From an uncultured Pseudomonadota bacterium (lineage in GTDB: Bacteria > Myxococcota_A > UBA796 > SXON01), in the NCBI GenBank assembly GCA_903921785.1, contig CAIXRH010000025.1, forward strand, positions 55,069-119,068: a stretch of 64,000 nucleotides of DNA. Reading direction: 5' to 3'. Below, piece after piece: positions 1 to 64,000 of the stretch. The first letter of the stretch is position 1. The number at the start of each line of letters is the position of its first letter. The notes below the pieces were generated by a model, which was given only the letters and a program-made list of their open reading frames with translations, did no database searches and was not told where the DNA came from. Both the position numbers and the translations under genes were made by a program.

Positions 1-768
1 GTGCTCGCGGATCGGCGGCCGGGAACCCTGAAGCTGGCCGCTTCGGCGCCCGGCTATCGCGCCCGGCCCGCGGAGTCGGTGTCCCTGGTCCGGGGCGTGC
101 AGACCCTGCGACTACGGCTGGAGTGGCTGCCGCGCCCCGTCTCCGTGCAGGTCACGGACGCCGGGGGCGCCCCGGTCGACGCAGAAGTGCGGGTGATCGG
201 CCCCGGCCGGGGAGCGCCCACGCGCTCCGGCGGCGACGCCGCACACTTCGAGCTCCTCCCTGGAACCTGGCAGATCCTCGCCAGCGCCAAGGGCTTCGGC
301 CCCTGGCGATCGGAGGTCGAGGTCGGCGCGGGCGTGGCGCCCGTGGTCGTGGTTGCGGCGCTGGCCGCCGAGAAGGTGGAGGTGACGCGGACGAGCGTGG
401 TGATCCGCGAACAGGTGCAATTCGCGTTCGACAAGGCGGACATCGAGCCGGGGAGCCACCCGCTGCTCGCCCAGGTGGCATCCACCCTGCTTCTGCACCC
501 CGAGATCCCCCGCATCGAGGTGCAGGGTCACACCGACACCCGCGGAACCGAAGTCTACAACCAGGATCTTTCGCAACGACGCGCCGAGGCCGTGCGCGCG
601 TACCTCGTCGGACAGGGCGTGGAACCGGGGCGGATCGAGGCCAGGGGCTACGGGGCCACCCGCCCGCTGGGCGACAACAACTCCGAGTCCGGACGGGCCA
701 AGAACCGGCGGGTGCAATTCGAGATCGTGTCGGGCAACAGCGAAGGTACCCAAGCCTCTCCTCCGTGA
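1..768 (+). CDS. OmpA-family outer-membrane/peptidoglycan-associated protein (5' end probably cut by window edge)
   Basis: C-terminal OmpA-like domain motifs (VQFAFDKADI, GHTDTRGTEVYNQDLSQRRAEAVRAYL, RAKNRRVQFEIV). The N-terminal part resembles carboxypeptidase-regulatory-like beta-sandwich repeats. The frame is open at position 1. Confidence 0.85.
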   Translation: MLADRRPGTLKLAASAPGYRARPAESVSLVRGVQTLRLRLEWLPRPVSVQVTDAGGAPVDAEVRVIGPGRGAPTRSGGDAAHFELLPGTWQILASAKGFGPWRSEVEVGAGVAPVVVVAALAAEKVEVTRTSVVIREQVQFAFDKADIEPGSHPLLAQVASTLLLHPEIPRIEVQGHTDTRGTEVYNQDLSQRRAEAVRAYLVGQGVEPGRIEARGYGATRPLGDNNSESGRAKNRRVQFEIVSGNSEGTQASPP

Positions 769-807
769 ACGTCCCGGTCCGGGTGCCGCGGTGCGCGCGG
801 CTCAAAA

Positions 808-3800
808 GTGACCTTCGGCGCGGTTGACGCTCGCGACCCGGTGCGGCACGTTGCCACACCGGAGCAACGGATGGAGAACGAGGACGCCGGCGGGGTGTTC
901 GGCAACCGCTGGAAGGTGCTCGATCTGCTCGGGGAGGGCGGCGGGGGGCGAGTGTGGCGCGTGCGCGACCTCGCAAACGGCGACGAAGCGGCGCTCAAAC
1001 AAGTCCGTGTCCAATCCGAGACCCAACGCGTTCGTTTCCGACGCGAGCTCGCGGCGCTTCAGGCGCTCCGGATTCCGGGGGTGGTCCGGCTCTTGGAGGT
1101 GGGGGAACACCGCGGCGAACCGTTCCTGGTGACCGAGCTTGTCCGCGGGCGACCCTTTCCGGGGATCTCCGGGCGTTGTTCCTGGTCCGAGCTCCGGGAG
1201 CCGACCCTCCGCCTGCTCGACACCGTGGCCCGAGTCCACGCGGCGGGCATCCTCCATCGGGACCTGAAACCAGCGAACGTGCTCGTCGACGAGGAGGGGC
1301 GGGTCACGATCCTCGACTTCGGCCTCGCCCGCGGAACGCGGGGAGACCAGACGGTGACCGGAGAGCGGCGTGCGGTGGGCACCCCCCGCTACCTCGCCCC
1401 CGAGCAGCTGGCCGGAAGCCAGGTGGATGCGCGAGCGGACCTGTATGCCGTCGGCGTGATGCTCTTCGATGCCCTCACGGGCACCGACCACCTTGAGTCG
1501 GCTTGGTTCGCGAGCACGCCCGCCACCGCGGGGTTTCCTCCCCTCAGCCAGCTGGAGAGGAGCGTCCCCGCGGAGGTGGCCGAGACGATCGACGCGCTGC
1601 TCCAGGACCGGCCGGCTGCGCGACCCGGGAACGCCGCGGAGGTCCGCCACCGGTTGGCCGGGGGGGAGGCCGAAGGGTTCGGACTGGTGGTGCCCGCGCT
1701 GGAGATCGGCGCGCTCCTGGACGACGTCGTCGCCGCGGTCCTCCAGGGTCAGCGCGTCTCGATCGCGGGCGGGCGCGGCCACGGCCGCAGCCGCTTCTGC
1801 CGAGAGCTCACGACACGACTGCTGAGCCAGGGCATCGCCTCGTGCACAGTGGGTGCCGGCCGACGTCCACTCACCTCGTTGCGTCCGGTCGTGGGCGAAG
1901 CGGCGTTCGCCGAGGGGCCTGTGGCCGCGGAGGCCGCGCTTCGGGCGCGCCTGGGCCGCGGCGAAGTGGTCGTGGTGGACGGCACGGACACGGTGGACGC
2001 ATGGTCGAAGCGGATGCTCGAGCGGGTCACAGACGTGGGCGTCGTCGTGAACGTGGGGGTGCGCGAGGCGGACCGGGAGCTCCGGCCACTGCCGCCCGCG
2101 GCGCTCCGGGCGCTGTTTGGTGGGATCGACCTTCTTTTCCATGTTGGGGAAGACGCCGCGGCGCTCCTGTATGCGCGCACCGATGGCGTGCCCGCCCGCG
2201 TCGTCCGCGAGCTCGACGCATGGCTGGCCGTCGGGCTCGCCCGACGGGAAGGCGGGCGGTTCATCCTTGATCGTGAGCAGATCGAGCAGCTCTCGAGCGC
2301 ACGCGTGCTCGCGCCCGAACCGGCGCGGGACGTCGATGACGAGCTCGACCCCGGGCTCATCGAGCTCCTCTCGTGGCTCGCCCTGGCCGGCGACGTCGGG
2401 ACGCCCGCGCTGGCCGAGGCCCTGGCCCTCCCCGTGTGGGAGGTGGAGGTGGGCGTGGAGGAGCTCTGCCGCGAAGGTCTGGCCCGACGACTCCCCAACG
2501 GAGACCTGAAGGCCATCGCCGCGGCTGGCTCGCTGCACACCTGGTCGGAGGAACAGCGGGTCTTCGCCCACGCCCGACTCGCCGCGGTCGCCCCGGCGGC
2601 AAGCGAAGCGCGCCTGGTGCAGCTGCTCGCCGCTGGCGACCTCCATGCTGCCGCGGCGTGCGCGATCGTGTGCGCACGCTCGATCCTCTCCGCGGGGCGC
2701 CCGGGCCGCGCCTTCGGGGTCATCCACCCGGTGCTCGCACGAGCGCTTCCGGTGCTCGACGACCCTGGCCCCCTGGCGTGCGCGTGCACGAACGTGGCGC
2801 TGGTGGACGGCGTGGGCGCCACCCTCCGAGCGATGCTCCTGACCCTGGAGCGCCACGAAGCCCGCGTGGATCCTGCTTTGTGCGCGCTCATCCGCTCGCA
2901 GTTGCTGGTGCATGCGGGCGAATACGAGGAGGCGCGGCGCCAGGCCCAGGCCCACGGGCCCCTCGCCGACCTCGATCTCGAGGGGATGCGGTACGCCATG
3001 CTGGTCCGATGTGCGAACCGGCTGGGCTACGAGTCCGCCGACGCGGTCATCGACGAGTTCGAGGCGCTTCATCCCCACAACCGTGATGTGGCGCGGCGCG
3101 TTGCCATCTGGCGCGGGCTCATGGCGTACTACCGGATGGAGTTCACCCGATCGGCTGAACATCACCGACGGGCGGAGTCGCTCGCGACCACGCCGGCCGA
3201 GCGCGCCCTGGCCCTGGGCAACCTCGGCGCCACCCTGCTGGAGCTGCCCGACCTCCCCGCCGCGGCTGCGTGCGCGGCGGAGTTGGAGGCCCTCGCCTCC
3301 GAGCTGCGACTCTCGCGGTTCGAAGCCATCGCGGTCACGACCGGGGCCCAGGCTCGGTACCGCGCGCGCCAACCGCTGGAGCTGCCAGAGGCGCTCCTCG
3401 AGGCCAGCGAGGTCGCGGGAGACGCCGTGCGCCATGCGAGCCTCTGCAACGTGATGGCCGCCACCGCGTACCGGGCCGGGGACCTCGACCGTGCCCGCCG
3501 ACTGAGCGCGGCCGCCATGAAGTGGACCCAGATCGGGAGTTGGCCGCCGGCGCTCGCCTTCTCAAGGTCGTTCCGAGTGCTCCTGCGTGCGCCCGACGCG
3601 GATGTCCATGAGGCGGTGGAGAGCGTGACGAGGGTCACGGCCACGACGGTTCGTGCGCAGTGTTTCGGGATGATCGCCGCTGTCGACCCGGCGGCCATCG
3701 CGCCGTACCGGGACGAGGTGGTGGCCACGGCCGCCGGCATGCCCTCACCCGAGATCTGGCGGGAGGTGATCAGCCCCGCCGAGATCCTCGAGTTCGCCTC

Positions 3801-3810
3801 CCGCGCCTGA
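808..3810 (+). CDS. Ser/Thr protein kinase (Hanks type) with ~700-aa C-terminal helical-repeat extension
   Basis: Kinase motifs GEGGGGRVWRV, AALK, HRDLKPANVLV, DFGLAR, GTPRYLAPEQ. The long C-terminal region has a degenerate P-loop-like GGRGHGRS and Ala/Leu-rich repeats. Track start is GTG 808; ATG 871 (MENEDAGG) is equally plausible. Confidence 0.85.
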   Translation: MTFGAVDARDPVRHVATPEQRMENEDAGGVFGNRWKVLDLLGEGGGGRVWRVRDLANGDEAALKQVRVQSETQRVRFRRELAALQALRIPGVVRLLEVGEHRGEPFLVTELVRGRPFPGISGRCSWSELREPTLRLLDTVARVHAAGILHRDLKPANVLVDEEGRVTILDFGLARGTRGDQTVTGERRAVGTPRYLAPEQLAGSQVDARADLYAVGVMLFDALTGTDHLESAWFASTPATAGFPPLSQLERSVPAEVAETIDALLQDRPAARPGNAAEVRHRLAGGEAEGFGLVVPALEIGALLDDVVAAVLQGQRVSIAGGRGHGRSRFCRELTTRLLSQGIASCTVGAGRRPLTSLRPVVGEAAFAEGPVAAEAALRARLGRGEVVVVDGTDTVDAWSKRMLERVTDVGVVVNVGVREADRELRPLPPAALRALFGGIDLLFHVGEDAAALLYARTDGVPARVVRELDAWLAVGLARREGGRFILDREQIEQLSSARVLAPEPARDVDDELDPGLIELLSWLALAGDVGTPALAEALALPVWEVEVGVEELCREGLARRLPNGDLKAIAAAGSLHTWSEEQRVFAHARLAAVAPAASEARLVQLLAAGDLHAAAACAIVCARSILSAGRPGRAFGVIHPVLARALPVLDDPGPLACACTNVALVDGVGATLRAMLLTLERHEARVDPALCALIRSQLLVHAGEYEEARRQAQAHGPLADLDLEGMRYAMLVRCANRLGYESADAVIDEFEALHPHNRDVARRVAIWRGLMAYYRMEFTRSAEHHRRAESLATTPAERALALGNLGATLLELPDLPAAAACAAELEALASELRLSRFEAIAVTTGAQARYRARQPLELPEALLEASEVAGDAVRHASLCNVMAATAYRAGDLDRARRLSAAAMKWTQIGSWPPALAFSRSFRVLLRAPDADVHEAVESVTRVTATTVRAQCFGMIAAVDPAAIAPYRDEVVATAAGMPSPEIWREVISPAEILEFASRA

Positions 3811-3812
3811 GC

Positions 3813-4577
3813 CTACTTCGTGCCGACGGCCACGCCGAAGAGCATGTGGTCGACGATCTTGTCGCCGACGCTCACCGCGTGCAGCTTCGCGAACTCGGGG
3901 GTCGCGGTGCGGTAGACGGCCCGGATGCCTTCGCGGGCCGTCTCGGTGATCGCGCCGGTGTCGGACCAAACGTCGACGTCCTCGACGCTGATCCAGTCGT
4001 GCACCACGACCGAGCTGGCGCCGCCCTGCGAGAGGAGGCTCGCGAGGTCCTCGCGCAGGTAGAAGTTACGCCGGGCCTCGTTCCGGAGGCGCAGGATCTC
4101 GAAGTACTCGACCTTGTCGGCCTCGCCGTACGCACAGAGGTGCACGAGGCACACCCGGCCACCGGGGCGGAGCACACGGAACATCTCCTTCACCGCCTGC
4201 TTGTCCTTCATGAACTGGGTGCCCTGACGGCACACCACGAGGTCGAAGCTGGCGTCGGGGAACGGGAGGGCCTCGGCGGGGCCCTCCATGAACTCATCGA
4301 CGTAGGCGGAGGCCTGCTCGGCCATGGCTCGCGTGATGTCGACCCCGACGATCTTGGCGACCTTGCCCTTGAAGTGTTTGCTGACCATGCCGGTGCCACA
4401 GGCGATGTCGAGCAGGACGTCGGTCGGCTTGGGGGCCAGCGCCTTGACGGTGAACGCGCCGAGCTCCGGGTCGTCGACCCAGTGGCTGGACCGGTTGTAC
4501 TTGGGGGCACGCGCGGTGAAGTGGGCGTGGACGAGGGCGTCGATGGCCATGGGCGCTCCAGGGGTAAGCGGCGCCAC
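3813..4577 (-). CDS. class I SAM-dependent methyltransferase
   Basis: SAM-binding motif I LLDIACGTGMV, then VGVDITRAM and FDLVVCRQGTQF; about 250 aa, typical size. Confidence 0.85.
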   Translation of the reverse strand: MAPLTPGAPMAIDALVHAHFTARAPKYNRSSHWVDDPELGAFTVKALAPKPTDVLLDIACGTGMVSKHFKGKVAKIVGVDITRAMAEQASAYVDEFMEGPAEALPFPDASFDLVVCRQGTQFMKDKQAVKEMFRVLRPGGRVCLVHLCAYGEADKVEYFEILRLRNEARRNFYLREDLASLLSQGGASSVVVHDWISVEDVDVWSDTGAITETAREGIRAVYRTATPEFAKLHAVSVGDKIVDHMLFGVAVGTK

Positions 4578-4631
4578 CTGCTACCCCGTTTGTCCCGAGC
4601 CTGCCCACACCGGACGCGCTAGGCACTCCCG

Positions 4632-4985
4632 ATGCTCCTCGTGTACGGCATCCCCTCCTGTGGCACCGTGAAGAAGGCCCGCGCGTGGTTGGACGCGGCG
4701 AAGCGCCCCTACCGCTTCGTGGACCTCCGCGAGACGCCCCCCGCGCGCGCCCAGGTGGAAGCCTGGGTCGCGGCGTTCGGCACCAAGGCGTTGCGCAACA
4801 CCTCCGGCGGCAGCTACCGGGCGCTCGGCGCCGAGAAGGACGGCTGGTCGGACAAGCAGTGGACCGACGCCTTCGCCGCCGACCCGATGCTCATCAAGCG
4901 CCCCGTCGTGGAGCGCGGCGGCGCGCCGTGCTTCGTTGGCTGGACGCTCTCGGACGCGGAGCTGGCCGCCCGGCTCGGCGGGTGA
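4632..4985 (+). CDS. ArsC/Spx-family (YffB-like) redox protein
   Basis: N-terminus MLLVYGIPSCGTVKKARAWLD with the single conserved Cys, 117 aa, KRPVV near the C-terminus; typical ArsC-family fold signature. Confidence 0.8.
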   Translation: MLLVYGIPSCGTVKKARAWLDAAKRPYRFVDLRETPPARAQVEAWVAAFGTKALRNTSGGSYRALGAEKDGWSDKQWTDAFAADPMLIKRPVVERGGAPCFVGWTLSDAELAARLGG

Positions 4986-5243
4986 CCCAAGCCGAATTCC
5001 TGGGCGACCCCGCGGCCCCTGAAGCTTGGCCTCCAGCGCAAAATCCATAGGCCAAACCTACAGAATCGACAGGAGCCATGGCGATTCCCCGCCCTCCGCT
5101 CCGCGAAGCCACGCACCCGGGGCCCCGGGAGGGGCCGGCGGCAGGTGCCGCTCAACGGCTCCCGCGACTCCCGTCCCCTGAACCTGCCGATCGGCTGACT
5201 CGCCCCCGCCACTCCAGGGCTGCGACGGCCAGCCGGACGTCGC

Positions 5244-7055
<1,812 letters not shown>

Positions 7056-7124
7056 GACGGCGCTCCAGAGGGGGGCCGCCGTTTCACCCGGCGCCGGCCG
7101 ACGCGCAAGCGCGACCGTGCGCTT

Positions 7125-8699
7125 TCAGAAGTTCGGGAAGGCGTAGGTGAGCGTGAGCGGGTCCCCGTCGAAGGGCGGGAACTGGATCGCCTTGACCGCG
7201 GAGGACAAACAACTGTCGAAGTCGGTACCCTGCCACTCACCGGAGGGGATCTTGGCCGAAGAGACCGTGCCCGCGGGCTGGACGGTCATCTTCATCCGCA
7301 CGTTGCTCGGCAGCGTGTCGGAGGCCTTCTTCTCCTTGATGTAGCAGAGCTTCACGCCCTTGTTGCTGGTGATCATCGTGTCGATCACGCGCGTGTCGAG
7401 CGAGGTGGCCTTCGGCTTGGTGTCCTCGGGGGGCGGCGTGGTCGTCTTGCTCTTGCTGGAGCTGGACGAGGTGCTGTCCGACTTCGGGGGGATGCGCTCG
7501 GGCGAGCGGCTGGAGCTGCTGGACACGACCGGCTTTTCGACTGGCTTTTCGACGGGCTTCGTCGCCACAGGGGCGGGCGTCGGCGCGGGCGCCGGGGTGG
7601 GCTCAGGAGCGGGCGTCGGCGCGACCTCCACGGGGGGCGCGGGCGTGGGCTCCATCGGCGGGGCGACCTCGGTGGGCGCGGGGGCCGGCGGGGGCGTGGG
7701 GACGGGCGCGGGCGCCGGGGCTGGCGCCGCGGGCGGGTTGTTCTTGGCCACCACCGGCGCCTCCGCCGCGCCACCGAAGAAGCTCACGGCCGCGAAGTGT
7801 GCCACCGCGAAGATGGCTGCGAGGATGAACCCGCCGCCACCACCGAGGATCGCGCTGCCCGGGCGCGTGCCACGCCCGCCGATGAGCACGATGAGCAGCG
7901 CGCCGACGACGCCGAACACGGTGAGGAACGTGCCGACAACCCCCAGGGCGTTCTGCTGGAGGAAAGGGAGCGCGTTGACGACCGGGATGAACGTGCCGAA
8001 GAGCGCCGCGACCAACAACAGGGCGACGACCGTGAAGTCCCCACGGGGATCATGGGCGGCGCGCGCGGCAGGCGCCGACGCGGGGACGATCGGCGGAGGC
8101 GGCGCGGGCGGGGTGATCTCCACCGGCTTGGGGGCGGCGGGCGGCGCCGCGACGACCGCGGGGGGCGTCGGCTCCGGTGCCGACGGCACGGGGGCGAGGG
8201 GCGCGGGCGCCACGGGGGCCGGAGGGGCCGCGGCCGTGGGGACGTAGGGCGGCGGCAGCTGCCGGGCGCCCTGCACCGCGCTCGGCGCCGGGGCGTAGGC
8301 CGGACGGGGCTCCGGCGGCGGCTGGATCAAGGTGGACCGATCGCCGCTCGGCTCCGGCACCGGCTCAAGCGGCCGCAACGCCGCATCATCCCGGGGGACG
8401 GTGGACTCGTGCGAAGAATTGTCCGGAGAGACCTGGGTGGGCCGGGGATCCATGCTGCCATCGTCGGGGGCGGCGCTGACGCGGCCGCGCGCCTGGCGCT
8501 CGAGCTCGGCGGCGCTGGTGATCAGGGTCCGCTCTTCGCCCTCCGCGGCGGGCGCGGCGGGGGCGGCGGGGGTCTCGACGATCCGCTGGATCACGATCGT
8601 GTTGCCACACTTCCGACAGGTCGCCTTGTTGACCTCCCGGGTGAGCTTGGAGTCCGGAATCTTATAGGAAGCACCGCAGTTGTCGCAGACGACGCGCAT
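7125..8699 (-). CDS. zinc-ribbon protein with Pro-rich linkers, membrane segments and AgmX/PglI-like (TonB-C-like) C-terminal domain
   Basis: N-terminus [19 protein letters not shown]...[10 protein letters not shown] is an MJ0042-type zinc ribbon. Hydrophobic stretches ([20 protein letters not shown]) are flanked by Pro/Ala-rich linkers containing [11 protein letters not shown]. The C-terminal domain ends ...[24 protein letters not shown]. The track ORF runs to 9281, but that 194-aa extension is R/G-rich and overlaps the next gene, so ATG 8699 was chosen. Confidence 0.7.
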
Positions 8700-8755
8700 G
8701 GCTTTGTTCCCGAAGGGGTGACGACCGCCGAACCTACGGGTTCGGGGCCCATTTG

Positions 8756-9856
8756 TCAATCTGTGGAGACCGTCACAGAATAGTGAGCATCCTCGCGGAC
8801 GACGACGACGGGCGCGGGCTCCGCGAGCACCACGCCGAGGGCGGTACCGCCCCCCGCGACCCCGACGATCGCGGTCCAGAACCACCACCGGGAGGTCACG
8901 GGCCGGTTGGGGTCCTCCGAAGGGCGAACCTCCCGGATCGTCACCGGCTTGTCCGACCTGGCTTGCGACTGGACCCGCGCCGGCGCGCGCGGCTCCACGG
9001 CCGGGCGGCGGGGCGCCTCGACCGGTGGTTCGGCTTCGTCGGGCTCGTCCGGGGCCTCGGGTTCGTACGCAGGCACCTCGGCCGCGGCGACCGGGCGCGG
9101 GCGCGCCGCGCTGCCGCCGTGCGTGGCGCGCTCGACCCGCTCGGCGAGGCCTGTCCACTCGGCCGCCGCCGCGTCGACCGGCAGCGGAACGATCGCGTCC
9201 ACCTCCCAGTCGGCGCCGTCGCCCCCGAGCACGTGCAAGGTCACGGCGCCCGAGCCGTCGATCACGCCGGCCACCACCCACTCCGGCGCGGCGGCGCGGA
9301 AGGTGGCGTCGACCACGTCGCCGTCGACCTGCCAGGCTTCCTTCGCGAGCCCGCCTTCGATCTCCGCGAGCATGCGGCTGGCGGTGCCGGTGGCGCCCCG
9401 CCCACGGCTCCGCGCATACCCAGGCCAGAGCTGGGCGACCCCGGCGAGGTCCTCACGGGCATGGAGGGTGTCGCCGGCACGAAGGCGGGTCTCGGCGAGG
9501 AGCCACAACACGTCGGCAAGCTCGCCACGACGCGCCGTGGCCGACCCGGCGGCCAGGTGCAGGGTGACGGCCTGGGACAACGAGGCGACGGACCCGGTGA
9601 GGTCGCCCTTTCCGGCGGCGGCCCGTCCGGACGCGAGCAGCTCGCGGGCGCGCCGAAGGTCGGCTTCGTGGCCGGCGGTGAGCGCGGACGCCAGCTCGGT
9701 CGCCCGGGGGATGTCGTGCGCGCCCTCGGCGGTCAGCGCATCGCGGATGGCCTCGGTGGCCGCATCGGCGCTCTCGGCGTTCACCCCGCGCGCGTCGAGC
9801 GGGAGGACCACGAGGGTGGAGGCGGCGGCGATGGCAAGAAGGTAGACCAGGGGCAT
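8756..9856 (-). CDS. hypothetical secreted protein with C-terminal membrane anchor
   Basis: N-terminal signal-like MPLVYLLAIAAASTLVVL, helical Ala/Leu-rich middle, Pro/Glu-rich linker, C-terminal TM WWFWTAIVGVAGGGTALGVVLA. No family recognised. Same strand as, and 56 bp upstream of, the zinc-ribbon gene. Confidence 0.5.
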   Translation of the reverse strand: MPLVYLLAIAAASTLVVLPLDARGVNAESADAATEAIRDALTAEGAHDIPRATELASALTAGHEADLRRARELLASGRAAAGKGDLTGSVASLSQAVTLHLAAGSATARRGELADVLWLLAETRLRAGDTLHAREDLAGVAQLWPGYARSRGRGATGTASRMLAEIEGGLAKEAWQVDGDVVDATFRAAAPEWVVAGVIDGSGAVTLHVLGGDGADWEVDAIVPLPVDAAAAEWTGLAERVERATHGGSAARPRPVAAAEVPAYEPEAPDEPDEAEPPVEAPRRPAVEPRAPARVQSQARSDKPVTIREVRPSEDPNRPVTSRWWFWTAIVGVAGGGTALGVVLAEPAPVVVVREDAHYSVTVSTD

Positions 9857-9922
9857 GGCGCGGCGGAACGGAGGGGACGGACAGAGCTTACGCCTTTCCG
9901 CCGGCCCGCGCTAAGCTGCCGG

Positions 9923-10576
9923 ATGCTGCTGCTCCTCCTCGGCTGCGTCCCAGCCGGCGTGTACGGCCTCCGCTTCGACGGCTCGATGCCCGTGAACAGC
10001 GAGTTCGCCGCGGTGGGGGGCGTGTTCCCGGGCTCCACCGGGAAGGATCTCCCGCTCGGCGACACCCTGGTCACCGGGCTGCAGGTTCGGCAGCGGGTCA
10101 CGCGGGACGTGGCGGTGGAGGTGGCGGGTGGCGTCGCGCCCGCCTCGGGGGAGGACGCCCTGGCCGGCTCCGTAGAGATCGAGGTTCAGGGGCGCATCCT
10201 CCGCGACGCGCCGGTCACCGTGAGCCTCACCGGCGGCCTGAACGCCTACGGCCAGGTGGACGCCGACAGCCTCATGTTCGGCGCGGACGTGGGCGCGGTG
10301 GTCTCCCGGGGCCTCCCCGGCGATCTCCGCCCGTTCGCGGCGGTGAAGCTCAACCCGATGTACGCGCCCGGCGACGGGATCTACCCCTGGTTCCAGTACG
10401 GTGGCGGCCTGAGCTGGCGCCCGGAGCTCGTGGAGGGGACCCGCGGACTCGTGGCGTTGGAGGCCAGCGGTTACCACGGCTTCGGGGCGAACGTGCTCGA
10501 CGACACCGACATCGTGACGTGGGGGGTGATGATGCAGCTCGGCGCGAGCTTCGGATCGGGGCGCAGCCAGGAGTGA
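9923..10576 (+). CDS. hypothetical lipoprotein, possibly small beta-barrel
   Basis: Internal ATG at 9923 gives MLLLLLGCVPAG (lipobox LLGC). The rest shows an alternating beta-strand-like pattern. The upstream part of track ORF 8753-10576 is antisense to 8756-9856 and R/G-rich. Confidence 0.5.
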   Translation: MLLLLLGCVPAGVYGLRFDGSMPVNSEFAAVGGVFPGSTGKDLPLGDTLVTGLQVRQRVTRDVAVEVAGGVAPASGEDALAGSVEIEVQGRILRDAPVTVSLTGGLNAYGQVDADSLMFGADVGAVVSRGLPGDLRPFAAVKLNPMYAPGDGIYPWFQYGGGLSWRPELVEGTRGLVALEASGYHGFGANVLDDTDIVTWGVMMQLGASFGSGRSQE

Positions 10577-10600
10577 GCGGGGACGATCAGCGGCGCCGAC

Positions 10601-10627
10601 TTGACGCTCACCGATCGGGGGTATACA
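10601..10627 (+). promoter_or_regulatory. possible sigma70-type promoter of the tRNA cluster
   Basis: TTGACG (10601-10606) and TATACA (10622-10627) lie about 18 nt upstream of the first tRNA. The spacer is only 15 nt, so this is weak. Confidence 0.3.
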
Positions 10628-10644
10628 AGGCGTCGCGCCTCTTC

Positions 10645-10731
10645 GGAGGTGTGGCCGAGTGGTTGAAGGCAGCGGTCTTGAAAACCGCCGCCCTCGAAAG
10701 GGGGCCGTGGGTTCGAATCCCACCACCTCCG
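10645..10731 (+). tRNA. tRNA-Ser (anticodon TGA)
   Basis: Cloverleaf by eye: acceptor GGAGGTG/CACCTCC, anticodon loop CTTGAAA, long variable arm, T-loop GGTTCGAATCC. CCA is not encoded. Confidence 0.9.
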
Positions 10732-10752
10732 CATCAGCATTGGCAAACCTTC

Positions 10753-10842
10753 GGAGACGTGACCGAGTGGCCGAAGGTACACGCTTGCTAAGCGTGCGCA
10801 CCCGAAAGGGTGCCGAGGGTTCAAATCCCTCCGTCTCCGCCA
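10753..10842 (+). tRNA. tRNA-Ser (anticodon GCT)
   Basis: Acceptor GGAGACG/CGTCTCC, anticodon stem CACGC/GCGTG with loop TTGCTAA, long variable arm, T-loop GGTTCAAATCC, encoded CCA. Confidence 0.9.
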
Positions 10843-10863
10843 GCTCGAAGTTCTCAGCTTCAA

Positions 10864-10940
10864 GCACCCATAGCTCAACTGGATAGAGCATCTGACTACG
10901 GATCAGAAGGTTGGAGGTTCGACTCCTTCTGGGTGCGCCA
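10864..10940 (+). tRNA. tRNA-Arg (anticodon ACG)
   Basis: Acceptor GCACCCA/TGGGTGC, D-arm AGCTCAACTGGATAGAGC, anticodon stem TCTGA/TCAGA with loop CTACGGA, T-loop GGTTCGACTCC, encoded CCA. Confidence 0.9.
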
Positions 10941-10948
10941 TACAAGTC

Positions 10949-10992
10949 GACCGGCAGTTTCCTCACGGGGACTGCCGGTCTTCTTCGTTTTT
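10949..10992 (+). terminator. intrinsic terminator after the tRNA cluster
   Basis: Perfect 10-bp stem GACCGGCAGT / ACTGCCGGTC (10949-10958 / 10971-10980), followed by TTCTTCGTTTTT. Confidence 0.8.
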
Positions 10993-11120
10993 GGCTCCGG
11001 CCTCAGCCGGAGCCCGCCGTCGTGGGCCGCGTCCGTCGCCGGGTCCCGCACGAAGGCGAGGCGGTACAGCGGGGCGCCGGTTCGGCACTCTGCGCGTCGT
11101 CAACCGGTTCGCCTGACGGC

Positions 11121-11828
11121 TCACCGACAGCTCGCCCCTCCCGCCGCCCACCTCGCCACGAGCACCACCTCCCCGACGGCCCGATCCACGAGGTAGTTCG
11201 CGCCGAAGACGTCCCAGCAGAGGACGACCGGGTCGTCCGCCCCCCAGTGGGCCGCACGCGCCGCGTCCGCCGGGGCGACCTCTGCCTGAAACGCCTCCAG
11301 GCCGAGGCGCTCCGGCGCACGGAGGGTGTAGCAGCCGGCTCCCTGCGCCGTCCCCAGCCGATAGGACGGCGACGGATCCGGAGGCTCCGACGCCCCGCCG
11401 CCGCCGGAAACAGAGCGCAAGCACGACGGCGAGCAGGCGTTCCCTTCCAGGCGCACGGCCTGCACCCGGTGCTCCGCGTCGAGCGTGACCGCGGCGCTGC
11501 AGTGACGCACCGTGCCCGGCCCGGCCGCGGCCGCCTCCGCCGCGGAGACGGGCGTCCCCGGGTACCGCCACCGATGAAGCGGATCCACCGCGAACGACCG
11601 CTCCACCTGGACCTCCACGGGACCCGGCGGCAGCTCGTCCGTGGCCCCCCAGACGGCGAGTACGGCCTCCACCGCCTGACCCACCCAGTAGTCCCCGAGC
11701 CGCTGCTGCTCATCCGGAGTGGCCGCCTGGTTCACCAGGAAAACGCTGCTCTGGTGCGGCGCACATCCGGCCGCAAACACCGCGAGCACCCCGCAGAGCG
11801 CTCCAGCCCAGGCCACCCCCCGCGTCAC
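11121..11828 (-). CDS. hypothetical lipoprotein
   Basis: GTG 11828 gives VTRGVAWAGALCGVLAVFAAGCAPH (lipobox AAGC). The start overlaps the rnhA stop as GTGA. The region of track ORF 11121-12827 upstream of 11828 is antisense-like R/G-rich. No family recognised. Confidence 0.55.
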   Translation of the reverse strand: MTRGVAWAGALCGVLAVFAAGCAPHQSSVFLVNQAATPDEQQRLGDYWVGQAVEAVLAVWGATDELPPGPVEVQVERSFAVDPLHRWRYPGTPVSAAEAAAAGPGTVRHCSAAVTLDAEHRVQAVRLEGNACSPSCLRSVSGGGGASEPPDPSPSYRLGTAQGAGCYTLRAPERLGLEAFQAEVAPADAARAAHWGADDPVVLCWDVFGANYLVDRAVGEVVLVARWAAGGASCR

Positions 11829-12628
11829 CGCCCCCCGCGCCGCGAGTCCTCGACGCCCTTGCGCGCCAGGGCGTCCGCCCGCTCGTTCTCGGCGAGGCCC
11901 ACGTGGCCGGCCACCCACTGCAGCGTGGCGCCGGGGCGGGCCTTCAGGCGCACGCGGATGCCGGCGATGAGCTCCACGTTGGCCTTCGCCTTCCAGTTCT
12001 GGGTGAGCACACCCTTGGCGTACTGGGAGTCCGAGAAGATCACCACCGGGTCGCCGGGGGGGATGGCGGCTTCGTCCAGCGCGTCGAGCGCCATCTCGAT
12101 CGCCGTGAGCTCGCCGACGTTGTTGGTGGAGAAGCCGAGGGCCTTGTGGCGCTCCACGGCGCGGCCGTCGGGGAACTTCACGAGCAGGCCAGAGCCGGCG
12201 GGGCCGGGGTTCCCGGTGCAGGCGCCGTCGGTGAAGCAGCGGATGGCGTTCGCCGCCGCCGTGACCTGCTGGGTGGCGGCAGCCTTCGCGGCGGAGGCCT
12301 GCGCCGCGGTACGTGACCCGGCCGAGCCGAAGCCGCTGCCGCGGCCAGAATGGGGGGCGTTGCGGGGGGCTTGCCCCCCGCCCCATGATCCAGGAGCGCT
12401 CCCTGCGGTGGACCCCTCCCCGTTCTCGACGACCGCCTGCCCGTCGGGCAGCTCGACCGGCTTCTCCCCCGAGGGCTGCACCCGCGCCGCGCCCGCCTGG
12501 TAGATCGTGGCCCCCGCCTTGTCGGAGTACCGGACCGCGATGCGGCCCGCGCTCACGACGGGAGCGCCGTCGGCATCGACCTGCGCCCACACGCGCTGGC
12601 CCTTGAAGTTCACCCGGGACCACAACAT
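11825..12628 (-). CDS. rnhA: ribonuclease HI with an unrecognised ~110-aa N-terminal domain
   Basis: C-terminal half has RNase H DEDD context: FTDGAC, GELTAIEMAL, IFSDSQY, NERADALA. The N-terminal MLWSRVNFKGQRVWAQVD...IAVRYSDKAGATIYQ segment is joined by a Gly/Ala-rich linker. Confidence 0.85.
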   Translation of the reverse strand: MLWSRVNFKGQRVWAQVDADGAPVVSAGRIAVRYSDKAGATIYQAGAARVQPSGEKPVELPDGQAVVENGEGSTAGSAPGSWGGGQAPRNAPHSGRGSGFGSAGSRTAAQASAAKAAATQQVTAAANAIRCFTDGACTGNPGPAGSGLLVKFPDGRAVERHKALGFSTNNVGELTAIEMALDALDEAAIPPGDPVVIFSDSQYAKGVLTQNWKAKANVELIAGIRVRLKARPGATLQWVAGHVGLAENERADALARKGVEDSRRGGR

Positions 12629-12678
12629 GGGCGCCCGCTAACGCGCCGGGCCCCCGCCAGTCCGCACCGACCGCCCGC

Positions 12679-13461
12679 TCAGACGGAGACGCCGAAGTCC
12701 CGGAGCGCGGCGTTGAGCGACACCTTCTTGTCGGTGGACGGCTGCCGCTTGCCGATGATGAGCGCGCACGGCATCCCGTACTCGCCCGCGGGGAACTTCT
12801 TCGTACGAACGCCGGGGACCACCACACTGCGCGCCGGCACCCGACCGACGTGGCGCACCTCTTCGGGCCCGGTGACGTCGAGGATCGGCGTGGACGACGT
12901 GAGCACCACGTTCGCCCCGAGCACCGCCTCCTCTTCCACGATCACGCCCTCCACCACGATGCAGCGGCTGCCGATGAAGGCGCCGTCTTCGATGATGACC
13001 GGCCGCGCGCCCGCCGGCTCCAGCACGCCGCCGATGCCCACCCCGCCGCTGAGGTGCACGTTCCGGCCGATCTGGGCGCAGCTCCCCACGGTGGCCCAGG
13101 TGTCCACCATCGTGCCGGCGCCGACCCAGGCCCCGATGTTCACGTAGCCGGGCATCACGATCGCCCCGCGCTCCACGAACGCTCCGTACCGCACGGTCCC
13201 CGGAGGCACGACCCGCACGCCCGCCGCCGCGAGCCCCTTCTTCAGCGGGATCTTGTCGTAGAACTCGAAGGGGCCGACCTCCATCGTCTCCATCGGGGAG
13301 ATGCGGAAGAACCCGAGGATCGCCTCCTTCACCCAGGCGTGCACGATCCACTCGCCGCCCACCTTCTCGGCCACGCGGAGCTCGCCCCGGTCGAGGCGGG
13401 CGACGGCCTCGCGGATGGCATCGGGATCGGCGGCGGCGACACGGGCGGCGAGGTCGGACAT
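12679..13461 (-). CDS. dapD: 2,3,4,5-tetrahydropyridine-2,6-dicarboxylate N-succinyltransferase
   Basis: Hexapeptide-repeat left-handed beta-helix region (GAIVMPGYVNIGAWVGAGTMVDTWATVGSCAQIGRNVHLSGGVGIGGVLEP) with a DapD-type N-terminal helical domain. Confidence 0.9.
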   Translation of the reverse strand: MSDLAARVAAADPDAIREAVARLDRGELRVAEKVGGEWIVHAWVKEAILGFFRISPMETMEVGPFEFYDKIPLKKGLAAAGVRVVPPGTVRYGAFVERGAIVMPGYVNIGAWVGAGTMVDTWATVGSCAQIGRNVHLSGGVGIGGVLEPAGARPVIIEDGAFIGSRCIVVEGVIVEEEAVLGANVVLTSSTPILDVTGPEEVRHVGRVPARSVVVPGVRTKKFPAGEYGMPCALIIGKRQPSTDKKVSLNAALRDFGVSV

Positions 13462-13522
13462 CCGGCCCGCTTATCCACGATGCCCGCGACCGGATACCTT
13501 CGCCACCCTCCCTGGAGCAGCC

Positions 13523-14917
13523 ATGTCCATCCTGATCAAGAACGGCCGGATCGTCACCGCGGTGGACGACTACGTCGCCGACCTCTTCATCGACGGCGAG
13601 CAGATCACCGCCATCGGCAAGAACCTCCAGGTCCACGCCGACCGGGTGTTCGACGCCGCGGGCAAGCTGGTCATCCCCGGCGGCATCGACCCGCACACCC
13701 ACATGGACATGCCGTTCGGCGGCACCACCAGCGCCGACGATTTCGACACCGGCACGGTCGCCGCGGCGTTCGGCGGCACCACCACGATCGTCGACTTCGC
13801 GATCCAGCAGAAGGGCCACAGCACGCTCGACGGCCTGGAGGTCTGGCACCAGAAGGCCGAGGGGAAGGCCACGATCGACTACGGCTTCCACATGATCGTC
13901 ACCGATATGGCGGTGGAGCGGCTGGCGGAGATGGAGAAGCTCGCGGACGCGGGCGTCACCTCCTACAAGATGTTCATGGCCTACCCTGGCGTTCTCTACG
14001 TGGATGACGGTACGCTCTACCGCGCCTTCCGGCAGGCCGGCGAGAACCGCACCCGCATCTGCATGCATGCGGAGAACGGCATCGTCATCGACGAGATCAT
14101 CCGCGAGGCCCGCGAGGCCGGCCACACCGAGCCCGCCTGGCACGCCAAGACCCGCCCCACCCGCATGGAAGCCGAGGGCGTGCACCGCGCCATCGCCATC
14201 GCCGAGGTGGCCAAGGTGCCGCTCTACATCGTGCACCTGAGCAGCCATGACGCCCTGGAGCAGGTGCGCATCGGCCGAAACCGCGGGGTGGACGTCCAGG
14301 CCGAGACCTGCCCCCAGTACCTCACCCTCGACGACTCCTGGTACGACCGTCCGAACTTCGAGGGTGCGAAGTGGGTCATGACCCCGGCGCTGCGCGAGAA
14401 GTGGAACCAGGGCTCGCTCTGGCAGGGCCTCCGGTTCGGGGACCTCAGCGCGGTCGCCACCGACCACTGCCCCTTCTGCTTCAACGGCCAGAAGGAGCTC
14501 GGGCGCGACTCGTTCACCAAGATCCCCAACGGCGCGCCGGGCGTGGAGAACCGGGTGAACGTGCTCTACGACGCCGGCGTGCGCACCGGCCGCATCTCGC
14601 TCAACCGCTGGGTGGAGCTCACCAGCACCTCGGCCGCCAAGACCTTCGGTATGTTCCCCAAGAAGGGCACGATCGCCGTGGGCTCCGACGCCGACGTGGT
14701 GATCTTCGATCCGAACGAGACCCGCGTCGTGAGCATCCACGACAAGCGCACCCACCACATGCGCGTGGACTACTCGGCCTACGAGGGCCACGAGATCACC
14801 GGGTGGTCGCAGACCGTCATCAGCCGCGGCCGGGTGATCGTGCACAACAGCCAGCTCGAGACCCACAAGGGCGGCAAGTTCATCAAGCGCGCGCGGGTGG
14901 GCGACCTCCTGCGCTAG
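13523..14917 (+). CDS. dihydropyrimidinase / D-hydantoinase
   Basis: MSILIKNGRIVT..., metal-binding GGIDPHTHMDMPF, carbamylated-Lys context SYKMFMAY, and VHLSS...ATDHCPF; cyclic amidohydrolase family. ATG 13523 chosen inside track ORF 13301-14917. Confidence 0.9.
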   Translation: MSILIKNGRIVTAVDDYVADLFIDGEQITAIGKNLQVHADRVFDAAGKLVIPGGIDPHTHMDMPFGGTTSADDFDTGTVAAAFGGTTTIVDFAIQQKGHSTLDGLEVWHQKAEGKATIDYGFHMIVTDMAVERLAEMEKLADAGVTSYKMFMAYPGVLYVDDGTLYRAFRQAGENRTRICMHAENGIVIDEIIREAREAGHTEPAWHAKTRPTRMEAEGVHRAIAIAEVAKVPLYIVHLSSHDALEQVRIGRNRGVDVQAETCPQYLTLDDSWYDRPNFEGAKWVMTPALREKWNQGSLWQGLRFGDLSAVATDHCPFCFNGQKELGRDSFTKIPNGAPGVENRVNVLYDAGVRTGRISLNRWVELTSTSAAKTFGMFPKKGTIAVGSDADVVIFDPNETRVVSIHDKRTHHMRVDYSAYEGHEITGWSQTVISRGRVIVHNSQLETHKGGKFIKRARVGDLLR

Positions 14918-15026
14918 TCCGGGAATCCTCGTAGGGGCAGCCGGGGCGCCAGACCAGGTCGGCGCTCCGATACCACGTCCGGCGGCGCCGCCGGGCGGCT
15001 CGGGCCGCCCGGCGCGAACGGTCGGC
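14842..15026. repeat. direct repeat copy A (last 76 nt of the dihydropyrimidinase CDS plus 109 nt of 3' flank)
   Basis: Aligns without gaps to 26842-27026 with 6 mismatches (14920, 14932, 14957, 14974, 14975, 15001). Contains a GC hairpin GCCGGGCGGC-tcgg-GCCGCCCGGC at 14990-15013. Confidence 0.95.
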
Positions 15027-15031
15027 GTGAA

Positions 15032-17452
15032 CTACAACGTAAGGATGTAGGCCATCAGATCGTCGATTTCTGCGGGCGAGAGGTGGCTGGTGCCCCCGTT
15101 GGTGTCGGGGACTCCGTTCCGCTCGTTGAACCCGCGCTCCCCCGGATGGAGCGCCGGATGACCGGGGGTGCAGATCGCCTCGCGGAGCCCCTGCGCCCGC
15201 CCGTCGTGGTACATCCGCGGGGCCCGATCCCAGAGGCCGCGTAGCGGGGTCGCGTTGATCCGTAGGTTGCGAACGTCGTCGCAGGCGGCGGGGTCCTCGG
15301 CGCACGCCGCCTCTCCACAGAGCGCCTCGCAGGTGTCCTGCTCGACCATCGGGAAGATGCTCTGGAAGCCCACGGACACCAGATCGAGGTTCATCCCGGC
15401 ATCACTGTAGTTTGGGGTCACGACAGGGTCCATGCGCACGGCGACCCCGGCGGGGTTCACGTCCGTAGACACTGCGAAGCCCGGCGCCGGGTGACAGCTC
15501 ACGCAGTTCGAGGTCGTGCTCTCGAAGAGGGCCCTGCCGCGGAGCGCGGTGGGGTCATCAGGGTCGTTGGGGTTCGGGAGCAGCGCCGTGTTCTGCAGCA
15601 GGAACACACCCAGGGACTTGGTGACGCCGTCCAGATCGAGTGGAATCGGAGAGCGAGCGCCGGTGAGCAGGTCCTCGGCGTACACCCCATCGCCGAAGGA
15701 CTCCGTACGCCCGATCACCGCCTGGGCACGCTCGAGGTAGAAGGCCTCCCGGGTCAGCGACGAGGTCGGCCTCGGATGCGCGAGCGCGGAGCCGCGCACA
15801 GCCGTGATGCCGTCCGGAGTGTAGGCGTTCGGCTCGTCAGCACACTCGGGCGGAGGGTTCGACGCGCAGTCGGCCGGCGCTCCGTCGGGGAACAGGGTGT
15901 AGTCCTCACAGCAGAAGTTCTCGACACGCGCGAACTCGTTGATGACCGGCCGGAAGTTGGTCTGGTCCATCGCGCCCTCGAAGAACCATGGGCGGGTATC
16001 CGCAGCGCCCCGCGCGGCCATCGTCATCCGGCTGTTCTGCCCACCATACACAGAGAGGGGCATCCCGAAGACCTTGTTGATGTTGCCCTGCTCCCGGTGG
16101 CAGCTCGCGCACACCTGGTCCCCGTCCACGCTGAACTTCGACGTGACGAAGTTGTACAGCTCACCAATCTCCGCGTCAGTGGCGGGGAAGTCCCCATCTG
16201 ACACATCGCCTACAACGATGTTTTCCTCCACGGTGCCGTCGGCCTCGTACACGCCCAGCGTCTCCCCGAGGCGGTGCGCGATCACCACCCGGCCGTCGTC
16301 CGTGACCGCGATCCCGTGCGGGTTGTGGCCCGCCGTGTCGAACACCTTCCCGGCGGTGAGCGCGCCCGTCGTGACGTCCACATCGAAGCGCTGAAACTGG
16401 TTGGAGCCGGAGTAGGTCACCCAGGCGCCGTCCCCGTCGGCGACCACCTGCTCCGGCAACGCCCCGCCCACGATCCAGGTGTCCGCCGGGGGCAGCAGCT
16501 CCCCGTAGAGTGCGGCGTCGGCCGGATCGATGTCCCGGAAGTCCTTGCAGCAGATCGTGTCCGAGGTGTAGCGGTGGACCACGGTGCCCGTCTCCGGGTC
16601 GATGACCGCGATCTCGTTCTGGCTGTCCTGGAAGTTGCTGTTCGGCGTCCCATCTCCGGGCTGTCCATCGCCATCCGTGTCCGGCCCGGCAAACGGCAGG
16701 TGGTTGCTTGAGGCCGAGAGGGTCGGGACCACCAGCCACTCCCCCACGAACGCCAGACCGTTGGGCGGCGCGCGCAGGTCCACGGTCTGGACAAGGTCAC
16801 GGCTTTCGGTGTCGATGATCGACACGGTGAGCCCCGTGAGGTTGGCCACCGCCACGAAGCGGCCGTCGGGGCTCATGGCGAGATCCCGGGGGTTGACTCC
16901 CACCTTCACGCCCCCCACCTCCGTCGCCCGCCCATCAGCGTCGAACTCCCAGATGCGCACCTGATCGAGCCACCGGTTGGTCACCCAGAGCGTGGATCCG
17001 TCGGGAGAGAAGACCGCCTCGGTGGCATAGAAGTCGGTCGGAATCCGGTCGACCTCCACGTTGCTCTCCGAGTCGACCACCGACATCCAGTTCGAGAACC
17101 GATTGAGCACGAGGACCGACCGGCCATCGGGGCTGAGGACCAACCCCTGCGGGTTGGAGCCCACCTCCACCCGGTCGATCACGGAGCCGTCCGCGAGGTC
17201 GATCACGGCTACCCGATCGTCGGGAACGTCGGAGGTGCCCGGAAGTGAGACCCACGCCCGGTCGCCCTGGGTGATCACCTCCTGCGGCTTGGACCGGTGC
17301 GGCTGGGGCGCCCACTGGGGGTCGTCCTTGGGGAAGGGATTGGCGTACGGGGTGAGCGAGGCGGCGGTCCAATCGGGCGTGCACCCGATCCCCAGCGTCA
17401 TGAGAAGGCCGCCGGCGACGCCGCAGCCCAGGCCGAGTTGCGATGGCTTCAT
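15032..17452 (-). CDS. lipoprotein: YncE-like beta-propeller fused to a di-haem cytochrome c peroxidase/MauG-like domain
   Basis: Propeller repeats VLSPDGRSVLVLN, VFSPDGSTLWVTN, AMSPDGRFVAVAN. Two CXXCH motifs: CASCH (16097-16111) and CVSCH (15491-15505). ATG 17452 gives MKPSQLGLGCGVAGGLLMTLGIGC and overlaps the upstream stop as ATGA. Confidence 0.8.
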   Translation of the reverse strand: MKPSQLGLGCGVAGGLLMTLGIGCTPDWTAASLTPYANPFPKDDPQWAPQPHRSKPQEVITQGDRAWVSLPGTSDVPDDRVAVIDLADGSVIDRVEVGSNPQGLVLSPDGRSVLVLNRFSNWMSVVDSESNVEVDRIPTDFYATEAVFSPDGSTLWVTNRWLDQVRIWEFDADGRATEVGGVKVGVNPRDLAMSPDGRFVAVANLTGLTVSIIDTESRDLVQTVDLRAPPNGLAFVGEWLVVPTLSASSNHLPFAGPDTDGDGQPGDGTPNSNFQDSQNEIAVIDPETGTVVHRYTSDTICCKDFRDIDPADAALYGELLPPADTWIVGGALPEQVVADGDGAWVTYSGSNQFQRFDVDVTTGALTAGKVFDTAGHNPHGIAVTDDGRVVIAHRLGETLGVYEADGTVEENIVVGDVSDGDFPATDAEIGELYNFVTSKFSVDGDQVCASCHREQGNINKVFGMPLSVYGGQNSRMTMAARGAADTRPWFFEGAMDQTNFRPVINEFARVENFCCEDYTLFPDGAPADCASNPPPECADEPNAYTPDGITAVRGSALAHPRPTSSLTREAFYLERAQAVIGRTESFGDGVYAEDLLTGARSPIPLDLDGVTKSLGVFLLQNTALLPNPNDPDDPTALRGRALFESTTSNCVSCHPAPGFAVSTDVNPAGVAVRMDPVVTPNYSDAGMNLDLVSVGFQSIFPMVEQDTCEALCGEAACAEDPAACDDVRNLRINATPLRGLWDRAPRMYHDGRAQGLREAICTPGHPALHPGERGFNERNGVPDTNGGTSHLSPAEIDDLMAYILTL

Positions 17453-17967
17453 GGTCCAGTGTCCTCCGGGCAGATGGGATCGGCGCCGGTGTGAATGCAC
17501 GGGTCGTCGTCGACCAGCGTCCCGGAGGCGGACACGACGCAGTACCGGCTGACATCCTCCACGCGCACCACGAGGTCGGCGCCACGCCCCTCGTAGTAAC
17601 TCAGGTAGTTCGCGGTGAAGAAGATCAGAATCTCGTCGCTCAGCCCGTCCACGAACGCGACCCCGGGCTGTTTTCCGTCGATCCGGTCGGCGCCCTCCAC
17701 CACCATGGACATGGCCGCGTCCCCCGCCGGAAAGTCGCGCTCCGAGGTGCCCACGTACGCGGAGACCAGCAGGAACCCCTGAAAGCCCATCTGCAGCTCG
17801 AGCTCCGCGTTCTCACCGAAGGGAGCGAAGCCGCCCTCCTTGGTGAAGCTACCGAGTTCGCAGGTGAATTCCGACTTGTCGGCGCCGTCGCCCCCGCCGG
17901 TGTCGGGTGAACCGCTGGCGCACGCCGCCGCACCGAGCGCGAACGCCACCCGCCTAGAAGATCGCAT
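17449..17967 (-). CDS. hypothetical lipoprotein
   Basis: ATG 17967 gives MRSSRRVAFALGAAACASGS (lipobox AAAC). 172 aa, four further Cys, no family recognised. Overlaps the DUF3570 gene end by 14 nt. Confidence 0.55.
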   Translation of the reverse strand: MRSSRRVAFALGAAACASGSPDTGGGDGADKSEFTCELGSFTKEGGFAPFGENAELELQMGFQGFLLVSAYVGTSERDFPAGDAAMSMVVEGADRIDGKQPGVAFVDGLSDEILIFFTANYLSYYEGRGADLVVRVEDVSRYCVVSASGTLVDDDPCIHTGADPICPEDTGP

Positions 17968-19150
17968 CGATCCCCCCACCGAGCAGCCAGCCATCCCGAC
18001 TGGTCTCGTCGGGGAACACGTCGTGCCGCAGCCATAGGCGATCGACGTGGGCGGAGAGGCTCGCCCGGCTCGCCGGACCGAGCCCGTACAACGATCCCTC
18101 CACCGAGAGGCCCCCCTGGCCAGAGGTGAGGCCGCCCAGATCGAGGTCGCCGGTGCGCCACTCGGACGCGCTCGCGTAGCCCGGCCCCCAGAACGAGGCC
18201 GCGCTCTGCCGGGCGTATCGCCCGTTCGCCCGGACCGTGAGATGATCATCGAAGAACGACCGGACCAACGACAGCTGGACCGTGTGCCCCGTCACCTCCC
18301 AGGTGTCGAGGTAATAGCGATATCCGGCGTGCATCGCGGTCGCGACGCCGAACGCCTGTGACACCCTCGCGGCGGCCGCCACCCGCCCCCGCACCCCCGG
18401 GTGCCGTTCGGACAGGCTCAGCCCGTCCTCGAGGCGGACCTTCCGATACGGGCTGGCATCGCAGCCGAGCGCCTCGGCGCACGACTCGAATTCGCCGGTG
18501 GCGAGCAGGGTGGCGGTGGTGCTTCGCCCGAGGATCGTCCGCCCGCCCAGGTCGAGGGTGTGCACGTTGGCGGGCGCGGCGTACGCCGCGTCGTCCGCCC
18601 GCCCCACCGTCTCGAAGCGGGCGTGGTAGTCGGCGCTGAAGGTGACCATCCGCCCGAAGGCGTCGGCCTTCATCCCGACCCCGGCCGAGTGGGACACGAA
18701 GTCGGACTCGGCGCTCCCGGAGTAGGATCCGTGAACAGACCAGTCCGTCGAGGGCGCCCGGTCGATCCCCAGGGTCAACCCGTGGCGGGCCTCGGTGAAC
18801 CGTGTCGCCGAGGAGACCGCGTCGGTGGTGATGTGCGGCGTCGCCCCGCTGATGATGTCGGAGGCCCAGGCCGCGTCCACCGTCCAGCCGTGGGTGAGGT
18901 CGACCTTCACCCCGGCGCCGGGCGCCACGACGGTGATCCATCCGTCCGCGAAGTGGTCCACCCGAGCGTTCGTTTCCGTCACCCGAGGGGCGGGGGCGGC
19001 GGGAGCCGGCGCCACGGGAACCGAGGCCGGATCTCCGGGCGTGGCGGCGGGGGCCTCGCCGGGCGTGGCGGCGGCGGACGCCTCCGGTCCGCCCCCTGGA
19101 GGATCGTCGGCGAACGCCGCGCTGGGCAGGAGGACTAGCGGCAGCCACAT
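17954..19150 (-). CDS. DUF3570-like outer-membrane beta-barrel protein, predicted ApbE flavinylation substrate
   Basis: Signal peptide MWLPLVLLPSAAFA, Pro/Ala linker, alternating-strand pattern and terminal aromatic (..GGIDAIF). Motif DIISGAT (18839-18859) plus DAVSSAT (18803-18823). Directly preceded by a DUF4266-like gene, as is usual for this family. Confidence 0.75.
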   Translation of the reverse strand: MWLPLVLLPSAAFADDPPGGGPEASAAATPGEAPAATPGDPASVPVAPAPAAPAPRVTETNARVDHFADGWITVVAPGAGVKVDLTHGWTVDAAWASDIISGATPHITTDAVSSATRFTEARHGLTLGIDRAPSTDWSVHGSYSGSAESDFVSHSAGVGMKADAFGRMVTFSADYHARFETVGRADDAAYAAPANVHTLDLGGRTILGRSTTATLLATGEFESCAEALGCDASPYRKVRLEDGLSLSERHPGVRGRVAAAARVSQAFGVATAMHAGYRYYLDTWEVTGHTVQLSLVRSFFDDHLTVRANGRYARQSAASFWGPGYASASEWRTGDLDLGGLTSGQGGLSVEGSLYGLGPASRASLSAHVDRLWLRHDVFPDETSRDGWLLGGGIDAIF

Positions 19151-19329
19151 GACGCACCCGACGCGACCGTCGCGCCGGCCATGGCTTCGCGGACCTCGAT
19201 GACATGGGCCATCAGGGCCGCCTCGGAGGGATCGTACGGATCCTGCATGACCCGCGTCATCAGCGTCGCGCGTTCATACGGAGCGAGGTGGACGCAGCCC
19301 GAGAGGAGGATCAGCAAGAGGGGGAACAT
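19135..19329 (-). CDS. DUF4266-like mini-lipoprotein
   Basis: 64 aa, lipobox LLSGC, C-terminus ...GASCGCR resembling the Gly/Cys-rich tail I recall for DUF4266. Sits immediately upstream of the DUF3570-like gene with a 16-nt overlap. Confidence 0.7.
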   Translation of the reverse strand: MFPLLLILLSGCVHLAPYERATLMTRVMQDPYDPSEAALMAHVIEVREAMAGATVASGASCGCR

Positions 19330-19724
19330 CAGGGGGCCTCCGACCAGGCGCGCAGCGCCTCGTAGTCCGGGTCTTCTGTGGACTGCCAGATCACGCCGCC
19401 GAGGTGAGACATCCCCCCAACCGCGGGATCCAACGGTTTACGGGCCAGCTCCGAGGGCGGGAGGCTGAACCCGGCCGCGGAGAGGAAGTTCGCACGGGTC
19501 TCGTCCGCCGTCAGCTCGCCGTCGGCCCAGGCGTCCGCGGGGTCCATCCGATGGCGATGTACCGCGTAGATCTGGAGGGGACGGTCCACGTTGCCGTGGC
19601 AGGAAGGGTTCGCGCAGCTCGCCGTGAGCACCGGCTCCACGGTCTCGACGAACTCGCCGCTGTCGCCGAGATCGAGCTGGACGTCGGTGTTGTCGCCGAG
19701 GCAGCCCAGGAACAGGACGATCAT
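19329..19724 (-). CDS. small lipoprotein with a CX4CH motif
   Basis: ATG 19724 (ATGA overlap with the upstream stop) gives MIVLFLGCLGDN. Motif SCANPSCHG lies at 19596-19616. 131 aa; its N-terminal module resembles the N-terminus of the 932-aa neighbour. Confidence 0.55.
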   Translation of the reverse strand: MIVLFLGCLGDNTDVQLDLGDSGEFVETVEPVLTASCANPSCHGNVDRPLQIYAVHRHRMDPADAWADGELTADETRANFLSAAGFSLPPSELARKPLDPAVGGMSHLGGVIWQSTEDPDYEALRAWSEAP

Positions 19725-22519
19725 GGCGTGCCCCTCCACGTGGCGCCCAGGTCGATCCATCGGGTCACGGTCTGGATCTGATCGGTCGTGAGCCCTCCGT
19801 GGGGCGTGCCGGGCGTGGCGAGGTCGGCGGTGGCCGAGAGCTCCTCGCCGGTGAGCACCTCCACGAGGTGGCTCTGGTAGCTGCTGCCCGGCACCACGTC
19901 TCCCGCGAGGAGGGCCTCGTAGGCTACGTCGAACCACGTGGTTCGGGTGTCGGCGAGGTCGAGGCCGTCGGCCGGCGCACTGCCCGAGTGGCACGCCGCC
20001 GAGGCGCAGGTGGAGCTCAGCAATGGGGAGATGTCCCGGCGCCAATCCACCTCCACACGCGTGGCGTCCCCGGCCTCCGGCGCGGCGATCGGCCGCCGCG
20101 GGTCCTTGTTCTCGTACTGGGCCAGCGAGATCGAGGCGGTGCTCATGATGTCCGGCTCCACGAAGACGTCGGCGGGATCTCCGCTGAGCGAGCCGTGGCA
20201 CACGGAGCAGGAAAACGTGTAATAATGTCCGTCTGTCGCCGATACCCCCTGGGTGAGGGTCTGCCCGGGCGCCACGTAGTACCAACGATTGTAGTTCAGG
20301 TCGATCGCGCGGCCGGCGCTGTCGAGCGGCTGGAGCCGGAACGACACCCCCGCGGGGACGGAGCCCTGGAGCGAACCGTCCGCGAAGATCGGCAGCTCCG
20401 CGAGCACCCGCGCCGGCGGGTACACCCCGATCCCCGTGCTGGTGGCCCCGGGCGCGGAGTAGGGCAGGTCCGCCGCCGGCACCGGCTGCCGCTCCGCCGG
20501 AGTGAGCGGCAGTGCTTCCACGAGGCGGACGCCGACCACCCCGTAGGCCACGGGCTTGGCGCCGGTTGGTGGCAGGTCCAGGAGCAGCGAGGCGATGTTC
20601 CCGAGACCGAGCACGCGCACCAGCCCCCGCGGCTCCGCGGGATCCCACGACAGCTCCTCCACGACGTTGGAGGGACGCCGGACGTACACCGGCTCGGGAT
20701 CATAGGTCGACATCCCCGCTTCGCCCGCGACCAGCACCTCGCGGGAGGCGATGGAGGGCCCCTTGCCCCGCACCGACTCCGCCAGGGTCAGGCGCTCGAT
20801 CGAGAAGATGGGCGCGGCGTCGGGGTCCGCGAGGTCGAGGGTCCCGGCCGCACGCGCGACGAGAATCCGCCCGTCCGCCTCGGGGCTGGGGTCGCGGTAG
20901 AGGCTCGCGGTGACCCCCTTCGCGGCCGATTCTTCGTCGAGCCTGGCGATGGGGTCCGCGTAGAAGGGGATCGAGGCGTCGTCCTCCCCCCCGGCCGGAA
21001 TCTCCGGCCCGAAGTTCCGCTCCACGACGGCGAGCCGCCCGCCTACCCACACGTTGTCGACGTCGGAGAGGATGACCGGGTAGCGACCGTCCGGCAGCTC
21101 TCGCATGTCGTAGAAGACGTTTTCCGGTGCGGTGATCCCGAAGTGCGGGTGGTACTCCGTCCGGAGTCCTGGAGGGAAGCGGAAGATGTGGGCCCGCCTC
21201 TTGGAGGGGATGGCCTCGCGGAGCGCGGTGAAGCCCACCTGCCCTCCGTTCTCGGGGCCCACCACGAAGAAGACCGGCTTCCGCTCGATCTGAGGTGACC
21301 ACGTGCGGCGGGTGAGCTGGGAGCCATCGACGGCCACCGAGTAGAGCTCCGCGTCGAGCCGGACGCCATCGTCGGCGAGCACCCCCGCACGGGTGGAGGA
21401 GAACCAGAGCTGCCCATCGGGCGACCAGGTCGGATCACGATCCGCGCCTGAGGCCTCGTCCGTGACCTGCGTGGCCACGCGCGTGGTGAGGTCGAGCACC
21501 CAGAGGTGGTGTCCAGCGTCGTCGGGCCCGCGCATCGCGAACGCGAGCGCGGTGCCCTGGGGGTTCACCGCGGGCTCCCGGATGTCCGCCGGCCACGTGT
21601 GCAGCGCCGCGGTGAGGTTCTCTGTCGTCCCGTCCGCGTGGGCCCACCAAAGGTCGCTCCCGGGGACGTAGGCGTCGAGATCGAAGGTGTCCTCGGACTC
21701 CACCGGCCCTCGGACGTACACGAAGCCGTCGGTCTGCGGCTCGCAGGGCACGTCGAGTCGAGCCTGCCGTTCCTCGCAGGCCCAGGCCTCGACCGCCTGG
21801 ACCGCCGCGTCGTCGGGACCCGCGAAGAAGGCCTCGTTGCCCCCCTTGTGCACGATGCCCCCTGAGCCCAGCCGCAGTCCCTTCCGGAGCAGCCGGGACT
21901 GGGTAACGTCGCCGTCGAGGGACACCATCGCGAGCGCAGTGGCGTAGTTGGCGCGGGTGGCGCTCCGGGAGAACTCCCCTTGCAAGCCACCGTTGAAGCG
22001 GTAGGGCAGCGCCGCGGTGAGCCCGTGGCAGTTCGCGGTCATGCATCCGCGCGCGACGAGCTGGGGCTGCACGGTGTCGGCGAAGAGCTGCTCCCGATCG
22101 TCGAGCTCCGGGACGTTCTCACCACCGCCGCTCTCGCCCCCGATCCAGTCCCGAATCGCCTGGTAAGCCGGGTCGTCGGTCGAGGTGAAACACGCGCCGC
22201 CGTAGTGCGGGCTCCCACCCAGCTCCTGGGGGAGCGGGCGGGTGAGGACGGACGAGAATTCGGGCGCCTCGTCGGTGACGATGAACCGCTTCACCGTGCG
22301 ATAAGCTTCTTCCGGGTCAGAGAAGTCGCCGCCTTCATCCAACTGGAGTTCCAGCCGTTTCCAGTCGATGGTGAGCTCGGGCTCCGCGCCGGGAGCCACG
22401 CCGTGGCACGCGGTGTCGGCGCATCGGGCGTGGAGCACAGGAACGACGTCGGCGTCGAACCGAGCCCGGCCATCCAGCTCGGGGGTGCAGGCCATCAGGT
22501 GGACGAGCAGAGTGAGCAT
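19721..22519 (-). CDS. large lipoprotein with TolB/PD40-like beta-propeller repeats, three CX4CH motifs and one CXXCH motif
   Basis: Lipobox HLMAC. CADTACH (22403-22423), CMTANCH (22025-22045), CSVCH (20195-20209), CASAACH (19988-20008). PD40-like DRDPTWSPDGQLWFSSTRAG and AVNPQGTALAFAMRG. Confidence 0.75.
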   Translation of the reverse strand: MLTLLVHLMACTPELDGRARFDADVVPVLHARCADTACHGVAPGAEPELTIDWKRLELQLDEGGDFSDPEEAYRTVKRFIVTDEAPEFSSVLTRPLPQELGGSPHYGGACFTSTDDPAYQAIRDWIGGESGGGENVPELDDREQLFADTVQPQLVARGCMTANCHGLTAALPYRFNGGLQGEFSRSATRANYATALAMVSLDGDVTQSRLLRKGLRLGSGGIVHKGGNEAFFAGPDDAAVQAVEAWACEERQARLDVPCEPQTDGFVYVRGPVESEDTFDLDAYVPGSDLWWAHADGTTENLTAALHTWPADIREPAVNPQGTALAFAMRGPDDAGHHLWVLDLTTRVATQVTDEASGADRDPTWSPDGQLWFSSTRAGVLADDGVRLDAELYSVAVDGSQLTRRTWSPQIERKPVFFVVGPENGGQVGFTALREAIPSKRRAHIFRFPPGLRTEYHPHFGITAPENVFYDMRELPDGRYPVILSDVDNVWVGGRLAVVERNFGPEIPAGGEDDASIPFYADPIARLDEESAAKGVTASLYRDPSPEADGRILVARAAGTLDLADPDAAPIFSIERLTLAESVRGKGPSIASREVLVAGEAGMSTYDPEPVYVRRPSNVVEELSWDPAEPRGLVRVLGLGNIASLLLDLPPTGAKPVAYGVVGVRLVEALPLTPAERQPVPAADLPYSAPGATSTGIGVYPPARVLAELPIFADGSLQGSVPAGVSFRLQPLDSAGRAIDLNYNRWYYVAPGQTLTQGVSATDGHYYTFSCSVCHGSLSGDPADVFVEPDIMSTASISLAQYENKDPRRPIAAPEAGDATRVEVDWRRDISPLLSSTCASAACHSGSAPADGLDLADTRTTWFDVAYEALLAGDVVPGSSYQSHLVEVLTGEELSATADLATPGTPHGGLTTDQIQTVTRWIDLGATWRGTP

Positions 22520-22640
22520 GACGACGCCATCCCCGCGAAGGGAGGATAGCGGAAGGACTCACAAATGACAAGGTTATCAGCCTACAAGGTTGATAATACA
22601 CATCGGATATTCAACCGATGAGTCGTGTCCTGGGCGCCGT
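22520..22640 (-). promoter_or_regulatory. AT-richer intergenic region between apbE and the six-gene block: hairpin plus direct repeats
   Basis: Plus strand: ACAAGGTT at 22568-22575 and 22584-22591 (16-bp period); inverted repeat CATCGG-n8-CCGATG at 22601-22620. GC is clearly lower than the surroundings. Confidence 0.35.
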
Positions 22641-23600
22641 TCAGGGTCGCGCGTCGTTGCGCCACGCCACGACCGGGAGCCCGGGCGTGCTGCGGACCCG
22701 CCCGAGCTCGTCGATGGTGAGCGCCTCGACGCCCAGGCGCTCGGCGAGCGCGATACCCGCCACCGGTCCGTCAACCATCAGGGCGGTGGACAAAGCGTCG
22801 GCTCGCGTCGCGTCGGGAGAGACCACGGTGGCGGCGTGCAACCCGCGAGCGGGCATCCCCGTGTGCGGGTCGAGGATGTGGTGGTACCGCACGCCGCCCA
22901 GCTCGAAGTAACGCTCGTAGTCGCCGCTGGTGGACACCGAGGCGTCGGTGATCGCGAGCACGGCGAGCGTCTCGTTGGGGCCAGCCATCGGGTCCCGGAC
23001 CCCCACGCGCCACGGAGCCGCGGCGCCGTCCCGGTGGCCGGCCGCGTACACCTGCCCGCCGGCGGAGAGCATGAAGTCCACCCGACCGAGCGCCCGCAGA
23101 CGCCGCTGGGCCAGGTCCAACGCCCAACCCTTCGCGATGCCGCCGAGCCCGATGCGCATCCCCGCCACGGGCAGGCGCACGGTCCCCTCCCCAAGCTCCA
23201 CCTTGCGGTAGTCGATGAGGGGGAGCCGGGCTCGGATGGCGGCCGGGTCCGGTACCGCGGGCACATCGAAGTTCCACAACCCCCAGAGCGCCGCCCAGGT
23301 CAGGTCGAAGGCGCCGTCGGTCTCCCGGCCCAGCTCCACGGCGCGGCGGACGAGCTCGTAGGTGGGCGGCGGCACCGCCATCGCCGCACCGCCAGCGTGC
23401 GCGTTGACCTCGGCGAGAGGGGAGCCCTCCCGCCATTCGTTGGCGTCGTGCTCGACCTGGCGAAAAACGGTGAAGACCTCCGCCGCATCCGCCCCCGCCC
23501 GGGCGTCGTCTTCGAGGATCACCTCGATCCTCGTCGACATCGCCTGGATCTCGAAGGAACGGAGGCCGGCCGACGCCAGTGCGATCCACAGGAGAGTCAT
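22641..23600 (-). CDS. apbE: FAD:protein FMN transferase (ApbE family)
   Basis: Motifs GLGGIAKGWALD, STSGDYERYF, HHILDPHTGMP, ADALSTAL. ATG 23600 overlaps the upstream stop (ATGA). Signal-like N-terminus MTLLWIALASAG. Confidence 0.9.
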   Translation of the reverse strand: MTLLWIALASAGLRSFEIQAMSTRIEVILEDDARAGADAAEVFTVFRQVEHDANEWREGSPLAEVNAHAGGAAMAVPPPTYELVRRAVELGRETDGAFDLTWAALWGLWNFDVPAVPDPAAIRARLPLIDYRKVELGEGTVRLPVAGMRIGLGGIAKGWALDLAQRRLRALGRVDFMLSAGGQVYAAGHRDGAAAPWRVGVRDPMAGPNETLAVLAITDASVSTSGDYERYFELGGVRYHHILDPHTGMPARGLHAATVVSPDATRADALSTALMVDGPVAGIALAERLGVEALTIDELGRVRSTPGLPVVAWRNDARP

Positions 23601-25090
23601 GGCTGTTCCAGGGTGAGGGCGCGGAGCTCGAGCTCGACCTGCCGCAAGTCGGTCGCGCTCAACTCGCCGTCGTGGCGATGGCGCAGGCGTCCCGCCCCGT
23701 CCAGCACCCATGTGACCGGGAGCGCCGCCGGTGCGAGCTGCCCGACGAAGGCGGCCCTCGAATCGAGGGCCACCGGGAGCCTCAGCCTCAGTCGCGAGAC
23801 GATCCCTCGAGCCGGCGTCGGGGTCGCGTCCACGCTCACGGCCAGGAACCGGAACCCCTCGGGGGCGAGACGGGCGGCCAGGGCATCGAGGCGGGGCAGC
23901 TCGGCGAGGCAGGGCGAGCACCAGCTTGCCCACACGTTGAGCACACCGGGCGCGCCCAGGAGCGCTTGCTCCGTGACCGCGCGCCCATCCAGGCCGGGGA
24001 TCGAGAAAGAGGGGAGGCTGGAGGGCTCGGGGGACGCGGCGGACGCGGTGGGAACCAGGGCCCGGAGCAGGGTGCGCCCGAGGCTCGCCGTCGGCTCACA
24101 CTCCGACACCGTGGCCGTGCGGTCGCCCGCCCCGTAACGAACGATCACGCCGTGCTTCTCCCCGGTCGAAAACAGGTTCCCGCCCGCGAAGAGGACGTCG
24201 TCTGCATGGCCCCAGGCTGCGTGGAGATGGTCCGGTGTGAGCGGGAGCTCCGGGCGCAGCCAGCCGTCGTCCTGGAGGAGCGCCACCGTGCCGAAGTTGC
24301 CGGCGACTGCCACGTCGGCGCCCGGCGCCGTCCAGACGCCGGCGAGCGGCTGACCCAGCTCGGTGGCGTCCACCTCGCTCCAGCTCAGGCCGTCCCAGTG
24401 GGTGACCAGGGGCGTGCCCAGGCCGCCCACCGCCCACACGTCATCGGCGGCGCGCCCCCGCACGGTCAGCAGGTGCCCGCCCCCGGCGTCCACAGGCACG
24501 AGCACCCCGTCGCCGTCGAGGTGCCAGGCCACACCATCCCCCACGAACCACCCATCCCATACCTTGAAGACTGCCCCGGCCGCATCCTGGAGCACGGGGC
24601 TCCAAGTGCCGGCGGTTCTCCGCCAGATCTCCCCGGTGGAGCCGTTCTCGTCGAAGGTCCCGCCCACGGCCCAGACATCCGCACCATCCATGTACACGCC
24701 GAAGAGCGTAGCGTCCGTCGGCACGTCCTCCCGGGTGCGCCCCGCCGGCGTTGCGTGGACGATGCGCCCCGCCTCGCCCACGGCGTACCACTCCCCAGCG
24801 CCGTCCCCGTGGATCCACCAAAGCGTCTTGTCCGCGACCGCCCGCTCCACGCAGAGCGACTCCCCGTCGTAACGCGCGATCACCCCCTCCGAACCGCCGA
24901 TCTGCCCGCCGGAGAACAAGACGTCGCCTCCGTCGTCGGTCGCCGAGAGCAGCGCGCCCCCCGGGATGTCCTCGGCGAGCACCGAGAAGTGGGGCCCGTC
25001 GCCCGTGTCCGTTGCGGTGGAGCTGGAGGTGCACGAGGCGAGTAGCCAGAGGAGCATGGGTCCATCCAGTGAGGATCGCGGCGGAATCAT
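23597..25090 (-). CDS. lipoprotein: propeller-like repeat domain fused to a TlpA/ResA-type thioredoxin domain
   Basis: C-terminal LNVWASWCSPCLAELP (WCxxC redoxin). The N-terminal ~330 aa carry repeated W-x-VG motifs (WYAVGEAG, VWAVGGTF, VWAVGGLG). Lipobox LLASC after Met12, so start 25057 is possible. Confidence 0.8.
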   Translation of the reverse strand: MIPPRSSLDGPMLLWLLASCTSSSTATDTGDGPHFSVLAEDIPGGALLSATDDGGDVLFSGGQIGGSEGVIARYDGESLCVERAVADKTLWWIHGDGAGEWYAVGEAGRIVHATPAGRTREDVPTDATLFGVYMDGADVWAVGGTFDENGSTGEIWRRTAGTWSPVLQDAAGAVFKVWDGWFVGDGVAWHLDGDGVLVPVDAGGGHLLTVRGRAADDVWAVGGLGTPLVTHWDGLSWSEVDATELGQPLAGVWTAPGADVAVAGNFGTVALLQDDGWLRPELPLTPDHLHAAWGHADDVLFAGGNLFSTGEKHGVIVRYGAGDRTATVSECEPTASLGRTLLRALVPTASAASPEPSSLPSFSIPGLDGRAVTEQALLGAPGVLNVWASWCSPCLAELPRLDALAARLAPEGFRFLAVSVDATPTPARGIVSRLRLRLPVALDSRAAFVGQLAPAALPVTWVLDGAGRLRHRHDGELSATDLRQVELELRALTLEQP

Positions 25091-26700
25091 CGGGTCACCG
25101 CGTGGCGGCCGGGGACCACATCATCAAGCACGGTCGTGCCCCCTTCGAACCACTCCACCGTGAGCCGATCGGCGCTCGGATAGCCCCCCAACCCCACGAA
25201 GAGCTCGGCGGCCGATGAGGAGCTGACGGTGCCGGGGAGCATCCATTGGTACGTGGTCCGGCCCCCGACCTCCGCGACGAGGCGGGCGCCGATCCCCTGT
25301 CGGTTCCCCGGTCCTGCGTCGAGGGTCAGGACGACATCCCCCCCGCAGCCGCCCGAGAGCTTCCAGGTCTTAAGATAGTATTTTCCGGTCGTGACCAGGT
25401 CGGGCTGCCCGTCGCGGTCGAGGTCACCCACCACCACCGAGCGGCCCCGCGCCGGGTCGCCGAAGCCCCACCCGTCGGTGCGCTCAAAGCCGCCCTCGCA
25501 GTCCCCGCGAAGGATGACATCTGGCTGATTCTCAGCGTCTATCCATCCTTGTTGGAGCCCCGCCACGGCGTCGGTGTTGGTGCCGGACTGGCCGAACATC
25601 AGGATGAGGTCCTGGCAGCGGTCGCCGTCCACGTCGAGGAAGGTGGTCCCCCACCCGGTCATGGTGCTCGGGTCGGGCGGCACCAGCGAACCATTGGCCT
25701 CCGTCGCGTCAACAAAATGGCCAGAACCGAGGTTCAGGAGGTAGTTCGGTCCGCCTACATCGGAGATGTACAGGTCTGGGAGCCCATCGTTGTCCCCGTC
25801 GCCGACGGCCACGCCCATCGAGAACATCGCCAGCTCGCAGCCGCAGTCGGCTGCGCGCGCGAAGTGTCCCGCGCCGTCGTTGAGCCAGAGGTGGTTCGGA
25901 TCCAGGAAGGGGCCGGCGTCGTTGGCCTCGTAGACGTCGAGGTCCCCGTCGCCCTCGGCGTCGAACCAACGCCCCTCGAAGGTGTGCCCGTGAACCTCCC
26001 GAGTCGGGAGCTCTCCGAGGGAGAAGTGGCCGGCTCCGTCGTTGAAGTACAGGCGCTCCGGCTGCCCCTCCATAGTGCCGGCGATGACCTCCGCCGCCGA
26101 GACATTGGCGATCCCGGTCGCAAGCCACGCGTCGAGGTCACCGTCGGCGTCCGCGTCCGCCAGTTCTGCGCTCAGGGTGATGCCCAGGTTCGGCTCCGCG
26201 AGCGGCTCGAACGTGAGGTTGCCGGCCCCGTCCCCACGCAAGACTCCGTCGGACGCCAGCGAGCGGCCGAGGAGCCCGTCGAGGTCGCCGTCGGCGTCGA
26301 GGTCCGCGAGGGCGACCGCGTGGGCGCCGCCGAGCACGGCTCCGGCGTCGTCGAGGAGCGGATGGTCCACCGTGAGTCGGCCCGCTCCGTCGTTGAGCAA
26401 GACAATGGCCCCGGCTCCGCCCGCAAACACGGCGTCCAACCAGCCATCCCCGTTCAGGTCACCTAGGGCGACACCGGTCACGCCGCGCTCGTCTGCCCAC
26501 TCCAGCGCCTCGATCTCCGCGCCTTCCCACGCGTCCACCCCCGTGATGCTCACCGGCACGCAGTCAACCGGTGACGCGGAGTCCCCGGGCGCCACCAGCG
26601 CTCCCCCAGACGTGCCAGGGCCCATGCAGCCCACAAGGCAGAACGCGGCGCTCAACCTGCGGCCGCCCCACGACCGCGCGCCGGGGCGGCCCGACATCAT
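25087..26700 (-). CDS. FG-GAP/VCBS repeat lipoprotein with ASPIC/UnbV-like C-terminus (CRTAC1 family)
   Basis: Repeats DLNGDGWLD, DLDADGDLD, DADADGDLD, DGDNDGLPD, DLDRDGQPD; C-terminal GARLVAEVGGRTTYQWM...LTVEWFEGG. Start moved to ATGATG at 26700 (MMSGRPG...AAFCLVGC lipobox). The track start at 26886 lies inside repeat copy B. Confidence 0.8.
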   Translation of the reverse strand: MMSGRPGARSWGGRRLSAAFCLVGCMGPGTSGGALVAPGDSASPVDCVPVSITGVDAWEGAEIEALEWADERGVTGVALGDLNGDGWLDAVFAGGAGAIVLLNDGAGRLTVDHPLLDDAGAVLGGAHAVALADLDADGDLDGLLGRSLASDGVLRGDGAGNLTFEPLAEPNLGITLSAELADADADGDLDAWLATGIANVSAAEVIAGTMEGQPERLYFNDGAGHFSLGELPTREVHGHTFEGRWFDAEGDGDLDVYEANDAGPFLDPNHLWLNDGAGHFARAADCGCELAMFSMGVAVGDGDNDGLPDLYISDVGGPNYLLNLGSGHFVDATEANGSLVPPDPSTMTGWGTTFLDVDGDRCQDLILMFGQSGTNTDAVAGLQQGWIDAENQPDVILRGDCEGGFERTDGWGFGDPARGRSVVVGDLDRDGQPDLVTTGKYYLKTWKLSGGCGGDVVLTLDAGPGNRQGIGARLVAEVGGRTTYQWMLPGTVSSSSAAELFVGLGGYPSADRLTVEWFEGGTTVLDDVVPGRHAVTR

Positions 26701-26841
26701 CGCCGCCCCAGATGCTCGCGCGACGAATACATTGCCCCGATATACCTGGCGATCGGCCACCGCACCATCGGTCGCCGGACCGATGGCGCGGCGCGGTCGT
26801 CCGCCAGGCTCGCCAGCGGCGCGCCGGGCGTGGAGAATCGC

Positions 26842-27026
26842 GCACAACAGCCAGCTCGAGACCCACAAGGGCGGCAAGTTCATCAAGCGCGCGCGGGTGG
26901 GCGACCTCCTGCGCTAGTCAGGGAATCCTCGCAGGGGCAGCCGGGGCGCCAGACCACGTCGGCGCTCCGATACTCCGTCCGGCGGCGCCGCCGGGCGGCT
27001 GGGGCCGCCCGGCGCGAACGGTCGGC
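26842..27026. repeat. direct repeat copy B (orphan copy of the dihydropyrimidinase 3' end and hairpin)
   Basis: ~97% identical to 14842-15026. It still reads ..HNSQLETHKGGKFIKRARVGDLLR-stop, but there is no hydantoinase sequence upstream of 26837. Hairpin copy at 26990-27013. Confidence 0.95.
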
Positions 27027-27067
27027 TCACTGGGGGGAGGCCGGCGGGGACGAGCCCGGTCGGCGCG

Positions 27068-27829
27068 TCAGTCGGGGTCGGGGTCGGGAGCGGGCCGCAG
27101 GACCCGCTCCATGAACGCCGCGCGGTTGTTCACGCACGCCTTGAGCACCTGGTACGGCGCGGTGTCTTCGTAGCGGACCTCGGCGATCTCGCCCTCGTCG
27201 AAGGAGAGGATCTGCGCGCCGGGGAGAGCGAGCAGCACTGCCGAGTGGGTGGCGATGATGAACTGGGTGTCGGGCGAGGCGGCGAGGAGTTGGTCGAGGA
27301 CGAGAAGGAACGACAACTGCCGCTGCGGCGAGAGCGCGGCTTCGGGCTCGTCCATCAGGTAGAAGCCGCCCGGGCGGAGGCGGTGCTTCGCGAGGGCCAT
27401 GAACGACTCGCCGTGCGACTGCCGATGGAGGGGAAGGCCGCCGTACTGCGCGAGCATCTCGCGATCCTCGCCCAGGTAGGTGGCGAGGTTGAAGAAGCTC
27501 TCGGCGCGGAGGAAGAACCCGAAGAGCAGCTTTCGGGCCCACGACAGCCGCAGGGCGCCCGCCAGCGGCGCCGAGCTCGCGTTCGCGTCCGTCGTGTCGT
27601 GCCGGATGTGGCGCGAGCCGCCTTCCCGGCCCAGCCCGAAGCTCTCCGCGATCGCCTCGAGGAGCGTGGACTTGCCGCTGCCGTTCTCGCCGACGAAGAA
27701 GCACACCCGCCGGTTCAATTCGATCGTGTCCAGGCGGCGGATCACGGGAACGTCGAACGGATAACGAGCGCCCTCCGGCACCCGCGCCCGCAGCAGGCGG
27801 ACGCTGCGCAAGGGCGGCGGGTCGTCCAT
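27068..27829 (-). CDS. stand-alone SMC/ABC-like AAA ATPase
   Basis: Walker A GENGSGKSTLLEAIA, signature-like SHGESFMAL, Walker B FYLMDEPEAALSP, H-loop ATHS. ATG 27829 (MDDPPPL) preferred to track start 27907. Confidence 0.75.
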   Translation of the reverse strand: MDDPPPLRSVRLLRARVPEGARYPFDVPVIRRLDTIELNRRVCFFVGENGSGKSTLLEAIAESFGLGREGGSRHIRHDTTDANASSAPLAGALRLSWARKLLFGFFLRAESFFNLATYLGEDREMLAQYGGLPLHRQSHGESFMALAKHRLRPGGFYLMDEPEAALSPQRQLSFLLVLDQLLAASPDTQFIIATHSAVLLALPGAQILSFDEGEIAEVRYEDTAPYQVLKACVNNRAAFMERVLRPAPDPDPD

Positions 27830-28237
27830 GCCGAACCGGCGCGTGGGCGGCGGGCTTCTACGCAAGACGACGGACCTCTCGACAGGTGCAGGTAAGCTCC
27901 TGCCCACCCAAGGGCGAGCTCATGCGCTCTTTGCGCGCGTGATCTCCCTGGAGACCCCAGGATCGACGCGACGGTCGACATCGCCGCCGCCCCCGAGCGG
28001 GCGCGGGCCGACGTGCTGCGGTGGCCGGAGTGGACGCCGACCGTCACCGCGGTTCGGCCGCTCGGCGCGCCGAAGGGTAGTCCGGGGCGGATCGCCGAGG
28101 CCGCGGCGGGACGGTGCGCCCACGGCGACAACGCTGGTTCGACGATCGTTGACACCGAGTGACCCGCCGATTACGGCGCGCGGCCCCGAGGGTACCCCCC
28201 CCGGGCGCTCTTTCGGTTTCCCGTCCCAGGCCACCTG

Positions 28238-28468
28238 ATGATCGATCCGAACATCTGGAGGCGCGCGGCGCCCGCCATGGCGCTGGTGAGCGCGATGACC
28301 AGCTCCATGCTGGCCGGCGTGCTCCTCGGCTCCTGGCTGGATCGGCGGTTCAACACTGGACCGTGGTTCACCGCCGGGCTCACCTTCCTGGGGTTCGGGA
28401 TCGGCATCCGCCGCTTGTTGAACGCTTCAACCACTCCCCCCGATGACCCCCCGAACCCTGCTCCGTGA
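28238..28468 (+). CDS. AtpZ/AtpI-like small membrane protein of the F-ATPase operon
   Basis: 76 aa with two TM helices (MALVSAMTSSMLAGVLLGSWLD, WFTAGLTFLGFGIGI), first in line before atpI/atpB/atpE. Confidence 0.65.
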   Translation: MIDPNIWRRAAPAMALVSAMTSSMLAGVLLGSWLDRRFNTGPWFTAGLTFLGFGIGIRRLLNASTTPPDDPPNPAP

Positions 28469-28775
28469 TGCCGCCGTCGCCGCCCTCGTGGTGGTCGTCG
28501 TCGCGTTCGCTTTCGGGCAGCAGCTCGGCCTGGGCGCGCTCGCGGGCGGGCTGGCGGGGCTCGTCAGCCTCCGGGTGCTGGTGATGACCACGGGCGTCGT
28601 CGCCCGCACCGGCGTCCCGGCGCTGCTCGGCGGCAAGACCCTGGTGAGCGCCGCGCTCCTCATTCCCCTTCTCACCATCCTGCCGCCCCTGGCGGTCATG
28701 GCCGGCTTCTTCGCCCCGCTCCTCGCGTTCAGCACGCGCGGGGTGATGGGCGCCGTCGCGGTCAAGGAGTCGTAG
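28443..28775 (+). CDS. atpI: ATP synthase protein I-like membrane protein
   Basis: 110 aa, hydrophobic, immediately upstream of atpB (stop TAG abuts the atpB ATG). Assigned mainly by position. Confidence 0.6.
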   Translation: MTPRTLLRDAAVAALVVVVVAFAFGQQLGLGALAGGLAGLVSLRVLVMTTGVVARTGVPALLGGKTLVSAALLIPLLTILPPLAVMAGFFAPLLAFSTRGVMGAVAVKES

Positions 28776-29582
28776 ATGACCGTCTTCGCCAGCGGATTCT
28801 CCTGGTATCAGCTGCTTCCCGGCGTCGGGGATGGCTCCCTGGGCCACACCCTCGGCCTCGCCACTCCGCACGAAGCCTGGGTCATCCCGGCGGCGTGGGC
28901 GGGCGCGTTCGTGATCCTCGGCGTGGCGGTGCTCGCCCGCATGGGCCTGGAGTCTGCGCTGAAGAAGGATGGGCCGGAGCGCTTCATCCCCGACAGCGGC
29001 TTCACCCCCCGCAACCTCCTGGAGATCTTCGTCGAGGGCTTCTACAACCTCGTCGAGGGCATCCTCGGCCACAAAGAAGCGCCGCGGTTCTTCCCGCTCA
29101 CCGGCTCGATCTTCCTCTACATCGTCGTCAGCAACCTCATGGGGCTCATCCCCGGGCTGCTGCCGGCTACCGAGAACTTCAGCAACAACCTCGCGATGGC
29201 CCTGGTGGTCTTCGTGGTGTTCAACTACGCCGGCCTCTCCCGCAACGGCATGGCGTACATCCGGCACCTCGCCGGTCCGATGCTCGCCGTGGCGCCGCTG
29301 CTGTTCCCGCTCGAAGTGCTCGGCCTGCTCATCCGGCCCGCTTCGCTCACGATTCGACTCACCGCCAACATGTTCGCCGACCACACGGTCAGCATGGTCA
29401 TGCGGCAGGTCAGCGGCGACCTCCTCGGTTGGCTCGGCGCCGCCGTCATCCCCGTCCCCTTCTACGCGCTCGGCTTGTTCGTGTGCGTGATCCAGGGGTT
29501 CGTGTTCAGCCTCCTCTCCACCGCCTACGTGGGTCTGTCCACTGCCGACATGTCCCACGGTCACGACGATCACCACCACTAG
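28776..29582 (+). CDS. atpB: F0F1 ATP synthase subunit a
   Basis: Conserved LTIRLTANMFADH (essential Arg), five or six TM segments, followed by the subunit c gene. Confidence 0.9.
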   Translation: MTVFASGFSWYQLLPGVGDGSLGHTLGLATPHEAWVIPAAWAGAFVILGVAVLARMGLESALKKDGPERFIPDSGFTPRNLLEIFVEGFYNLVEGILGHKEAPRFFPLTGSIFLYIVVSNLMGLIPGLLPATENFSNNLAMALVVFVVFNYAGLSRNGMAYIRHLAGPMLAVAPLLFPLEVLGLLIRPASLTIRLTANMFADHTVSMVMRQVSGDLLGWLGAAVIPVPFYALGLFVCVIQGFVFSLLSTAYVGLSTADMSHGHDDHHH

Positions 29583-29598
29583 TCTCTCTGGAGCTCAC

Positions 29599-29922
29599 AT
29601 GAAGTCCGTCCTCACCACCGCGCTGCGCACCACCGCCCTCTTCGTCGCCACCACCGGCATCGCCCTCGCGACCGATGGCACCGAAATCGGCAAGACCGGC
29701 AACTGGGGCTGGGGCGTCGGCGCCGGCCTCGCGATCGGCGTCGCCGCGCTCGGCGGTGGCCTCGGCCAGGCCCGCACCGCGGCCGCCGCGATCGAAGGCA
29801 TGGCCCGCAACCCCCAGGCCGCCGACAAGCTCCAGACCCCGATGATCCTCGGCCTGGCGTTCATCGAGTCCCTCGTGCTCTTCGGCCTCATCGTCGGCAT
29901 GAAGCTCGCGGGCGTCTTCTAG
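29599..29922 (+). CDS. atpE: F0F1 ATP synthase subunit c
   Basis: Hairpin protein with GLGQARTAAAAIEGMARNPQA loop and carboxylate helix LAFIESLVLFGLIV. Confidence 0.9.
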   Translation: MKSVLTTALRTTALFVATTGIALATDGTEIGKTGNWGWGVGAGLAIGVAALGGGLGQARTAAAAIEGMARNPQAADKLQTPMILGLAFIESLVLFGLIVGMKLAGVF

Positions 29923-29962
29923 TCGGCACGGGCCGGTTCGCCGGCCCACCCCTGGAACCTGT

Positions 29963-30002
29963 CACCCCGTCCGGGTCTCCCGGGCGGGGTGGTTGGCTTT
30001 TT
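29963..30002. terminator. intrinsic terminator after atpE, possibly bidirectional
   Basis: 13-bp stem CACCCCGTCCGGG / CCCGGGCGGGGTG (one G-T pair) followed by GTTGGCTTTTT. The minus-strand protease gene ends at 30013. Confidence 0.7.
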
Positions 30003-30012
30003 GCCGCGTCGC

Positions 30013-31035
30013 TCAGCGCCGGCGGCGGGTGACGAGCGCCAACGCCACCAACGCGCCCGCCCAGCCGAGCGGCGCCGGGGTGCCGCACAGGCCGGACGTG
30101 CCCGCGCCGTAGTCCTCGCCCACCTGGTCCGGGGTGTTCGGCTCGTTGAACGGGGCGTTGCTCGGCGAGCCGTTGTCCGTGCCCCCGCTGTCGGCGGTGC
30201 CGGTGTCGCCCGAGCCGGTGTCCACCGGCCCCGTGTCCTCGGGGTACATCTCGTCGTAGCTGTAGACGGGGACGTAGCCCTCGATCCAGGAGATGTAATG
30301 GTCGACGCGCACGCCGCCGGTGGCGCCGGTCGCGCACGGGGTGTTGCCGCCTGCGATCGAGTAGACGTACCCGTTGACGAGCGAGAGCTCATACATCCCG
30401 TCGCCGAGGATCTCCAAGCCCGCCCCGCCCGAATCCCCAGAGCAGACGTTCTGCTTGTCGACCGGGTCGTAGCCGACCTGCAGGAAGGTGTCGAAGTCGT
30501 AGAGCGGGATGTCGGCGGTGCGCTTCTTCGTGGAGTCCTGGCCGTTGTCGGAGGTGATGCCCCAGCCGACGTAGCGGTAGTCCGTGCCGATCATGCTGTT
30601 CTTGAGGACGTCCTTGTTGACCGGCATCGGATCGATGGAGGTGATCTTGGTGGAGAGCTCCACCAGCGCGATGTCGGCATGCTGAGACGCGGTGTCGTAG
30701 TTGTTCGGGTCCCACCCAGGGTTCTGGTACCAGGCCTTCACCTTGGCGTTGTCGGTCATCCCCGAGGACTTGCTGATGTCGTAGCCGACGATGGCGTAGT
30801 GCTCATTCATGCCCTGGGTTTCATTGTCCTCGAACGCGTCGGCACAATGGGCCGCCGTGAGCACCCACTTCGGGTCGATCAACGTTCCGGAGCAGAAGTT
30901 GTAGCCGTACCCGCGGCTGTCCTGCGAGTACAGGGTGACCACCTGCGGGTAGTCCTTGGTGGTGCTCCCGTTGACGATCGGGGGCGGCGCGGCGGCATAG
31001 GCGAGCGTGAACAGCAAGACCATCGGCGACTCCAC
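30013..31035 (-). CDS. secreted trypsin-like (S1) serine protease with MYXO-CTERM-like sorting tail
   Basis: IVNG..., TAAHC (His), DIALVEL (Asp), GDSGG (Ser). The C-terminus is SGLCGTPAPLGWAGALVALALVTRRRR (Cys, hydrophobic helix, Arg cluster). Confidence 0.85.
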   Translation of the reverse strand: MESPMVLLFTLAYAAAPPPIVNGSTTKDYPQVVTLYSQDSRGYGYNFCSGTLIDPKWVLTAAHCADAFEDNETQGMNEHYAIVGYDISKSSGMTDNAKVKAWYQNPGWDPNNYDTASQHADIALVELSTKITSIDPMPVNKDVLKNSMIGTDYRYVGWGITSDNGQDSTKKRTADIPLYDFDTFLQVGYDPVDKQNVCSGDSGGAGLEILGDGMYELSLVNGYVYSIAGGNTPCATGATGGVRVDHYISWIEGYVPVYSYDEMYPEDTGPVDTGSGDTGTADSGGTDNGSPSNAPFNEPNTPDQVGEDYGAGTSGLCGTPAPLGWAGALVALALVTRRRR

Positions 31036-31128
31036 GCCGTTGGTGTACCCCGGCCCCGCCGTTTCCGCGCCAGGAGATCGTCAGGGGCTTGCCGTGCGGC
31101 GCTGCGGTGGCGAAACTCCCGGCCCCCG

Positions 31129-32445
31129 ATGCGCGACGAACTCCGCAAGCTCCTGGCGCTGGCCTGGCCGACGAGCCTGGGCATGCTCGCGTTCATGGGC
31201 ATGAGCGTGGTGGACACCGTATGCGTCGGCCAGCTCGGCGAAGATGCGCAGGCTGGCGTGGCAATCGCGACCGGCTGGGGGCTCTCCGGCGCGGTGCTGG
31301 CGTTCGGGTCCGTGCGGGCGATCGAGCCGATCGTCGCCCAGTCTCACGGCGAAGGGGACAAACGCTCGGCGGGCGTCGCCCTCGCCCGCATGTTGGCGTT
31401 GTGCCTGCCGCTCTCGATCCTGGCGGCGGGCTGGTACCTCCTCACCCCCTACGGCCTCCGGGCGCTCGGCCAGCCGGAGTCGGTGATCCCCGACGCCACG
31501 ACCTACGCCTGGTGGATGGCGTGGTCCTGGCCCATCGCCATGGTCATCCAGACGGTGCGGACCTTCCTGCAGGCGCTCGGCATCGTGCGCCCCGCGATGG
31601 TCGTCACGGTGATGGGCACGCTGTTGAAGGCCCCCGTGAACCTCGCGTTCATCGAGGGGTGGGGCGGGCTGCCGGCGATGGGCGTCGCGGGGGCGGCGGT
31701 GGGCACCCTGGTGGTGGACGCCGCGATCCTCGCCGTGCTGCTCTGGCTCGTTCGCGGCACGCTCCGTGAGTATTGGCCCGAGGCGCCCGACCTCGGCGCG
31801 GCCCCGGTCCTGCGCCTGCTCGGCCTCGGGCTCCCGCTCGGCGTGCAGATGGGCACCGAGTTCTGGGCCTTCGCCGCAATGGCGATGATGATGGGGTGGA
31901 TCGGGGAGCGCGCGATGGCCGCGCATGCCATCGCGATCAACCTCGCATCCGTGTCCTTCATGATCCCCCTCGGCGTGGCCACCGCCGCATCCGCCCGTGT
32001 CGGGCACCGCTTCGGTGCCGGCGAAGACTGGGGCACCTCCGCGCGCGCGGCGATCGTGCTCGGGGCCTGCACCCAGGTGTTCTCCGGCGCGGTCTTCTGG
32101 CTCCTGGGCTCCTGGCTCGTGCGCCCCTACACGCCCGACCCCGCGGTCCAGGCCCTGGCAGCCTCCCTCCTCCCGATCGCCGCGGCCTTCCAGCTCTTCG
32201 ACGGCATGCAGGTGATCGGCTTCGGCGTGCTCCGCGGCGCGGGGGACGTGCGGGTGCCCACCATCGCCAACCTCGTCGGGTACTACGTCTTCGGGCTGCC
32301 GGTCGGGTACTTCCTCGGCATCCGTGCCGGCTACGGCCCCACCGGCATCTGGTGGGGCATCAGCGTGGGGCTGGCGGTGGTTTCGCTCACGCTCCTCGCC
32401 CGGATCCGAGTGGTGTACCGGCGCGGAGCGGTGCGCGTAAGGTAG
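31129..32445 (+). CDS. MATE-family efflux transporter
   Basis: [37 protein letters not shown] is a typical MATE N-terminus; about 12 TM segments. ATG 31129 chosen inside track ORF 29989-32445. Confidence 0.85.
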
Positions 32446-32456
32446 ACTGCGGGCCC

Positions 32457-34232
32457 ATGTCCGCCCTGGTGCTCCTCCTCCCCGCGCTCGCCGTGCTGGC
32501 GATCGCCTGGCGCTTCTACAGCGCCTTCCTCGCGGCCAAGGTGATGATGCTCGACGGCGAGCGGGTCACCCCCGCGATGGAGCGCAACGACGGCCGGGAC
32601 TACCACCCCACCCACAAGTGGGTGCTCTTCGGGCACCACTTCGCCGCCATCGCCGGCGCGGGGCCCCTCATCGGGCCGGTGCTCGCGGCGCAGTTCGGGT
32701 ATCTCCCTGGCTTCTTGTGGCTGCTGTTTGGGGTGTGCATCGGCGGCGCCGTGCACGACTTCGTGATCCTCGCGGCCTCGGTGCGCCGCGGCGGGCGCTC
32801 GTTGGCGGAGATCGCTCGGGCGGAGGTTTCGCCGACGGCGGGGCTGGTCGCTTCCATCGCGATCTTGTTCATCCTGGTGGTGGCGCTGGCGGGGCTGGCG
32901 CTCGCGGTGGTCAACGCGCTCTCCGAGAGCGCCTGGGGCACCTTCACGGTGGCGATGTCCATCCCGCTCGCGCTCGCGATGGGCGTGTACCTCTACAAGG
33001 TGCGCCCGGGGGACGTGGCCGGCGCGAGCCTCTTCGGGGTGATCGGGATGATCGCCTGTGTCTTCCTTGGTGAGCCGGTCGCCCGCTCGGCCCTCGCGCC
33101 GTACTTCACGCTCTCGCGCGAGGGCATCATCGTCGCGCTCGCCAGCTACGGCTTCATCGCCAGCGTGCTCCCGGTGTGGGTCCTGCTCTGCCCGCGGGAC
33201 TACCTCTCCTCCTACATGAAGCTCGGCACCATCGCCGCGCTCATCGTCGGGGTGATCGTGGTGAACCCCACGATCAAGGCCCCCGCGTTCAGCCAGTTCG
33301 TCGACGGTGGTGGGCCGATCATCCCCGGGAAGGTCTTCCCGTTCGTGTTCATCACGGTCGCCTGCGGGGCGATCTCCGGCTTCCACAGCCTCGTCGCCAG
33401 CGGCACCACGCCCAAGATGATGAAGAACGAGCTCGACGCGCGGGCCATCGGCTACGGCGCGATGCTCCTCGAAGGATTGGTGGGTATCTGCGCGCTCATC
33501 TGCGCGTCGTGCCTGGAGCCTGGAGACTACTACGCGATCAACGTGGCCGCCGAGCCGTTCTCGAAGCTCGGGCTCTCCATGGTGAACCTGCCGACCTTCG
33601 AACACGAGATCGGCGAGGCGATCGCCGGGCGCCCCGGCGGCGCGGTGTCCCTGGCGGTGGGGATGGCTCAGATCTTCTCGGGAATCCCTGGGATGAGCTC
33701 GCTTCTCGGCTACTGGTACCACTTCGCGATCATGTTCGAGGCGCTGTTCATCCTCACCACGATCGACACCGGCACCCGCGTGGCCCGGTTCGTGGTCCAG
33801 GAGTTCCTCGGGCGGTTTTCCCCGAAGCTCGGCCAGACCGACTGGGTCCCGGGCTCGATCCTCTCCACGGCCCTCGTCGTCGGGGGATGGACGTACTTCC
33901 TCGCCACCGGCAACATCAAGACGATCTGGCCGATGTTCGGCATCGCGAACCAGCTCCTCGCGTGCGTGGCGCTGTGCGTCGGGACGGCGGTCATCGTGAA
34001 CGAGGGCCGGCGGCGTTACGCCTGGGTGACCGTGGTCCCGCTCCTCTGGCTCTCGACGACGACGCTCACCGCCGGGTGGCAGAGCGCCACCCGCACCTAC
34101 CTCCCGATGCACACCTTCGACGGGTACCTCAACGCCACGATCATCCTGGTGATGATGGCCTGCCTCGTGGTGGTGGGGGTGGAGACGGCCCGTCGGCTCA
34201 CGCGCACGGCCTCCGCGCCGGCGGCGGCCTGA
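32457..34232 (+). CDS. cstA: carbon starvation protein A (CstA family transporter)
   Basis: [50 protein letters not shown] and [19 protein letters not shown] are strongly CstA-like. ATG 32457. Confidence 0.9.
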
Positions 34233-34702
34233 TGGACCGCCTCGCGATCGCCCGCGCTCGGCTGGACGCCCACATCGACCGTGAGGGGCTCAAGCGCACC
34301 CGCCAGCGCGAGAGCATCCTCGAGGCGTTCATCGGCGCCGGCGGCCACGTGAGCGTGGAGGAGCTGCTTCGCGCGGTGCAGCAGAGCGCCCCGGCCACCG
34401 GCGCCGCCACCGTGTACCGCACGCTCAAGGTCTTCGTGGAGGCCGGGATCGCCGGCGAGCGCAACTTCGGCGACGGCCAGGCGCGCTACGAGCCGATCCT
34501 CGAGGACGAACACCACGATCACCTCATCTGCACCGACTGCAACACCATCTTCGAGTTCGAAGACCCGGTGGTGGAGGCGCGGCAGACGGAGGTGGCGACG
34601 GCCCACGGCCTCACGGTTCGCTCCCATCGCCACGAGATCTTCGGCACCTGCACCCTACGCGAGGCGTGCCCGCGCTGGCCGAAAGCCGGCGGCCGATCGT
34701 AG
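34232..34702 (+). CDS. Fur-family transcriptional regulator
   Basis: LKRTRQRESILEAF, SVEELL, ATVYRTLKVFVEAGI (wHTH), HHDHLICTDC (metal site). The ATG shares one base with the cstA TGA. Confidence 0.85.
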   Translation: MDRLAIARARLDAHIDREGLKRTRQRESILEAFIGAGGHVSVEELLRAVQQSAPATGAATVYRTLKVFVEAGIAGERNFGDGQARYEPILEDEHHDHLICTDCNTIFEFEDPVVEARQTEVATAHGLTVRSHRHEIFGTCTLREACPRWPKAGGRS

Positions 34703-34749
34703 CCAGCGCGGGGTTCGGTGGTTAGCGTCGTGGGCTGTCGGGGAACCTG

Positions 34750-35232
34750 GTGCACGCATTCCTGATCACCTTGCACGTCATCCTGAGCCTGCTCCTGGTC
34801 TTCGTGATCTTGATGCAGCCGGGGAAGGGCGCGGACCCTTCGAGCGCGTTCGGCGGAGGTGGCGGAAGCCAGCTCTTCGGCGCCTCGGGTCCGGGCAACC
34901 TGCTCACCCGCGGTACGGGCGTCATCGCCACCCTGTTCATGGTGACCAGCGTCACGCTGGCCTACCAGAGCACGCGCGAGAACGAGCGCGATGCCGGTGG
35001 GGTCGATGAGGGCCTGAAGAAGACCGAGGGCGAGGGCGAAGAAGGCGCTGGCTTCGGCGTCACCCCCGGCGGCGAGAAGCCGACGATCGAGGCCCCGGCC
35101 GGTGCGCCCGCCGATGGCGCCGCGCCCGCGGCTCCGGCCGACGGCGCCACCGCTCCGGCCGACGCGCCCGCCGCCCCCGCGGAAGGCACCCCGGCGCCCA
35201 CCCCGGCCGCGCCCGCGCCCGCCACCCCCTGA
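34750..35232 (+). CDS. secG: preprotein translocase subunit SecG with Ala/Pro-rich C-terminal extension
   Basis: LLLVFVILMQPGKGADPSSAFGGGGGSQLFGASG is the SecG signature. GTG start. 160 aa versus a usual ~110. Confidence 0.8.
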   Translation: MHAFLITLHVILSLLLVFVILMQPGKGADPSSAFGGGGGSQLFGASGPGNLLTRGTGVIATLFMVTSVTLAYQSTRENERDAGGVDEGLKKTEGEGEEGAGFGVTPGGEKPTIEAPAGAPADGAAPAAPADGATAPADAPAAPAEGTPAPTPAAPAPATP

Positions 35233-35291
35233 GCAGAATGTGCGCCCCAGGGCTTGACCGCCCAGGGGTGCAACGCTACATGGTGGTGCCC

Positions 35292-35378
35292 GCGCGGGTG
35301 GCGGAATGGTAGACGCGCTAGTTTGAGGTGCTAGTGGGCTAATACCCCGTGGGGGTTCAAGTCCCCCCTCGCGCACCA
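35292..35378 (+). tRNA. tRNA-Leu (anticodon GAG)
   Basis: Acceptor GCGCGGG/CTCGCGC (one G-T), D-arm GGCGGAATGGTAGACGC, anticodon stem CTAGT/GCTAG with loop TTGAGGT, long variable arm, T-loop GGTTCAAGTCC, encoded CCA. Confidence 0.9.
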
Positions 35379-35382
35379 ACTT

Positions 35383-35418
35383 GGGGCCCATCGGAAACGA
35401 TGGGCCCCGTTGCTTTTT
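35383..35418 (+). terminator. intrinsic terminator after tRNA-Leu
   Basis: 11-bp stem GGGGCCCATCG / CGATGGGCCCC with GAAA loop, followed by GTTGCTTTTT. Confidence 0.8.
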
Positions 35419-35538
35419 GGGCCTCGCGCGGAGGCTGGCCCGCCGCCGGCCGCTCCTCGGGCGCACCCCGCCCCTGCGTGGATGGACCCTCTCGCCGGGC
35501 CGACCCTCGCCATCGACTCGTCCGCCCCTCGCCGTCGG

Positions 35539-36942
35539 CTAGAGCGTCGGCAGGGTCCGGCAGCTCTCGATGATGAGCGGCATCACCGGCTCCAGCTCCT
35601 TGCTCGTCCACTCCTGGGCGCGAAGCACGTCCGGGTAGTCGGGGACGAGGTTGAGCGGATTGAGCGTACGCTCCAGCGGGAAGTAGTGGTTCGCGTAGGC
35701 GATGTTGCGCTGCACGTTCGGCCGCACGATCTGCTGAACCGGGAGGAACATCACGCTGCTCATCCGCGGCGCGAAGCAGTCCAGCGCGAGGAACCAGGCG
35801 TTGCGGCGGGTGATCCGCCCGGCGAGCACGGCGTCGTAGGCCGGCTTCACCGGGACGTTGTTCACGATGCCGCCTTCAACGAGTCGGGTGATGCCGTAGC
35901 GGGCGTAGAGCTCGTCGAGCATCGACTTCATCCGCTGGTCGTCGCGGAGCACGTCGTAGTGGATGAGCCCGGGGATGGACGAGGAGAAGCCGGCGGCGTC
36001 GAGGATGTCAGCGTCCTCGGTCGCGGCGTCCCCGCCGAAGACCACCTCGCGGAGCGCGTCCGGCGAAGCGAGGAGCTCGCGGAGGATGTTCACGACCGCG
36101 GCCACCTTGGCGGCGCGGCTCGGACGCAGGTGGAAGTCGGCGCCGACTGCGTCGTCGAGGAAGTGTTCGTAGTACGTGAGGTCGTGCTTCAGCGCGTCCA
36201 CGCCGAGGCCTGTCGCCACGATGAGCAGCGGGATGTCGAGGTCCCGGAAGGTGAGCGGCCGACCGTCCGGGGTGTGGAAGAGCGAGCCGATCGCGCTGCG
36301 GAGGTAGAGCCGCAGGGTGGCGGGCACGCCGTAGCGGCTCTCGGTCTGGAGGATCCGGAAGACGCCGGGCCAGGTGAGCCGCTGGGCCGCGTGGTACATC
36401 GGCGCGGGATCAAAGACCTTGCGACGGGCGCGAAAGAGCGCGATCAACGCGCCCATCGAGGTGCCGGAGATCATCGAGGGCTGCAGCCCCGCCCGGTGCA
36501 ACGACTGCCAGGCGCCGGCGTAGCCGTAGCCGGCCCCGCCCCCGCCTCCGCACGTGACCACGAGCTTGCGTTCGCAGACCTCGGCGTCGAGGCTCTCGGC
36601 GTCGATCCCGAAGGACTCCAGGAGCCGGCCGCGCTGCTTCCGCGTGTCCTCCACGAGCTTCGGCACGGCCTGCGCCGCCCGGGCCAGGGACGCCTCCTTC
36701 AGCAGCCAGGGCGCCAGCGCCTCGCGGACGCCCCAGGCGAACGACGCCAGGGCCTCGCCCACCTCGTGATCCCGCCCGTCCTTGCCGCGCACAACCTGGA
36801 GCTTGGCGAAGGAGATGACGTAGCGGAGGGCGTCGTAACGGGAGCTGTGCAGCTCACCCGGCCGCGCAAGGTACAGCCTCACCGCCGCCGCATCCAGCGC
36901 TTCGAAGGGCTCCCGGAGCTGACGGAATCGTTCGGCGTCCAT
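35539..36942 (-). CDS. patatin-like phospholipase
   Basis: Oxyanion CGGGGGAGYGYAG and nucleophile elbow GTSMGA. The second catalytic motif reads VEGGIVNNVP (Glu where Asp is usual). Confidence 0.85.
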   Translation of the reverse strand: MDAERFRQLREPFEALDAAAVRLYLARPGELHSSRYDALRYVISFAKLQVVRGKDGRDHEVGEALASFAWGVREALAPWLLKEASLARAAQAVPKLVEDTRKQRGRLLESFGIDAESLDAEVCERKLVVTCGGGGGAGYGYAGAWQSLHRAGLQPSMISGTSMGALIALFRARRKVFDPAPMYHAAQRLTWPGVFRILQTESRYGVPATLRLYLRSAIGSLFHTPDGRPLTFRDLDIPLLIVATGLGVDALKHDLTYYEHFLDDAVGADFHLRPSRAAKVAAVVNILRELLASPDALREVVFGGDAATEDADILDAAGFSSSIPGLIHYDVLRDDQRMKSMLDELYARYGITRLVEGGIVNNVPVKPAYDAVLAGRITRRNAWFLALDCFAPRMSSVMFLPVQQIVRPNVQRNIAYANHYFPLERTLNPLNLVPDYPDVLRAQEWTSKELEPVMPLIIESCRTLPTL

Positions 36943-37038
36943 TGGGCCCCCCCTGGTATCCGAGCGTGGGCCCGGGCGCGTCAGGGGCGTGTCAGGCGCG
37001 GGGTGGCGGCCGCCCGAGGCGACCGCCCCCCTGCGGGC

Positions 37039-38391
37039 TCACAGCCCGAGGTGCCCGCGCAACCACTCCGGGTACATCTCGACGCGGTAGTTCAGCGTGT
37101 CCCGCGCGGTGAGCACCTGGGCGGTGGTGATCGTCTTGCCCTCGACGTTCTTCCGCGCATCGTCGACGATGGCGGTGTCCGTGAGGGCCTGGAGGGCGGA
37201 GGCGGTCGCCGCCACGTTGTCGCCCTCGTAGAAGGTGATCGCCTCGCCCTGCGCGGCGGCGTACTTCGTGGGGCACTTGTCGTCGTAGTACAGGCAGAAC
37301 TGCGCCACGGCGCCCACGACGTACTTCGCGTAGGTGGGGGTGGCGGTGTCGAAGCTCGCGTCGGCCTCGGCGGGGATGAAGTCGAAGCGGCCGTCGGCGG
37401 GATCGCCGTACACGTAGAAGTTGCCCACGTGGAAGGGGTACCCGGCGCGGTTGCCCATCGCGACGGACAACGTCCAGAAGTCGAGGAAGTTGTCCATGTC
37501 GAGGACGTCGTCCACGTCGGCCCAGAAGTCGTCGCCGTGGTTCTGCACGTCCACGCGGGCCTGGTCGAGCACGGCGAGGTCCCCCGTGCCGGAGGCGACC
37601 TCGAAGTGTTTGATGCCCGCCTGCGAGAAGTCGGCGCTGTCGTGGCCCTGCCACAGATCGCCGTTGTCCTCTTCGTAGTTGTGCTTCACCCACTTCGAGT
37701 CCATCGCCTCGACGTTGGTGTAGAGCCCGTAGAGCTGGGGGCTCCCGCCGTCGACCACCAGATAGACCTGGGCGAAGTTGGCGCGTGGGGCGGGCACGCC
37801 GCCGTCGCGGAACAGCTTGAACCCGAGCACCTCCCGGCACATCGCAGGGTCGGTGACCATGTTGTCGAGCGTGACCCGCTTGAGGCCGGCGAAGCGGAGC
37901 GTGTCGTCGAACTGGTCGAACTTGATCTTCAGCGAGGGCTTCCCTTCCCAGTCCTGGAAGGTCTTGCTGCCCCCCTTGAACTTCACGCCCACGTTGTCCA
38001 CGGTGACGCCGCCGAGGGTGACCGAGGCGGAGACGTAGTCGAACGTCGGGTTCTCGGGGTCGGCGGCGATCGCGGCGGCGGCGGCCACGTCCATCGCGTC
38101 CACGCTCTCGGCGCTCAGGGAGATCGTGATGCTCTGGAGGGTGTTCTCGTCGTAGAACGCCTCATAAGCGGCCTCGTCCGCCGCTTCGTCGGCGGTGTCC
38201 TGGGTGTCGACGCTGTCGCCCGTCTCGGAGGTGTCGCCCCCGATGTCTTCGCCGGTGTCGCCCGTGTCGGTGTCGTCGGGATTGCCGATGGAGGTGTCGT
38301 TCCCTGAGGCGGTGTCGGTCGAGCTCCCCGTCGAGCATGCGATCATCAGCGCGGCCACCAGCATCCACCAACTCCTGCCGGGCCGCATCAT
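37039..38391 (-). CDS. CotH-family (atypical kinase fold) lipoprotein
   Basis: VGVKFKGGS...GKPSLKIKFD, LKRVTLDNMVTDPAMCREVLGFKLF and YLVVDGGSPQLYGLYTNVE are CotH-like. ATGATG at 38391 gives MMRPGRSWWMLVAALMIACS (lipobox). Confidence 0.8.
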   Translation of the reverse strand: MMRPGRSWWMLVAALMIACSTGSSTDTASGNDTSIGNPDDTDTGDTGEDIGGDTSETGDSVDTQDTADEAADEAAYEAFYDENTLQSITISLSAESVDAMDVAAAAAIAADPENPTFDYVSASVTLGGVTVDNVGVKFKGGSKTFQDWEGKPSLKIKFDQFDDTLRFAGLKRVTLDNMVTDPAMCREVLGFKLFRDGGVPAPRANFAQVYLVVDGGSPQLYGLYTNVEAMDSKWVKHNYEEDNGDLWQGHDSADFSQAGIKHFEVASGTGDLAVLDQARVDVQNHGDDFWADVDDVLDMDNFLDFWTLSVAMGNRAGYPFHVGNFYVYGDPADGRFDFIPAEADASFDTATPTYAKYVVGAVAQFCLYYDDKCPTKYAAAQGEAITFYEGDNVAATASALQALTDTAIVDDARKNVEGKTITTAQVLTARDTLNYRVEMYPEWLRGHLGL

Positions 38392-38410
38392 AGCCGGGAT
38401 AGGGGGGATC

Positions 38411-39907
38411 GTGCGCCCGCTGTTGTTGCTTGAGGTCCTCGCCGTCGGCACTTTCGGCGTCCTGGCCGTCACGCAACTGTGGCCGACGAAGAGCACCGTG
38501 CACGCGATCGACGTGTCCACGTTGGCCGTCGGTCCCGCCGAAGAGACGTGGTCCGGCATCTTCATCGGCGAGCACCACGTCGGCTACTCGGTGAGCCGCG
38601 AGTCGCCCATCGCCTCGGGCGGGCGGCTGTACGAGGAGCGCAGCACCTTCGCGCTCGGCTCGATGGGCACCACCCAGCAGGTCACCACCGCCGGCACCGC
38701 GATCACCGACGACCAGGGGCTCCTCGTCCAGTTCGACTTCCTGCTCACCTCCCCGGTGCTGATGACGGCGCACGGCGAGGTTCAGCCGGGGGTGATCCAC
38801 GTCGAGCTGAACCAGGATGGCGCCACCAGCTCGCTGGACGTGCCGATCACCGAGCCGCCGGCGCTGTCCATGACCGCCGCCAACGTGGTGAAGGGCCGCA
38901 CCCTCCACCCGGGGGACGTGTTCGAGCTCCCCTACTTCAACCCGATCACGGTCACCCCGAGCACGATGCGCGTCACGGTGCAGGCGCCCGAGGTGCTCCC
39001 CAACGGCGAGGTCGGGTACTGGCTGGAGCTGGATGGCGGCGGGCTCTCCACCCGCCGCCTCGTGGACGAGAGCGGCGCCGTCCTCCGCGAAGAGGCGGCG
39101 CTCGGCATGCAGACGGTGCGGATGACCAAGGCGGAGGCCATCAAGGTCGACGCGGGCGAGGCCCCCGATCTGGTCGCCCTCGCGCGCGTGCCGCTCTCCG
39201 GGTTCATCGACCCCGCGCGGCCCTATGGCCCGCTCACCCTGGAGGTCAGTGGGATCGACGCCGCGAAGCTCCCCTCCGACGGGGACGTGCAGCGGGTCAA
39301 CGGCGCCCGCGTCACGCTGACCACGCCCGACCCGTCCACGTGGCCGGTGCTCCCGGTGCGCGGCACGAGCGACCTGGAGGCCACCCCCACCGTCCCGGTC
39401 GACCACCCGGAGATCGTCGCGAAGGCCCGGGAGGTGGTCGGCGATGCGCCCGATCGCGCCACCGCCGCCCGCCGGCTCTCCGAGTTCGTGCACGACTACG
39501 TGCAGAAGGTGCCGACGATCGGCATCCCGAACGGCCTGGAGGTTCTGCACACGGCGCAGGGGGATTGCAACGAGCACACCGCGCTCTACGTGTCCCTCGC
39601 CCGCGCCGCCGGCATCCCTGCCCGCATCGCCGCCGGCGTCGTCTACAGCGCCCAGCTCGGGCAGGCGTTCTACTACCACGCGTGGCCCGAAGTCCGGATC
39701 GGTCCGGATGAATCCTGGGTCCCGGTCGACCCCACCTTCGGCGAGTTCCCCGCCCACGCCACCCACCTCCAGCTCGTCACCGGGGACCTCGACCGGCAGC
39801 TCGAGATCATGGCCAGCATGGGCAAGCTCCGGCTCGCCGTGGCGCCGAACCCGGAACCGGAGGCGGGCGCGGCGGTCCCGACACCGGATACAGAGCCCAC
39901 CCGATGA
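38411..39907 (+). CDS. membrane-anchored transglutaminase-like cysteine protease-fold protein
   Basis: C-terminal core QGDCNEHTALYVSLARAAGIPARIAAG...YYHAWPEV (Cys-His-Asp type). GTG 38411 gives the TM anchor VRPLLLLEVLAVGTFGVLAV; start uncertain. Confidence 0.75.
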   Translation: MRPLLLLEVLAVGTFGVLAVTQLWPTKSTVHAIDVSTLAVGPAEETWSGIFIGEHHVGYSVSRESPIASGGRLYEERSTFALGSMGTTQQVTTAGTAITDDQGLLVQFDFLLTSPVLMTAHGEVQPGVIHVELNQDGATSSLDVPITEPPALSMTAANVVKGRTLHPGDVFELPYFNPITVTPSTMRVTVQAPEVLPNGEVGYWLELDGGGLSTRRLVDESGAVLREEAALGMQTVRMTKAEAIKVDAGEAPDLVALARVPLSGFIDPARPYGPLTLEVSGIDAAKLPSDGDVQRVNGARVTLTTPDPSTWPVLPVRGTSDLEATPTVPVDHPEIVAKAREVVGDAPDRATAARRLSEFVHDYVQKVPTIGIPNGLEVLHTAQGDCNEHTALYVSLARAAGIPARIAAGVVYSAQLGQAFYYHAWPEVRIGPDESWVPVDPTFGEFPAHATHLQLVTGDLDRQLEIMASMGKLRLAVAPNPEPEAGAAVPTPDTEPTR

Positions 39908-40620
39908 TCCGTCTGCGCCAGGTCGAGAAACGGTACGCCGACTTCCAGGCGGTCCACCCGCTGGACCTCGACGTGGAGGCTGGCGAGGTCTTCGGCTTCC
40001 TCGGCCTCAACGGCGCCGGGAAGACCACCACGCTGCGCATGCTCGCGGGCGTGCTGCCCCCCACGGCCGGCACCATCGAGATCGACGGGCGGGACCTGGT
40101 GAAGAACCCGGTCGAGGCCCGGCGGCGGATGGGCTTCATCCCCGACCGCCCGTACCTCTACGACAAGCTCACCGCCCGCGAGTTTCTCCGCTTCATCGGG
40201 GATGTCTACGGGATGGCCCCGGCCACCCTAGATGAGCGGGTCAACGCGGTGCTCGCCGCGCACGCGCTGCAGGACTGGGGGGACGCCCTGGTGGAGAGCT
40301 ACAGCCACGGCATGAAGCAGCGCCTCGTGCTCTGCGGCGCGCTGCTCCACGAGCCGCGGCTCCTGATCGTCGACGAGCCGATGGTCGGGCTCGATCCCCG
40401 CGGCGCCCGGCAGATCAAGGAGACGTTCCGCACCTTCGCCGCCGAAGGCCGCACGGTCTTCCTCTCCACGCACACCCTCGCGGTGGCGGCGGAGGTCTGC
40501 GATCGCCTCGCGATCATCCACCGCGGGCGCATCGCGGTGATGGGCACCCTCCAGGAGGTGTGCGCGAACGAGACGTTGGAGGACGTTTTCCTCCGCATCA
40601 CCGGGAGTGTGGAGGCATGA
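39904..40620 (+). CDS. ABC transporter ATP-binding protein (ABC-2/DrrA-like subfamily)
   Basis: Walker A GLNGAGKTTTLRML, signature YSHGMKQRL, Walker B LLIVDEP. ATGA overlap with the upstream gene. No permease gene adjacent. Confidence 0.9.
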   Translation: MIRLRQVEKRYADFQAVHPLDLDVEAGEVFGFLGLNGAGKTTTLRMLAGVLPPTAGTIEIDGRDLVKNPVEARRRMGFIPDRPYLYDKLTAREFLRFIGDVYGMAPATLDERVNAVLAAHALQDWGDALVESYSHGMKQRLVLCGALLHEPRLLIVDEPMVGLDPRGARQIKETFRTFAAEGRTVFLSTHTLAVAAEVCDRLAIIHRGRIAVMGTLQEVCANETLEDVFLRITGSVEA

Positions 40621-41105
40621 ACCGGCTCGCTGCCCTCGGGGCGCTCTTCCTCCTCGCCGGCTGCATGCCCGCCTCGTGGCAGGCCGCCCGCGCCCTCGAG
40701 GGCAAGTACCGGGTGGGCTCTCCGGGAGAGGGCTGGCTCTCCGTCGCGCCCGGCGGCGCCGACCACGCCTGGGTGAACAAGGGCGCCGGCGCCAGCCTCT
40801 ACACCGACTCCAACTGCGGCCCGCGCTTCCAGGAATCCCGGGTGGAGGACCTCGCCACCGAGATGGTCTCCGGGCTCCAGGGCGCCACGCTCGACCTGGA
40901 GGTCGTCCGCGCCATCGGCCCCCGCGAGGGCGTCGTCCGCACCCACACCGGCCGCCTCGACGGCGTGCCCGTGCGCCTCGGCATCAGCGTGGTCAACCAC
41001 GACATGTGCACGTACGACTTCGTGATCATCGCGCCAATGGGCAAGCTCGACGAGCTCTGGCCCGGCTACGAGGCCGTGCTCGACGGCTTCTCACCGGGAA
41101 TCTGA
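40617..41105 (+). CDS. hypothetical lipoprotein
   Basis: ATG 40617 (ATGA overlap) gives MNRLAALGALFLLAGC (lipobox). 162 aa, no family recognised. Confidence 0.55.
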   Translation: MNRLAALGALFLLAGCMPASWQAARALEGKYRVGSPGEGWLSVAPGGADHAWVNKGAGASLYTDSNCGPRFQESRVEDLATEMVSGLQGATLDLEVVRAIGPREGVVRTHTGRLDGVPVRLGISVVNHDMCTYDFVIIAPMGKLDELWPGYEAVLDGFSPGI

Positions 41106-41106
41106 C

Positions 41107-41865
41107 GTGGAGGGCTTCATCACCCTTCTGCGGGACGCCGGCGCGGTCGCCATCCTCACGGTCCGGGCGTTCTTCGCCTTCTTCAAGGCCCCGATCGAGA
41201 TCACCCCGGTCACCTACCAGCTCGACCATTCGGGGATCCGCAGCTGGTCGATCACCGTGCTCACGGCGCTGTTCACGGGGATGGTGCTGGCCTTGCAGTT
41301 CGCCACCGGGCTGGAGCCTTACGGCGGCAGCATGTACACCGGGAAGCTGGTCTCCCTCGGCATCGTCCGCGAGCTCGGCCCCACGCTCACCGCGCTGCTG
41401 GTCGGCGGGCGCGTCGGCAGCGGCTTCGCGGCGGAGCTCGGCTCGATGGTCGTGAGCGAGCAAGTGGACGCGATCCGCTCCCTCGGCGCCGATCCCATCA
41501 AGAAGCTGGTCGCCCCGCGCGTTTTGGCGTGCATCATCGCCCTGCCGCTGCTCACCATCCTCGCGGACGGGGTGGGGGTCTTCGGCGGGCTGCTCATCAC
41601 CATGCGCGAAGTCGGCGTCACCGCGAAGTTCTTCTTCACCCAGGTGAAGGACACCCTCGGGATGGTCGACCTCTTGCACGGCCTCGCGAAGTCCGTGTTC
41701 TTCGGGTACTTCATCGGCATCCTCGGCTGCTTCATCGGGCTGAACACCACCGGCGGCACCGAGGGCGTGGGCCAGTCCACCACCAAGGCGGTGGTCACCA
41801 CCGCGATCACGCTGCTGGTCTCCAACTACGTGCTGAGCACGATCTTCGTGGCGATCTATGGATGA
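41107..41865 (+). CDS. mlaE: MlaE-family ABC permease
   Basis: QLDHSGIRSWSITVLTALFTGMVLALQ, IVRELGPTLTALLVGGRVGSGFAAELGSMVVSEQVDAIRSLGADP; classic MlaE/Ttg2B core. Confidence 0.85.
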   Translation: MEGFITLLRDAGAVAILTVRAFFAFFKAPIEITPVTYQLDHSGIRSWSITVLTALFTGMVLALQFATGLEPYGGSMYTGKLVSLGIVRELGPTLTALLVGGRVGSGFAAELGSMVVSEQVDAIRSLGADPIKKLVAPRVLACIIALPLLTILADGVGVFGGLLITMREVGVTAKFFFTQVKDTLGMVDLLHGLAKSVFFGYFIGILGCFIGLNTTGGTEGVGQSTTKAVVTTAITLLVSNYVLSTIFVAIYG

Positions 41866-42652
41866 GCGCACCGACACCTCGAGCCCGCCCACGCGCGAGC
41901 CGCTGATCGAATTCACCGGGGTGAAGAAACGTTTCGGCCCCAAGGTGATCTACGAGGACGCCACGCTCTCGATCTACCCCGGGGAGACGATCACCATCCT
42001 CGGCGGCTCCGGTACCGGCAAGAGCGTGCTCATCAAGATGCTCATCGGCCTCTTGCGCGCCGACGCCGGCTCGATCAAGGCGTTCGGCCACGAAGTGACC
42101 ACGATGAACGAAGCGCAGCTCCTCTCGGTGCGCACGCGCATCGCGATGCTCTTCCAGTCCGGCGCGCTGTTCGACTCGCTCACCGTCGAGCAGAACATCA
42201 AGTACCCGCTGCGGGAGCACGCCTGGGGCACCGACGCGCAGATGAAGGCGCGCGTGGAGGAGGTGCTGGAGATGGTGGGGATGCCCGGGAGCCAGAAGCT
42301 CAAGCCGGCGGAGCTCTCCGGCGGCATGCGCAAGCGTGTCGGCCTCGCCCGGGCGATCGCCATCCAGCCCGAGGTGATCCTCTACGACGAGCCCACCACC
42401 GGGCTCGACCCGGTGAATGTCCGGCGGATCAACGGGCTCATTCTCTCGCTCCAGGCGAAGCTCGGCGTCACCAGCATCGTGGTCACCCACGACATGGACA
42501 GCTGCTTCACCGTCACCGACCGCATCGCGATGCTCTACGACAAACGCATCGCCTTCGTCGGCACGGCGGACGAGACGGAGACCTGCACGATCCCCTACGT
42601 CCGCGAGTTCATCCGCGGCGGCCGCGGCGTACTCTCGGAAGACGTCACGTGA
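41858..42652 (+). CDS. mlaF: MlaF-type ABC ATP-binding protein
   Basis: Walker A GGSGTGKSVLIKML, signature LSGGMRKRVGLARA, Walker B ILYDEPTTGLDP. 8-nt overlap with mlaE. Confidence 0.85.
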   Translation: MDERTDTSSPPTREPLIEFTGVKKRFGPKVIYEDATLSIYPGETITILGGSGTGKSVLIKMLIGLLRADAGSIKAFGHEVTTMNEAQLLSVRTRIAMLFQSGALFDSLTVEQNIKYPLREHAWGTDAQMKARVEEVLEMVGMPGSQKLKPAELSGGMRKRVGLARAIAIQPEVILYDEPTTGLDPVNVRRINGLILSLQAKLGVTSIVVTHDMDSCFTVTDRIAMLYDKRIAFVGTADETETCTIPYVREFIRGGRGVLSEDVT

Positions 42653-42676
42653 GCTGAAGGGGCGACGAGAAGGGTC

Positions 42677-42728
42677 GTTCCCCCTCCCGGCCCTCCCCCA
42701 CCCTCGCGAGCCACGACCGGCGTCGGCG
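42677..42728 (+). repeat. 52-bp intergenic repeat, copy 1 (partner at 53028-53079)
   Basis: GTTCCCCCTCCCGGCCCTCCCCCACCCTCGCGAGCCACGACCGGCGTCGGCG, 50/52 identical to the partner, same orientation. It begins 25 nt after the mlaF stop. Confidence 0.85.
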
Positions 42729-42773
42729 GCCGCCACGGCGGCGCCGCACCCCGGCGGGCGGCGCCCGGGCCGC

Positions 42774-43847
42774 TCAGCCCTGCTTCTTCGCCAGCTCGGC
42801 GTCGACGATCGCCTTGAACTTCTCGTACGGCTGGGCGCCGTTGATGAAGACGCCGTTGATGAAGAACGCCGGGGTACCGGTGACGCCGGCCTGCTGCCCG
42901 TCGGACTCGTCCTTCTTGATCTCGGCTTCGATCGAGGGGTCCTTGCGGCACTCCTCCCACTTGGTCATGTCGAGCCCGGCAGCCTTGGCGACCCGCTGGA
43001 TGTCGGCCTCGGCCAGCGACTGCTGGTCCTTCATGAACGCGTCGTGGACCGGCCAGTACTTGCCCTGCTTGTCGGCGCAGTTGGCGGCGATGGCGGCGGG
43101 GATGGCGTTCTGGTGGAAGTCGAGCGGGAAGTCGCGGAAGACGAACTTCACCTTCCCGTCGTAGTTCTTCATCACCTTGTCCACGCTCTCGCGGGCCTTG
43201 CCGCAGTACGGGCACTGGAACTCGGCGAACTGCACGATGGTGACCGGCGCGTCGGCCGGGCCGACCGACGGGTCGTCGTCCGCCGACACCTCGATGCGGG
43301 GCACCTCGGGGAACGGGAGCTGGATCGTGGCGCGGTAGCTCTTGCGGAGCTCCTCGATGTAGACCTGGTAGCGCTCGGACTGCTTCTTCTGGGTGACGGC
43401 GCTCTCGAGCACGCCGCGCGCCTCCTCCATCGTCTGCCCGCGGAGCTTCCGCTGGAGGGCCTGGTAGGCGTCGGCGATCTCGGCCTCGGTCGGCTTGGCG
43501 ACCTTGTCGTTGATCTCGGCCTTGAGCAGGTCCTCCGGGGCGGCGAGGCCGCGCTTCTTGGTCTCGGCCTTGAGCAGCTCTTCGTCCATCTTCTGCTCGG
43601 TGGCCTGATACTCGGCGTCGTACCTGCCCATGAGGTACTCGGCGAGCATCTGGTCGAGCTGGTGCTGCATCGGCGTGGTGACATCGCCGTAGCTGACGGA
43701 GCCGCCATCCCAGTAGGCGGCGACCGCGGTCGGCTCGGCGCCGTAGGCGGGGGCGACCAGGGGCAGGGGCGCCGGGCCCGGCGCCGTGAGCGGCGGAGCT
43801 TCGGTCGGCGTCTGGGAGCAGGCGAAGAAGGCGAGCAGGCTGAGCAT
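42774..43847 (-). CDS. DsbA-family thiol:disulfide oxidoreductase lipoprotein with N-terminal chaperone-like helical domain
   Basis: Lipobox AFFAC. Active site FAEFQCPYCGKA, then FRDFPLDFHQNA. The N-terminal 170 aa resemble a SurA-N/PpiD-like helical region. Confidence 0.8.
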   Translation of the reverse strand: MLSLLAFFACSQTPTEAPPLTAPGPAPLPLVAPAYGAEPTAVAAYWDGGSVSYGDVTTPMQHQLDQMLAEYLMGRYDAEYQATEQKMDEELLKAETKKRGLAAPEDLLKAEINDKVAKPTEAEIADAYQALQRKLRGQTMEEARGVLESAVTQKKQSERYQVYIEELRKSYRATIQLPFPEVPRIEVSADDDPSVGPADAPVTIVQFAEFQCPYCGKARESVDKVMKNYDGKVKFVFRDFPLDFHQNAIPAAIAANCADKQGKYWPVHDAFMKDQQSLAEADIQRVAKAAGLDMTKWEECRKDPSIEAEIKKDESDGQQAGVTGTPAFFINGVFINGAQPYEKFKAIVDAELAKKQG

Positions 43848-43907
43848 GGGCGTCCGGGGACCGCGGGGAGCTAACCCGCCCGACGGCGACGCAAGGTGCG
43901 CCGCGCG

Positions 43908-44675
43908 TCACGCTCCGTCGCGCGATGCGGCGTTTTCGGGGGACGAGCGGGACGTACGAATCACACCCCGGAGCACGGAGCCGCCGAAGCCCACCGCCGC
44001 CGCGAGGCACACCCACTGCACGGCGGTGAGCGGGCCCACCCGCCAGCCGGCGTCGCCACGGAAGAATTCCAGCCCGAAGCGGATGGCGCCGTAGCCTGCG
44101 AGGGCGAGGCGGAAGCGGTGTCCGGAGGGCAGTGGGCGCCGGCGGGTGGCCCAGAGGGCGCTGGCGAGCGCGAGGTCCAACGCCGCTTCGTAGAGCTGGG
44201 TCGGGTGCAGCCCGGCGGCGAGCCGGCCGACCGGCAGGTCGGTGGGCGTGCCATAGCAGCACCCGTTGAGCCAGCAGCCGACGCGGCCGAAGGCCTGCGC
44301 CAGCGGCAGGGAGACGGCGAAGCCGTCTCCCGTGGAGTGCCGCACCCCCACCAGCTTCTTGCCGAGCTCCACGCCCAGGTACCCGCCGGCGATGCCCCCC
44401 ACGACGGTCTTGCCGGTGAAGTCGAAGGTGAGCGCGGCCCAGCCGAGCTGCGCGAGCGCCTCCGGCCCCACGAAGAGCACCATGCCGAGCTTGGAGCCCA
44501 CCATCGCGCCGAGGAGCGCGAAGAGCCCGACGTACTGGTGCCCCGGCGTGGCGTGGTACCCGAGCCGCCGCACCTCGACGCGGCGCACCGCGATCGCCGC
44601 CGCGATCCCCAGCGCCACGAAGACCGCGTAGGCCGGGACGTCGACCCCGGCGAAGGTGAACAGGACCGGCCTCAC
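43908..44675 (-). CDS. lgt: prolipoprotein diacylglyceryl transferase
   Basis: GRVGCWLNGCCYG, HPTQLYEA, and GYGAIRFGLEFFRGD are Lgt signatures. GTG 44675 chosen; the true start is uncertain (track ORF extends to 44900). Confidence 0.8.
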   Translation of the reverse strand: MRPVLFTFAGVDVPAYAVFVALGIAAAIAVRRVEVRRLGYHATPGHQYVGLFALLGAMVGSKLGMVLFVGPEALAQLGWAALTFDFTGKTVVGGIAGGYLGVELGKKLVGVRHSTGDGFAVSLPLAQAFGRVGCWLNGCCYGTPTDLPVGRLAAGLHPTQLYEAALDLALASALWATRRRPLPSGHRFRLALAGYGAIRFGLEFFRGDAGWRVGPLTAVQWVCLAAAVGFGGSVLRGVIRTSRSSPENAASRDGA

Positions 44676-44929
44676 GGCGCCACCTCGGGTGGGGCGCCCG
44701 GGTCCGACGGAGGCGCCCGGCGGCGCCGCGAGGCGCGCCCGTCTCCCGCCCCGAGAAGGGCAGCGGGCCCAGCGCCTCGCCCAGATGCCATGTCGGATCG
44801 ATATCATCGGGACCGGCGCGACCGCTCGCCTCCGGATCGTCACCGCAAGCTGCGCACACGCGGATACACTCCGCGAGATTCGGTTTCGCCCGTGGCCCAC
44901 ACCGGGGTCTGAACCGCAGAGGAACTCCC

Positions 44930-46141
44930 ATGCTCGTCTCCCTGCTCCTGGCCTGCGCCACCGGCACCGCCACCGACTCCGCCGACGCCCAGATCGACCC
45001 CTCTGTGCCCACCTGGGGCGCCGACGTGGCCCCGATCGTCGAGCGTTCCTGCTCGGGCTGCCACCACGAAGGCGGCCTCGGAACCGGCGACTTCACCACG
45101 TACGCCGCCGCTCGTCCCATGGCCGGCGCCATGGCCTCGGCCCTCGGGGCCTCCCGCATGCCGCCCCCGGCGATGGACCCCACCTGTCGAAGCTATGTCG
45201 GCCACGAACGCCTCGTCCTCACCGCCGAGGAGACCGCGCTCGTCACCGCCTGGGCCGAAGGTGGCGCCCCCGAGGGCGACCCGATCGACGCGCTGACGCC
45301 GCCCTCGATCAGCCTCGACGGCGCCGACGTGGAGGTGACGCTCCCGATCGCCCACACCGTCGCCCCGGACACCGACGGCAACGAATACCACTGTCAGGTC
45401 CTGGAGAACCCGTTCACCGAGCCCACCTACATCACCGGGTTCGACGTCCTGGTGGACCAGCCCGCGGTGGTGCACCACACCCTGCTCGCGATCGACTACG
45501 GCGGTGACGCGGGCGCCGGCTCGGGCGAGTCCGACCTGACCGACGGCTGGGACTGCCGCAACCCGATCGCCGAGGATGATTGGGGCATCCTCCACGCCTG
45601 GGCCCCGGGCATGGAGCCGACCGCCTTTGAAGACGGCGGTCTCCTGGTGAACCCGGGCGATCAGATCGTGCTCCAGATGCACTACTACGCCCAGCCCTCC
45701 GACGTCGGCACCATCGACCAGTCCGGGTACCGCTTCCGGACCGCCCCGAAGGTCACGCACACCATCGCGATGGCGCCAATGGGGCCCACCGGCTTCCGGA
45801 TCGCCGCGGGCGAGGTGGAGGACGCGACGGAGGACTACCTCAACGACTACAACGTGGACATCACGGTGTACGGCGTCTTTCCGCACATGCACACCCTCGG
45901 TCAGGGCTACGAGAGCACCCTGCAGAACGCAGACGGGTCCACCACCTGCCTCGCCCGCGCGAACGCCTGGGACTTCGGCCACCAGATGACGTACCTCTAC
46001 GACGAACCGGCGATCTGGCACAAGGGCGAGACGCTCACCACGCGCTGCACGTACGACAACACCACCGACAGCACCGTGACCTACGGGGAAGGCACCAACC
46101 AGGAGATGTGCTTCTTCCTGTTCTACTACGGGGTGAACTGA
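44930..46141 (+). CDS. lipoprotein: N-terminal CXXCH module fused to a copper type II ascorbate-dependent-monooxygenase-like (PHM/DBH-like) domain
   Basis: Lipobox LLLAC, then ERSCSGCHHEGG. Putative Cu ligands in PHM order: VVHHTLL, LQMHYY, FPHMHTLG, NQEMCFF. Confidence 0.7.
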   Translation: MLVSLLLACATGTATDSADAQIDPSVPTWGADVAPIVERSCSGCHHEGGLGTGDFTTYAAARPMAGAMASALGASRMPPPAMDPTCRSYVGHERLVLTAEETALVTAWAEGGAPEGDPIDALTPPSISLDGADVEVTLPIAHTVAPDTDGNEYHCQVLENPFTEPTYITGFDVLVDQPAVVHHTLLAIDYGGDAGAGSGESDLTDGWDCRNPIAEDDWGILHAWAPGMEPTAFEDGGLLVNPGDQIVLQMHYYAQPSDVGTIDQSGYRFRTAPKVTHTIAMAPMGPTGFRIAAGEVEDATEDYLNDYNVDITVYGVFPHMHTLGQGYESTLQNADGSTTCLARANAWDFGHQMTYLYDEPAIWHKGETLTTRCTYDNTTDSTVTYGEGTNQEMCFFLFYYGVN

Positions 46142-46145
46142 GTTC

Positions 46146-47753
46146 GTGTGGGCCTTCCTCCTCGGGTGCACGACCGCGCCCTCCTCCGACACCGCCGGGT
46201 CGACGGACAGCGTCGACACCGCGGAGACGGGCGACACCGCCGCCCCCACCGCGTACTGTGACGACGGCACCGTCGCCCGCCCGTTCGACTTTACCGCCGC
46301 AGGCGCCGACTATGGTGGCCTCGCCGGCGACGTGACCGTGCCCACCGACGCCGGCGACTGGTCGCTGGGCAGCACCTGGACCGGCTGCGACAGCTACGTG
46401 TTCATCGGGGTCTCTGCGACCGACGGCTACACCTCGCTGCTGCTCGACGACGACCTCGCCCAGCTCCTGAAAAAGGGCCCCGAGCACGCCCACTACGTGC
46501 TCTTCGCCGACGCCTCTGCCGCCGACGCCCCCGCCCTACAGGCGCAGCTCCGCACCCTCGTCGACGCGTCCCTCGACGCCATCCCCGCCAACCGCCGGGA
46601 TGAGTGGGCCACGCGCGTGCACGTCGCCACGGTTCGCGCGGCCGACGCCCCCGGCTGGATCGGCGCGTTGTTCGCGGCCTACCAGTTCCCGGTCGTCGGG
46701 GTGGACCACGCCCAGACGATCCGCGAGGTCGGCTACCTCGCCGATCCGCTCACCAACTGGACCACGGCCACCTGGGAGACCCTCGGCTACGAGGTGCAGC
46801 TCTACGAGTTCGAGGCCCAGCGGCAGGCCCGCCTCGACGCCGAAGGCGCCACCGTCGTGCGCGTCTTCGACGCCGCCGACACCCGCACCGCCGACTGGAC
46901 CGGCGCGGCCACGATCGAGCTCCCGGACGCCGCCACGATGGCCAGCTTCAACCGCGTGGAGGTGGACGTCACGCTCGCGTGCGGCGGCCCCTGGTACGAC
47001 GCCTGCCCGGCCTGGGACACCTCCGACTACTTCTGGCGCTGCGAGAACGACGACCCCGCCACGGAGGCCGACGAGTCGCAGACCTGCGAGGAGATGAGCC
47101 GGATCATCACCGGGTACTGGCGGGGAGGGCGCTGGGTCACCGACGGACGCCACCAGCTCCCGGCGCTGCTCGACGGCGGCGCGCACACCTTCCGTTACAC
47201 CGGCAGCATGGCGAACATCGTCACGGTGGACCTCCGCTTCTACCACGACGAAGCCTCGTTCTCCCCCATCGGCGCCCAGCAGCTCTGGTGGGAGACCGGC
47301 GACTTCTGGGACGCCACCTACGACGAACGCCACGCCACCCATCCGGTGGACATCCCCGCCGATGCCACCCACGTGGAGCTGGTGGCGATCCTCACCGGCC
47401 ACGGAAGCGACGGGCACGGCTGCGGCGAGTTCTGCCCGAGCGAGCAGACCTTCACCCTCAACGGCGGCGCCGCCTGGTCGGTGGACTTCCCCACCGCCGG
47501 CTCCCGCGACGGCTGCGCCGAACGCGTGGCCACCGACGGCTCCCTCCCGAACCAGGCCGGCACCTGGACCTACGGGCGCAACGGCTGGTGCCCGGGCCTC
47601 GCGGTGGCCCCGGTGGCGTGGGACGTCTCCGCCGACGCCCTCGCCGGAACGGAGAACACCGTGGGCTACCAGGCCCTCCTCCGCGGCGAACCCTACGTCA
47701 CCGACGGCGACGGCAACCTCGACGTGGGCGTGTGGGTGGTCTGGGGCAACTGA
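46146..47753 (+). CDS. lipoprotein with a PNGase-F-like C-terminal domain (tentative)
   Basis: GTG start gives MWAFLLGCTTA. The C-terminal GHGSDGHGCGEFCPSEQTFTLNGG...GRNGWCPG resembles peptide-N-glycosidase-F-related proteins as I recall them. Starts 4 nt after the upstream stop. Confidence 0.5.
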   Translation: MWAFLLGCTTAPSSDTAGSTDSVDTAETGDTAAPTAYCDDGTVARPFDFTAAGADYGGLAGDVTVPTDAGDWSLGSTWTGCDSYVFIGVSATDGYTSLLLDDDLAQLLKKGPEHAHYVLFADASAADAPALQAQLRTLVDASLDAIPANRRDEWATRVHVATVRAADAPGWIGALFAAYQFPVVGVDHAQTIREVGYLADPLTNWTTATWETLGYEVQLYEFEAQRQARLDAEGATVVRVFDAADTRTADWTGAATIELPDAATMASFNRVEVDVTLACGGPWYDACPAWDTSDYFWRCENDDPATEADESQTCEEMSRIITGYWRGGRWVTDGRHQLPALLDGGAHTFRYTGSMANIVTVDLRFYHDEASFSPIGAQQLWWETGDFWDATYDERHATHPVDIPADATHVELVAILTGHGSDGHGCGEFCPSEQTFTLNGGAAWSVDFPTAGSRDGCAERVATDGSLPNQAGTWTYGRNGWCPGLAVAPVAWDVSADALAGTENTVGYQALLRGEPYVTDGDGNLDVGVWVVWGN

Positions 47754-47784
47754 CCGGCGGCCGGCCCCGGATTAGCGGTCGGCG

Positions 47785-48180
47785 ATGGCCGAGCTGCAGT
47801 TTCACCACCCCGACGTGACGGTCCGCCCCTGCGAGTTCGGCTGGGGCGTCTTCGCCACCGCCGACCTCCCCGCCGAGACCGTGGTCGAACGCGCGCCGTT
47901 CCTCCTCCTCGACCCGGTGGACGCCGGCAATCCCCCGCTCAACGACTACGTCTTCACCGTGACGCACAACTCGCGGTCGGCGCTGGCCGGGCAGCGGGCG
48001 CTGGTGCTCGGCTGGGGGAGCCTGTTCAACCACGCCGATCCGCCGAACGTGGAGCACCGCCTCCGGCTGAAGCAGCGGCTGTTCGAGTTCGTCACCACCC
48101 GCGCGGTCACGACGGGGGAGCAGCTCTTCGTGTCGTACGGGGAGGCCTGGTGGGCGGGTCGGGGGCGGGCGCCGCGCTGA
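47785..48180 (+). CDS. SET-domain protein (putative lysine methyltransferase)
   Basis: GWGVFATADLPAETVV, GWGSLFNHADPPN (NHS-x-x-PN-like), EQLFVSYG; 131 aa. Confidence 0.75.
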   Translation: MAELQFHHPDVTVRPCEFGWGVFATADLPAETVVERAPFLLLDPVDAGNPPLNDYVFTVTHNSRSALAGQRALVLGWGSLFNHADPPNVEHRLRLKQRLFEFVTTRAVTTGEQLFVSYGEAWWAGRGRAPR

Positions 48181-48181
48181 G

Positions 48182-49876
48182 CTACCCCGGCTCCAGGAAC
48201 CGGTCGTCCGCGAGCGCCTGGATGGCCGCCAACACCACGTCCGGTCCGAGCCGGGACCGGACCGCGGCGGCCGCGGTGGCGACGGTCGTTGGCGCCGCGA
48301 AGGCGTCGAGCGTGGCGAGGAGGCACCGCGCCTCCTCCCCCTGGGACATCCCCGGGAACGCTGGGGCGCGCACCGACGGGGCACACACCAGCTCGGTGCC
48401 GAGGCGGGAGCGCACGACGGTGACCGCCTCGTTCGCCAGCCGCGGCGGCGCCACGTGGGTGCCAAGCCACGCCCCGAGCGTGTAGGTCTGCTGGATCGGC
48501 GCCGCCTTGCGCAGGCGCGTGCGCCCGGTGAGCGCGACCATGCGCCGGGTCACCCGGTAGGTGTGTGCTCGCTCCAGCACCCGATCGGCGGTCTCGGCGA
48601 CCGCCTCCTCCAGCGCGTCCTCCGCGAAGCGCACCATGGGCACGGAGGAGTCCCCAGGGGGGCGCCTCTCGAAATAGTCGAGGAACTCCGAGAAGGTCCG
48701 GGCCTCGGTGCGCATCCCGAACTTCTCCGCCTTGTCGGTCACCGCGGCGCCGGGTTGGGCCTCGAGCCGCTGGTACCCGGCCACGCACCCACGGGCGATC
48801 ACCGCGTCCACCAGCCGTTCCTCCTCCTCCAGCGTCGCCGCCGAGGCGTAGGGCAGCCCGGCGATCCCCGAGACCTCCACCTCGACGTTCGGATACCGAC
48901 GGCTGTAGGCGATCACCTCGTCGACCTCCGGGTCGGTGGCGCACGCCTTGAGCACGCCGCGGCGCATCAGGTCGAGCCGCTGGCGCTCCGAGAAGCAGCC
49001 GACGTCGATCACCACGTACACCTGGAAGAAGGTCCGGGCCAAGGCGTCGATCAGCTCGTTGCTCGGGCGCCCCCAGAGAAACCACGTGCAGCTGTGACGG
49101 GAGAGGTCCACGCCGGCCCACGCCGCGTCGAGGAACGCCACGGAGGCCCCGGAGAAGTCGTAACGGACCTGCCACGTGCGCGGGGCGATCTCCCGATGGT
49201 CCTCACGCACCCCGATCGGGGAGCGCAGGTACGGGTCCACCCGCCCGAAGACCTCCTTCTGGTTCTTCCGGGCGCCGCCGCAGTACAGACACGTCTCCGC
49301 GCAGCCTTTCCCCGGCGCCACCCAGCCGGAGAAGGCGTGGCGGTCGCGTTGGCTCAGGAAGACCTCGTCGAAGTGGGAGTAGTGGATCCCGTCGCTGTTG
49401 CCCGGGCCTTGTACGTAGGTGAGCGGCGGCTTCACGCCGCCCCGGGACACGCAGTTGGGCGGGGCGGGGTCGCCCTCGCAGAGCGCGAGCAGCGGCACCT
49501 CGCCGTCGCCGAAGATGACGTGATCCACGCAGTCGAAGGTGAGGAGCTCGCGCCACCAGGAGGAGGCGCTGTTGCCGCCCATCACGATCTCGACGGTGGG
49601 GTCGACGCGCTTGACCGCGCGCGCCAGCGCCAGCGCCCGGTGCACATGGTGGAACCACTTGAGGCTGATCCCCACCAGCCGCGGCCGCACGCGGGCGACC
49701 AGCGCCTCGATAGATCTGGCGATCTCCTTCGAAGAACCTTCATCATCGTGGAGGCGGACGTACGCCTCCACGCCCGCGCGGCGGAGGAACCCGGCGAGGT
49801 ACAGGATGCCGCACGTGGCCTCGCCGGTGCCGGCGCCGAGCAGGAGGACGGGAGAGGGTCCGCGACGGTCGCGCAT
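48182..49876 (-). CDS. B12-binding-domain radical SAM protein
   Basis: N-terminal cobalamin-domain-like region (VLLLGAG...LVGISLKWFHHV...VMGGNSAS) and a radical SAM cluster motif CAETCLYC (CX3CX2C). ATG 49876 chosen inside track ORF 48182-50308. Confidence 0.8.
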   Translation of the reverse strand: MRDRRGPSPVLLLGAGTGEATCGILYLAGFLRRAGVEAYVRLHDDEGSSKEIARSIEALVARVRPRLVGISLKWFHHVHRALALARAVKRVDPTVEIVMGGNSASSWWRELLTFDCVDHVIFGDGEVPLLALCEGDPAPPNCVSRGGVKPPLTYVQGPGNSDGIHYSHFDEVFLSQRDRHAFSGWVAPGKGCAETCLYCGGARKNQKEVFGRVDPYLRSPIGVREDHREIAPRTWQVRYDFSGASVAFLDAAWAGVDLSRHSCTWFLWGRPSNELIDALARTFFQVYVVIDVGCFSERQRLDLMRRGVLKACATDPEVDEVIAYSRRYPNVEVEVSGIAGLPYASAATLEEEERLVDAVIARGCVAGYQRLEAQPGAAVTDKAEKFGMRTEARTFSEFLDYFERRPPGDSSVPMVRFAEDALEEAVAETADRVLERAHTYRVTRRMVALTGRTRLRKAAPIQQTYTLGAWLGTHVAPPRLANEAVTVVRSRLGTELVCAPSVRAPAFPGMSQGEEARCLLATLDAFAAPTTVATAAAAVRSRLGPDVVLAAIQALADDRFLEPG

Positions 49877-50072
49877 CGGGGCGCCATACACCGTCCGCGC
49901 CCGCCCCACCCGTCTCAGGCGCAACGACCGCCTGCGCTCCCCCTCCATCGCCGCGGATCGGGAAGCTGGCGGGCCCCGGGCGGGACAGCCCCGCATGGGC
50001 CAACCCCAAGCGGGCCAGGGGTAGGAAGGCCGGGAGGTGAACCCGGTTATGAACCCCCCGCGAGGCCCGCCG

Positions 50073-51611
50073 ATGCTCCTTCCCCTGCTGTTCTCCGCCT
50101 TCGCCGCGCCCGTCACCGTCGACCTTTCCGGGACCGTGCCGTCGCGAGCTTCGCCGCTCGTAGGGGTGATCGCGGGGCCCACGAGCCCCGACAGCCCCGT
50201 CGACCTCACGCAGAAGTTCCACGAGTTCGGAATCCGGAGCGTCCGGAACAACGACTTCCACGACGACCGGCTCGACATGGAGGGCATCTTCAATTGCGGA
50301 GGGTCCACCTACCCTTCCTGGACCGGCTGCGACGCCGCTGACGACCGCTTCTACAACTGGGCCCCCTCGGACGCGATGATGAAGACGTTCAAGGACGGCG
50401 CGCTCGAGCCCATGCTGCGCCTCGGCGGCGAGTCCCAGAACGCTGGCCGCAACCACGACTTCAAGGGCCCGCAGGACGCCGCGCAGGAGCGCGCCTGGAT
50501 CACCGCCGCCACGAAGGTCGCCACCCGGTACCGCGCCCAGTACACCTACCTCGACATCTGGACCGAGTTCCCCGGCCCGCAATTCTGGGATCGCGACCAG
50601 CCGTCCTTCTACTCTTTCTGGGCCGATGCGTACCGGGCGGTGAAGGCGGCAGTCCCCGAAGCGCGCGTCGGCGGCCCCGGCTTCAACGTCTTCGCGACCA
50701 AGAAGATGCTCATGGGCGAACGGCGCCTCCTCGTCGTGGAGTTCCTCACCGAGCTCCACGCCAAGGGGGTCCGGCCCGACTGGATCGGCTGGCACATCTT
50801 CAGCAACGATCCTCAGGAATATGCGGACGCCGGCAAGGCCTACCGCCGCCTGCTCGACGGCACCGGGGAGTACAGCCGGGTGCCCTGGGCGGCGGACGGT
50901 TGGTTCAAGGGGGTGGAGCTCGTGCTCGACGCGTTCGGCACCACCGACCGCGACCGCCAGGAGCCCCTCGATGCCGCGGTGGTGTACGAGCTGCACCACG
51001 GCGCCCGCGGCGCCGCCGTCCTCGGCGCCGCCCTGGCCGCGATCGCCGAGACCGACACGACGCGCGCCTACTACTACCGGGCGAACGACCCGACCGCGGT
51101 CCCGGAGGGCGCCGCGCGGCGTGGGGGGGCGGGCGCGCCGGCCGCCGGTCACCGCGGTCCGGGCGGTCCGGGCGGGCGGGGCGGGGGCAGTCGCGGCGGC
51201 GGTCGTGGCGGGGGCGGGGGCGGGGGAGGAGGAGGCGAAGGCGGCGGCGGCGGAGACTCCGGCTTCACCGGGCTCTTCGACCCCACCGGCGCCCCCAAGA
51301 AGGCCGCCCACGCGTTCCGCCTCTGGAACCGGTTCACGGCCGCCTACCCCACCGAGCTGGCCGCGGCCGCCGTGACGGGCGGCGCGCGCGTGGTCTACGC
51401 GAAGGGCACGGCGGGCACGGCGTTGTACATCGCCAACCCCACCGACGCCGAGGTGAGCCTCGACACGAAGGGGCCGCTGACGCTCAGCAAGGCCGCCGGC
51501 GCGTCCCTCTGGCTGGTCGACGCTACCCACGACGCCCCCGCGGCCGAGCCGCTGCCCGCCGGCGCGCTGAAGCTCCCGGCGTGGAGCGTCGCCCTGGTCA
51601 CGCTGCCCTGA
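50073..51611 (+). CDS. secreted TIM-barrel glycoside-hydrolase-like protein with an internal Gly/Arg-rich insertion (tentative)
   Basis: Signal-like MLLPLLFSAFAAP. YTYLDIWTEFPGP resembles the WNEP acid/base motif region of clan GH-A enzymes, and the C-terminal FTGLFDPTGAPKKAAHAFRLW is typical of such folds. Alternative ATG at 50037. Confidence 0.5.
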   Translation: MLLPLLFSAFAAPVTVDLSGTVPSRASPLVGVIAGPTSPDSPVDLTQKFHEFGIRSVRNNDFHDDRLDMEGIFNCGGSTYPSWTGCDAADDRFYNWAPSDAMMKTFKDGALEPMLRLGGESQNAGRNHDFKGPQDAAQERAWITAATKVATRYRAQYTYLDIWTEFPGPQFWDRDQPSFYSFWADAYRAVKAAVPEARVGGPGFNVFATKKMLMGERRLLVVEFLTELHAKGVRPDWIGWHIFSNDPQEYADAGKAYRRLLDGTGEYSRVPWAADGWFKGVELVLDAFGTTDRDRQEPLDAAVVYELHHGARGAAVLGAALAAIAETDTTRAYYYRANDPTAVPEGAARRGGAGAPAAGHRGPGGPGGRGGGSRGGGRGGGGGGGGGGEGGGGGDSGFTGLFDPTGAPKKAAHAFRLWNRFTAAYPTELAAAAVTGGARVVYAKGTAGTALYIANPTDAEVSLDTKGPLTLSKAAGASLWLVDATHDAPAAEPLPAGALKLPAWSVALVTLP

Positions 51612-51643
51612 ACGGCGCGGGAGCCGCGGTGATAGCGGGAGCC

Positions 51644-53008
51644 ATGGTCCGCCGCGCCCAACTCGTCGCCGCGCTCGCCGTCGCGGCGGCGCTGGGCTGC
51701 GATCCTGGCCCCGAGTCCGGCGCGGCCGGGGAGGAAGGGCCGGCGGCGGAGATCGCCTGGTCCGAGGCCATCCCCACGGTGGCCACCGTGTCGTGGTCCG
51801 GCGAGGCAGACGGCGGCTTCGTGGAGGTCGGGCGGGCAGGCGGGGCGTGGCGACGCATCGCCGCGGAGCGCCAGGCGGATGGCGACTGGCGCGCGGTGGT
51901 CGTGGGCCTGCGCCAGGGCACCGACTACCAGCTCCGCGCCGGTACGATCGGCGAAGATGGCAGCGAAACCCTCGGCCCCGCAGTCGACGTCACCACCGGC
52001 GGCGCGTCGGCCAAGCTCCCCGACCTCTTCCTCGACGCCGACGCCGTCGCCGACGACCCCGGGCTGCTCGCGACGACCTTCATGGGTGGGTCCAGCTACG
52101 CCGTGCTCCTCGACGCCGACGGGCTCGTGACCTGGTGGTACGCCAATCCTTACGAGGGACGGGTGATGACCCGCACGCTGCCGAGCCGGAGCGGGCGCTC
52201 AGTCTTCATCGACGTCGCCCGGTCCATCGACCTGGACTCGGAGGGCAACTTCGGCCTGCTCGAGGTGGCCTGGGACGGCACGCTGCTGCGGTGGATCGAG
52301 ACCTCCGCCCTCCACCACGACTTCCTCGAGCTCCCCAGCGGCGACCTCGTCTTCCTCTCCGACGAAAAGCGCGTCATCGACGGCGTGGGCTACTCCGGGG
52401 ACCTCGTGGTCGTCCTCGGCGGCGACGGCATGGAGCACACCCTCTGGAGCGCCTGGGACTACTACGATCCTACGCAGTTCGCCGGACAGCACGACTTCGC
52501 CCATGCCAACGCCCTTCGTTACGACGAGAGCACCGACACGCTCTGGCTCGGCGTGCACAACGCCAACCAGCTCCTCCAGCTCGACCCGACGACCGGCGCG
52601 GTGCGCAAGCGCGTCTTCGGGCGGGACACCGACTACCCGCTGAGCGACGGCTCCGGACCGTTGTCCCAGCACAACTTCACGCTGCTCCCCAGCGGGGTGC
52701 TGATCCACGACAACCGGGACGCCGCGGGCCTCCCCGCCCGCGTCGTCGAGTTCGCCCTCACCGAGTCTCCGGCGGGCGCGGCCCAGGTCTGGGAATACGA
52801 GCCCACGGACGCGTTCACCGTGGCCGCGTTCGGCGACGCGCTACGCCTCGCCGACGGCGACACGATCGCCGTGTGGGGCAGCGCCGGGGTCATCGATCGC
52901 GTCGACGCCGACGGGGCCCTGCGCACCCGCTTCTCCGGCGGCCTCGGCACTGCGTTCGGCTACGCCCAGTGGCTCGACGACCTCCAGCCGTTGCCGCAGG
53001 CCGAGTGA
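51644..53008 (+). CDS. arylsulfotransferase (ASST)-like beta-propeller lipoprotein
   Basis: Lipobox AALGC. LHHDFLELPSGDLVFL, DFAHANALRYDESTDTLWLGVHNANQLLQLDPTTGAV and QHNFTLLPSG match ASST-family patterns. Confidence 0.7.
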   Translation: MVRRAQLVAALAVAAALGCDPGPESGAAGEEGPAAEIAWSEAIPTVATVSWSGEADGGFVEVGRAGGAWRRIAAERQADGDWRAVVVGLRQGTDYQLRAGTIGEDGSETLGPAVDVTTGGASAKLPDLFLDADAVADDPGLLATTFMGGSSYAVLLDADGLVTWWYANPYEGRVMTRTLPSRSGRSVFIDVARSIDLDSEGNFGLLEVAWDGTLLRWIETSALHHDFLELPSGDLVFLSDEKRVIDGVGYSGDLVVVLGGDGMEHTLWSAWDYYDPTQFAGQHDFAHANALRYDESTDTLWLGVHNANQLLQLDPTTGAVRKRVFGRDTDYPLSDGSGPLSQHNFTLLPSGVLIHDNRDAAGLPARVVEFALTESPAGAAQVWEYEPTDAFTVAAFGDALRLADGDTIAVWGSAGVIDRVDADGALRTRFSGGLGTAFGYAQWLDDLQPLPQAE

Positions 53009-53027
53009 AGGAGCAGAAAGAAGGGGG

Positions 53028-53079
53028 GTTCCCCCTCCCGGCCCTCCTCCACGCTCGCGAGCCACGACCGGCGTCGGCG
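53028..53079 (+). repeat. 52-bp intergenic repeat, copy 2 (partner at 42677-42728)
   Basis: GTTCCCCCTCCCGGCCCTCCTCCACGCTCGCGAGCCACGACCGGCGTCGGCG. It begins 20 nt after the ASST-like gene stop. Confidence 0.85.
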
Positions 53080-53231
53080 CGGGCGCCGCGGCGGCCAGCC
53101 TCCGCTCGAAGCGCGACGGTTCACGGCCGGGCCCTGCCCGGCCGGCGCCTGACCCGGGTCGACCGGAGCGCCGACGTCGGTCTGGCGCCCGTGTGTCCGT
53201 CGTCCCTCCCCCGAACGGCGGCCTCGCGCGC

Positions 53232-53786
53232 TCAGCCGCCCGTGTACGCCTGGAGCTGCGCCGCGTCGTCGAGCACCAGGCCGACCTCCTCTTCGCGGTA
53301 CTCGGTATGCCCGACCGCCTCGTCGTCGAGCACCCGGAGCTCCAGGGTGTCGAACGCGCCGGCGTGGACGCTGGTCTCCCCGGCGTCGGCGACCGTCACC
53401 TGCTCGCTGCGCGAGGCGACGTCCGTGCCGCCCGCGCCATCGAAGTGGGTCCAGGCGAATTCTCGCGTCCACGCGTCGCCCACCGCGAGCGTGGCCGGAA
53501 GCAGGAGCACCGGCGGGTCGTACTCCCAGCGCTCCGTGACCCCGTCCGTGGTCACCTCGCGGCTCACCGCCCAGAGCCCGTCGGCGTCGCAGGTGTCGTG
53601 CTCGATCCAGCCGTCTCCCTCGATCGTCGCGTCGGCCGCGCCGAGCTCGGTGAGGGTGGTGGTGAGCTCCGCATCGTCCGCGAAGCGCCGCCACGTCCAG
53701 TGCCGGCCTTCGCCCGTGAACCCCGAGTAGGCCGGGCAAGGCGACTCAGGGGCGGGCGCGCAGGCGAGGACGATGAGCAGGAGCAT
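53232..53786 (-). CDS. hypothetical lipoprotein
   Basis: MLLLIVLACAPAP (lipobox), 184 aa, acidic, no family recognised. Confidence 0.5.
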   Translation of the reverse strand: MLLLIVLACAPAPESPCPAYSGFTGEGRHWTWRRFADDAELTTTLTELGAADATIEGDGWIEHDTCDADGLWAVSREVTTDGVTERWEYDPPVLLLPATLAVGDAWTREFAWTHFDGAGGTDVASRSEQVTVADAGETSVHAGAFDTLELRVLDDEAVGHTEYREEEVGLVLDDAAQLQAYTGG

Positions 53787-53827
53787 CGCTCGCGGGATCG
53801 GTCAGCCGCGAGGAACCTTGAGGCGCG

Positions 53828-55258
53828 TCAGCGGGCGGCGCCCTGCACCGACCCGATCCACTGCTCCACCGCGCCCGCCTCGGAGGGAATGTGGGCGCTG
53901 AGGTTGTGGTAGCCGTCCTCGGTGACCACGATGTCGTCCTCGATGCGCACGCCGATGCCGCGGTACTTCGCGGGCACCGTCTGGTCGTCTGGCTGGAAGT
54001 AGAGCCCCGGCTCCACGGTGAAGACCATGCCCGGCAGGAGCTTGCCGTAGCGGTAGGTCTCCTGGCGGGCCTTCGCGCAGTCGTGCACGTCGATCCCCAG
54101 CATGTGGGAGATGTTGTGGAGGCTGTAGCGGCGGTAGAACTGGTTCTCCTGCTGCAGCGCCTCCTCGGCGTTCGGGAGGATGCCGAGGCGCTCCAGGCCG
54201 CGGGCGAGCACGCGCATCGCCTCCTTGTTCGGGGCCATGAAGTCGATCCCCGGGCGCACCATCGCCATGGCCGCCTGCTGCGCCTCCCACACCAGCTCGT
54301 ATATCTCGCGCTGCGCTGGCGAGAACTTGCCAGACACCGGGAGGGTGCGGGTGATGTCCGCCGTGTAGAGCGCGTGGCCTTCCACGCCCGCGTCGAGCAG
54401 GAGGAGCTCGCCCTTGCCGAGCGGGGCGTGGTTGCGCGTCCAGTGGAGGATGCACGCGTTGGCGCCACAGGCGGCGATGGTGCCGTAGCCGACGTCGTTG
54501 CCTTCGCGGCGGGCGCGACCGTAGAAGATCACCTCCACGTCGCGCTCGCTGGTGGCGGTGGGAAGTGCGCGGATCACGTCCTCGAAGCCGCGCTTCGTCG
54601 CGTCGATCACCGTCTGGAGCTCGGCGAGCTCCGCCGCGTCCTTGAGCAGACGCAGCTCCGCGGCCGCGGCGCCGAGCTCGGCGTCGCGCTCCGTGGAAGG
54701 CCGGAGGGCTTCGAGCTGCGGATCGATGCCGGGGAGGATGCGGGCGTCGGGGAGACCGCGCACCACCTCGTCCAGCTCGCGGAGGCTGCGCGCTTCATCG
54801 ACCCCGAAGCGCGGCGGGGTGTGCTCGAGGCCGAGGCGCCGGCCGACCCAGAGCTCGCCCTTGTTGCGGTCCTTGAAGAAGGTGATGTCGGTGCGGTTCA
54901 CCGGCTCCACGAAGAGGACGGACCGGTGGCTGCCGTCGGCTTGCGGGCAGAGCCACAGCACGCAGTCGGCCTCGTGGTTCCCGGTGAGCCACGCGAAGTC
55001 GCTGCCGGGGCGGAAGGCGTAGTGGGTGTCGTTGGCGCGCACCTTCTCGTGGCCGGTGCCGATGAACAGATGCTCGCCGGGAAAGCGGGCGCCGAGGCGG
55101 CTCCGGCGCTCCGCGAAGGCCGCCGCGTTCGCCACCGGAGGCGGCGGCGCGGGATCGAACGCCTTCCACCCCGAGAGCAGGAACTGCTCGAGGTTGGCCG
55201 GGATGTCGGAGTCGTGGGAAGCACGGGCGGGAGCAGGCGCGGTTTCTTCGGCGGACAT
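53828..55258 (-). CDS. pepP: Xaa-Pro aminopeptidase (M24B)
   Basis: Metal ligand contexts LLLLDAGVEGHALYTADITRT, HNISHMLGIDVHD, VFTVEPGLY, GVRIEDDIVVT. ATG 55258 (MSAEETAP). Confidence 0.9.
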   Translation of the reverse strand: MSAEETAPAPARASHDSDIPANLEQFLLSGWKAFDPAPPPPVANAAAFAERRSRLGARFPGEHLFIGTGHEKVRANDTHYAFRPGSDFAWLTGNHEADCVLWLCPQADGSHRSVLFVEPVNRTDITFFKDRNKGELWVGRRLGLEHTPPRFGVDEARSLRELDEVVRGLPDARILPGIDPQLEALRPSTERDAELGAAAAELRLLKDAAELAELQTVIDATKRGFEDVIRALPTATSERDVEVIFYGRARREGNDVGYGTIAACGANACILHWTRNHAPLGKGELLLLDAGVEGHALYTADITRTLPVSGKFSPAQREIYELVWEAQQAAMAMVRPGIDFMAPNKEAMRVLARGLERLGILPNAEEALQQENQFYRRYSLHNISHMLGIDVHDCAKARQETYRYGKLLPGMVFTVEPGLYFQPDDQTVPAKYRGIGVRIEDDIVVTEDGYHNLSAHIPSEAGAVEQWIGSVQGAAR

Positions 55259-55307
55259 GCGCAGACTGCTAACCGTGCTCCGGCCGCGGGCGTTAGCCAC
55301 CGGCGCA

Positions 55308-56336
55308 ATGATCCTGCTGTACGGCGCCTACGGCTATACGGGGACGCTCATCGCCGAGCGCGCAACGGCGTTGGGCGTGCAGCTGCTCCTCGGAGGCCGC
55401 GACGAAGCCCGGCTCCGCCCGCTCGCCGAGCGCACCGGGCACCCGTTCCGCGCCTTCTCCCTCGACGCGATCGATCTGACCGACGTACGGGTCCTCCTCG
55501 GCGCCGCCGGCCCCTTCGTGCACACCGCGCCGAAGCTGGTCGCCGCCTGCCTGGCGCAGGGCACGCACTACGTGGACATCACGGGGGAGATGCCGGTCTT
55601 CCAACACTGCCACGCCCGCGGGGTGGACGCCGAGTCGGCCGGCGTGGTGCTCCTGCCCGGCGCCGGCTTCGACGTGGTGCCCTCCGACTGTATCGCGAAG
55701 TTCGCGGCCGAGCAGCTCCCCGGCGCCGAGCGGATGAAGCTCTCCATCCTCAGCCGCGGCGGCGCGTCCGGCGGCACCGCGCGCACCGCCACCGAAGCCG
55801 GCCTCGCCGGATGGGTGCGGCGCGACGGCGAGCTCGTCCCCGCGCCCATCGGCTCCATCACCGGCCGCACCGACTTCGGCGACCGCGAGCGCACCACGCT
55901 GGCCGTCCCCTGGGCGGACGTGCTCACCGCCGGCTGGTCCACCGGAATCCCCAACATCGAGGTCCACTTCGCGGTGGCCCCTTCGGTGGCACGGGCCGCG
56001 CGTACTGCGGCCGCCCTCGGCGGCCTGCTTGAGACGCGTCTCGTGGGCGCGCTCGCCCGGGCCTGGGCCGCCCGGCTCCCCGCAGGCCCCGACGCCGCGG
56101 CGCGGGCGCGGGGCAGCGCGGTCTTCGTCGCCGAAGTGGAGCGGGGCAACGAGCGCTTCCGCGCCCGGCTCACCACCCCCGAGGGCTACACCCTCACGGC
56201 GATCACCGCCCTCGAATGTGCCGTACGCGCCTCCCGCGGCCGCGTGCGCCCCGGGTTCTCCACCCCGTCGCAGGCCTTCGGCGCCGACTTCATCACGACG
56301 TTTCCGGGCTGCGTACGCGAGGCGCTCCCGGTCTGA
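55308..56336 (+). CDS. saccharopine-dehydrogenase-like NAD(P)-binding oxidoreductase
   Basis: Rossmann N-terminus MILLYGAYGYTGTLIAERA; YVDITGE and LLPGAGFDVVPSD are typical of this family. Confidence 0.75.
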   Translation: MILLYGAYGYTGTLIAERATALGVQLLLGGRDEARLRPLAERTGHPFRAFSLDAIDLTDVRVLLGAAGPFVHTAPKLVAACLAQGTHYVDITGEMPVFQHCHARGVDAESAGVVLLPGAGFDVVPSDCIAKFAAEQLPGAERMKLSILSRGGASGGTARTATEAGLAGWVRRDGELVPAPIGSITGRTDFGDRERTTLAVPWADVLTAGWSTGIPNIEVHFAVAPSVARAARTAAALGGLLETRLVGALARAWAARLPAGPDAAARARGSAVFVAEVERGNERFRARLTTPEGYTLTAITALECAVRASRGRVRPGFSTPSQAFGADFITTFPGCVREALPV

Positions 56337-56387
56337 TTGCGTAACCGGGGGTTGCCCGGCGCCCCGCAACGGCTACCTTCGCCGCCC

Positions 56388-57161
56388 GTGCGCAACGTCG
56401 TCGCCATCGCCCGTCGTGAGCTTGGAGCGTATTTTGATTCGCCCCTCGCCTACTTCATCGTCCCGATCTACGTGATCCTCGTGGGCGGCTTCGCCCTCTG
56501 GTTCGATGACCTGTTCTCCGCGGGCGTCGTGAGTCTGCGCGGCGTCTTCTTCTGGGGCGCCTTGTTCCTGGTGCTCCTGGTGCCGGCGATCACGATGCGG
56601 CTCTTCGCGGAGGAGTACCGCACCGGCAGCATCGAGATGCTCGCCACGCTGCCGATCCGTGAGGAGGAGCTGGTGCTCGGCAAGTACCTGGCCGCCGTCG
56701 TGCTGATGGCGGTCGGCCTCCTTTGCACCTTCACCTACCCGATCACCCTGGCGGTGCTCGGCGTCCCGGCCACCGCCACGTCCGACGCCCCTTGGATCGT
56801 CCGCGTCGTCAACGAGAGCGGGCTCGACCTCGGGGAGGTCGGCTGCGGCTACCTCGGGTTGTTCCTGCTCGGCGCCGCCATCGCCGGCATCGGCACCGGC
56901 GTCTCTTCGCTCACGTCCTCGCAGATCGTGGCGTTCCTCGGCGCGCTGGTGGTGTCGGTCTTCCCGTTCGCGCTGGGCATGTTCCTCGACAAGGTGCCGG
57001 CCGACCTCGTGCCCCTCGCCCAGTACCTCGCCCTCGACTACCACTTCGACAACCTCGCCCGCGGGGTGATCGACAGCCGCGGCGTGATCTTCTTCTGCTC
57101 CTGCGCCGCGATCGGGCTGCACACGGCGGTGTACGCGCTCGAGCGGCGGAGGCTCACGTGA
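56388..57161 (+). CDS. ABC-2 type permease (GldF-like)
   Basis: IARRELGAYFDSPLAYFIVPIYVIL and RLFAEEYRTGSIEMLATLPI are GldF/ABC-2 signatures. GTG 56388; track start TTG 56337 is possible. Confidence 0.75.
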   Translation: MRNVVAIARRELGAYFDSPLAYFIVPIYVILVGGFALWFDDLFSAGVVSLRGVFFWGALFLVLLVPAITMRLFAEEYRTGSIEMLATLPIREEELVLGKYLAAVVLMAVGLLCTFTYPITLAVLGVPATATSDAPWIVRVVNESGLDLGEVGCGYLGLFLLGAAIAGIGTGVSSLTSSQIVAFLGALVVSVFPFALGMFLDKVPADLVPLAQYLALDYHFDNLARGVIDSRGVIFFCSCAAIGLHTAVYALERRRLT

Positions 57162-58759
57162 ACCGCCGCAGCCTCCTCGGCAACGCCACCCTGCAGATGG
57201 CGCTGACCGTGGTCATCGTGATCCTCGCGAACGTGTGGGCGAGCAGCCACTTCTTCCGGGTAGACCTCACGGAGTCCCGCCTCCACAGCCTCGACGACGC
57301 CTCCAAGGGCATCGTCGGCTCGCTGGACAAGCCGCTCACCGTGCGGGTGTACTTCACCCACGGCCTCGAAGCGCCCTACAACAACCACGAGCAGGCGCTG
57401 CGCGACAAGCTCGAAGAGCTCCGCGCGTATGCGAAGGGCAAGCTCCAGTTCACGGTGGTGGACCCCGACGGGGAGAAGAGCGTCATCGCGGAGGCCCAGA
57501 AGTACGGCCTCACCCCGCTCCAGTACACGGTGCGCCACGAAGATCGGTCGGAGCTCCGCACGGTCTGGATGGGGGCCGTGCTCATCTACGGCGATCGCAC
57601 GGAGGTCCTGCCCGCGCTGAGCAACCTCTCCACGCTGGAGTACGACCTCGTCGGCGCCATCCACCGACTGCAGCAGAAGATCAAGGATCGCCCGGTCATC
57701 GCCTTCACGGTGGGCCACGGCGAGCCCGACCTCACCAAGCCCGACGGCCCGCTCCGCGCCCTTACCGAGAGCATCGGCAAGAAGGCGTACCTGGCGCCGC
57801 TGGAGCTCGGCGGCACCGGGGAGATCGCCGAGCAGGTCGATGCGCTCTTGGTGATCGGCCCGCAGCAGACCCTCTCCGACCGCGCCCTCTACCAGATCGA
57901 CCAGTTTGTGATGCGCGGCGGGGCGGCGGCGATCTTCGTCACCAACACCCGCCCCGACATGCGCACGCTCCGCACCGAGCGCGTCAACAGCGGGCTGGAG
58001 CCGCTCCTCGGCGGCTGGGGCGTGAAGGTGGGGCGGGACATCGTGCTCGACCGGGTGGAGAACGGCGCGATGCGCTTCCCGGTCCGCGTCGGCGGAAAGA
58101 CAGGCGTCAAGGAGATCAACTACCCGCTCATCGCCAAGGCGACCGACCTGAGCGACAGCTCGGTGGTCACCGCCGGGATCGACAGCCTGCTCGTCCCCTT
58201 CGCCGCGCCGGTGGAGCTGGCCGACCCGCTGCCCGAGGGCGTGAAGGCGGAGGTCCTCGCGCGCTCCTCCCCGTCGTCCGGCTCGGTGTCGAACCTGGAG
58301 CAGCTCGAACCGGCGCAGTTCTCCAGCGTGCTCCCGGGCGAGAAGCGGGGCCCGTTCCCCCTGGTCGTCGGCATGACGGGCGCCTGGCGCAGCTTCTTCG
58401 AGACCCGCCCCGTCCCCGCCGCCGACCCCGACGTGCCCGACGAGCAGGACGGAATGGGCGCTGACGCGCCGCTGCTCGTCGAAGGGTCGCCCACCCGCCT
58501 GCTGGTCTCCGGAAGCGCCGACGTGGTGGCCAACAACCCCGCGTTCATGCTCAACGTCTGCGACTGGCTGCTCCAGGATGAGGCGCTCATCGGCATCCGC
58601 AGCAAGACCGCGACGGTCCCTTCGCTCACCGCCACCAGCAGCGGCGAGCGCACCGGCTGGCGCGTCTTCAACCTCGCCGCCGGGCCCCTGCTCCTCTTCG
58701 GGGCGGGCGGCCTCCGTCAGCTCTGGCTCCGCCGCCGCGCCGCCCGGAAGGCCGCATGA
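57158..58759 (+). CDS. GldG-like ABC-transporter accessory protein
   Basis: RVDLTESRLHSLDDASKGIVGSLDKPLTVRVYFT...KLQFTVVDPD is GldG-family. N- and C-terminal TM anchors. GTGA overlap with the permease gene. Confidence 0.8.
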   Translation: MNRRSLLGNATLQMALTVVIVILANVWASSHFFRVDLTESRLHSLDDASKGIVGSLDKPLTVRVYFTHGLEAPYNNHEQALRDKLEELRAYAKGKLQFTVVDPDGEKSVIAEAQKYGLTPLQYTVRHEDRSELRTVWMGAVLIYGDRTEVLPALSNLSTLEYDLVGAIHRLQQKIKDRPVIAFTVGHGEPDLTKPDGPLRALTESIGKKAYLAPLELGGTGEIAEQVDALLVIGPQQTLSDRALYQIDQFVMRGGAAAIFVTNTRPDMRTLRTERVNSGLEPLLGGWGVKVGRDIVLDRVENGAMRFPVRVGGKTGVKEINYPLIAKATDLSDSSVVTAGIDSLLVPFAAPVELADPLPEGVKAEVLARSSPSSGSVSNLEQLEPAQFSSVLPGEKRGPFPLVVGMTGAWRSFFETRPVPAADPDVPDEQDGMGADAPLLVEGSPTRLLVSGSADVVANNPAFMLNVCDWLLQDEALIGIRSKTATVPSLTATSSGERTGWRVFNLAAGPLLLFGAGGLRQLWLRRRAARKAA

Positions 58760-60087
58760 AGCTCACCCCCAAGAGCCTCGTGATGCTCGCCGCCGCGGCG
58801 GTGCTCGCCCTCCTCGTGGCGCTCGACCTCCGCCCCCAGACCGAGGTCGCCCCCACCCTGCCCAGCCTGCCCGTGGTGGTGGTGGACGACGTCACTCGCG
58901 TCACCATCGGCGACCAGATCGACAAGCTCACGATCGAGCGTACGAACAAGGACGCGCCCTGGCAGATCGTGGCCCCGCTCCAGTACCCGGCGGACGCGAA
59001 GATCGTGAAGGCGTTCGTGAAGGCGCTCGCCTCCGGCGTGCCTATGCAGACCCAGGTCGACAAGGGAAACCTCGAAGACTACGGCGTGGACGATCAGCAC
59101 GCGCTGCGCGCCGAGCTCTACACTTCCGGCGAAGAGCCGGCGTTGGCGGTGATCGTCGGCAAGACCGCCGGCCCCGAGAGCGCCTTCGTGCGCCTCCCGG
59201 GGGACGACACGGTGTACCGCGCCGAGGTCGGCGCCCGTGAGCGCTTCGAGCGCAAGGCCGGCGAGTGGCGCGACCGCACGGTCCTCGAGGTCCCGGTGGA
59301 GGAGGTCGTGGGCTTCACCATCGAGCGCGGCGCAGAGACCCTGCGATTCACCCGCGGCGCCAGCCCCGGCAACGACGAGAAGGGCGCTCCGCTCCCCGGC
59401 ACCTGGACCCTCGCCGACGCCCCCTTCCCGGTCGACAGCGACGGGGTCGACGTGTTGGTGCACGGCGTCGGCCGCGTGCGCGCGGGCGAGATCAACAACC
59501 CCGACTACGACGGCGGCTTCGCCAGCCCCGCGGCGATCGCCACCTTCACCACGAAGACCGGCGCCACGCACCGCATCGTCGTCGGCGGCCGGAGCGACGA
59601 GCGGGCCTGTTGGCTCCGGGTGGACGACCGCCCCGAGGTCTTCAAGGTCTCCGCGAAGGTGAAGCAGACCCTGCTCCTCCCGCTCACCGAGCTGCGCGAT
59701 CGCAGCCTCGCCCACTTCGACCGCCTGGCGATCGACACCGTCTCCTGGATCGAGGGCAGCCTCACGATGACCGTGCGCTGGGACCCTTCGGCGATCAAGT
59801 GGGTGGTCACCCAGCCCGCCAACGTCGACGTGGACCAGAAGGAGATCATCCAGGCCACCGGCCAGCTCGCGAGCCTCCGGGCCGTCGCCTTCGCCCCCGA
59901 CGCCACGTTCACCCCCCGCGGCACCGCGGTGAAGCTGCGGATGCGGGACGGGCGGGAGTGGGAGCTCACCCTCGCGGCGGCCGAGCGCGAGGGCAAGCTC
60001 CAGCGCGCCCGCGTCTCCGGGCGCAGCGAGGTCTTCCTGGTGGATGCCCGGTTGATCGCGGAGATCCGCAGCGCGTTCGGGCGGTAG
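58756..60087 (+). CDS. DUF4340-like protein
   Basis: N-terminal anchor MKLTPKSLVMLAAAAVLALLV, repeated beta-rich modules. The position directly after gldG (ATGA overlap) is typical for DUF4340. Confidence 0.7.
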   Translation: MKLTPKSLVMLAAAAVLALLVALDLRPQTEVAPTLPSLPVVVVDDVTRVTIGDQIDKLTIERTNKDAPWQIVAPLQYPADAKIVKAFVKALASGVPMQTQVDKGNLEDYGVDDQHALRAELYTSGEEPALAVIVGKTAGPESAFVRLPGDDTVYRAEVGARERFERKAGEWRDRTVLEVPVEEVVGFTIERGAETLRFTRGASPGNDEKGAPLPGTWTLADAPFPVDSDGVDVLVHGVGRVRAGEINNPDYDGGFASPAAIATFTTKTGATHRIVVGGRSDERACWLRVDDRPEVFKVSAKVKQTLLLPLTELRDRSLAHFDRLAIDTVSWIEGSLTMTVRWDPSAIKWVVTQPANVDVDQKEIIQATGQLASLRAVAFAPDATFTPRGTAVKLRMRDGREWELTLAAAEREGKLQRARVSGRSEVFLVDARLIAEIRSAFGR

Positions 60088-60181
60088 CCCGGGCGCCCCG
60101 GCCCACTCCTCGAAAAAGGTGTGTCGACGATCCGAATAGCGCCCCGGGGTGGCACGTTTACGTGAGACCTTGGGAGGTACG

Positions 60182-61372
60182 ATGTTCGGCCCGCTCGCTT
60201 TCGCGCTCACCTTCGCCCAGCCGGCCCTGGCCGCGGACGAAGTCGAGCCCGCCACCGTCACCCTCGTCGGGGATGCGGACGCGGCCGGGAAGAAGAAGGC
60301 CGCCAAGGGCGAGCCCAGCAAGGCCGCGCCCGCTCGTGGCGCCGCGCCGGCCCCGAGCACCCAGCGGAGCGCCCCGACTCGCGGCAATCCGACCTCGCAG
60401 ACCCGCCCGGCGCGCCCCGTGAACACGGAGAGCAGCCACGCGCCCGTCGACGCCCGCCCCTCCACGGGCAAGCCGGCCAACCTCCGCGGCTCCGCGAGCC
60501 ACGAGGCGGCCGACCGCCACGCCCCCGCCGAGAGCCATGAGAGCGCGTCGCACGCGGCGGCTGATCGTCACGCCCCCGCCGCCAGCCACGAGTCGGCCGA
60601 TCGCCACCTCCCGGCCTACACCGGGCACCACGCCCCGGCCGTGAGCCACGCCGTCGCGCGCCACCGCGCCGCCACCCGCGGCTACGCCAGCCACCACGCG
60701 GCCTGGGTCTCCCACCGCACGCCCTACCACTGGTACGGCGCCTGGCGCCCCGGCCACCCCCACTACTGGTACCACGGCGTGTTCGTGTACGGCCCGCCGG
60801 TGGTCTACGTGGACGGCGGCGGTCACGCGTCCGCCGGTGGCGGCGGCGGCGGCCGCTCCGCCGAGCCGAAGCGCGCCGTGAACCGCGAAGGCAAGTTCTC
60901 CCTCGGCGTCACCGGTGGCAGCTACCTCAGCGGCTTCCACGACGGCACTGGCTACGGCGACGCGGGCCTCGGCCTCAACGTGGCCTACCGCCCCATCGAG
61001 CCCCTGGCCTTCCAGCTCTCGTGGACCTACCACGACGCCTCCTGGACGCAGGGCAGCGCCCGCGTGCAGCAGCCGCTCCAGCTCAGCGCCGAGCTCTTCG
61101 CGTTCCCGTGGAGCCGCGTCAGCCCGTACGTGCTCGCCGGCGTCACCACCACTGACCGCAACCTCGACCAGCCCTTCCCCGCGGGGCCGGACCTCGAGAC
61201 CGACCAGCCGCTCTGGGGCCCCCACGCCGGCGTCGGCATCGAGTTCGCGATCGGCAAGAGCGTGGCCCTCGACTTCGACGCGCGCTTCATCGGCTACGTG
61301 AACAAGCCGGTGGAAGACCCGAGCGACGCCGGCGCCATCCAGGCGAACATGGGCTTGAACTTCTACTTCTAG
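60182..61372 (+). CDS. outer-membrane beta-barrel protein with a His-rich repetitive N-terminal region
   Basis: GGGAGG RBS then MFGPLAFALTFAQPALA (signal). Repeats SHEAADRHAPA / SHAAADRHAPA / SHESADRHLPA. The C-terminal ~160 aa have an OMP-barrel pattern ending NMGLNFYF. Confidence 0.65.
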   Translation: MFGPLAFALTFAQPALAADEVEPATVTLVGDADAAGKKKAAKGEPSKAAPARGAAPAPSTQRSAPTRGNPTSQTRPARPVNTESSHAPVDARPSTGKPANLRGSASHEAADRHAPAESHESASHAAADRHAPAASHESADRHLPAYTGHHAPAVSHAVARHRAATRGYASHHAAWVSHRTPYHWYGAWRPGHPHYWYHGVFVYGPPVVYVDGGGHASAGGGGGGRSAEPKRAVNREGKFSLGVTGGSYLSGFHDGTGYGDAGLGLNVAYRPIEPLAFQLSWTYHDASWTQGSARVQQPLQLSAELFAFPWSRVSPYVLAGVTTTDRNLDQPFPAGPDLETDQPLWGPHAGVGIEFAIGKSVALDFDARFIGYVNKPVEDPSDAGAIQANMGLNFYF

Positions 61373-61508
61373 TCCACCGTCATTGCAGACACACGGCCGC
61401 TCGGGGAGACCCGGGCGGTCTTCGTTTTTGGCGATCGCGGGTTTGGCGCCCGGTCCTGAGCCGCGCCGGGGCCGACGTGGTTATAACGATGTTGATACGA
61501 GGTGCCCG

Positions 61509-61742
61509 ATGGTCAAGACGCTCTCCCCGATCGGCAACAGCCTCGGGCTCATCCTCGACAAGCCGATCCTCGACCTTCTCGGCATCGCTCGGGACACCCC
61601 GCTGGAGATCAAGACCGACGGTGAGTCGCTGATCATTCGCCCGATCCGGGAGAAGGACGGCGCCGTGGGCGAGTCGACGCGCCGGATGATGGACAGCCAC
61701 GCGGAGACGCTGCGGAAGCTGGCCCGATCGCCGCGTTCCTGA
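61509..61742 (+). CDS. AbrB/MazE/SpoVT-type DNA-binding protein (antitoxin-like)
   Basis: MVKTLSPIGNSLGLILDKPILDLLGI...LEIKTDGESLIIRPI is a swapped-hairpin AbrB-like domain. 77 aa. No toxin gene adjacent. Confidence 0.7.
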   Translation: MVKTLSPIGNSLGLILDKPILDLLGIARDTPLEIKTDGESLIIRPIREKDGAVGESTRRMMDSHAETLRKLARSPRS

Positions 61743-61795
61743 CCGAGCTCGCCGGCGCAGCCCCGTAGGCCCACCTCCCCGTTACGCTGCCCCCG

Positions 61796-62446
61796 ATGCC
61801 CGCCTCCTCCGCACCGATCGGCTTCTTCCGCGCGGAGGAGGTGTCGGCGCTCCCCCGACCCACGCCCGAGCGCCCGCTGCGGGTGCTCCTCAGCGCGTGC
61901 CTCGTGGGCATCCCCTGCGGCGTGGATGGCACCGCCTACGGGGAGTACCCGCACGTGCTCCTGCTCTCCCGGCTCCCCAACGTGCAGGCGACGCGGTTCT
62001 GCCCAGAGGAGTCCGTCTTCGGAACGCCGCGAAGCATGCCGGACATCCACGGCGGCAACGGCTTCGACGTGCTGGACGGGAAGGTCCGGGTCCTCACCGA
62101 CAAGGGCGACGACTGGACGGCCGGGTTCGTGTCCGCCGCCTACGAGATGCTGCGGATCGCCCAGGCCGCGTCCATCGACCTCGCCGTGGTGCAGAACATG
62201 AGCGCCGCGTGCGGAACGCAGGTGATCTCCGAGGGCTGTCGCTTCGACACTCCACGACGGTTCCAGCGCGGACCGGGCGTCAGCACGGCCCTCCTGCTGC
62301 GAAACGGCTTCCGGGTCGTCAACGCCCTGGACCTGCGGACCCTGGACCTGCTCCTGCAGCACCTCGACCCCAGCCACGTGCTCGATCCCACGCTGGTCAA
62401 CTACGATGAGCGCGCCTGGTACCAGGAGAATTTCGGGCGCAGGTAG
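61796..62446 (+). CDS. DUF523 (YbbK/TudS-like) protein
   Basis: VLLSACLVGIPCGVDG matches the DUF523 SACLLG..CRYDG motif, with further Cys in NMSAACGTQVISEGC. Confidence 0.7.
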   Translation: MPASSAPIGFFRAEEVSALPRPTPERPLRVLLSACLVGIPCGVDGTAYGEYPHVLLLSRLPNVQATRFCPEESVFGTPRSMPDIHGGNGFDVLDGKVRVLTDKGDDWTAGFVSAAYEMLRIAQAASIDLAVVQNMSAACGTQVISEGCRFDTPRRFQRGPGVSTALLLRNGFRVVNALDLRTLDLLLQHLDPSHVLDPTLVNYDERAWYQENFGRR

Positions 62447-62466
62447 GCGCCACCGCCCCTCCTCGC

Positions 62467-62635
62467 CATTCTCGCCCCCGCGGCTCCTCGACCGCGGCGC
62501 CTCCAGTCGGGAAAGCCGGTGTCGGGCCACCAGCCCTTGGGCAGGTTCGTCGAGGGGATGGCGAAGGGCCGTGGTGCCCCATCGGCTTGCCGACCGGTCA
62601 ACGTGGGTGGTCGAGGAACCGCCGGGGCGAGAATG
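62467..62635. repeat. element with 27-bp terminal inverted repeats between convergent genes
   Basis: CATTCTCGCCCCCGCGGCTCCTCGACC (62467-62493) pairs with GGTCGAGGAACCGCCGGGGCGAGAATG (62609-62635), 25/27 complementary, 115 nt apart. Confidence 0.8.
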
Positions 62636-62649
62636 GGGCGGCGAAGGCC

Positions 62650-63393
62650 TTACCCCTCGTCGCGCACCAACAACCCCAGCCCCCGACGCAGCCCGCCGAG
62701 CGCGGCGATGTCCCGGGGGCGGGCGGCGGTGACCGGCACCTCGGTGCGCACGCGGGCGGGCCGGGCGCTCACCACGACGACGCGGTCCGCGAGGCGGATC
62801 GCCTCGTCCACCGAGTGGGTGACCAGGATCACGGTCGGCCGGGCGGCGAGCCAGGCGTTCTCGAGCACGTCCTGGAGGCGCTCGCGGGAGAGGGCGTCCA
62901 AGGCGGCGAACGGCTCGTCGAGCAGCAGCACGGCGGGCTCCACAGCCAGGGCGCGGGCGAGCGCGACCCGCTGCTTCATGCCCCCCGAGAGCTCCTTCGG
63001 GTAGCGGCGCTCGGTGCCCGCGAGGCCGAGCGCGGCCACCAGCGCGGCCACGAGGTCCGGGTTCGGCCGGCCGGCGGCCTCCAGCCCGAACGCGATGTTC
63101 TCCGCGACGGTGAGCCAGGGGAAGAGCCCCGCGTCCTGGGCGACGAGCACGCGATCGGGGGCGATGCCCCGCACCGGCGCGCCGCCCACCTCCACCACGC
63201 CGGCGTCGGGGGTGTCGAAGCCGGCGACGAGGCGGAGGACGGTGGTCTTTCCGGAGCCGCTGGGCCCGACGACCGCGACGAACTCCCCGGCGGCGACGTC
63301 GAGGTCGAAGCCGACGAGGGCGTCCACCTTCGCGCCGCCGCGCGCTTCCCGGAACGCCTTGTGGACGCCGGCGAGGCGGATGGCGCGGCTCAC
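62650..63393 (-). CDS. ABC transporter ATP-binding protein (nitrate/sulfonate/taurine NitT/TauT type)
   Basis: Walker A GPSGSGKTTVLRLVAG, LSGGMKQRVALARAL, LLLDEPFAALD. GTG 63393 overlaps the permease stop (GTGA). Confidence 0.85.
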   Translation of the reverse strand: MSRAIRLAGVHKAFREARGGAKVDALVGFDLDVAAGEFVAVVGPSGSGKTTVLRLVAGFDTPDAGVVEVGGAPVRGIAPDRVLVAQDAGLFPWLTVAENIAFGLEAAGRPNPDLVAALVAALGLAGTERRYPKELSGGMKQRVALARALAVEPAVLLLDEPFAALDALSRERLQDVLENAWLAARPTVILVTHSVDEAIRLADRVVVVSARPARVRTEVPVTAARPRDIAALGGLRRGLGLLVRDEG

Positions 63394-64000
63394 GCCCACC
63401 TCAAGAGCCGCGCCTGGGCGCGGCGCAGGCCGACGTCGGTCAAGGCGCCGGCGCCCCCGAGCGCGAGCATCCCCACGAAGGTGCGCGCCGGCAGGAGCAT
63501 GTCCCGTCCTTCGAGCACGAGCACGCCGAGCCCCTGCGCCGCCGAAACGAACTCCGCCGCCACCAGCACGAACCACCCCATCACCAGCCCCTCCCGCGCC
63601 GCGCCCAGGACGCCCGGGAGGGCGGCATGCACCCGGATCCCGAGGCGACGGACCGGCGAAGCGCCGAGGTTCTCCGCCGCCTGGAGCAGCGCCACCGGCA
63701 CCCGCCGGGTGGCGTCCTCCACCCCCAGGCTCACCACGTGGAAGACCGCCCCCGCGAGCACCGCCACCTGCTGCGCCTCGCTCACCCCGAACCAGAGGAG
63801 CGTCAGCGGAATCCAGGCGATCGGCGGGATCGGGCGCAGGAGCGCCAACGGCGCCGCCACCAGCCGCCCCGGCCCACCCTGCGCCGCCAGCACCCCCGCC
63901 GCGACCCCGGCCACCACCCCGAGGCCCCCGCCGACGAGCACCCTCAGCGCCGAGTGACCGGCCGCGACCGCGAGGTCTCCGCTCTGGAGGAGCGCCAGCG
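63390..64000 (-). CDS. ABC transporter permease (SsuC/TauC-like), 5' end beyond window
   Basis: PIPPIAWIPLTLLWFG and AAENLGASPVRRLGIRVHAALPG (EAA-loop-like). The frame stays open upstream of the track start (GTG 63941) to the window edge. Confidence 0.8.
   Translation of the reverse strand, partial: LALLQSGDLAVAAGHSALRVLVGGGLGVVAGVAAGVLAAQGGPGRLVAAPLALLRPIPPIAWIPLTLLWFGVSEAQQVAVLAGAVFHVVSLGVEDATRRVPVALLQAAENLGASPVRRLGIRVHAALPGVLGAAREGLVMGWFVLVAAEFVSAAQGLGVLVLEGRDMLLPARTFVGMLALGGAGALTDVGLRRAQARLLRWA

Follow-up and report, generated by a model that had tools for sequence, protein, structure and literature searches.

The 190-nt sequence at the far end of a nine-gene redox operon, which repeats the end of a hydantoinase-like gene (hyd) located at the near end, is most plausibly a pseudogene relic from an old lineage-specific rearrangement with later gene conversion, and not the footprint of a mobile island. 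We hold this reading with moderate confidence, and under it the locus would represent a fairly ordinary piece of genome history.

Geometry and authenticity of the repeat pair

The window (the whole 64,000-nt stretch of DNA that was analysed) carries on its plus strand an intact gene for a 464-aa dihydropyrimidinase/hydantoinase-like amidohydrolase (hyd, 13523..14917; Pfam Amidohydro_1), whose start (MSILIKNG) was picked from the translation and whose GC3 is 0.97. The exact protein is found in public assemblies. Copy A of the repeat (14837..15026, plus strand) comprises the last 81 nt of hyd and 109 nt of its 3' flank, and copy B (26837..27026, plus strand) is a non-coding relic of the same gene end and flank. 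Their alignment is ungapped over 190 nt with 7 mismatches (96.3% identity). The preliminary description had given the match as 14842-15026 and 26842-27026 without gaps, and its mismatches (14920, 14932, 14957, 14974, 14975, and 15001) were all recovered; beyond these limits the match runs 5 nt more leftward, to 14837/26837, with an extra mismatch at 14841. The repeat search of the window likewise agreed with the shared orientation and the 12,000-bp offset reported there, and the CDS translation with the assignment of copy A as the genuine end of hyd (last 76 nt plus 109 nt of 3' flank). The copies are in direct orientation with a start-to-start distance of exactly 12,000 bp, a round figure that is a coincidence. 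The pair is the sole long repeat of such quality in the window and far exceeds chance (blastn E = 2e-86).

According to the mismatch list, the copies share an identical core of 78 nt (14842..14919 and 26842-26919, plus strand), which is the only stretch long enough to mislead short-k assemblers and whose length is sufficient for RecA-type recombination. The right edge of copy A lies 5 nt short of the stop codon of a convergent gene for an 806-aa protein, the last gene of the operon; so tidy a boundary would fit arrival of the operon as one unit. To the right of copy B follows a gene for a 253-aa AAA_21/AAA_15-type ATPase (27068..27829, minus strand; Pfam, translation, and public contigs), with its stop codon 41 nt from the repeat edge. 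Insertion of a transposon or IS was considered and rejected: there is no transposase, the repeat search of the window found no inverted repeats at 15027/26836, and 190 nt far exceeds any target-site duplication.

The window is native: its gene spacing recurs in a 131-kb public contig, and contigs from two other samples are 100% (L001, covering copy A) and 99.99% (L086, covering copy B) identical to it. Assemblies made independently from different samples contain the repeat at exactly this spacing, the sequence of copy B being identical in L086. Among the Logan k=31 contigs, one ends at 26890 and another spans 26871 to 14890 (11,982 nt); these are exactly the positions predicted by a 78-nt identical core occurring twice in one molecule.

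Two parts of copy B differ in age

The repeat search revealed an additional hyd-derived fragment, B52 (26790..26840, plus strand; blastn E = 1e-7 against the whole window), homologous to hyd 14502-14553, corresponding to codons ~327-344 of the 464-aa protein (motif FTKIPNGAPGVEN). Identity to hyd is 83% with one 1-nt indel; the fragment is out of frame with the tail and carries 6 A/T to G/C changes among its 7 substitutions. B52 directly adjoins the repeat block of copy B and is collinear with hyd, 287 nt of the gene (14551-14837) being absent between B52 and the 190-nt block. Copy B, abutted by hyd-internal sequence, is therefore a relic of the gene from whose interior 287 nt have been deleted. 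The two collinear pieces, the deletion, the 1-nt indel, and the frame change are the features of a pseudogene relic, and the earlier view of copy B as an orphan tail with no hydantoinase sequence upstream is refuted by B52 (83% identity, E = 1e-7). The relic holds no part of the gene upstream of codon ~327. To the left of ~26790 no hyd similarity was detected, the local alignment score of the unique spacer upstream of the first operon gene (26701..26789) being equal to the mean of shuffled sequences, and public annotations contain no gene calls at the relic.

When the two parts were separately compared with the hyd locus, B52 differed at 9 of 52 nt and the 190-nt block at 7 of 190 nt (17% versus 3.7%; Fisher p = 0.0017), and changed A/T sites amounted to 6 of 14 in B52 versus 1 of 28 in the block (p = 0.004). 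The parts therefore differ in age, B52 being significantly more decayed. No other hyd lineage compared with B52 was closer to it than the window's own hyd. The 190-nt tract of high identity ends at the limits of contiguous homology, beside older diverged homology, as gene conversion expects; judging from no more than 16 differences across 242 nt, it is probable that gene conversion homogenised the block at a later time, and selection on the block, or a mosaic origin, could cause the same divergence pattern.

A sister strain (97% nucleotide identity) has the same copy-A junction, a JGI contig independently joining hyd to the gene for the 806-aa protein. Copy A of the window differs from copy B at 7 of 190 positions, exactly as many as separate copy A of the two strains. 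In a three-way comparison with the sister strain (L176), 5 changes were specific to copy B, 5 to L176, and 1 to copy A of the window, and the coalescence of copies A and B is therefore about as old as the 3% strain split and much younger than B52. For the sister strain this comparison covers copy A; the contig L092 stops at window position 27091. The window and L176 diverge unevenly, by 0.3-6.7% per 300 nt, so that recombination is evidently active in the population.

The interior is a complete redox operon

The segment between the copies consists of one tightly packed minus-strand operon of nine genes with overlapping or abutting start and stop codons (15032..26700), as established from Pfam, precomputed gene calls with Pfam on public contigs, the gene table, and a motif search. 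From left to right, all on the minus strand, the genes encode an 806-aa beta-propeller with two CxxCH motifs (15032-17452), a 172-aa protein (17449-17967), a DUF3570 protein with an SGAT motif (17954-19150), a DUF4266 protein with a C-terminal CGC (19135-19329), a 131-aa protein (19329-19724), a 932-aa PD40/HZS-alpha-like protein with CxxCH (19721-22519), ApbE (22641-23600), a TlpA-like redoxin with CSPC (23597-25057), and an FG-GAP/UnbV_ASPIC (CRTAC1-like) lipoprotein (25087-26700). The start of the latter at 26700 was deduced from its lipoprotein signal (MMSGRPGARSWGGRRLSAAFCLVGC) and from public gene calls of 536/537 aa. At their N-termini, most of the nine products resemble proteins with a signal peptide or lipoproteins. 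The promoter of the operon presumably falls within 26701-26789, an interval with no match to the sigma-70 consensus.

Meheust et al. 2021 (PMC8238504) define clusters associated with ApbE/DUF3570 flavinylation by the co-location of ApbE, DUF3570 with [S/T]GA[S/T], DUF4266 with CXC at its C-terminus, a thioredoxin-like protein, and secretion signals. By its gene content the interior is such a cluster, as it encodes ApbE, DUF3570 (SGAT), DUF4266 (CGC), a thioredoxin-like protein (CSPC), and secretion signals. A homologous locus in LBMAG42 contains a six-gene core only, in an entirely different neighbourhood.

Neither in the segment nor in ~10 kb around it did Pfam or the public gene calls reveal an integrase, transposase, or phage/plasmid gene, in agreement with the preliminary description, which had seen no recombinase among the nine genes. 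The interior also showed no plasmid or phage similarity. Since the largest non-coding gaps in the operon measure 121-140 nt, there is no room for a decayed integrase. The same description had judged the interior composition equal to that of the flanks, which the gene-wise comparison did not bear out: mean GC3 is 0.885 in the interior versus 0.929 in the flanks (Mann-Whitney p = 8e-4), slightly lower yet within the range of some flank genes, and interior codon usage is less adapted. Both shifts would fit a foreign origin, and also a low expression of secreted proteins.

Stem-loops in the shared 3' flank

RNA folding predicted two stem-loops in the flank of copy A, stem-loop 1 at 14942..14969, with mismatch 14957 in its loop, and stem-loop 2 at 14988..15014, with arms 14988-14999/15004-15014, 11-12 G+C pairs, and a 4-nt loop. 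Their counterparts in copy B are at 26942-26969 and 26988-27014. A GC hairpin with its sole mismatch in the loop had been noticed before, and the fold places mismatch 15001 accordingly. All 6 flank mismatches fall outside the stems, 2 of them in loops (chance probability ~0.04). Stem-loop 2 of copy A, which has no U-tract, is a likely shared terminator of hyd (plus strand) and the operon (minus strand); a consensus terminator scan was negative. The stem-loops of copy B, located downstream of the stop codon of the AAA ATPase gene (minus strand) and upstream of the operon, likely act as a terminator/insulator.

Related loci

No junction of hyd with the AAA ATPase gene, i.e., no empty site, was found in 80 hyd loci, 80 AAA loci, and the contexts of the hyd relative at 92.5% and the DapD relative at 93% identity, a weak test because the relatives examined share no synteny with the window. 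The preliminary description had named the lack of such a junction in relatives as a pointer to local duplication; the result goes in that direction, with the weakness of a comparison among non-syntenic genomes. In relatives with hyd at 88-92% or DapD at 93% identity, the operon was never beside hyd. The closest relative has hyd beside dapA and dapB, and the window has it beside DapD, all of them lysine-pathway genes. In the closest species representative, a large serine recombinase is encoded 2.8 kb downstream of hyd.

Discussion

We propose that copy B goes back to a duplicate of the 3' portion of hyd, once at least ~525 nt long and possibly the whole gene, and that this duplicate arose in a lineage-specific chromosomal rearrangement which placed hyd sequence at either end of the nine-gene extracytoplasmic redox operon. 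The route would have been homologous or illegitimate recombination without an integrase. The relic would then have shed 287 nt internally and everything upstream, the leftover 52-nt internal piece drifting to 83% identity, and its last 190 nt would later have been re-homogenised with the functional hyd via gene conversion, in a tract limited by the deletion breakpoint on the left and by the end of homology on the right. The duplicated 3' flank would now provide both operon ends with the same pair of G+C-rich stem-loops, which at copy A may terminate the convergent hyd and operon transcripts and at copy B may terminate the AAA ATPase transcript and insulate the operon promoter region. Among the genomes compared, none has the arrangement that would have preceded the rearrangement, so that both the course and the direction of the first event are inferred.

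A weaker explanation, possible but doubtful in our judgement, is that the 12-kb operon came by horizontal transfer and integrated at the 3' end of hyd, either site-specifically, through an attP with a surrogate hyd 3' end, or through a Campbell-type single crossover of a circle with a piece of hyd on it. On this view the end of hyd would have been rebuilt as copy A, and its original end, now displaced, would survive as copy B, with the integrase lost or acting in trans. The topology is as expected: an intact hyd on the left, a direct repeat block of 190 nt with a 78-nt identical core, and a partial copy beside the right-hand host flank. Islands in protein-coding targets are bounded by direct repeat blocks of ~100-250 bp from the 3' end of the target gene, the gene being intact at one end and an orphan tail lying at the other beside the old downstream flank (PMC7192596), and the length of the present repeat is within this reported range, which leaves some probability for an old, stripped-down island. 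The interior begins 5 nt past the repeat, forms a complete functional unit, and differs from the flanks in GC3 and codon usage; the occurrence of the operon core in another neighbourhood in LBMAG42 indicates that the operon moves, and the closest species representative has a serine recombinase 2.8 kb from its hyd. Against these points, Pfam on all interior ORFs and the public gene calls showed no integrase gene inside the element, nor is there an excisionase, transposase, or phage/plasmid gene within the segment or ~10 kb, and the gaps are too small for a relic of one. Serine recombinases are not known to produce long direct repeats, which also counts against integration. An att site accounts neither for the position of B52, which flanks copy B on the 'element' side, nor for the internal deletion that follows it. 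A Campbell crossover predicts a uniform divergence between donor and recipient, whereas 17% stands beside 3.7% (Fisher p = 0.0017) with a 287-nt deletion between. Finally, no empty site appeared in the relatives examined (the weak, non-syntenic test described above), and the left junction is already present in the sister strain. An integration scar had been suggested in the preliminary description; the architecture on which it was based (intact gene, partial direct duplicate, no recombinase inside) stands, and its classic site-specific or Campbell-type reading is unsupported.

Less probable still is a specific version of the relic explanation, in which copy B marks the ancestral site of a full-length hyd, convergent with the AAA ATPase gene and divergent from the operon, from which the complete gene was duplicated to the DapD side before the old copy was destroyed by deletions. 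In its favour, the relic spans two separated gene parts with at least one internal deletion and was therefore once longer, and hyd would be, at both positions, the sole plus-strand gene in a minus-strand run from 11121 to 27829. Since hyd neighbours lysine-pathway genes in the window (DapD) as well as in the closest relative (dapA, dapB), selection could have favoured a move to DapD. However, with no hyd similarity left of ~26790 a full-length ancestor is undemonstrated, and several steps are required (duplication, a deletion of at least ~1 kb, the 287-nt deletion, and conversion).

An assembly artefact or strain chimera, in which a hyd-AAA chromosome and a 12-kb circle or second strain were mis-threaded via the 78-nt core, fits the topology of the Logan de Bruijn graph (left flank, core, 11,982-nt interior, core, right flank) as well as the integrated arrangement does, and a number of short contigs terminate within or close to copy B, but this option, also raised in the preliminary description, is effectively excluded and highly improbable, as at least three long contigs (131 kb, 24.3 kb, and 27.0 kb) from different samples, and possibly different assemblies, share the same junctions and threading, the copy-specific variants flanking the core have the phase of the integrated arrangement, 14 sample blocks have contigs of at least 20 kb holding the hyd, FG-GAP, and AAA genes alike, the JGI contig of the 97%-identical sister strain independently links hyd to the 806-aa gene, the 78-nt core is below typical read length, and a 12-kb circle without replication genes is implausible as a replicon.

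Comparison with known systems

The interior resembles the flavinylation-associated clusters described previously (PMC8238504) in its ApbE, DUF3570, DUF4266, and thioredoxin-fold protein with CxxC; it differs from them in the lack of DsbD and in the additional haem-c beta-propellers (806 and 932 aa) and CRTAC1-like FG-GAP lipoprotein.

The repeat block of a gene 3' end, with an intact gene and an orphan tail, resembles e14 and phage 21 at icd and the TIGER/Islander islands. Both e14 and phage 21 target icd, where attP brings a surrogate gene 3' end. Unlike these elements, the present segment has no integrase or other mobility gene, its cargo is exactly one chromosomal-type operon, its orphan copy is extended on the side of the cargo by older gene sequence with an internal deletion, and no uninterrupted reference site exists among the relatives examined.

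The pseudogene reading that we prefer places copy B with the gene relics that stem from segmental duplication and are held close to their parent gene by gene conversion: it is truncated, frame-shifted, and internally deleted, it is located in an intergenic spacer, and its similarity to hyd is heterogeneous, with boundaries at the ends of contiguous homology. As with converted dispersed repeats, 12 kb separate the two directly oriented copies, and divergence in the population is patchy in a recombination-like way. Two features set the locus apart from typical gene relics, namely that the duplicated sequence encloses a whole operon with precision, at 5 nt from the stop codon of its last gene, and that the retained part carries two stem-loops that may function at both sites.

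Structure of the repeat pair

The dihydropyrimidinase-like amidohydrolase gene (hyd; 13523-14917, + strand, 464 aa, Pfam Amidohydro_1) is intact, and its end, followed by 109 nt of 3' flank, forms copy A of the repeat (14837-15026). Copy B (26837-27026) aligned to it without gaps at an offset of exactly 12,000 bp, with seven mismatches (14841, 14920, 14932, 14957, 14974, 14975, and 15001) and a longest perfectly identical stretch of 78 nt (14842-14919 = 26842-26919); the repeat coordinates and mismatches of the preliminary description were recovered at the same positions. In a blastn comparison of the hyd region with the window, the pair gave E = 2e-86 and no comparable match lay elsewhere in the window; just two copies are present there, and a multi-copy REP or MITE was rejected on this count.

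The flank in copy A contains two G+C-rich stem-loops, at 14942-14969 and 14988-15014, with mismatches 14957 and 15001 in their respective loops. All six flank mismatches leave the stems untouched, an outcome with a chance probability of about 0.04. The right edge of copy A falls 5 nt short of the stop codon of the last gene in the operon that separates the copies. Searches against Rfam gave no credible match to a known RNA at the repeat, and consensus scans found neither promoters nor terminators at copy A or copy B, as expected for a genome of 71% G+C and no U-tracts. A tRNA target was rejected, the nearest tRNA genes lying at 10645-10940 and 35292, away from both repeats. The former positions hold a cluster (Ser-TGA, Ser-GCT, and Arg-ACG) 2.6 kb upstream of hyd, and the latter is the start of tRNA-Leu(GAG) (35292-35378), which follows secG and adjoins no repeat copy.

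Two further repeats were observed in the window. A second intergenic direct repeat (42655-42728 and 53006-53079; 74 nt, 88% identity, 10,351 bp apart) has copies that both begin at a TGA, and three imperfect tandem-like copies of a 49-nt unit (60493-60628; 71-80% identity, spacing 51 and 36 nt) lie within ORF 60140-61372.

The repeat pair in public assemblies

The exact hyd, FG-GAP, and AAA ATPase proteins were found together on contigs of at least 20 kb in 14 sample blocks, and one 131-kb public contig had the same gene spacing as the window. Scaffold L001 (ERZ18647913, 24.3 kb) was 100% identical to window positions 10855-24917, spanning copy A, and scaffold L086 (ERZ18648719, 27.0 kb), from a different sample, was 99.99% identical to positions 24232-35201, spanning a copy B with the same seven differences from copy A as in the window. 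For an assembler working at k = 31, the 78-nt core predicts a right-flank contig ending at 26890 and an interior contig of 11,982 nt (14890-26871). Logan contigs L002 and L003 both ended at 26890, and a Logan contig carrying the FG-GAP gene started at 26871 and measured 11,982 nt (12,000 - 78 + 60). Because these ends match the prediction, the reads of several samples must themselves carry the 12,000-bp spacing; in metagenomes, contig breaks at repeats are, in this sense, predictable to the base.

The short-k graph alone would be consistent with an empty site plus a circle as well, but in the long contigs the copy-specific variants are without exception in the integrated phase, and a sister-strain JGI contig independently links hyd to the next gene. 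An artefactual spacing is excluded by the 131-kb contig, L001, L086, and the 11,982-nt Logan contig. The assembly artefact entertained in the preliminary description is likewise excluded as far as contigs allow, given long contigs in the integrated phase from different samples. We regard the round number as a coincidence, a roughly 1-in-1000 event noticed post hoc. Separately, contigs of ERZ1426584 and ERZ27313436 both stop at window position 27035, 9 nt beyond the right edge of copy B, and a third stops at 27014; coverage may have dropped out in this hairpin region of extreme G+C content, or the population may carry a structural variant there.

Copy B as part of a gene relic

Copy B had been taken for a bare tail; however, hyd-internal sequence lies directly upstream of it. 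Positions 26790-26840 match hyd 14502-14553, which encodes a conserved FTKIPNGAPGVEN motif, with 83% identity and one 1-nt indel (E = 1e-7 against the whole window). Between this 52-nt piece and the 190-nt block, 287 nt of hyd (14551-14837) are missing and the frame is shifted. Left of about 26790 no hyd similarity was detectable, the alignment score being no better than that of shuffled sequence. The spacer of 367 nt that contains the whole relic runs from the FG-GAP lipoprotein gene, whose start is placed at 26700 from the signal MMSGRPGARSWGGRRLSAAFCLVGC, to the AAA ATPase gene, which stops at 27068. With its two collinear pieces, internal deletion, shifted frame, truncated end, and position between genes, the relic has the anatomy of a decaying gene fragment, not of an att site. 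The 287-nt gap runs from the first base of one CCGGGTGA octamer (14551-14558) to the last base of a second (14830-14837), the two lying 279 nt (93 codons) apart in hyd; since both octamers are missing from copy B, the loss was not a simple slipped-repeat deletion.

The relic is of two ages, the 52-nt piece being the older part. Compared with hyd, this piece has 9 differences in 52 nt versus 7 in 190 nt for the block (Fisher p = 0.0017), and A/T sites changed to G/C number 6 of 14 in the piece versus 1 of 28 in the block's coding portion (p = 0.004). Among about 85 loci, no other hyd lineage resembled the 52-nt piece more closely than does hyd of the window itself, so a foreign donor is not indicated and was rejected.

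Sister strain and wider relatives

A sister strain (L176, JGI metagenome 3300009158) was 97.1% identical over window positions 13733-21529 and had the same junction of hyd, flank, and 806-aa gene. The three-way comparison over 190 nt covers the sister's copy A, contig L092 stopping at window position 27091, and identified five changes specific to copy B, five to the sister copy A, one to the window copy A, and one site at which all three differ. These counts place the coalescence of copies A and B at about the depth of the 3% strain split, much later than that of the 52-nt piece. Divergence between the strains was patchy, at 0.3-6.7% per 300 nt, with 20 differences in the first 300 nt of aligned hyd versus 1-3 per 300 nt across much of the 806-aa gene (4.7% in hyd versus 1.5% in the 806-aa gene, Fisher p = 6e-8). 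This pattern, read from the two sequences, suggests frequent homologous recombination between strains of this population. A sharp change in divergence at the repeat was sought and rejected, as the patchiness shows no step at copy A.

Wider relatives were examined by scanning a genome collection with hyd (80 loci), scanning metagenomes with the AAA protein, and inspecting the contexts of the closest homologues; tblastn was used because a tblastx synteny screen was uninformative from high-G+C noise. The 80 hyd loci (60-88% aa identity) had none of the window's neighbours and no synteny. The AAA scan returned one 95% relative, cut inside the gene, and 79 others (50-58%) in different contexts. Around the closest hyd (92.5%), FG-GAP (74%), 932-aa (75%), and DapD (93%) homologues, just the anchor gene or the operon core was in common. 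No relative examined had an empty site joining hyd to the AAA gene, a weak test since nothing else is conserved there either. The preliminary description had taken the lack of such a junction as a sign of an unrelated local duplication; the junction was indeed not found, which by that criterion favours a local duplication, if weakly, with relatives that lack any synteny.

The closest species-level relative in the genome collection, MAG TH-Jun18-28 (hyd 88% aa), encodes a 590-aa large serine recombinase (Resolvase, Recombinase, and Zn_ribbon_recom; L006:14174-15946, - strand) 2.8 kb downstream of the hyd stop, and no hyd 3'-end repeat was found within its hyd locus. In this clade, rearrangements may be concentrated downstream of hyd. 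Genes of the lysine/DAP pathway accompany hyd in two otherwise non-syntenic genomes. In the window, hyd (13523-14917, +) is divergent from dapD (12679-13461, -), and in the 92.5% relative (L172:7496-11395) it follows dapA-dapB and a 315-aa gene and precedes an SDR gene. The gene after dapD is a DapE-like M20 peptidase in the 93% DapD relative versus an RNase H-domain gene in the window. Judged from this gene context, the amidohydrolase might have a role in the lysine/DAP pathway.

The interior operon

Between the repeats lies a single minus-strand operon of nine genes (15032-26700). Neighbouring genes overlap or abut at all but one of its eight junctions, the exception being a gap of 121 nt (22520-22640); together with one of 140 nt (26701-26840), this is the largest non-coding gap of the interior. 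The operon encodes an 806-aa beta-propeller protein with two CxxCH motifs, a 172-aa protein, a DUF3570 protein with an SGAT motif, a DUF4266 protein with a C-terminal CGC, a 131-aa protein, a 932-aa PD40/HZS-alpha-like protein with one CxxCH, ApbE, a TlpA-like redoxin with a CSPC motif, and a CRTAC1-like FG-GAP/UnbV_ASPIC lipoprotein. It is of the same type as the flavinylation-associated clusters of ApbE, DUF3570, DUF4266, and thioredoxin-like genes described by Meheust et al. (PMC8238504), and its predicted products are those of an extracytoplasmic electron-transfer system, not mobile-element cargo.

No integrase, transposase, phage, or plasmid gene was found within the segment or in about 10 kb around it, and the operon is free of recombinase genes, as first noted by eye. 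Megablast searches of plasmid and phage collections with the 12 kb gave no match. The similar composition of interior and flanks, also judged by eye, did not survive measurement: mean GC3 was 0.885 in the interior versus 0.929 in the rest of the window (Mann-Whitney p = 8e-4), and codon usage was modestly but significantly different. The shift is compatible with a foreign origin and equally with low expression of secreted proteins. The homologous operon of LBMAG42 (L178:10001-17416) comprises only a six-gene core, from the 932-aa gene to a 798-aa beta-propeller gene, has no ApbE, redoxin, or FG-GAP genes, and is flanked by sequence unrelated to the window's. In the window, these three genes are set off from the core by the sole sizeable internal gap (22520-22640), and the nine-gene operon looks as if built from two modules.

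Origin of the relic

We favour, at about even confidence, a pseudogene relic followed by gene conversion. The two ages are most simply explained by an old relic whose 190-nt block underwent later conversion by, or to, copy A. The deletion breakpoint would mark the left limit of the conversion tract and the loss of homology its right limit, and the 52-nt island would have been left out because of its short length and high divergence. The block may also owe part of its conservation to selection on the two stem-loops. The hairpins of copy B follow the AAA gene on the minus strand, ahead of the operon's promoter region, and those of copy A would terminate the operon on one strand and hyd on the opposite one, so that the same putative terminator module would bracket the operon. 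The duplicate itself could have arisen when the operon was placed between hyd and the AAA gene, when hyd moved from beside the AAA gene to its place beside DapD, or when a fragment of 525 nt or more was copied ectopically.

Integration at the hyd 3' end, as originally proposed, is possible but less favoured: an intact gene end and a displaced copy agree with it, but neither an integrase nor an empty site was found, and the model does not explain the extra hyd sequence beside copy B. Single-crossover integration further predicts uniform donor-recipient divergence between the copies, which was not observed. Relocation of hyd, as a version of the relic idea, we consider unlikely. A further reading, which we consider very unlikely, is that the 190-bp repeats make the flavinylation/redox operon an integrase-free, RecA-driven cassette. 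A crossover in the 78-nt core would excise the operon as a circle of 12.0 kb, leave intact hyd joined to the AAA gene, and yield presence/absence variation in the lake population, and homology would also return the operon to hyd, either by reversal of this crossover or after passage of the circle into a related cell. A mixture of integrated and excised forms agrees with the short-k assembly graph, and the contigs of two assemblies ending at 27035 could hint at a structural variant; if the repeats did drive loss and regain of a 12-kb extracytoplasmic redox operon in nature, they would offer a simple integrase-free route to operon-level presence/absence variation.

Comparison with integrative elements

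The named pattern that comes closest is the displaced 3'-end pseudogene that integrative elements leave behind in protein-coding targets, for instance phage 21 and e14 at icd. In targets of this sort, repeat blocks can reach about 250 bp (PMC7192596), and the window agrees with these elements in topology and repeat length. Unlike them, the segment has no integrase, its cargo includes no mobile-element gene, and neither a sporadic distribution nor an uninterrupted site was found, the latter a weak test among relatives without synteny; it is therefore not filed as an integrative element. An intact gene paired with an orphan 3' tail is insufficient for calling a genomic island. The preferred reading, a relic with gene conversion, belongs, in general terms, with gene relics that show partial concerted evolution, and would provide a clean small example of bacterial chromosome rearrangement in which a fragment left at an operon end stays partly near-identical to its parent and has its hairpins re-used.

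Follow-up and report, generated by a model that had tools for sequence, protein, structure and literature searches.

Does a DUF3570 protein that carries two closely spaced acceptor motifs for the flavin transferase ApbE receive one FMN or two, and where in the protein would the flavins sit? The question is raised by a window of 64,000 nucleotides (the whole stretch of DNA that was analysed) from an uncultured Myxococcota-like bacterium, in which a gene for a 398-aa DUF3570 protein lies at positions 17954-19150 of the minus strand. Periplasmic ApbE takes FMN from FAD and joins it through a phosphoester to the hydroxyl of the last Ser or Thr in D-x-x-[S/T]-x-A-[S/T]. For NqrC/RnfG-type proteins the recognition motif is D-x-x-[S/T]-G-A-[S/T], and these seven residues alone are enough for ApbE (PMC12052999).

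Two candidate flavinylation sites in one protein

The minus-strand translation of positions 18803-18859 reads DIISGATPHITTDAVSSAT and contains two motifs, D98-I-I-S-G-A-T104 (motif 1; 18839-18859, minus strand) and D110-A-V-S-S-A-T116 (motif 2; 18803-18823, minus strand). A sequence-only reading of the window had placed DIISGAT at residues 98-104 and DAVSSAT at 110-116 of the 398-aa protein, and both the residues and the coordinates were confirmed by translation and by reading codon by codon. Motif 1 fits the canonical ApbE flavinylation motif at every position (Asp at -6, S/T at -3, Gly at -2 and Ala at -1), and T104 (codon 18839-18841) is its predicted FMN acceptor. Motif 2 departs from the canonical Gly at -2, where it has Ser114; its predicted acceptor, the second for FMN in the protein, is T116 (codon 18803-18805). 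Both acceptor sites fall on a single tryptic peptide, VDLTHGWTVDAAWASDIISGATPHITTDAVSSATR. The pair is above chance expectation: when the protein was shuffled 200,000 times with its composition preserved, the strict pattern D..[ST]GA[ST] occurred in 1.4% of shuffles, a single loose motif D..[ST].A[ST] in 11%, and two loose motifs at most 25 residues apart in 0.07%.

The assignment to DUF3570, made in the same reading, is borne out by a match to Pfam PF12094 (E=8.7e-19; 68 bits against a cut-off of 25), and all 22 homologues of the first search round carry PF12094. A Pfam scan of the protein at E<=0.01 returned nothing but DUF3570, and no FMN_bind domain. The likeness to NqrC/RnfG-type FMN acceptors that had been drawn from the letters holds only in part: motif 1 does fit the ApbE recognition motif, whereas the FMN_bind domain is missing and the fold is not shared. 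The ApbE gene had been placed 3.5 kb upstream on the same strand and is indeed found there: 3,491 nt separate the end of its reading frame, at 22641, from the DUF3570 start.

The second motif is conserved in a form of its own

An exhaustive HMMER search yielded 845 relatives at E<=0.001, from which we built an alignment of 148 representatives with pairwise identity of at most 50% (alignment A2). A second sample consisted of 117 canonical DUF3570 proteins of about 420 aa, mostly from Myxococcota, and a third of 117 proteins with Ser as acceptor in both motifs and a motif spacing of 8 residues. A family alignment was the check that the sequence-only reading had proposed, and the columns of both motifs proved conserved in all three samples (148, 117 and 117 proteins). 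In A2, motif 1 has Asp in 140/148 sequences, S/T in all 148, Ala in 147 and a T/S acceptor in 147; the corresponding counts for motif 2 are 145, 141, 144 and 145. Each of these columns is thus conserved in at least 94% of the 148 relatives, for both motifs. The sole recognition position that varies, in both motifs and across the three samples, is the third from last, the one occupied by Gly in the textbook motif. Among the 148 representatives it is Gly in 93, Ser in 27 and Ala in 22 at motif 1, and at motif 2 (position 114) Ser in 71, Ala in 36, Gly in 12, Thr in 8, Arg in 8 and Gln in 7.

The commonest form of motif 2 in A2 is SSAT (44/148), the form of the window protein. Both motifs are present in 116 of the 117 proteins of the second sample, where motif 1 always has Gly and motif 2 is SSAT in 67/116 and has Gly in 3/116. 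The third sample has mostly SSAS at motif 1 (82/109) and TTAS at motif 2 (92/109). SGAT followed by SSAT is the ordinary form in the lineage of the window protein, being shown by 17 of the 22 homologues from the first round. The description of motif 2 as a degenerate second copy was accordingly mistaken: its D, S/T, A and acceptor columns are conserved like those of motif 1, and Ser is the norm. Since Ser is the commonest residue at the Gly column of motif 2, the DUF3570 consensus is D-x-x-[S/T]-x-A-[S/T], twice. It is looser than the textbook motif (at the second site Ser, Ala or Thr is commoner than Gly), and searches for ApbE substrates that demand Gly will under-count sites.

In most family members the two sites lie 8-13 residues apart. 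The window protein belongs to a subfamily with a motif spacing of 12 residues (a 5-residue linker) and a pair of cysteines, Cys224 and Cys230 (18461-18481, minus strand), which lies in a long 28-residue loop between strands β9 and β10 and serves as the subfamily marker. The cysteine pair is found in 80 of the 148 representatives, 75 of which also have the 5-residue linker; position 230 is Phe or Tyr in the other subfamilies. A scan of the genome collection with the narrower alignment A4 found only 10 loci, all in uncultured genomes.

One flavin or two

Méheust et al. (2021; eLife 10:e66878, PMC8238504) found DUF3570 next to 'orphan' apbE genes and reported two conserved [S/T]GA[S/T] motifs in 228 ApbE-associated DUF3570 proteins. 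In their experiments the cognate ApbE flavinylated the DUF3570 protein of Chlorobium luteolum (ABB24424.1), and only the double Ser-to-Ala mutant lost ApbE-dependent flavinylation, as assayed by gel fluorescence (PMC8238504). We infer that the two published C. luteolum motifs are the tandem pair seen here, because the family has no other conserved [ST]xA[ST] sites; no Chlorobium entry appeared among the profile-search matches in a large protein collection or in a cluster look-up. The result with the double mutant answers the question of single versus double flavinylation at the level of the family. The motif pair is the family-wide set of FMN attachment sites of DUF3570; the finding is correct and largely already explained.

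For the window protein itself, it is probable that both T104 and T116 are flavinylated, which would make it a di-FMN protein. The main alternative is that only T104 receives FMN, the SSAT motif being kept for another role, such as shaping the hairpin or binding the phosphate or ribityl group of the adjacent FMN. Gly, the residue of the published consensus, is rare at motif 2 in our samples (12/148 and 3/116), we found no directly verified site without it in the literature, and a Gly-to-Ala change lowered flavinylation of the Klebsiella fumarate reductase to about 50% (PMC12052999), so that T116 might be poorly modified. Against this, motif 2 keeps all the other recognition elements, among them the Asp at -6 and the acceptor (each in 145/148), and both C. 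luteolum sites had to be mutated before the signal was lost. Moreover, a residue other than Gly cannot be disqualifying in DUF3570, because one subfamily has mostly SSAS at motif 1 itself. We therefore regard modification of T104 alone as unlikely.

A second alternative, to which we give considerably less credence, is that the two threonines exclude each other, with one FMN per molecule, the first flavin sterically blocking ApbE from a site 12 residues away. The sites are indeed very near in most family members, and the published gel assay fits two flavins per molecule or one at either site equally well. Yet both acceptors would hardly have stayed so strictly conserved if either one were enough, and proteins flavinylated at several sites are known. 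Finally, it is barely credible that the motifs are a chance or purely structural small-residue pattern of a β-hairpin in a protein that is no flavoprotein: strands rich in Ser, Thr, Ala and Gly are common in β-barrels and a single loose motif turns up readily in shuffles (11%), but the pair hardly ever does (0.07%), the motifs are conserved family-wide, ApbE is encoded in the operon and a family member has been flavinylated experimentally. Double flavinylation thus remains our preferred reading.

The acceptors on a predicted outer-membrane barrel

The protein begins with a signal peptide, followed by a Pro/Ala-rich linker (residues ~15-55), and ends in ...DAIF. AlphaFold2, run with the 148-sequence alignment, models residues 56-397 as 16 β-strands with a mean pLDDT of 88.9 and a pTM of 0.83. 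The top Foldseek matches in the PDB are all outer-membrane barrels (FadL, OprD/Occ, OmpG, BcsC, PelB and AlgE), with a best E of 3e-8 and a best TM of 0.51 (BcsC), and some relatives have Pfam matches to Porin_4 or OMP_b-brl. The C-terminal residue is Phe in the window protein and in 68/148 representatives, and F, L, W or Y in about 80%. In the model, connections 2-3, 4-5, 6-7 and so on are of 2-5 residues, and the loops on the opposite side of 7, 9, 28, 25 and 8 residues. Such an asymmetry, with short turns at one end of the barrel and long loops at the other, is the standard topology of outer-membrane proteins. The modelled protein thus combines an even number of strands, this asymmetry of connections and a C-terminal aromatic residue, and apart from the motifs it is predicted to be a 16-stranded outer-membrane β-barrel. 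The C. luteolum protein was flavinylated although it was recovered in the insoluble pellet (PMC8238504), where a barrel expressed without export would be expected to end up.

The two motifs lie at the end of β3 (residues 89-106) and at the start of β4 (114-131), flanking a 7-residue loop; pLDDT at residues 101-120 is about 71-74, below the model mean. Under the conventions that hold for outer-membrane proteins, the connection lengths assign the motif hairpin to the long-loop side, so that in the model it would be nominally extracellular, or else folded back into the lumen. A hairpin on the extracellular side would require two charged FMNs to cross the outer membrane during assembly, for which we know of no precedent. 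Throughout the family, β3 and β4 are hydrophobic at odd positions and polar at even ones, and T104 and T116 are even-numbered, like D98, E120 and the invariant R122. This alternation suggests that T104 and T116 probably face the lumen. From the DSSP strand boundaries of the model, residue 104 would stand opposite residue 116 across the hairpin; combining these boundaries with the sequence parity, we infer that two FMNs would lie side by side in the barrel lumen. The eLife paper contains no description of DUF3570 as a barrel or outer-membrane protein (PMC8238504). A barrel in the outer membrane that carries both acceptors on a single hairpin, as predicted here, is the first structural hypothesis for the role of DUF3570.

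Genes of the operon

The DUF3570 gene is part of a same-strand block, all on the minus strand, headed by an FG-GAP/UnbV_ASPIC gene of CRTAC1-like type (25087-26886; Pfam FG-GAP_3, E=3.4e-29, and UnbV_ASPIC). This is followed by the gene for a 497-aa lipoprotein (23597-25090, minus strand) with a C-terminal TlpA/ResA-like redoxin domain (Pfam Redoxin/AhpC-TSA; NCBIfam ResA/TlpA/DsbE), whose active site W-C-S-P-C occupies residues 390-394 (CSPC from 391). The 319-aa ApbE FAD:protein FMN transferase is encoded at 22641-23600 (minus strand; Pfam ApbE, E=1.6e-77); its match to the NCBIfam ApbE model (E=1.1e-32, 113 bits) is under the curated cut-off of 498 for that model. Its start is likely the ATG at 23600, in a 4-nt overlap with the stop of the upstream gene. 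A 932-aa predicted lipoprotein homologous to the α subunit of hydrazine synthase (HZS) is encoded at 19721-22519 (minus strand; Pfam HZS_alpha and PD40; NCBIfam hydrazine_alpha and CxxxxCH/CxxCH domain). It is laid out as a β-propeller, an HZS_alpha middle domain and a C-terminal haem domain, and has three CX4CH and one CXXCH haem motifs, all invariant in five orthologues.

Between this gene and DUF3570 stand two genes for small lipoproteins. The first (131 aa; 19329-19724, minus strand) has an invariant C-A-N-P-x-C-H-G motif of CX4CH type (alignment A7) and no Pfam or NCBIfam match. The second is a 64-aa DUF4266 lipoprotein (19135-19329, minus strand; Pfam PF14086, E=7e-10) with the lipobox LLSGC, in which C12 and the C-terminal Cys-Gly-Cys (C61-G62-C63) are invariant (alignment A8); the last 16 nt of its gene overlap the DUF3570 start. 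We also considered the stretch E-A-M-A-G-A-T of DUF4266 as a flavinylation site and rejected it: no orthologue has S/T at -3, and the acceptor Thr is missing in 3/7. Downstream of DUF3570 are a predicted lipoprotein of about 172 aa (17449-17967, minus strand), which has no family match and whose start was inferred from a 14-nt overlap also seen in related locus L001, and a lipoprotein of about 806 aa homologous to a fused HZS βγ (15032-17452, minus strand), with a YVTN-type β-propeller and a di-haem domain (2 x CXXCH).

The ApbE, TlpA-like redoxin, DUF4266 and DUF3570 genes therefore belong to one same-strand block with overlapping stop and start codons, and those for ApbE, the thioredoxin-like protein and DUF4266 all lie within 6 kb on that strand. 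No DsbD was found among the operon genes and the ten flanking genes scanned. Clusters of ApbE, DUF3570, a thioredoxin-like protein and DUF4266, described as a small secreted protein ending in CXC, have been reported both with DsbD (227) and without it (316) (PMC8238504).

A hydrazine-synthase-like neighbourhood

The window and four related loci (39-64% identity) share the gene order around DUF3570: proteins of about 930 aa and about 131-147 aa, DUF4266, DUF3570, and proteins of about 180 aa and about 800 aa. Counterparts of the ~172-aa gene (176-182 aa) stand at the same position in three of the four related loci (L001, L004 and L005), and none is present in L002. DUF3570 lies between the HZS α-like and βγ-like haem lipoproteins in 5/5 loci examined, and redoxin and/or ApbE are adjacent in the window and in 2/4 related loci. 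Two loci of canonical Myxococcota DUF3570 have instead a gene for a protein of about 150 aa, an SH3_3 gene, DUF4266 and DUF3570.

A profile of five α-like orthologues matched PDB 5c2v_A (E=1.9e-15) over about 110 residues of the C-terminal haem domain, and a profile of five βγ-like orthologues matched 5c2v_B (HZS β; 5.6e-19) and 5c2v_C (HZS γ; 8.7e-6). We considered whether these neighbours might form a true hydrazine synthase and rejected this: because their NCBIfam HZS scores (30 and 55 bits) are far under the equivalog cut-offs (800 and 560), they are remote homologues, with homology at the level of domains only. Non-anammox clusters have been described in which homologues of HZS α and of a fused βγ are accompanied by an FG-GAP/CRTAC1 gene (Genome Biol Evol 2025 evaf244, PMC12758564); ApbE, DUF4266 and thioredoxin receive no mention there. 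The embedding of DUF3570 between α-like and βγ-like genes in 5/5 loci gives each of the two orphan systems a set of candidate partners that can be tested.

A proposed mechanism

We suggest that the ApbE encoded at 22641-23600 would modify both T104 and T116, and that it would do so on the unfolded periplasmic chain, before insertion of the barrel into the outer membrane; the sufficiency of the 7-residue motif and the modification of the insoluble C. luteolum protein may be set beside this proposal. In the folded barrel, T104 and T116 would face each other on β3 and β4, two residues below the 7-residue loop on the long-loop side, and the two flavins, side by side inside the barrel mouth, could form one two-flavin redox centre. 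Electrons would most likely be exchanged with the thiol partners of the operon, namely the TlpA-like redoxin (CSPC) and the CGC lipoprotein DUF4266, a scheme for which Méheust et al. use the name 'hybrid thioredoxin-like/flavinylation' system. In the subfamily of the window protein, electrons may pass onward to, or come from, the two flanking HZS-like haem lipoproteins. A di-FMN-lumen outer-membrane barrel might even be a flavin counterpart of the porin-cytochrome conduits, coupling the periplasmic thiol partners to the HZS-like haem lipoproteins; we put this forward tentatively, and consider it doubtful.

If this were true, the di-FMN barrel would link the thiol/flavin system and the HZS-like system. 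Double flavinylation of DUF3570 is already published, and the window protein, from an uncultured Myxococcota-like bacterium, is a further member of the family. The novel parts are the placement in an outer-membrane barrel and the HZS-like neighbourhood, which rest on prediction and on five loci.

Comparison with known systems

The sulfhydryl oxidase Erv2p uses a C-terminal Cys-Gly-Cys as a shuttle and binds FAD non-covalently. DUF4266 likewise ends in CGC, and a flexible C-terminal CGC of this kind could shuttle electrons between a dithiol/disulfide pair and a flavin, as in Erv2p; the resemblance is one of analogy only, as the two share no homology and differ in flavin chemistry and in compartment. 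In the porin-cytochrome conduits (MtrB with MtrA/MtrC; Pcc of Geobacter), a separate multihaem protein is threaded through a barrel of 26 strands. Like the window, they encode an outer-membrane β-barrel together with redox lipoproteins or cytochromes, and have cofactors within the barrel (predicted here). In the window protein, however, two FMNs would be covalently bound to a 16-strand barrel itself, and with no homology detected the comparison is to how such a barrel might work.

The non-anammox HZS clusters of clade III have the α-like gene upstream of the βγ-like one and FG-GAP/ASPIC upstream of α, as in the window, where in addition the ApbE, DUF4266, thioredoxin and DUF3570 genes lie between or upstream of α and βγ. 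The likeness to HZS is remote, and good scores are confined to the α C-terminal haem domain and to the propeller of β. NqrC, NqrB, RnfG, NosR and PplA have the same recognition motif, a Thr acceptor and phosphoester chemistry, and motif 1 matches them exactly. Unlike the NqrC/RnfG types, the window protein has no FMN_bind domain and is a predicted β-barrel in which a single hairpin bears two sites spaced 12 residues apart; the second of these departs from their consensus at Gly.

The closest counterparts are the 'DsbD-type' clusters of Méheust et al., which have the same Pfam family with two acceptor motifs, together with ApbE, a thioredoxin-like protein and DUF4266 with its C-terminal CXC; the window resembles the 316 of them in which DsbD is not adjacent. 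Its acceptors are Thr, whereas those of C. luteolum are Ser, and its motif 2 has Ser in place of the published Gly. With respect to these clusters, the window protein represents a subfamily with 12-residue spacing and the Cys224/Cys230 pair, and its locus contains in addition an HZS α-like and a βγ-like haem lipoprotein, both large, as well as two small lipoproteins.

A conserved gene neighborhood around DUF3570

In the gene block at 15032-26886 of the window (minus strand), DUF3570 and DUF4266 are flanked by two large heme lipoproteins, an α-like protein of 932 aa and a βγ-like protein of ~806 aa, whose homology to hydrazine synthase α and fused βγ is at the level of domains; upstream there is an FG-GAP/ASPIC gene. 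The order of the core genes (α-like, a protein of ~131-147 aa, DUF4266, DUF3570, βγ-like) is identical in all five loci of the subfamily, namely the window and the related loci L001, L002, L004, and L005. The 932-aa protein (19721-22519, minus strand) carries the CX4CH motifs CADTACH, CMTANCH, and CASAACH along with a single CSVCH, and the 131-aa lipoprotein (19329-19724, minus strand) carries CANPSCH, likewise a CX4CH heme-type motif. All of these heme-type motifs are invariant across five orthologs, and the NCBIfam model "CxxxxCH/CxxCH domain c-type cytochrome" was matched weakly. CX4CH heme-type motifs in these two proteins are unusual.

The TlpA-like redoxin (23597-25090, minus strand) is joined to an N-terminal lipoprotein domain of ~340 residues, for which we found no family match. 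Because the redoxin stands alone in L004 and L005 (167-175 aa), and because L004 has a separate 322-aa gene immediately upstream of it, comparison of these loci suggests that the window protein is the product of a gene fusion. At the borders of the operon, the ORF translations of 13301-14917 (the end of an amidohydrolase gene) and 26042-26917 share their final ~25 residues, NSQLETHKGGKFIKRARVGDLLR, in the ORF list. This identity, read from the ORF translations only, implies a putative direct DNA repeat of ~75 bp on both sides of the operon, with copies at 14860-14934 and 26843-26917 (plus strand).

Sequence features of DUF3570 and DUF4266

Cys224 and Cys230 of DUF3570 (18461-18481, minus strand) lie in the long β9-β10 loop. 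The pair is present in 80 of the 148 family representatives and goes together with the 5-residue linker between the two flavinylation motifs; other DUF3570 subfamilies have Phe or Tyr at position 230. The two cysteines could form a redox-active disulfide close to the flavins; they could also be merely structural.

The start of DUF3570 (ATG TGG CTG CCG CTA, MWLPL) falls inside the final 16 nt of DUF4266 (19135-19150, minus strand), which ends in TCATGTGGCTGCCGCTAG (S-C-G-C-R-stop), and the same 16-nt overlap is found in L002, L004, and L005. A CGCN-stop end gives MRLQL in the other frame. The conserved MWLP/MRLQ N termini of the subfamily are probably explained by this overlap. Residues 48-54 of DUF4266 (19165-19185, minus strand) read E-A-M-A-G-A-T and resemble a flavinylation motif; we rejected them as an acceptor site, since Asp and the Ser/Thr of position -3 are replaced by Glu and Ala, respectively, and three of seven orthologs lack the final Thr. 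Between signal peptide and first barrel strand, DUF3570 has a Pro/Ala-rich low-complexity insertion, DDPPGGGPEASAAATPGEAPAATPGDPASVPVAPAPAAPAP (residues ~15-55; ~18986-19108, minus strand), seen in no protein other than that of the window and P0001, a relative 99% identical to it; the predicted model is disordered in this stretch.

The gene neighborhood described above agrees with the non-anammox clusters of hydrazine synthase homologs in PMC12758564, a paper in which the flavinylation genes go unmentioned.
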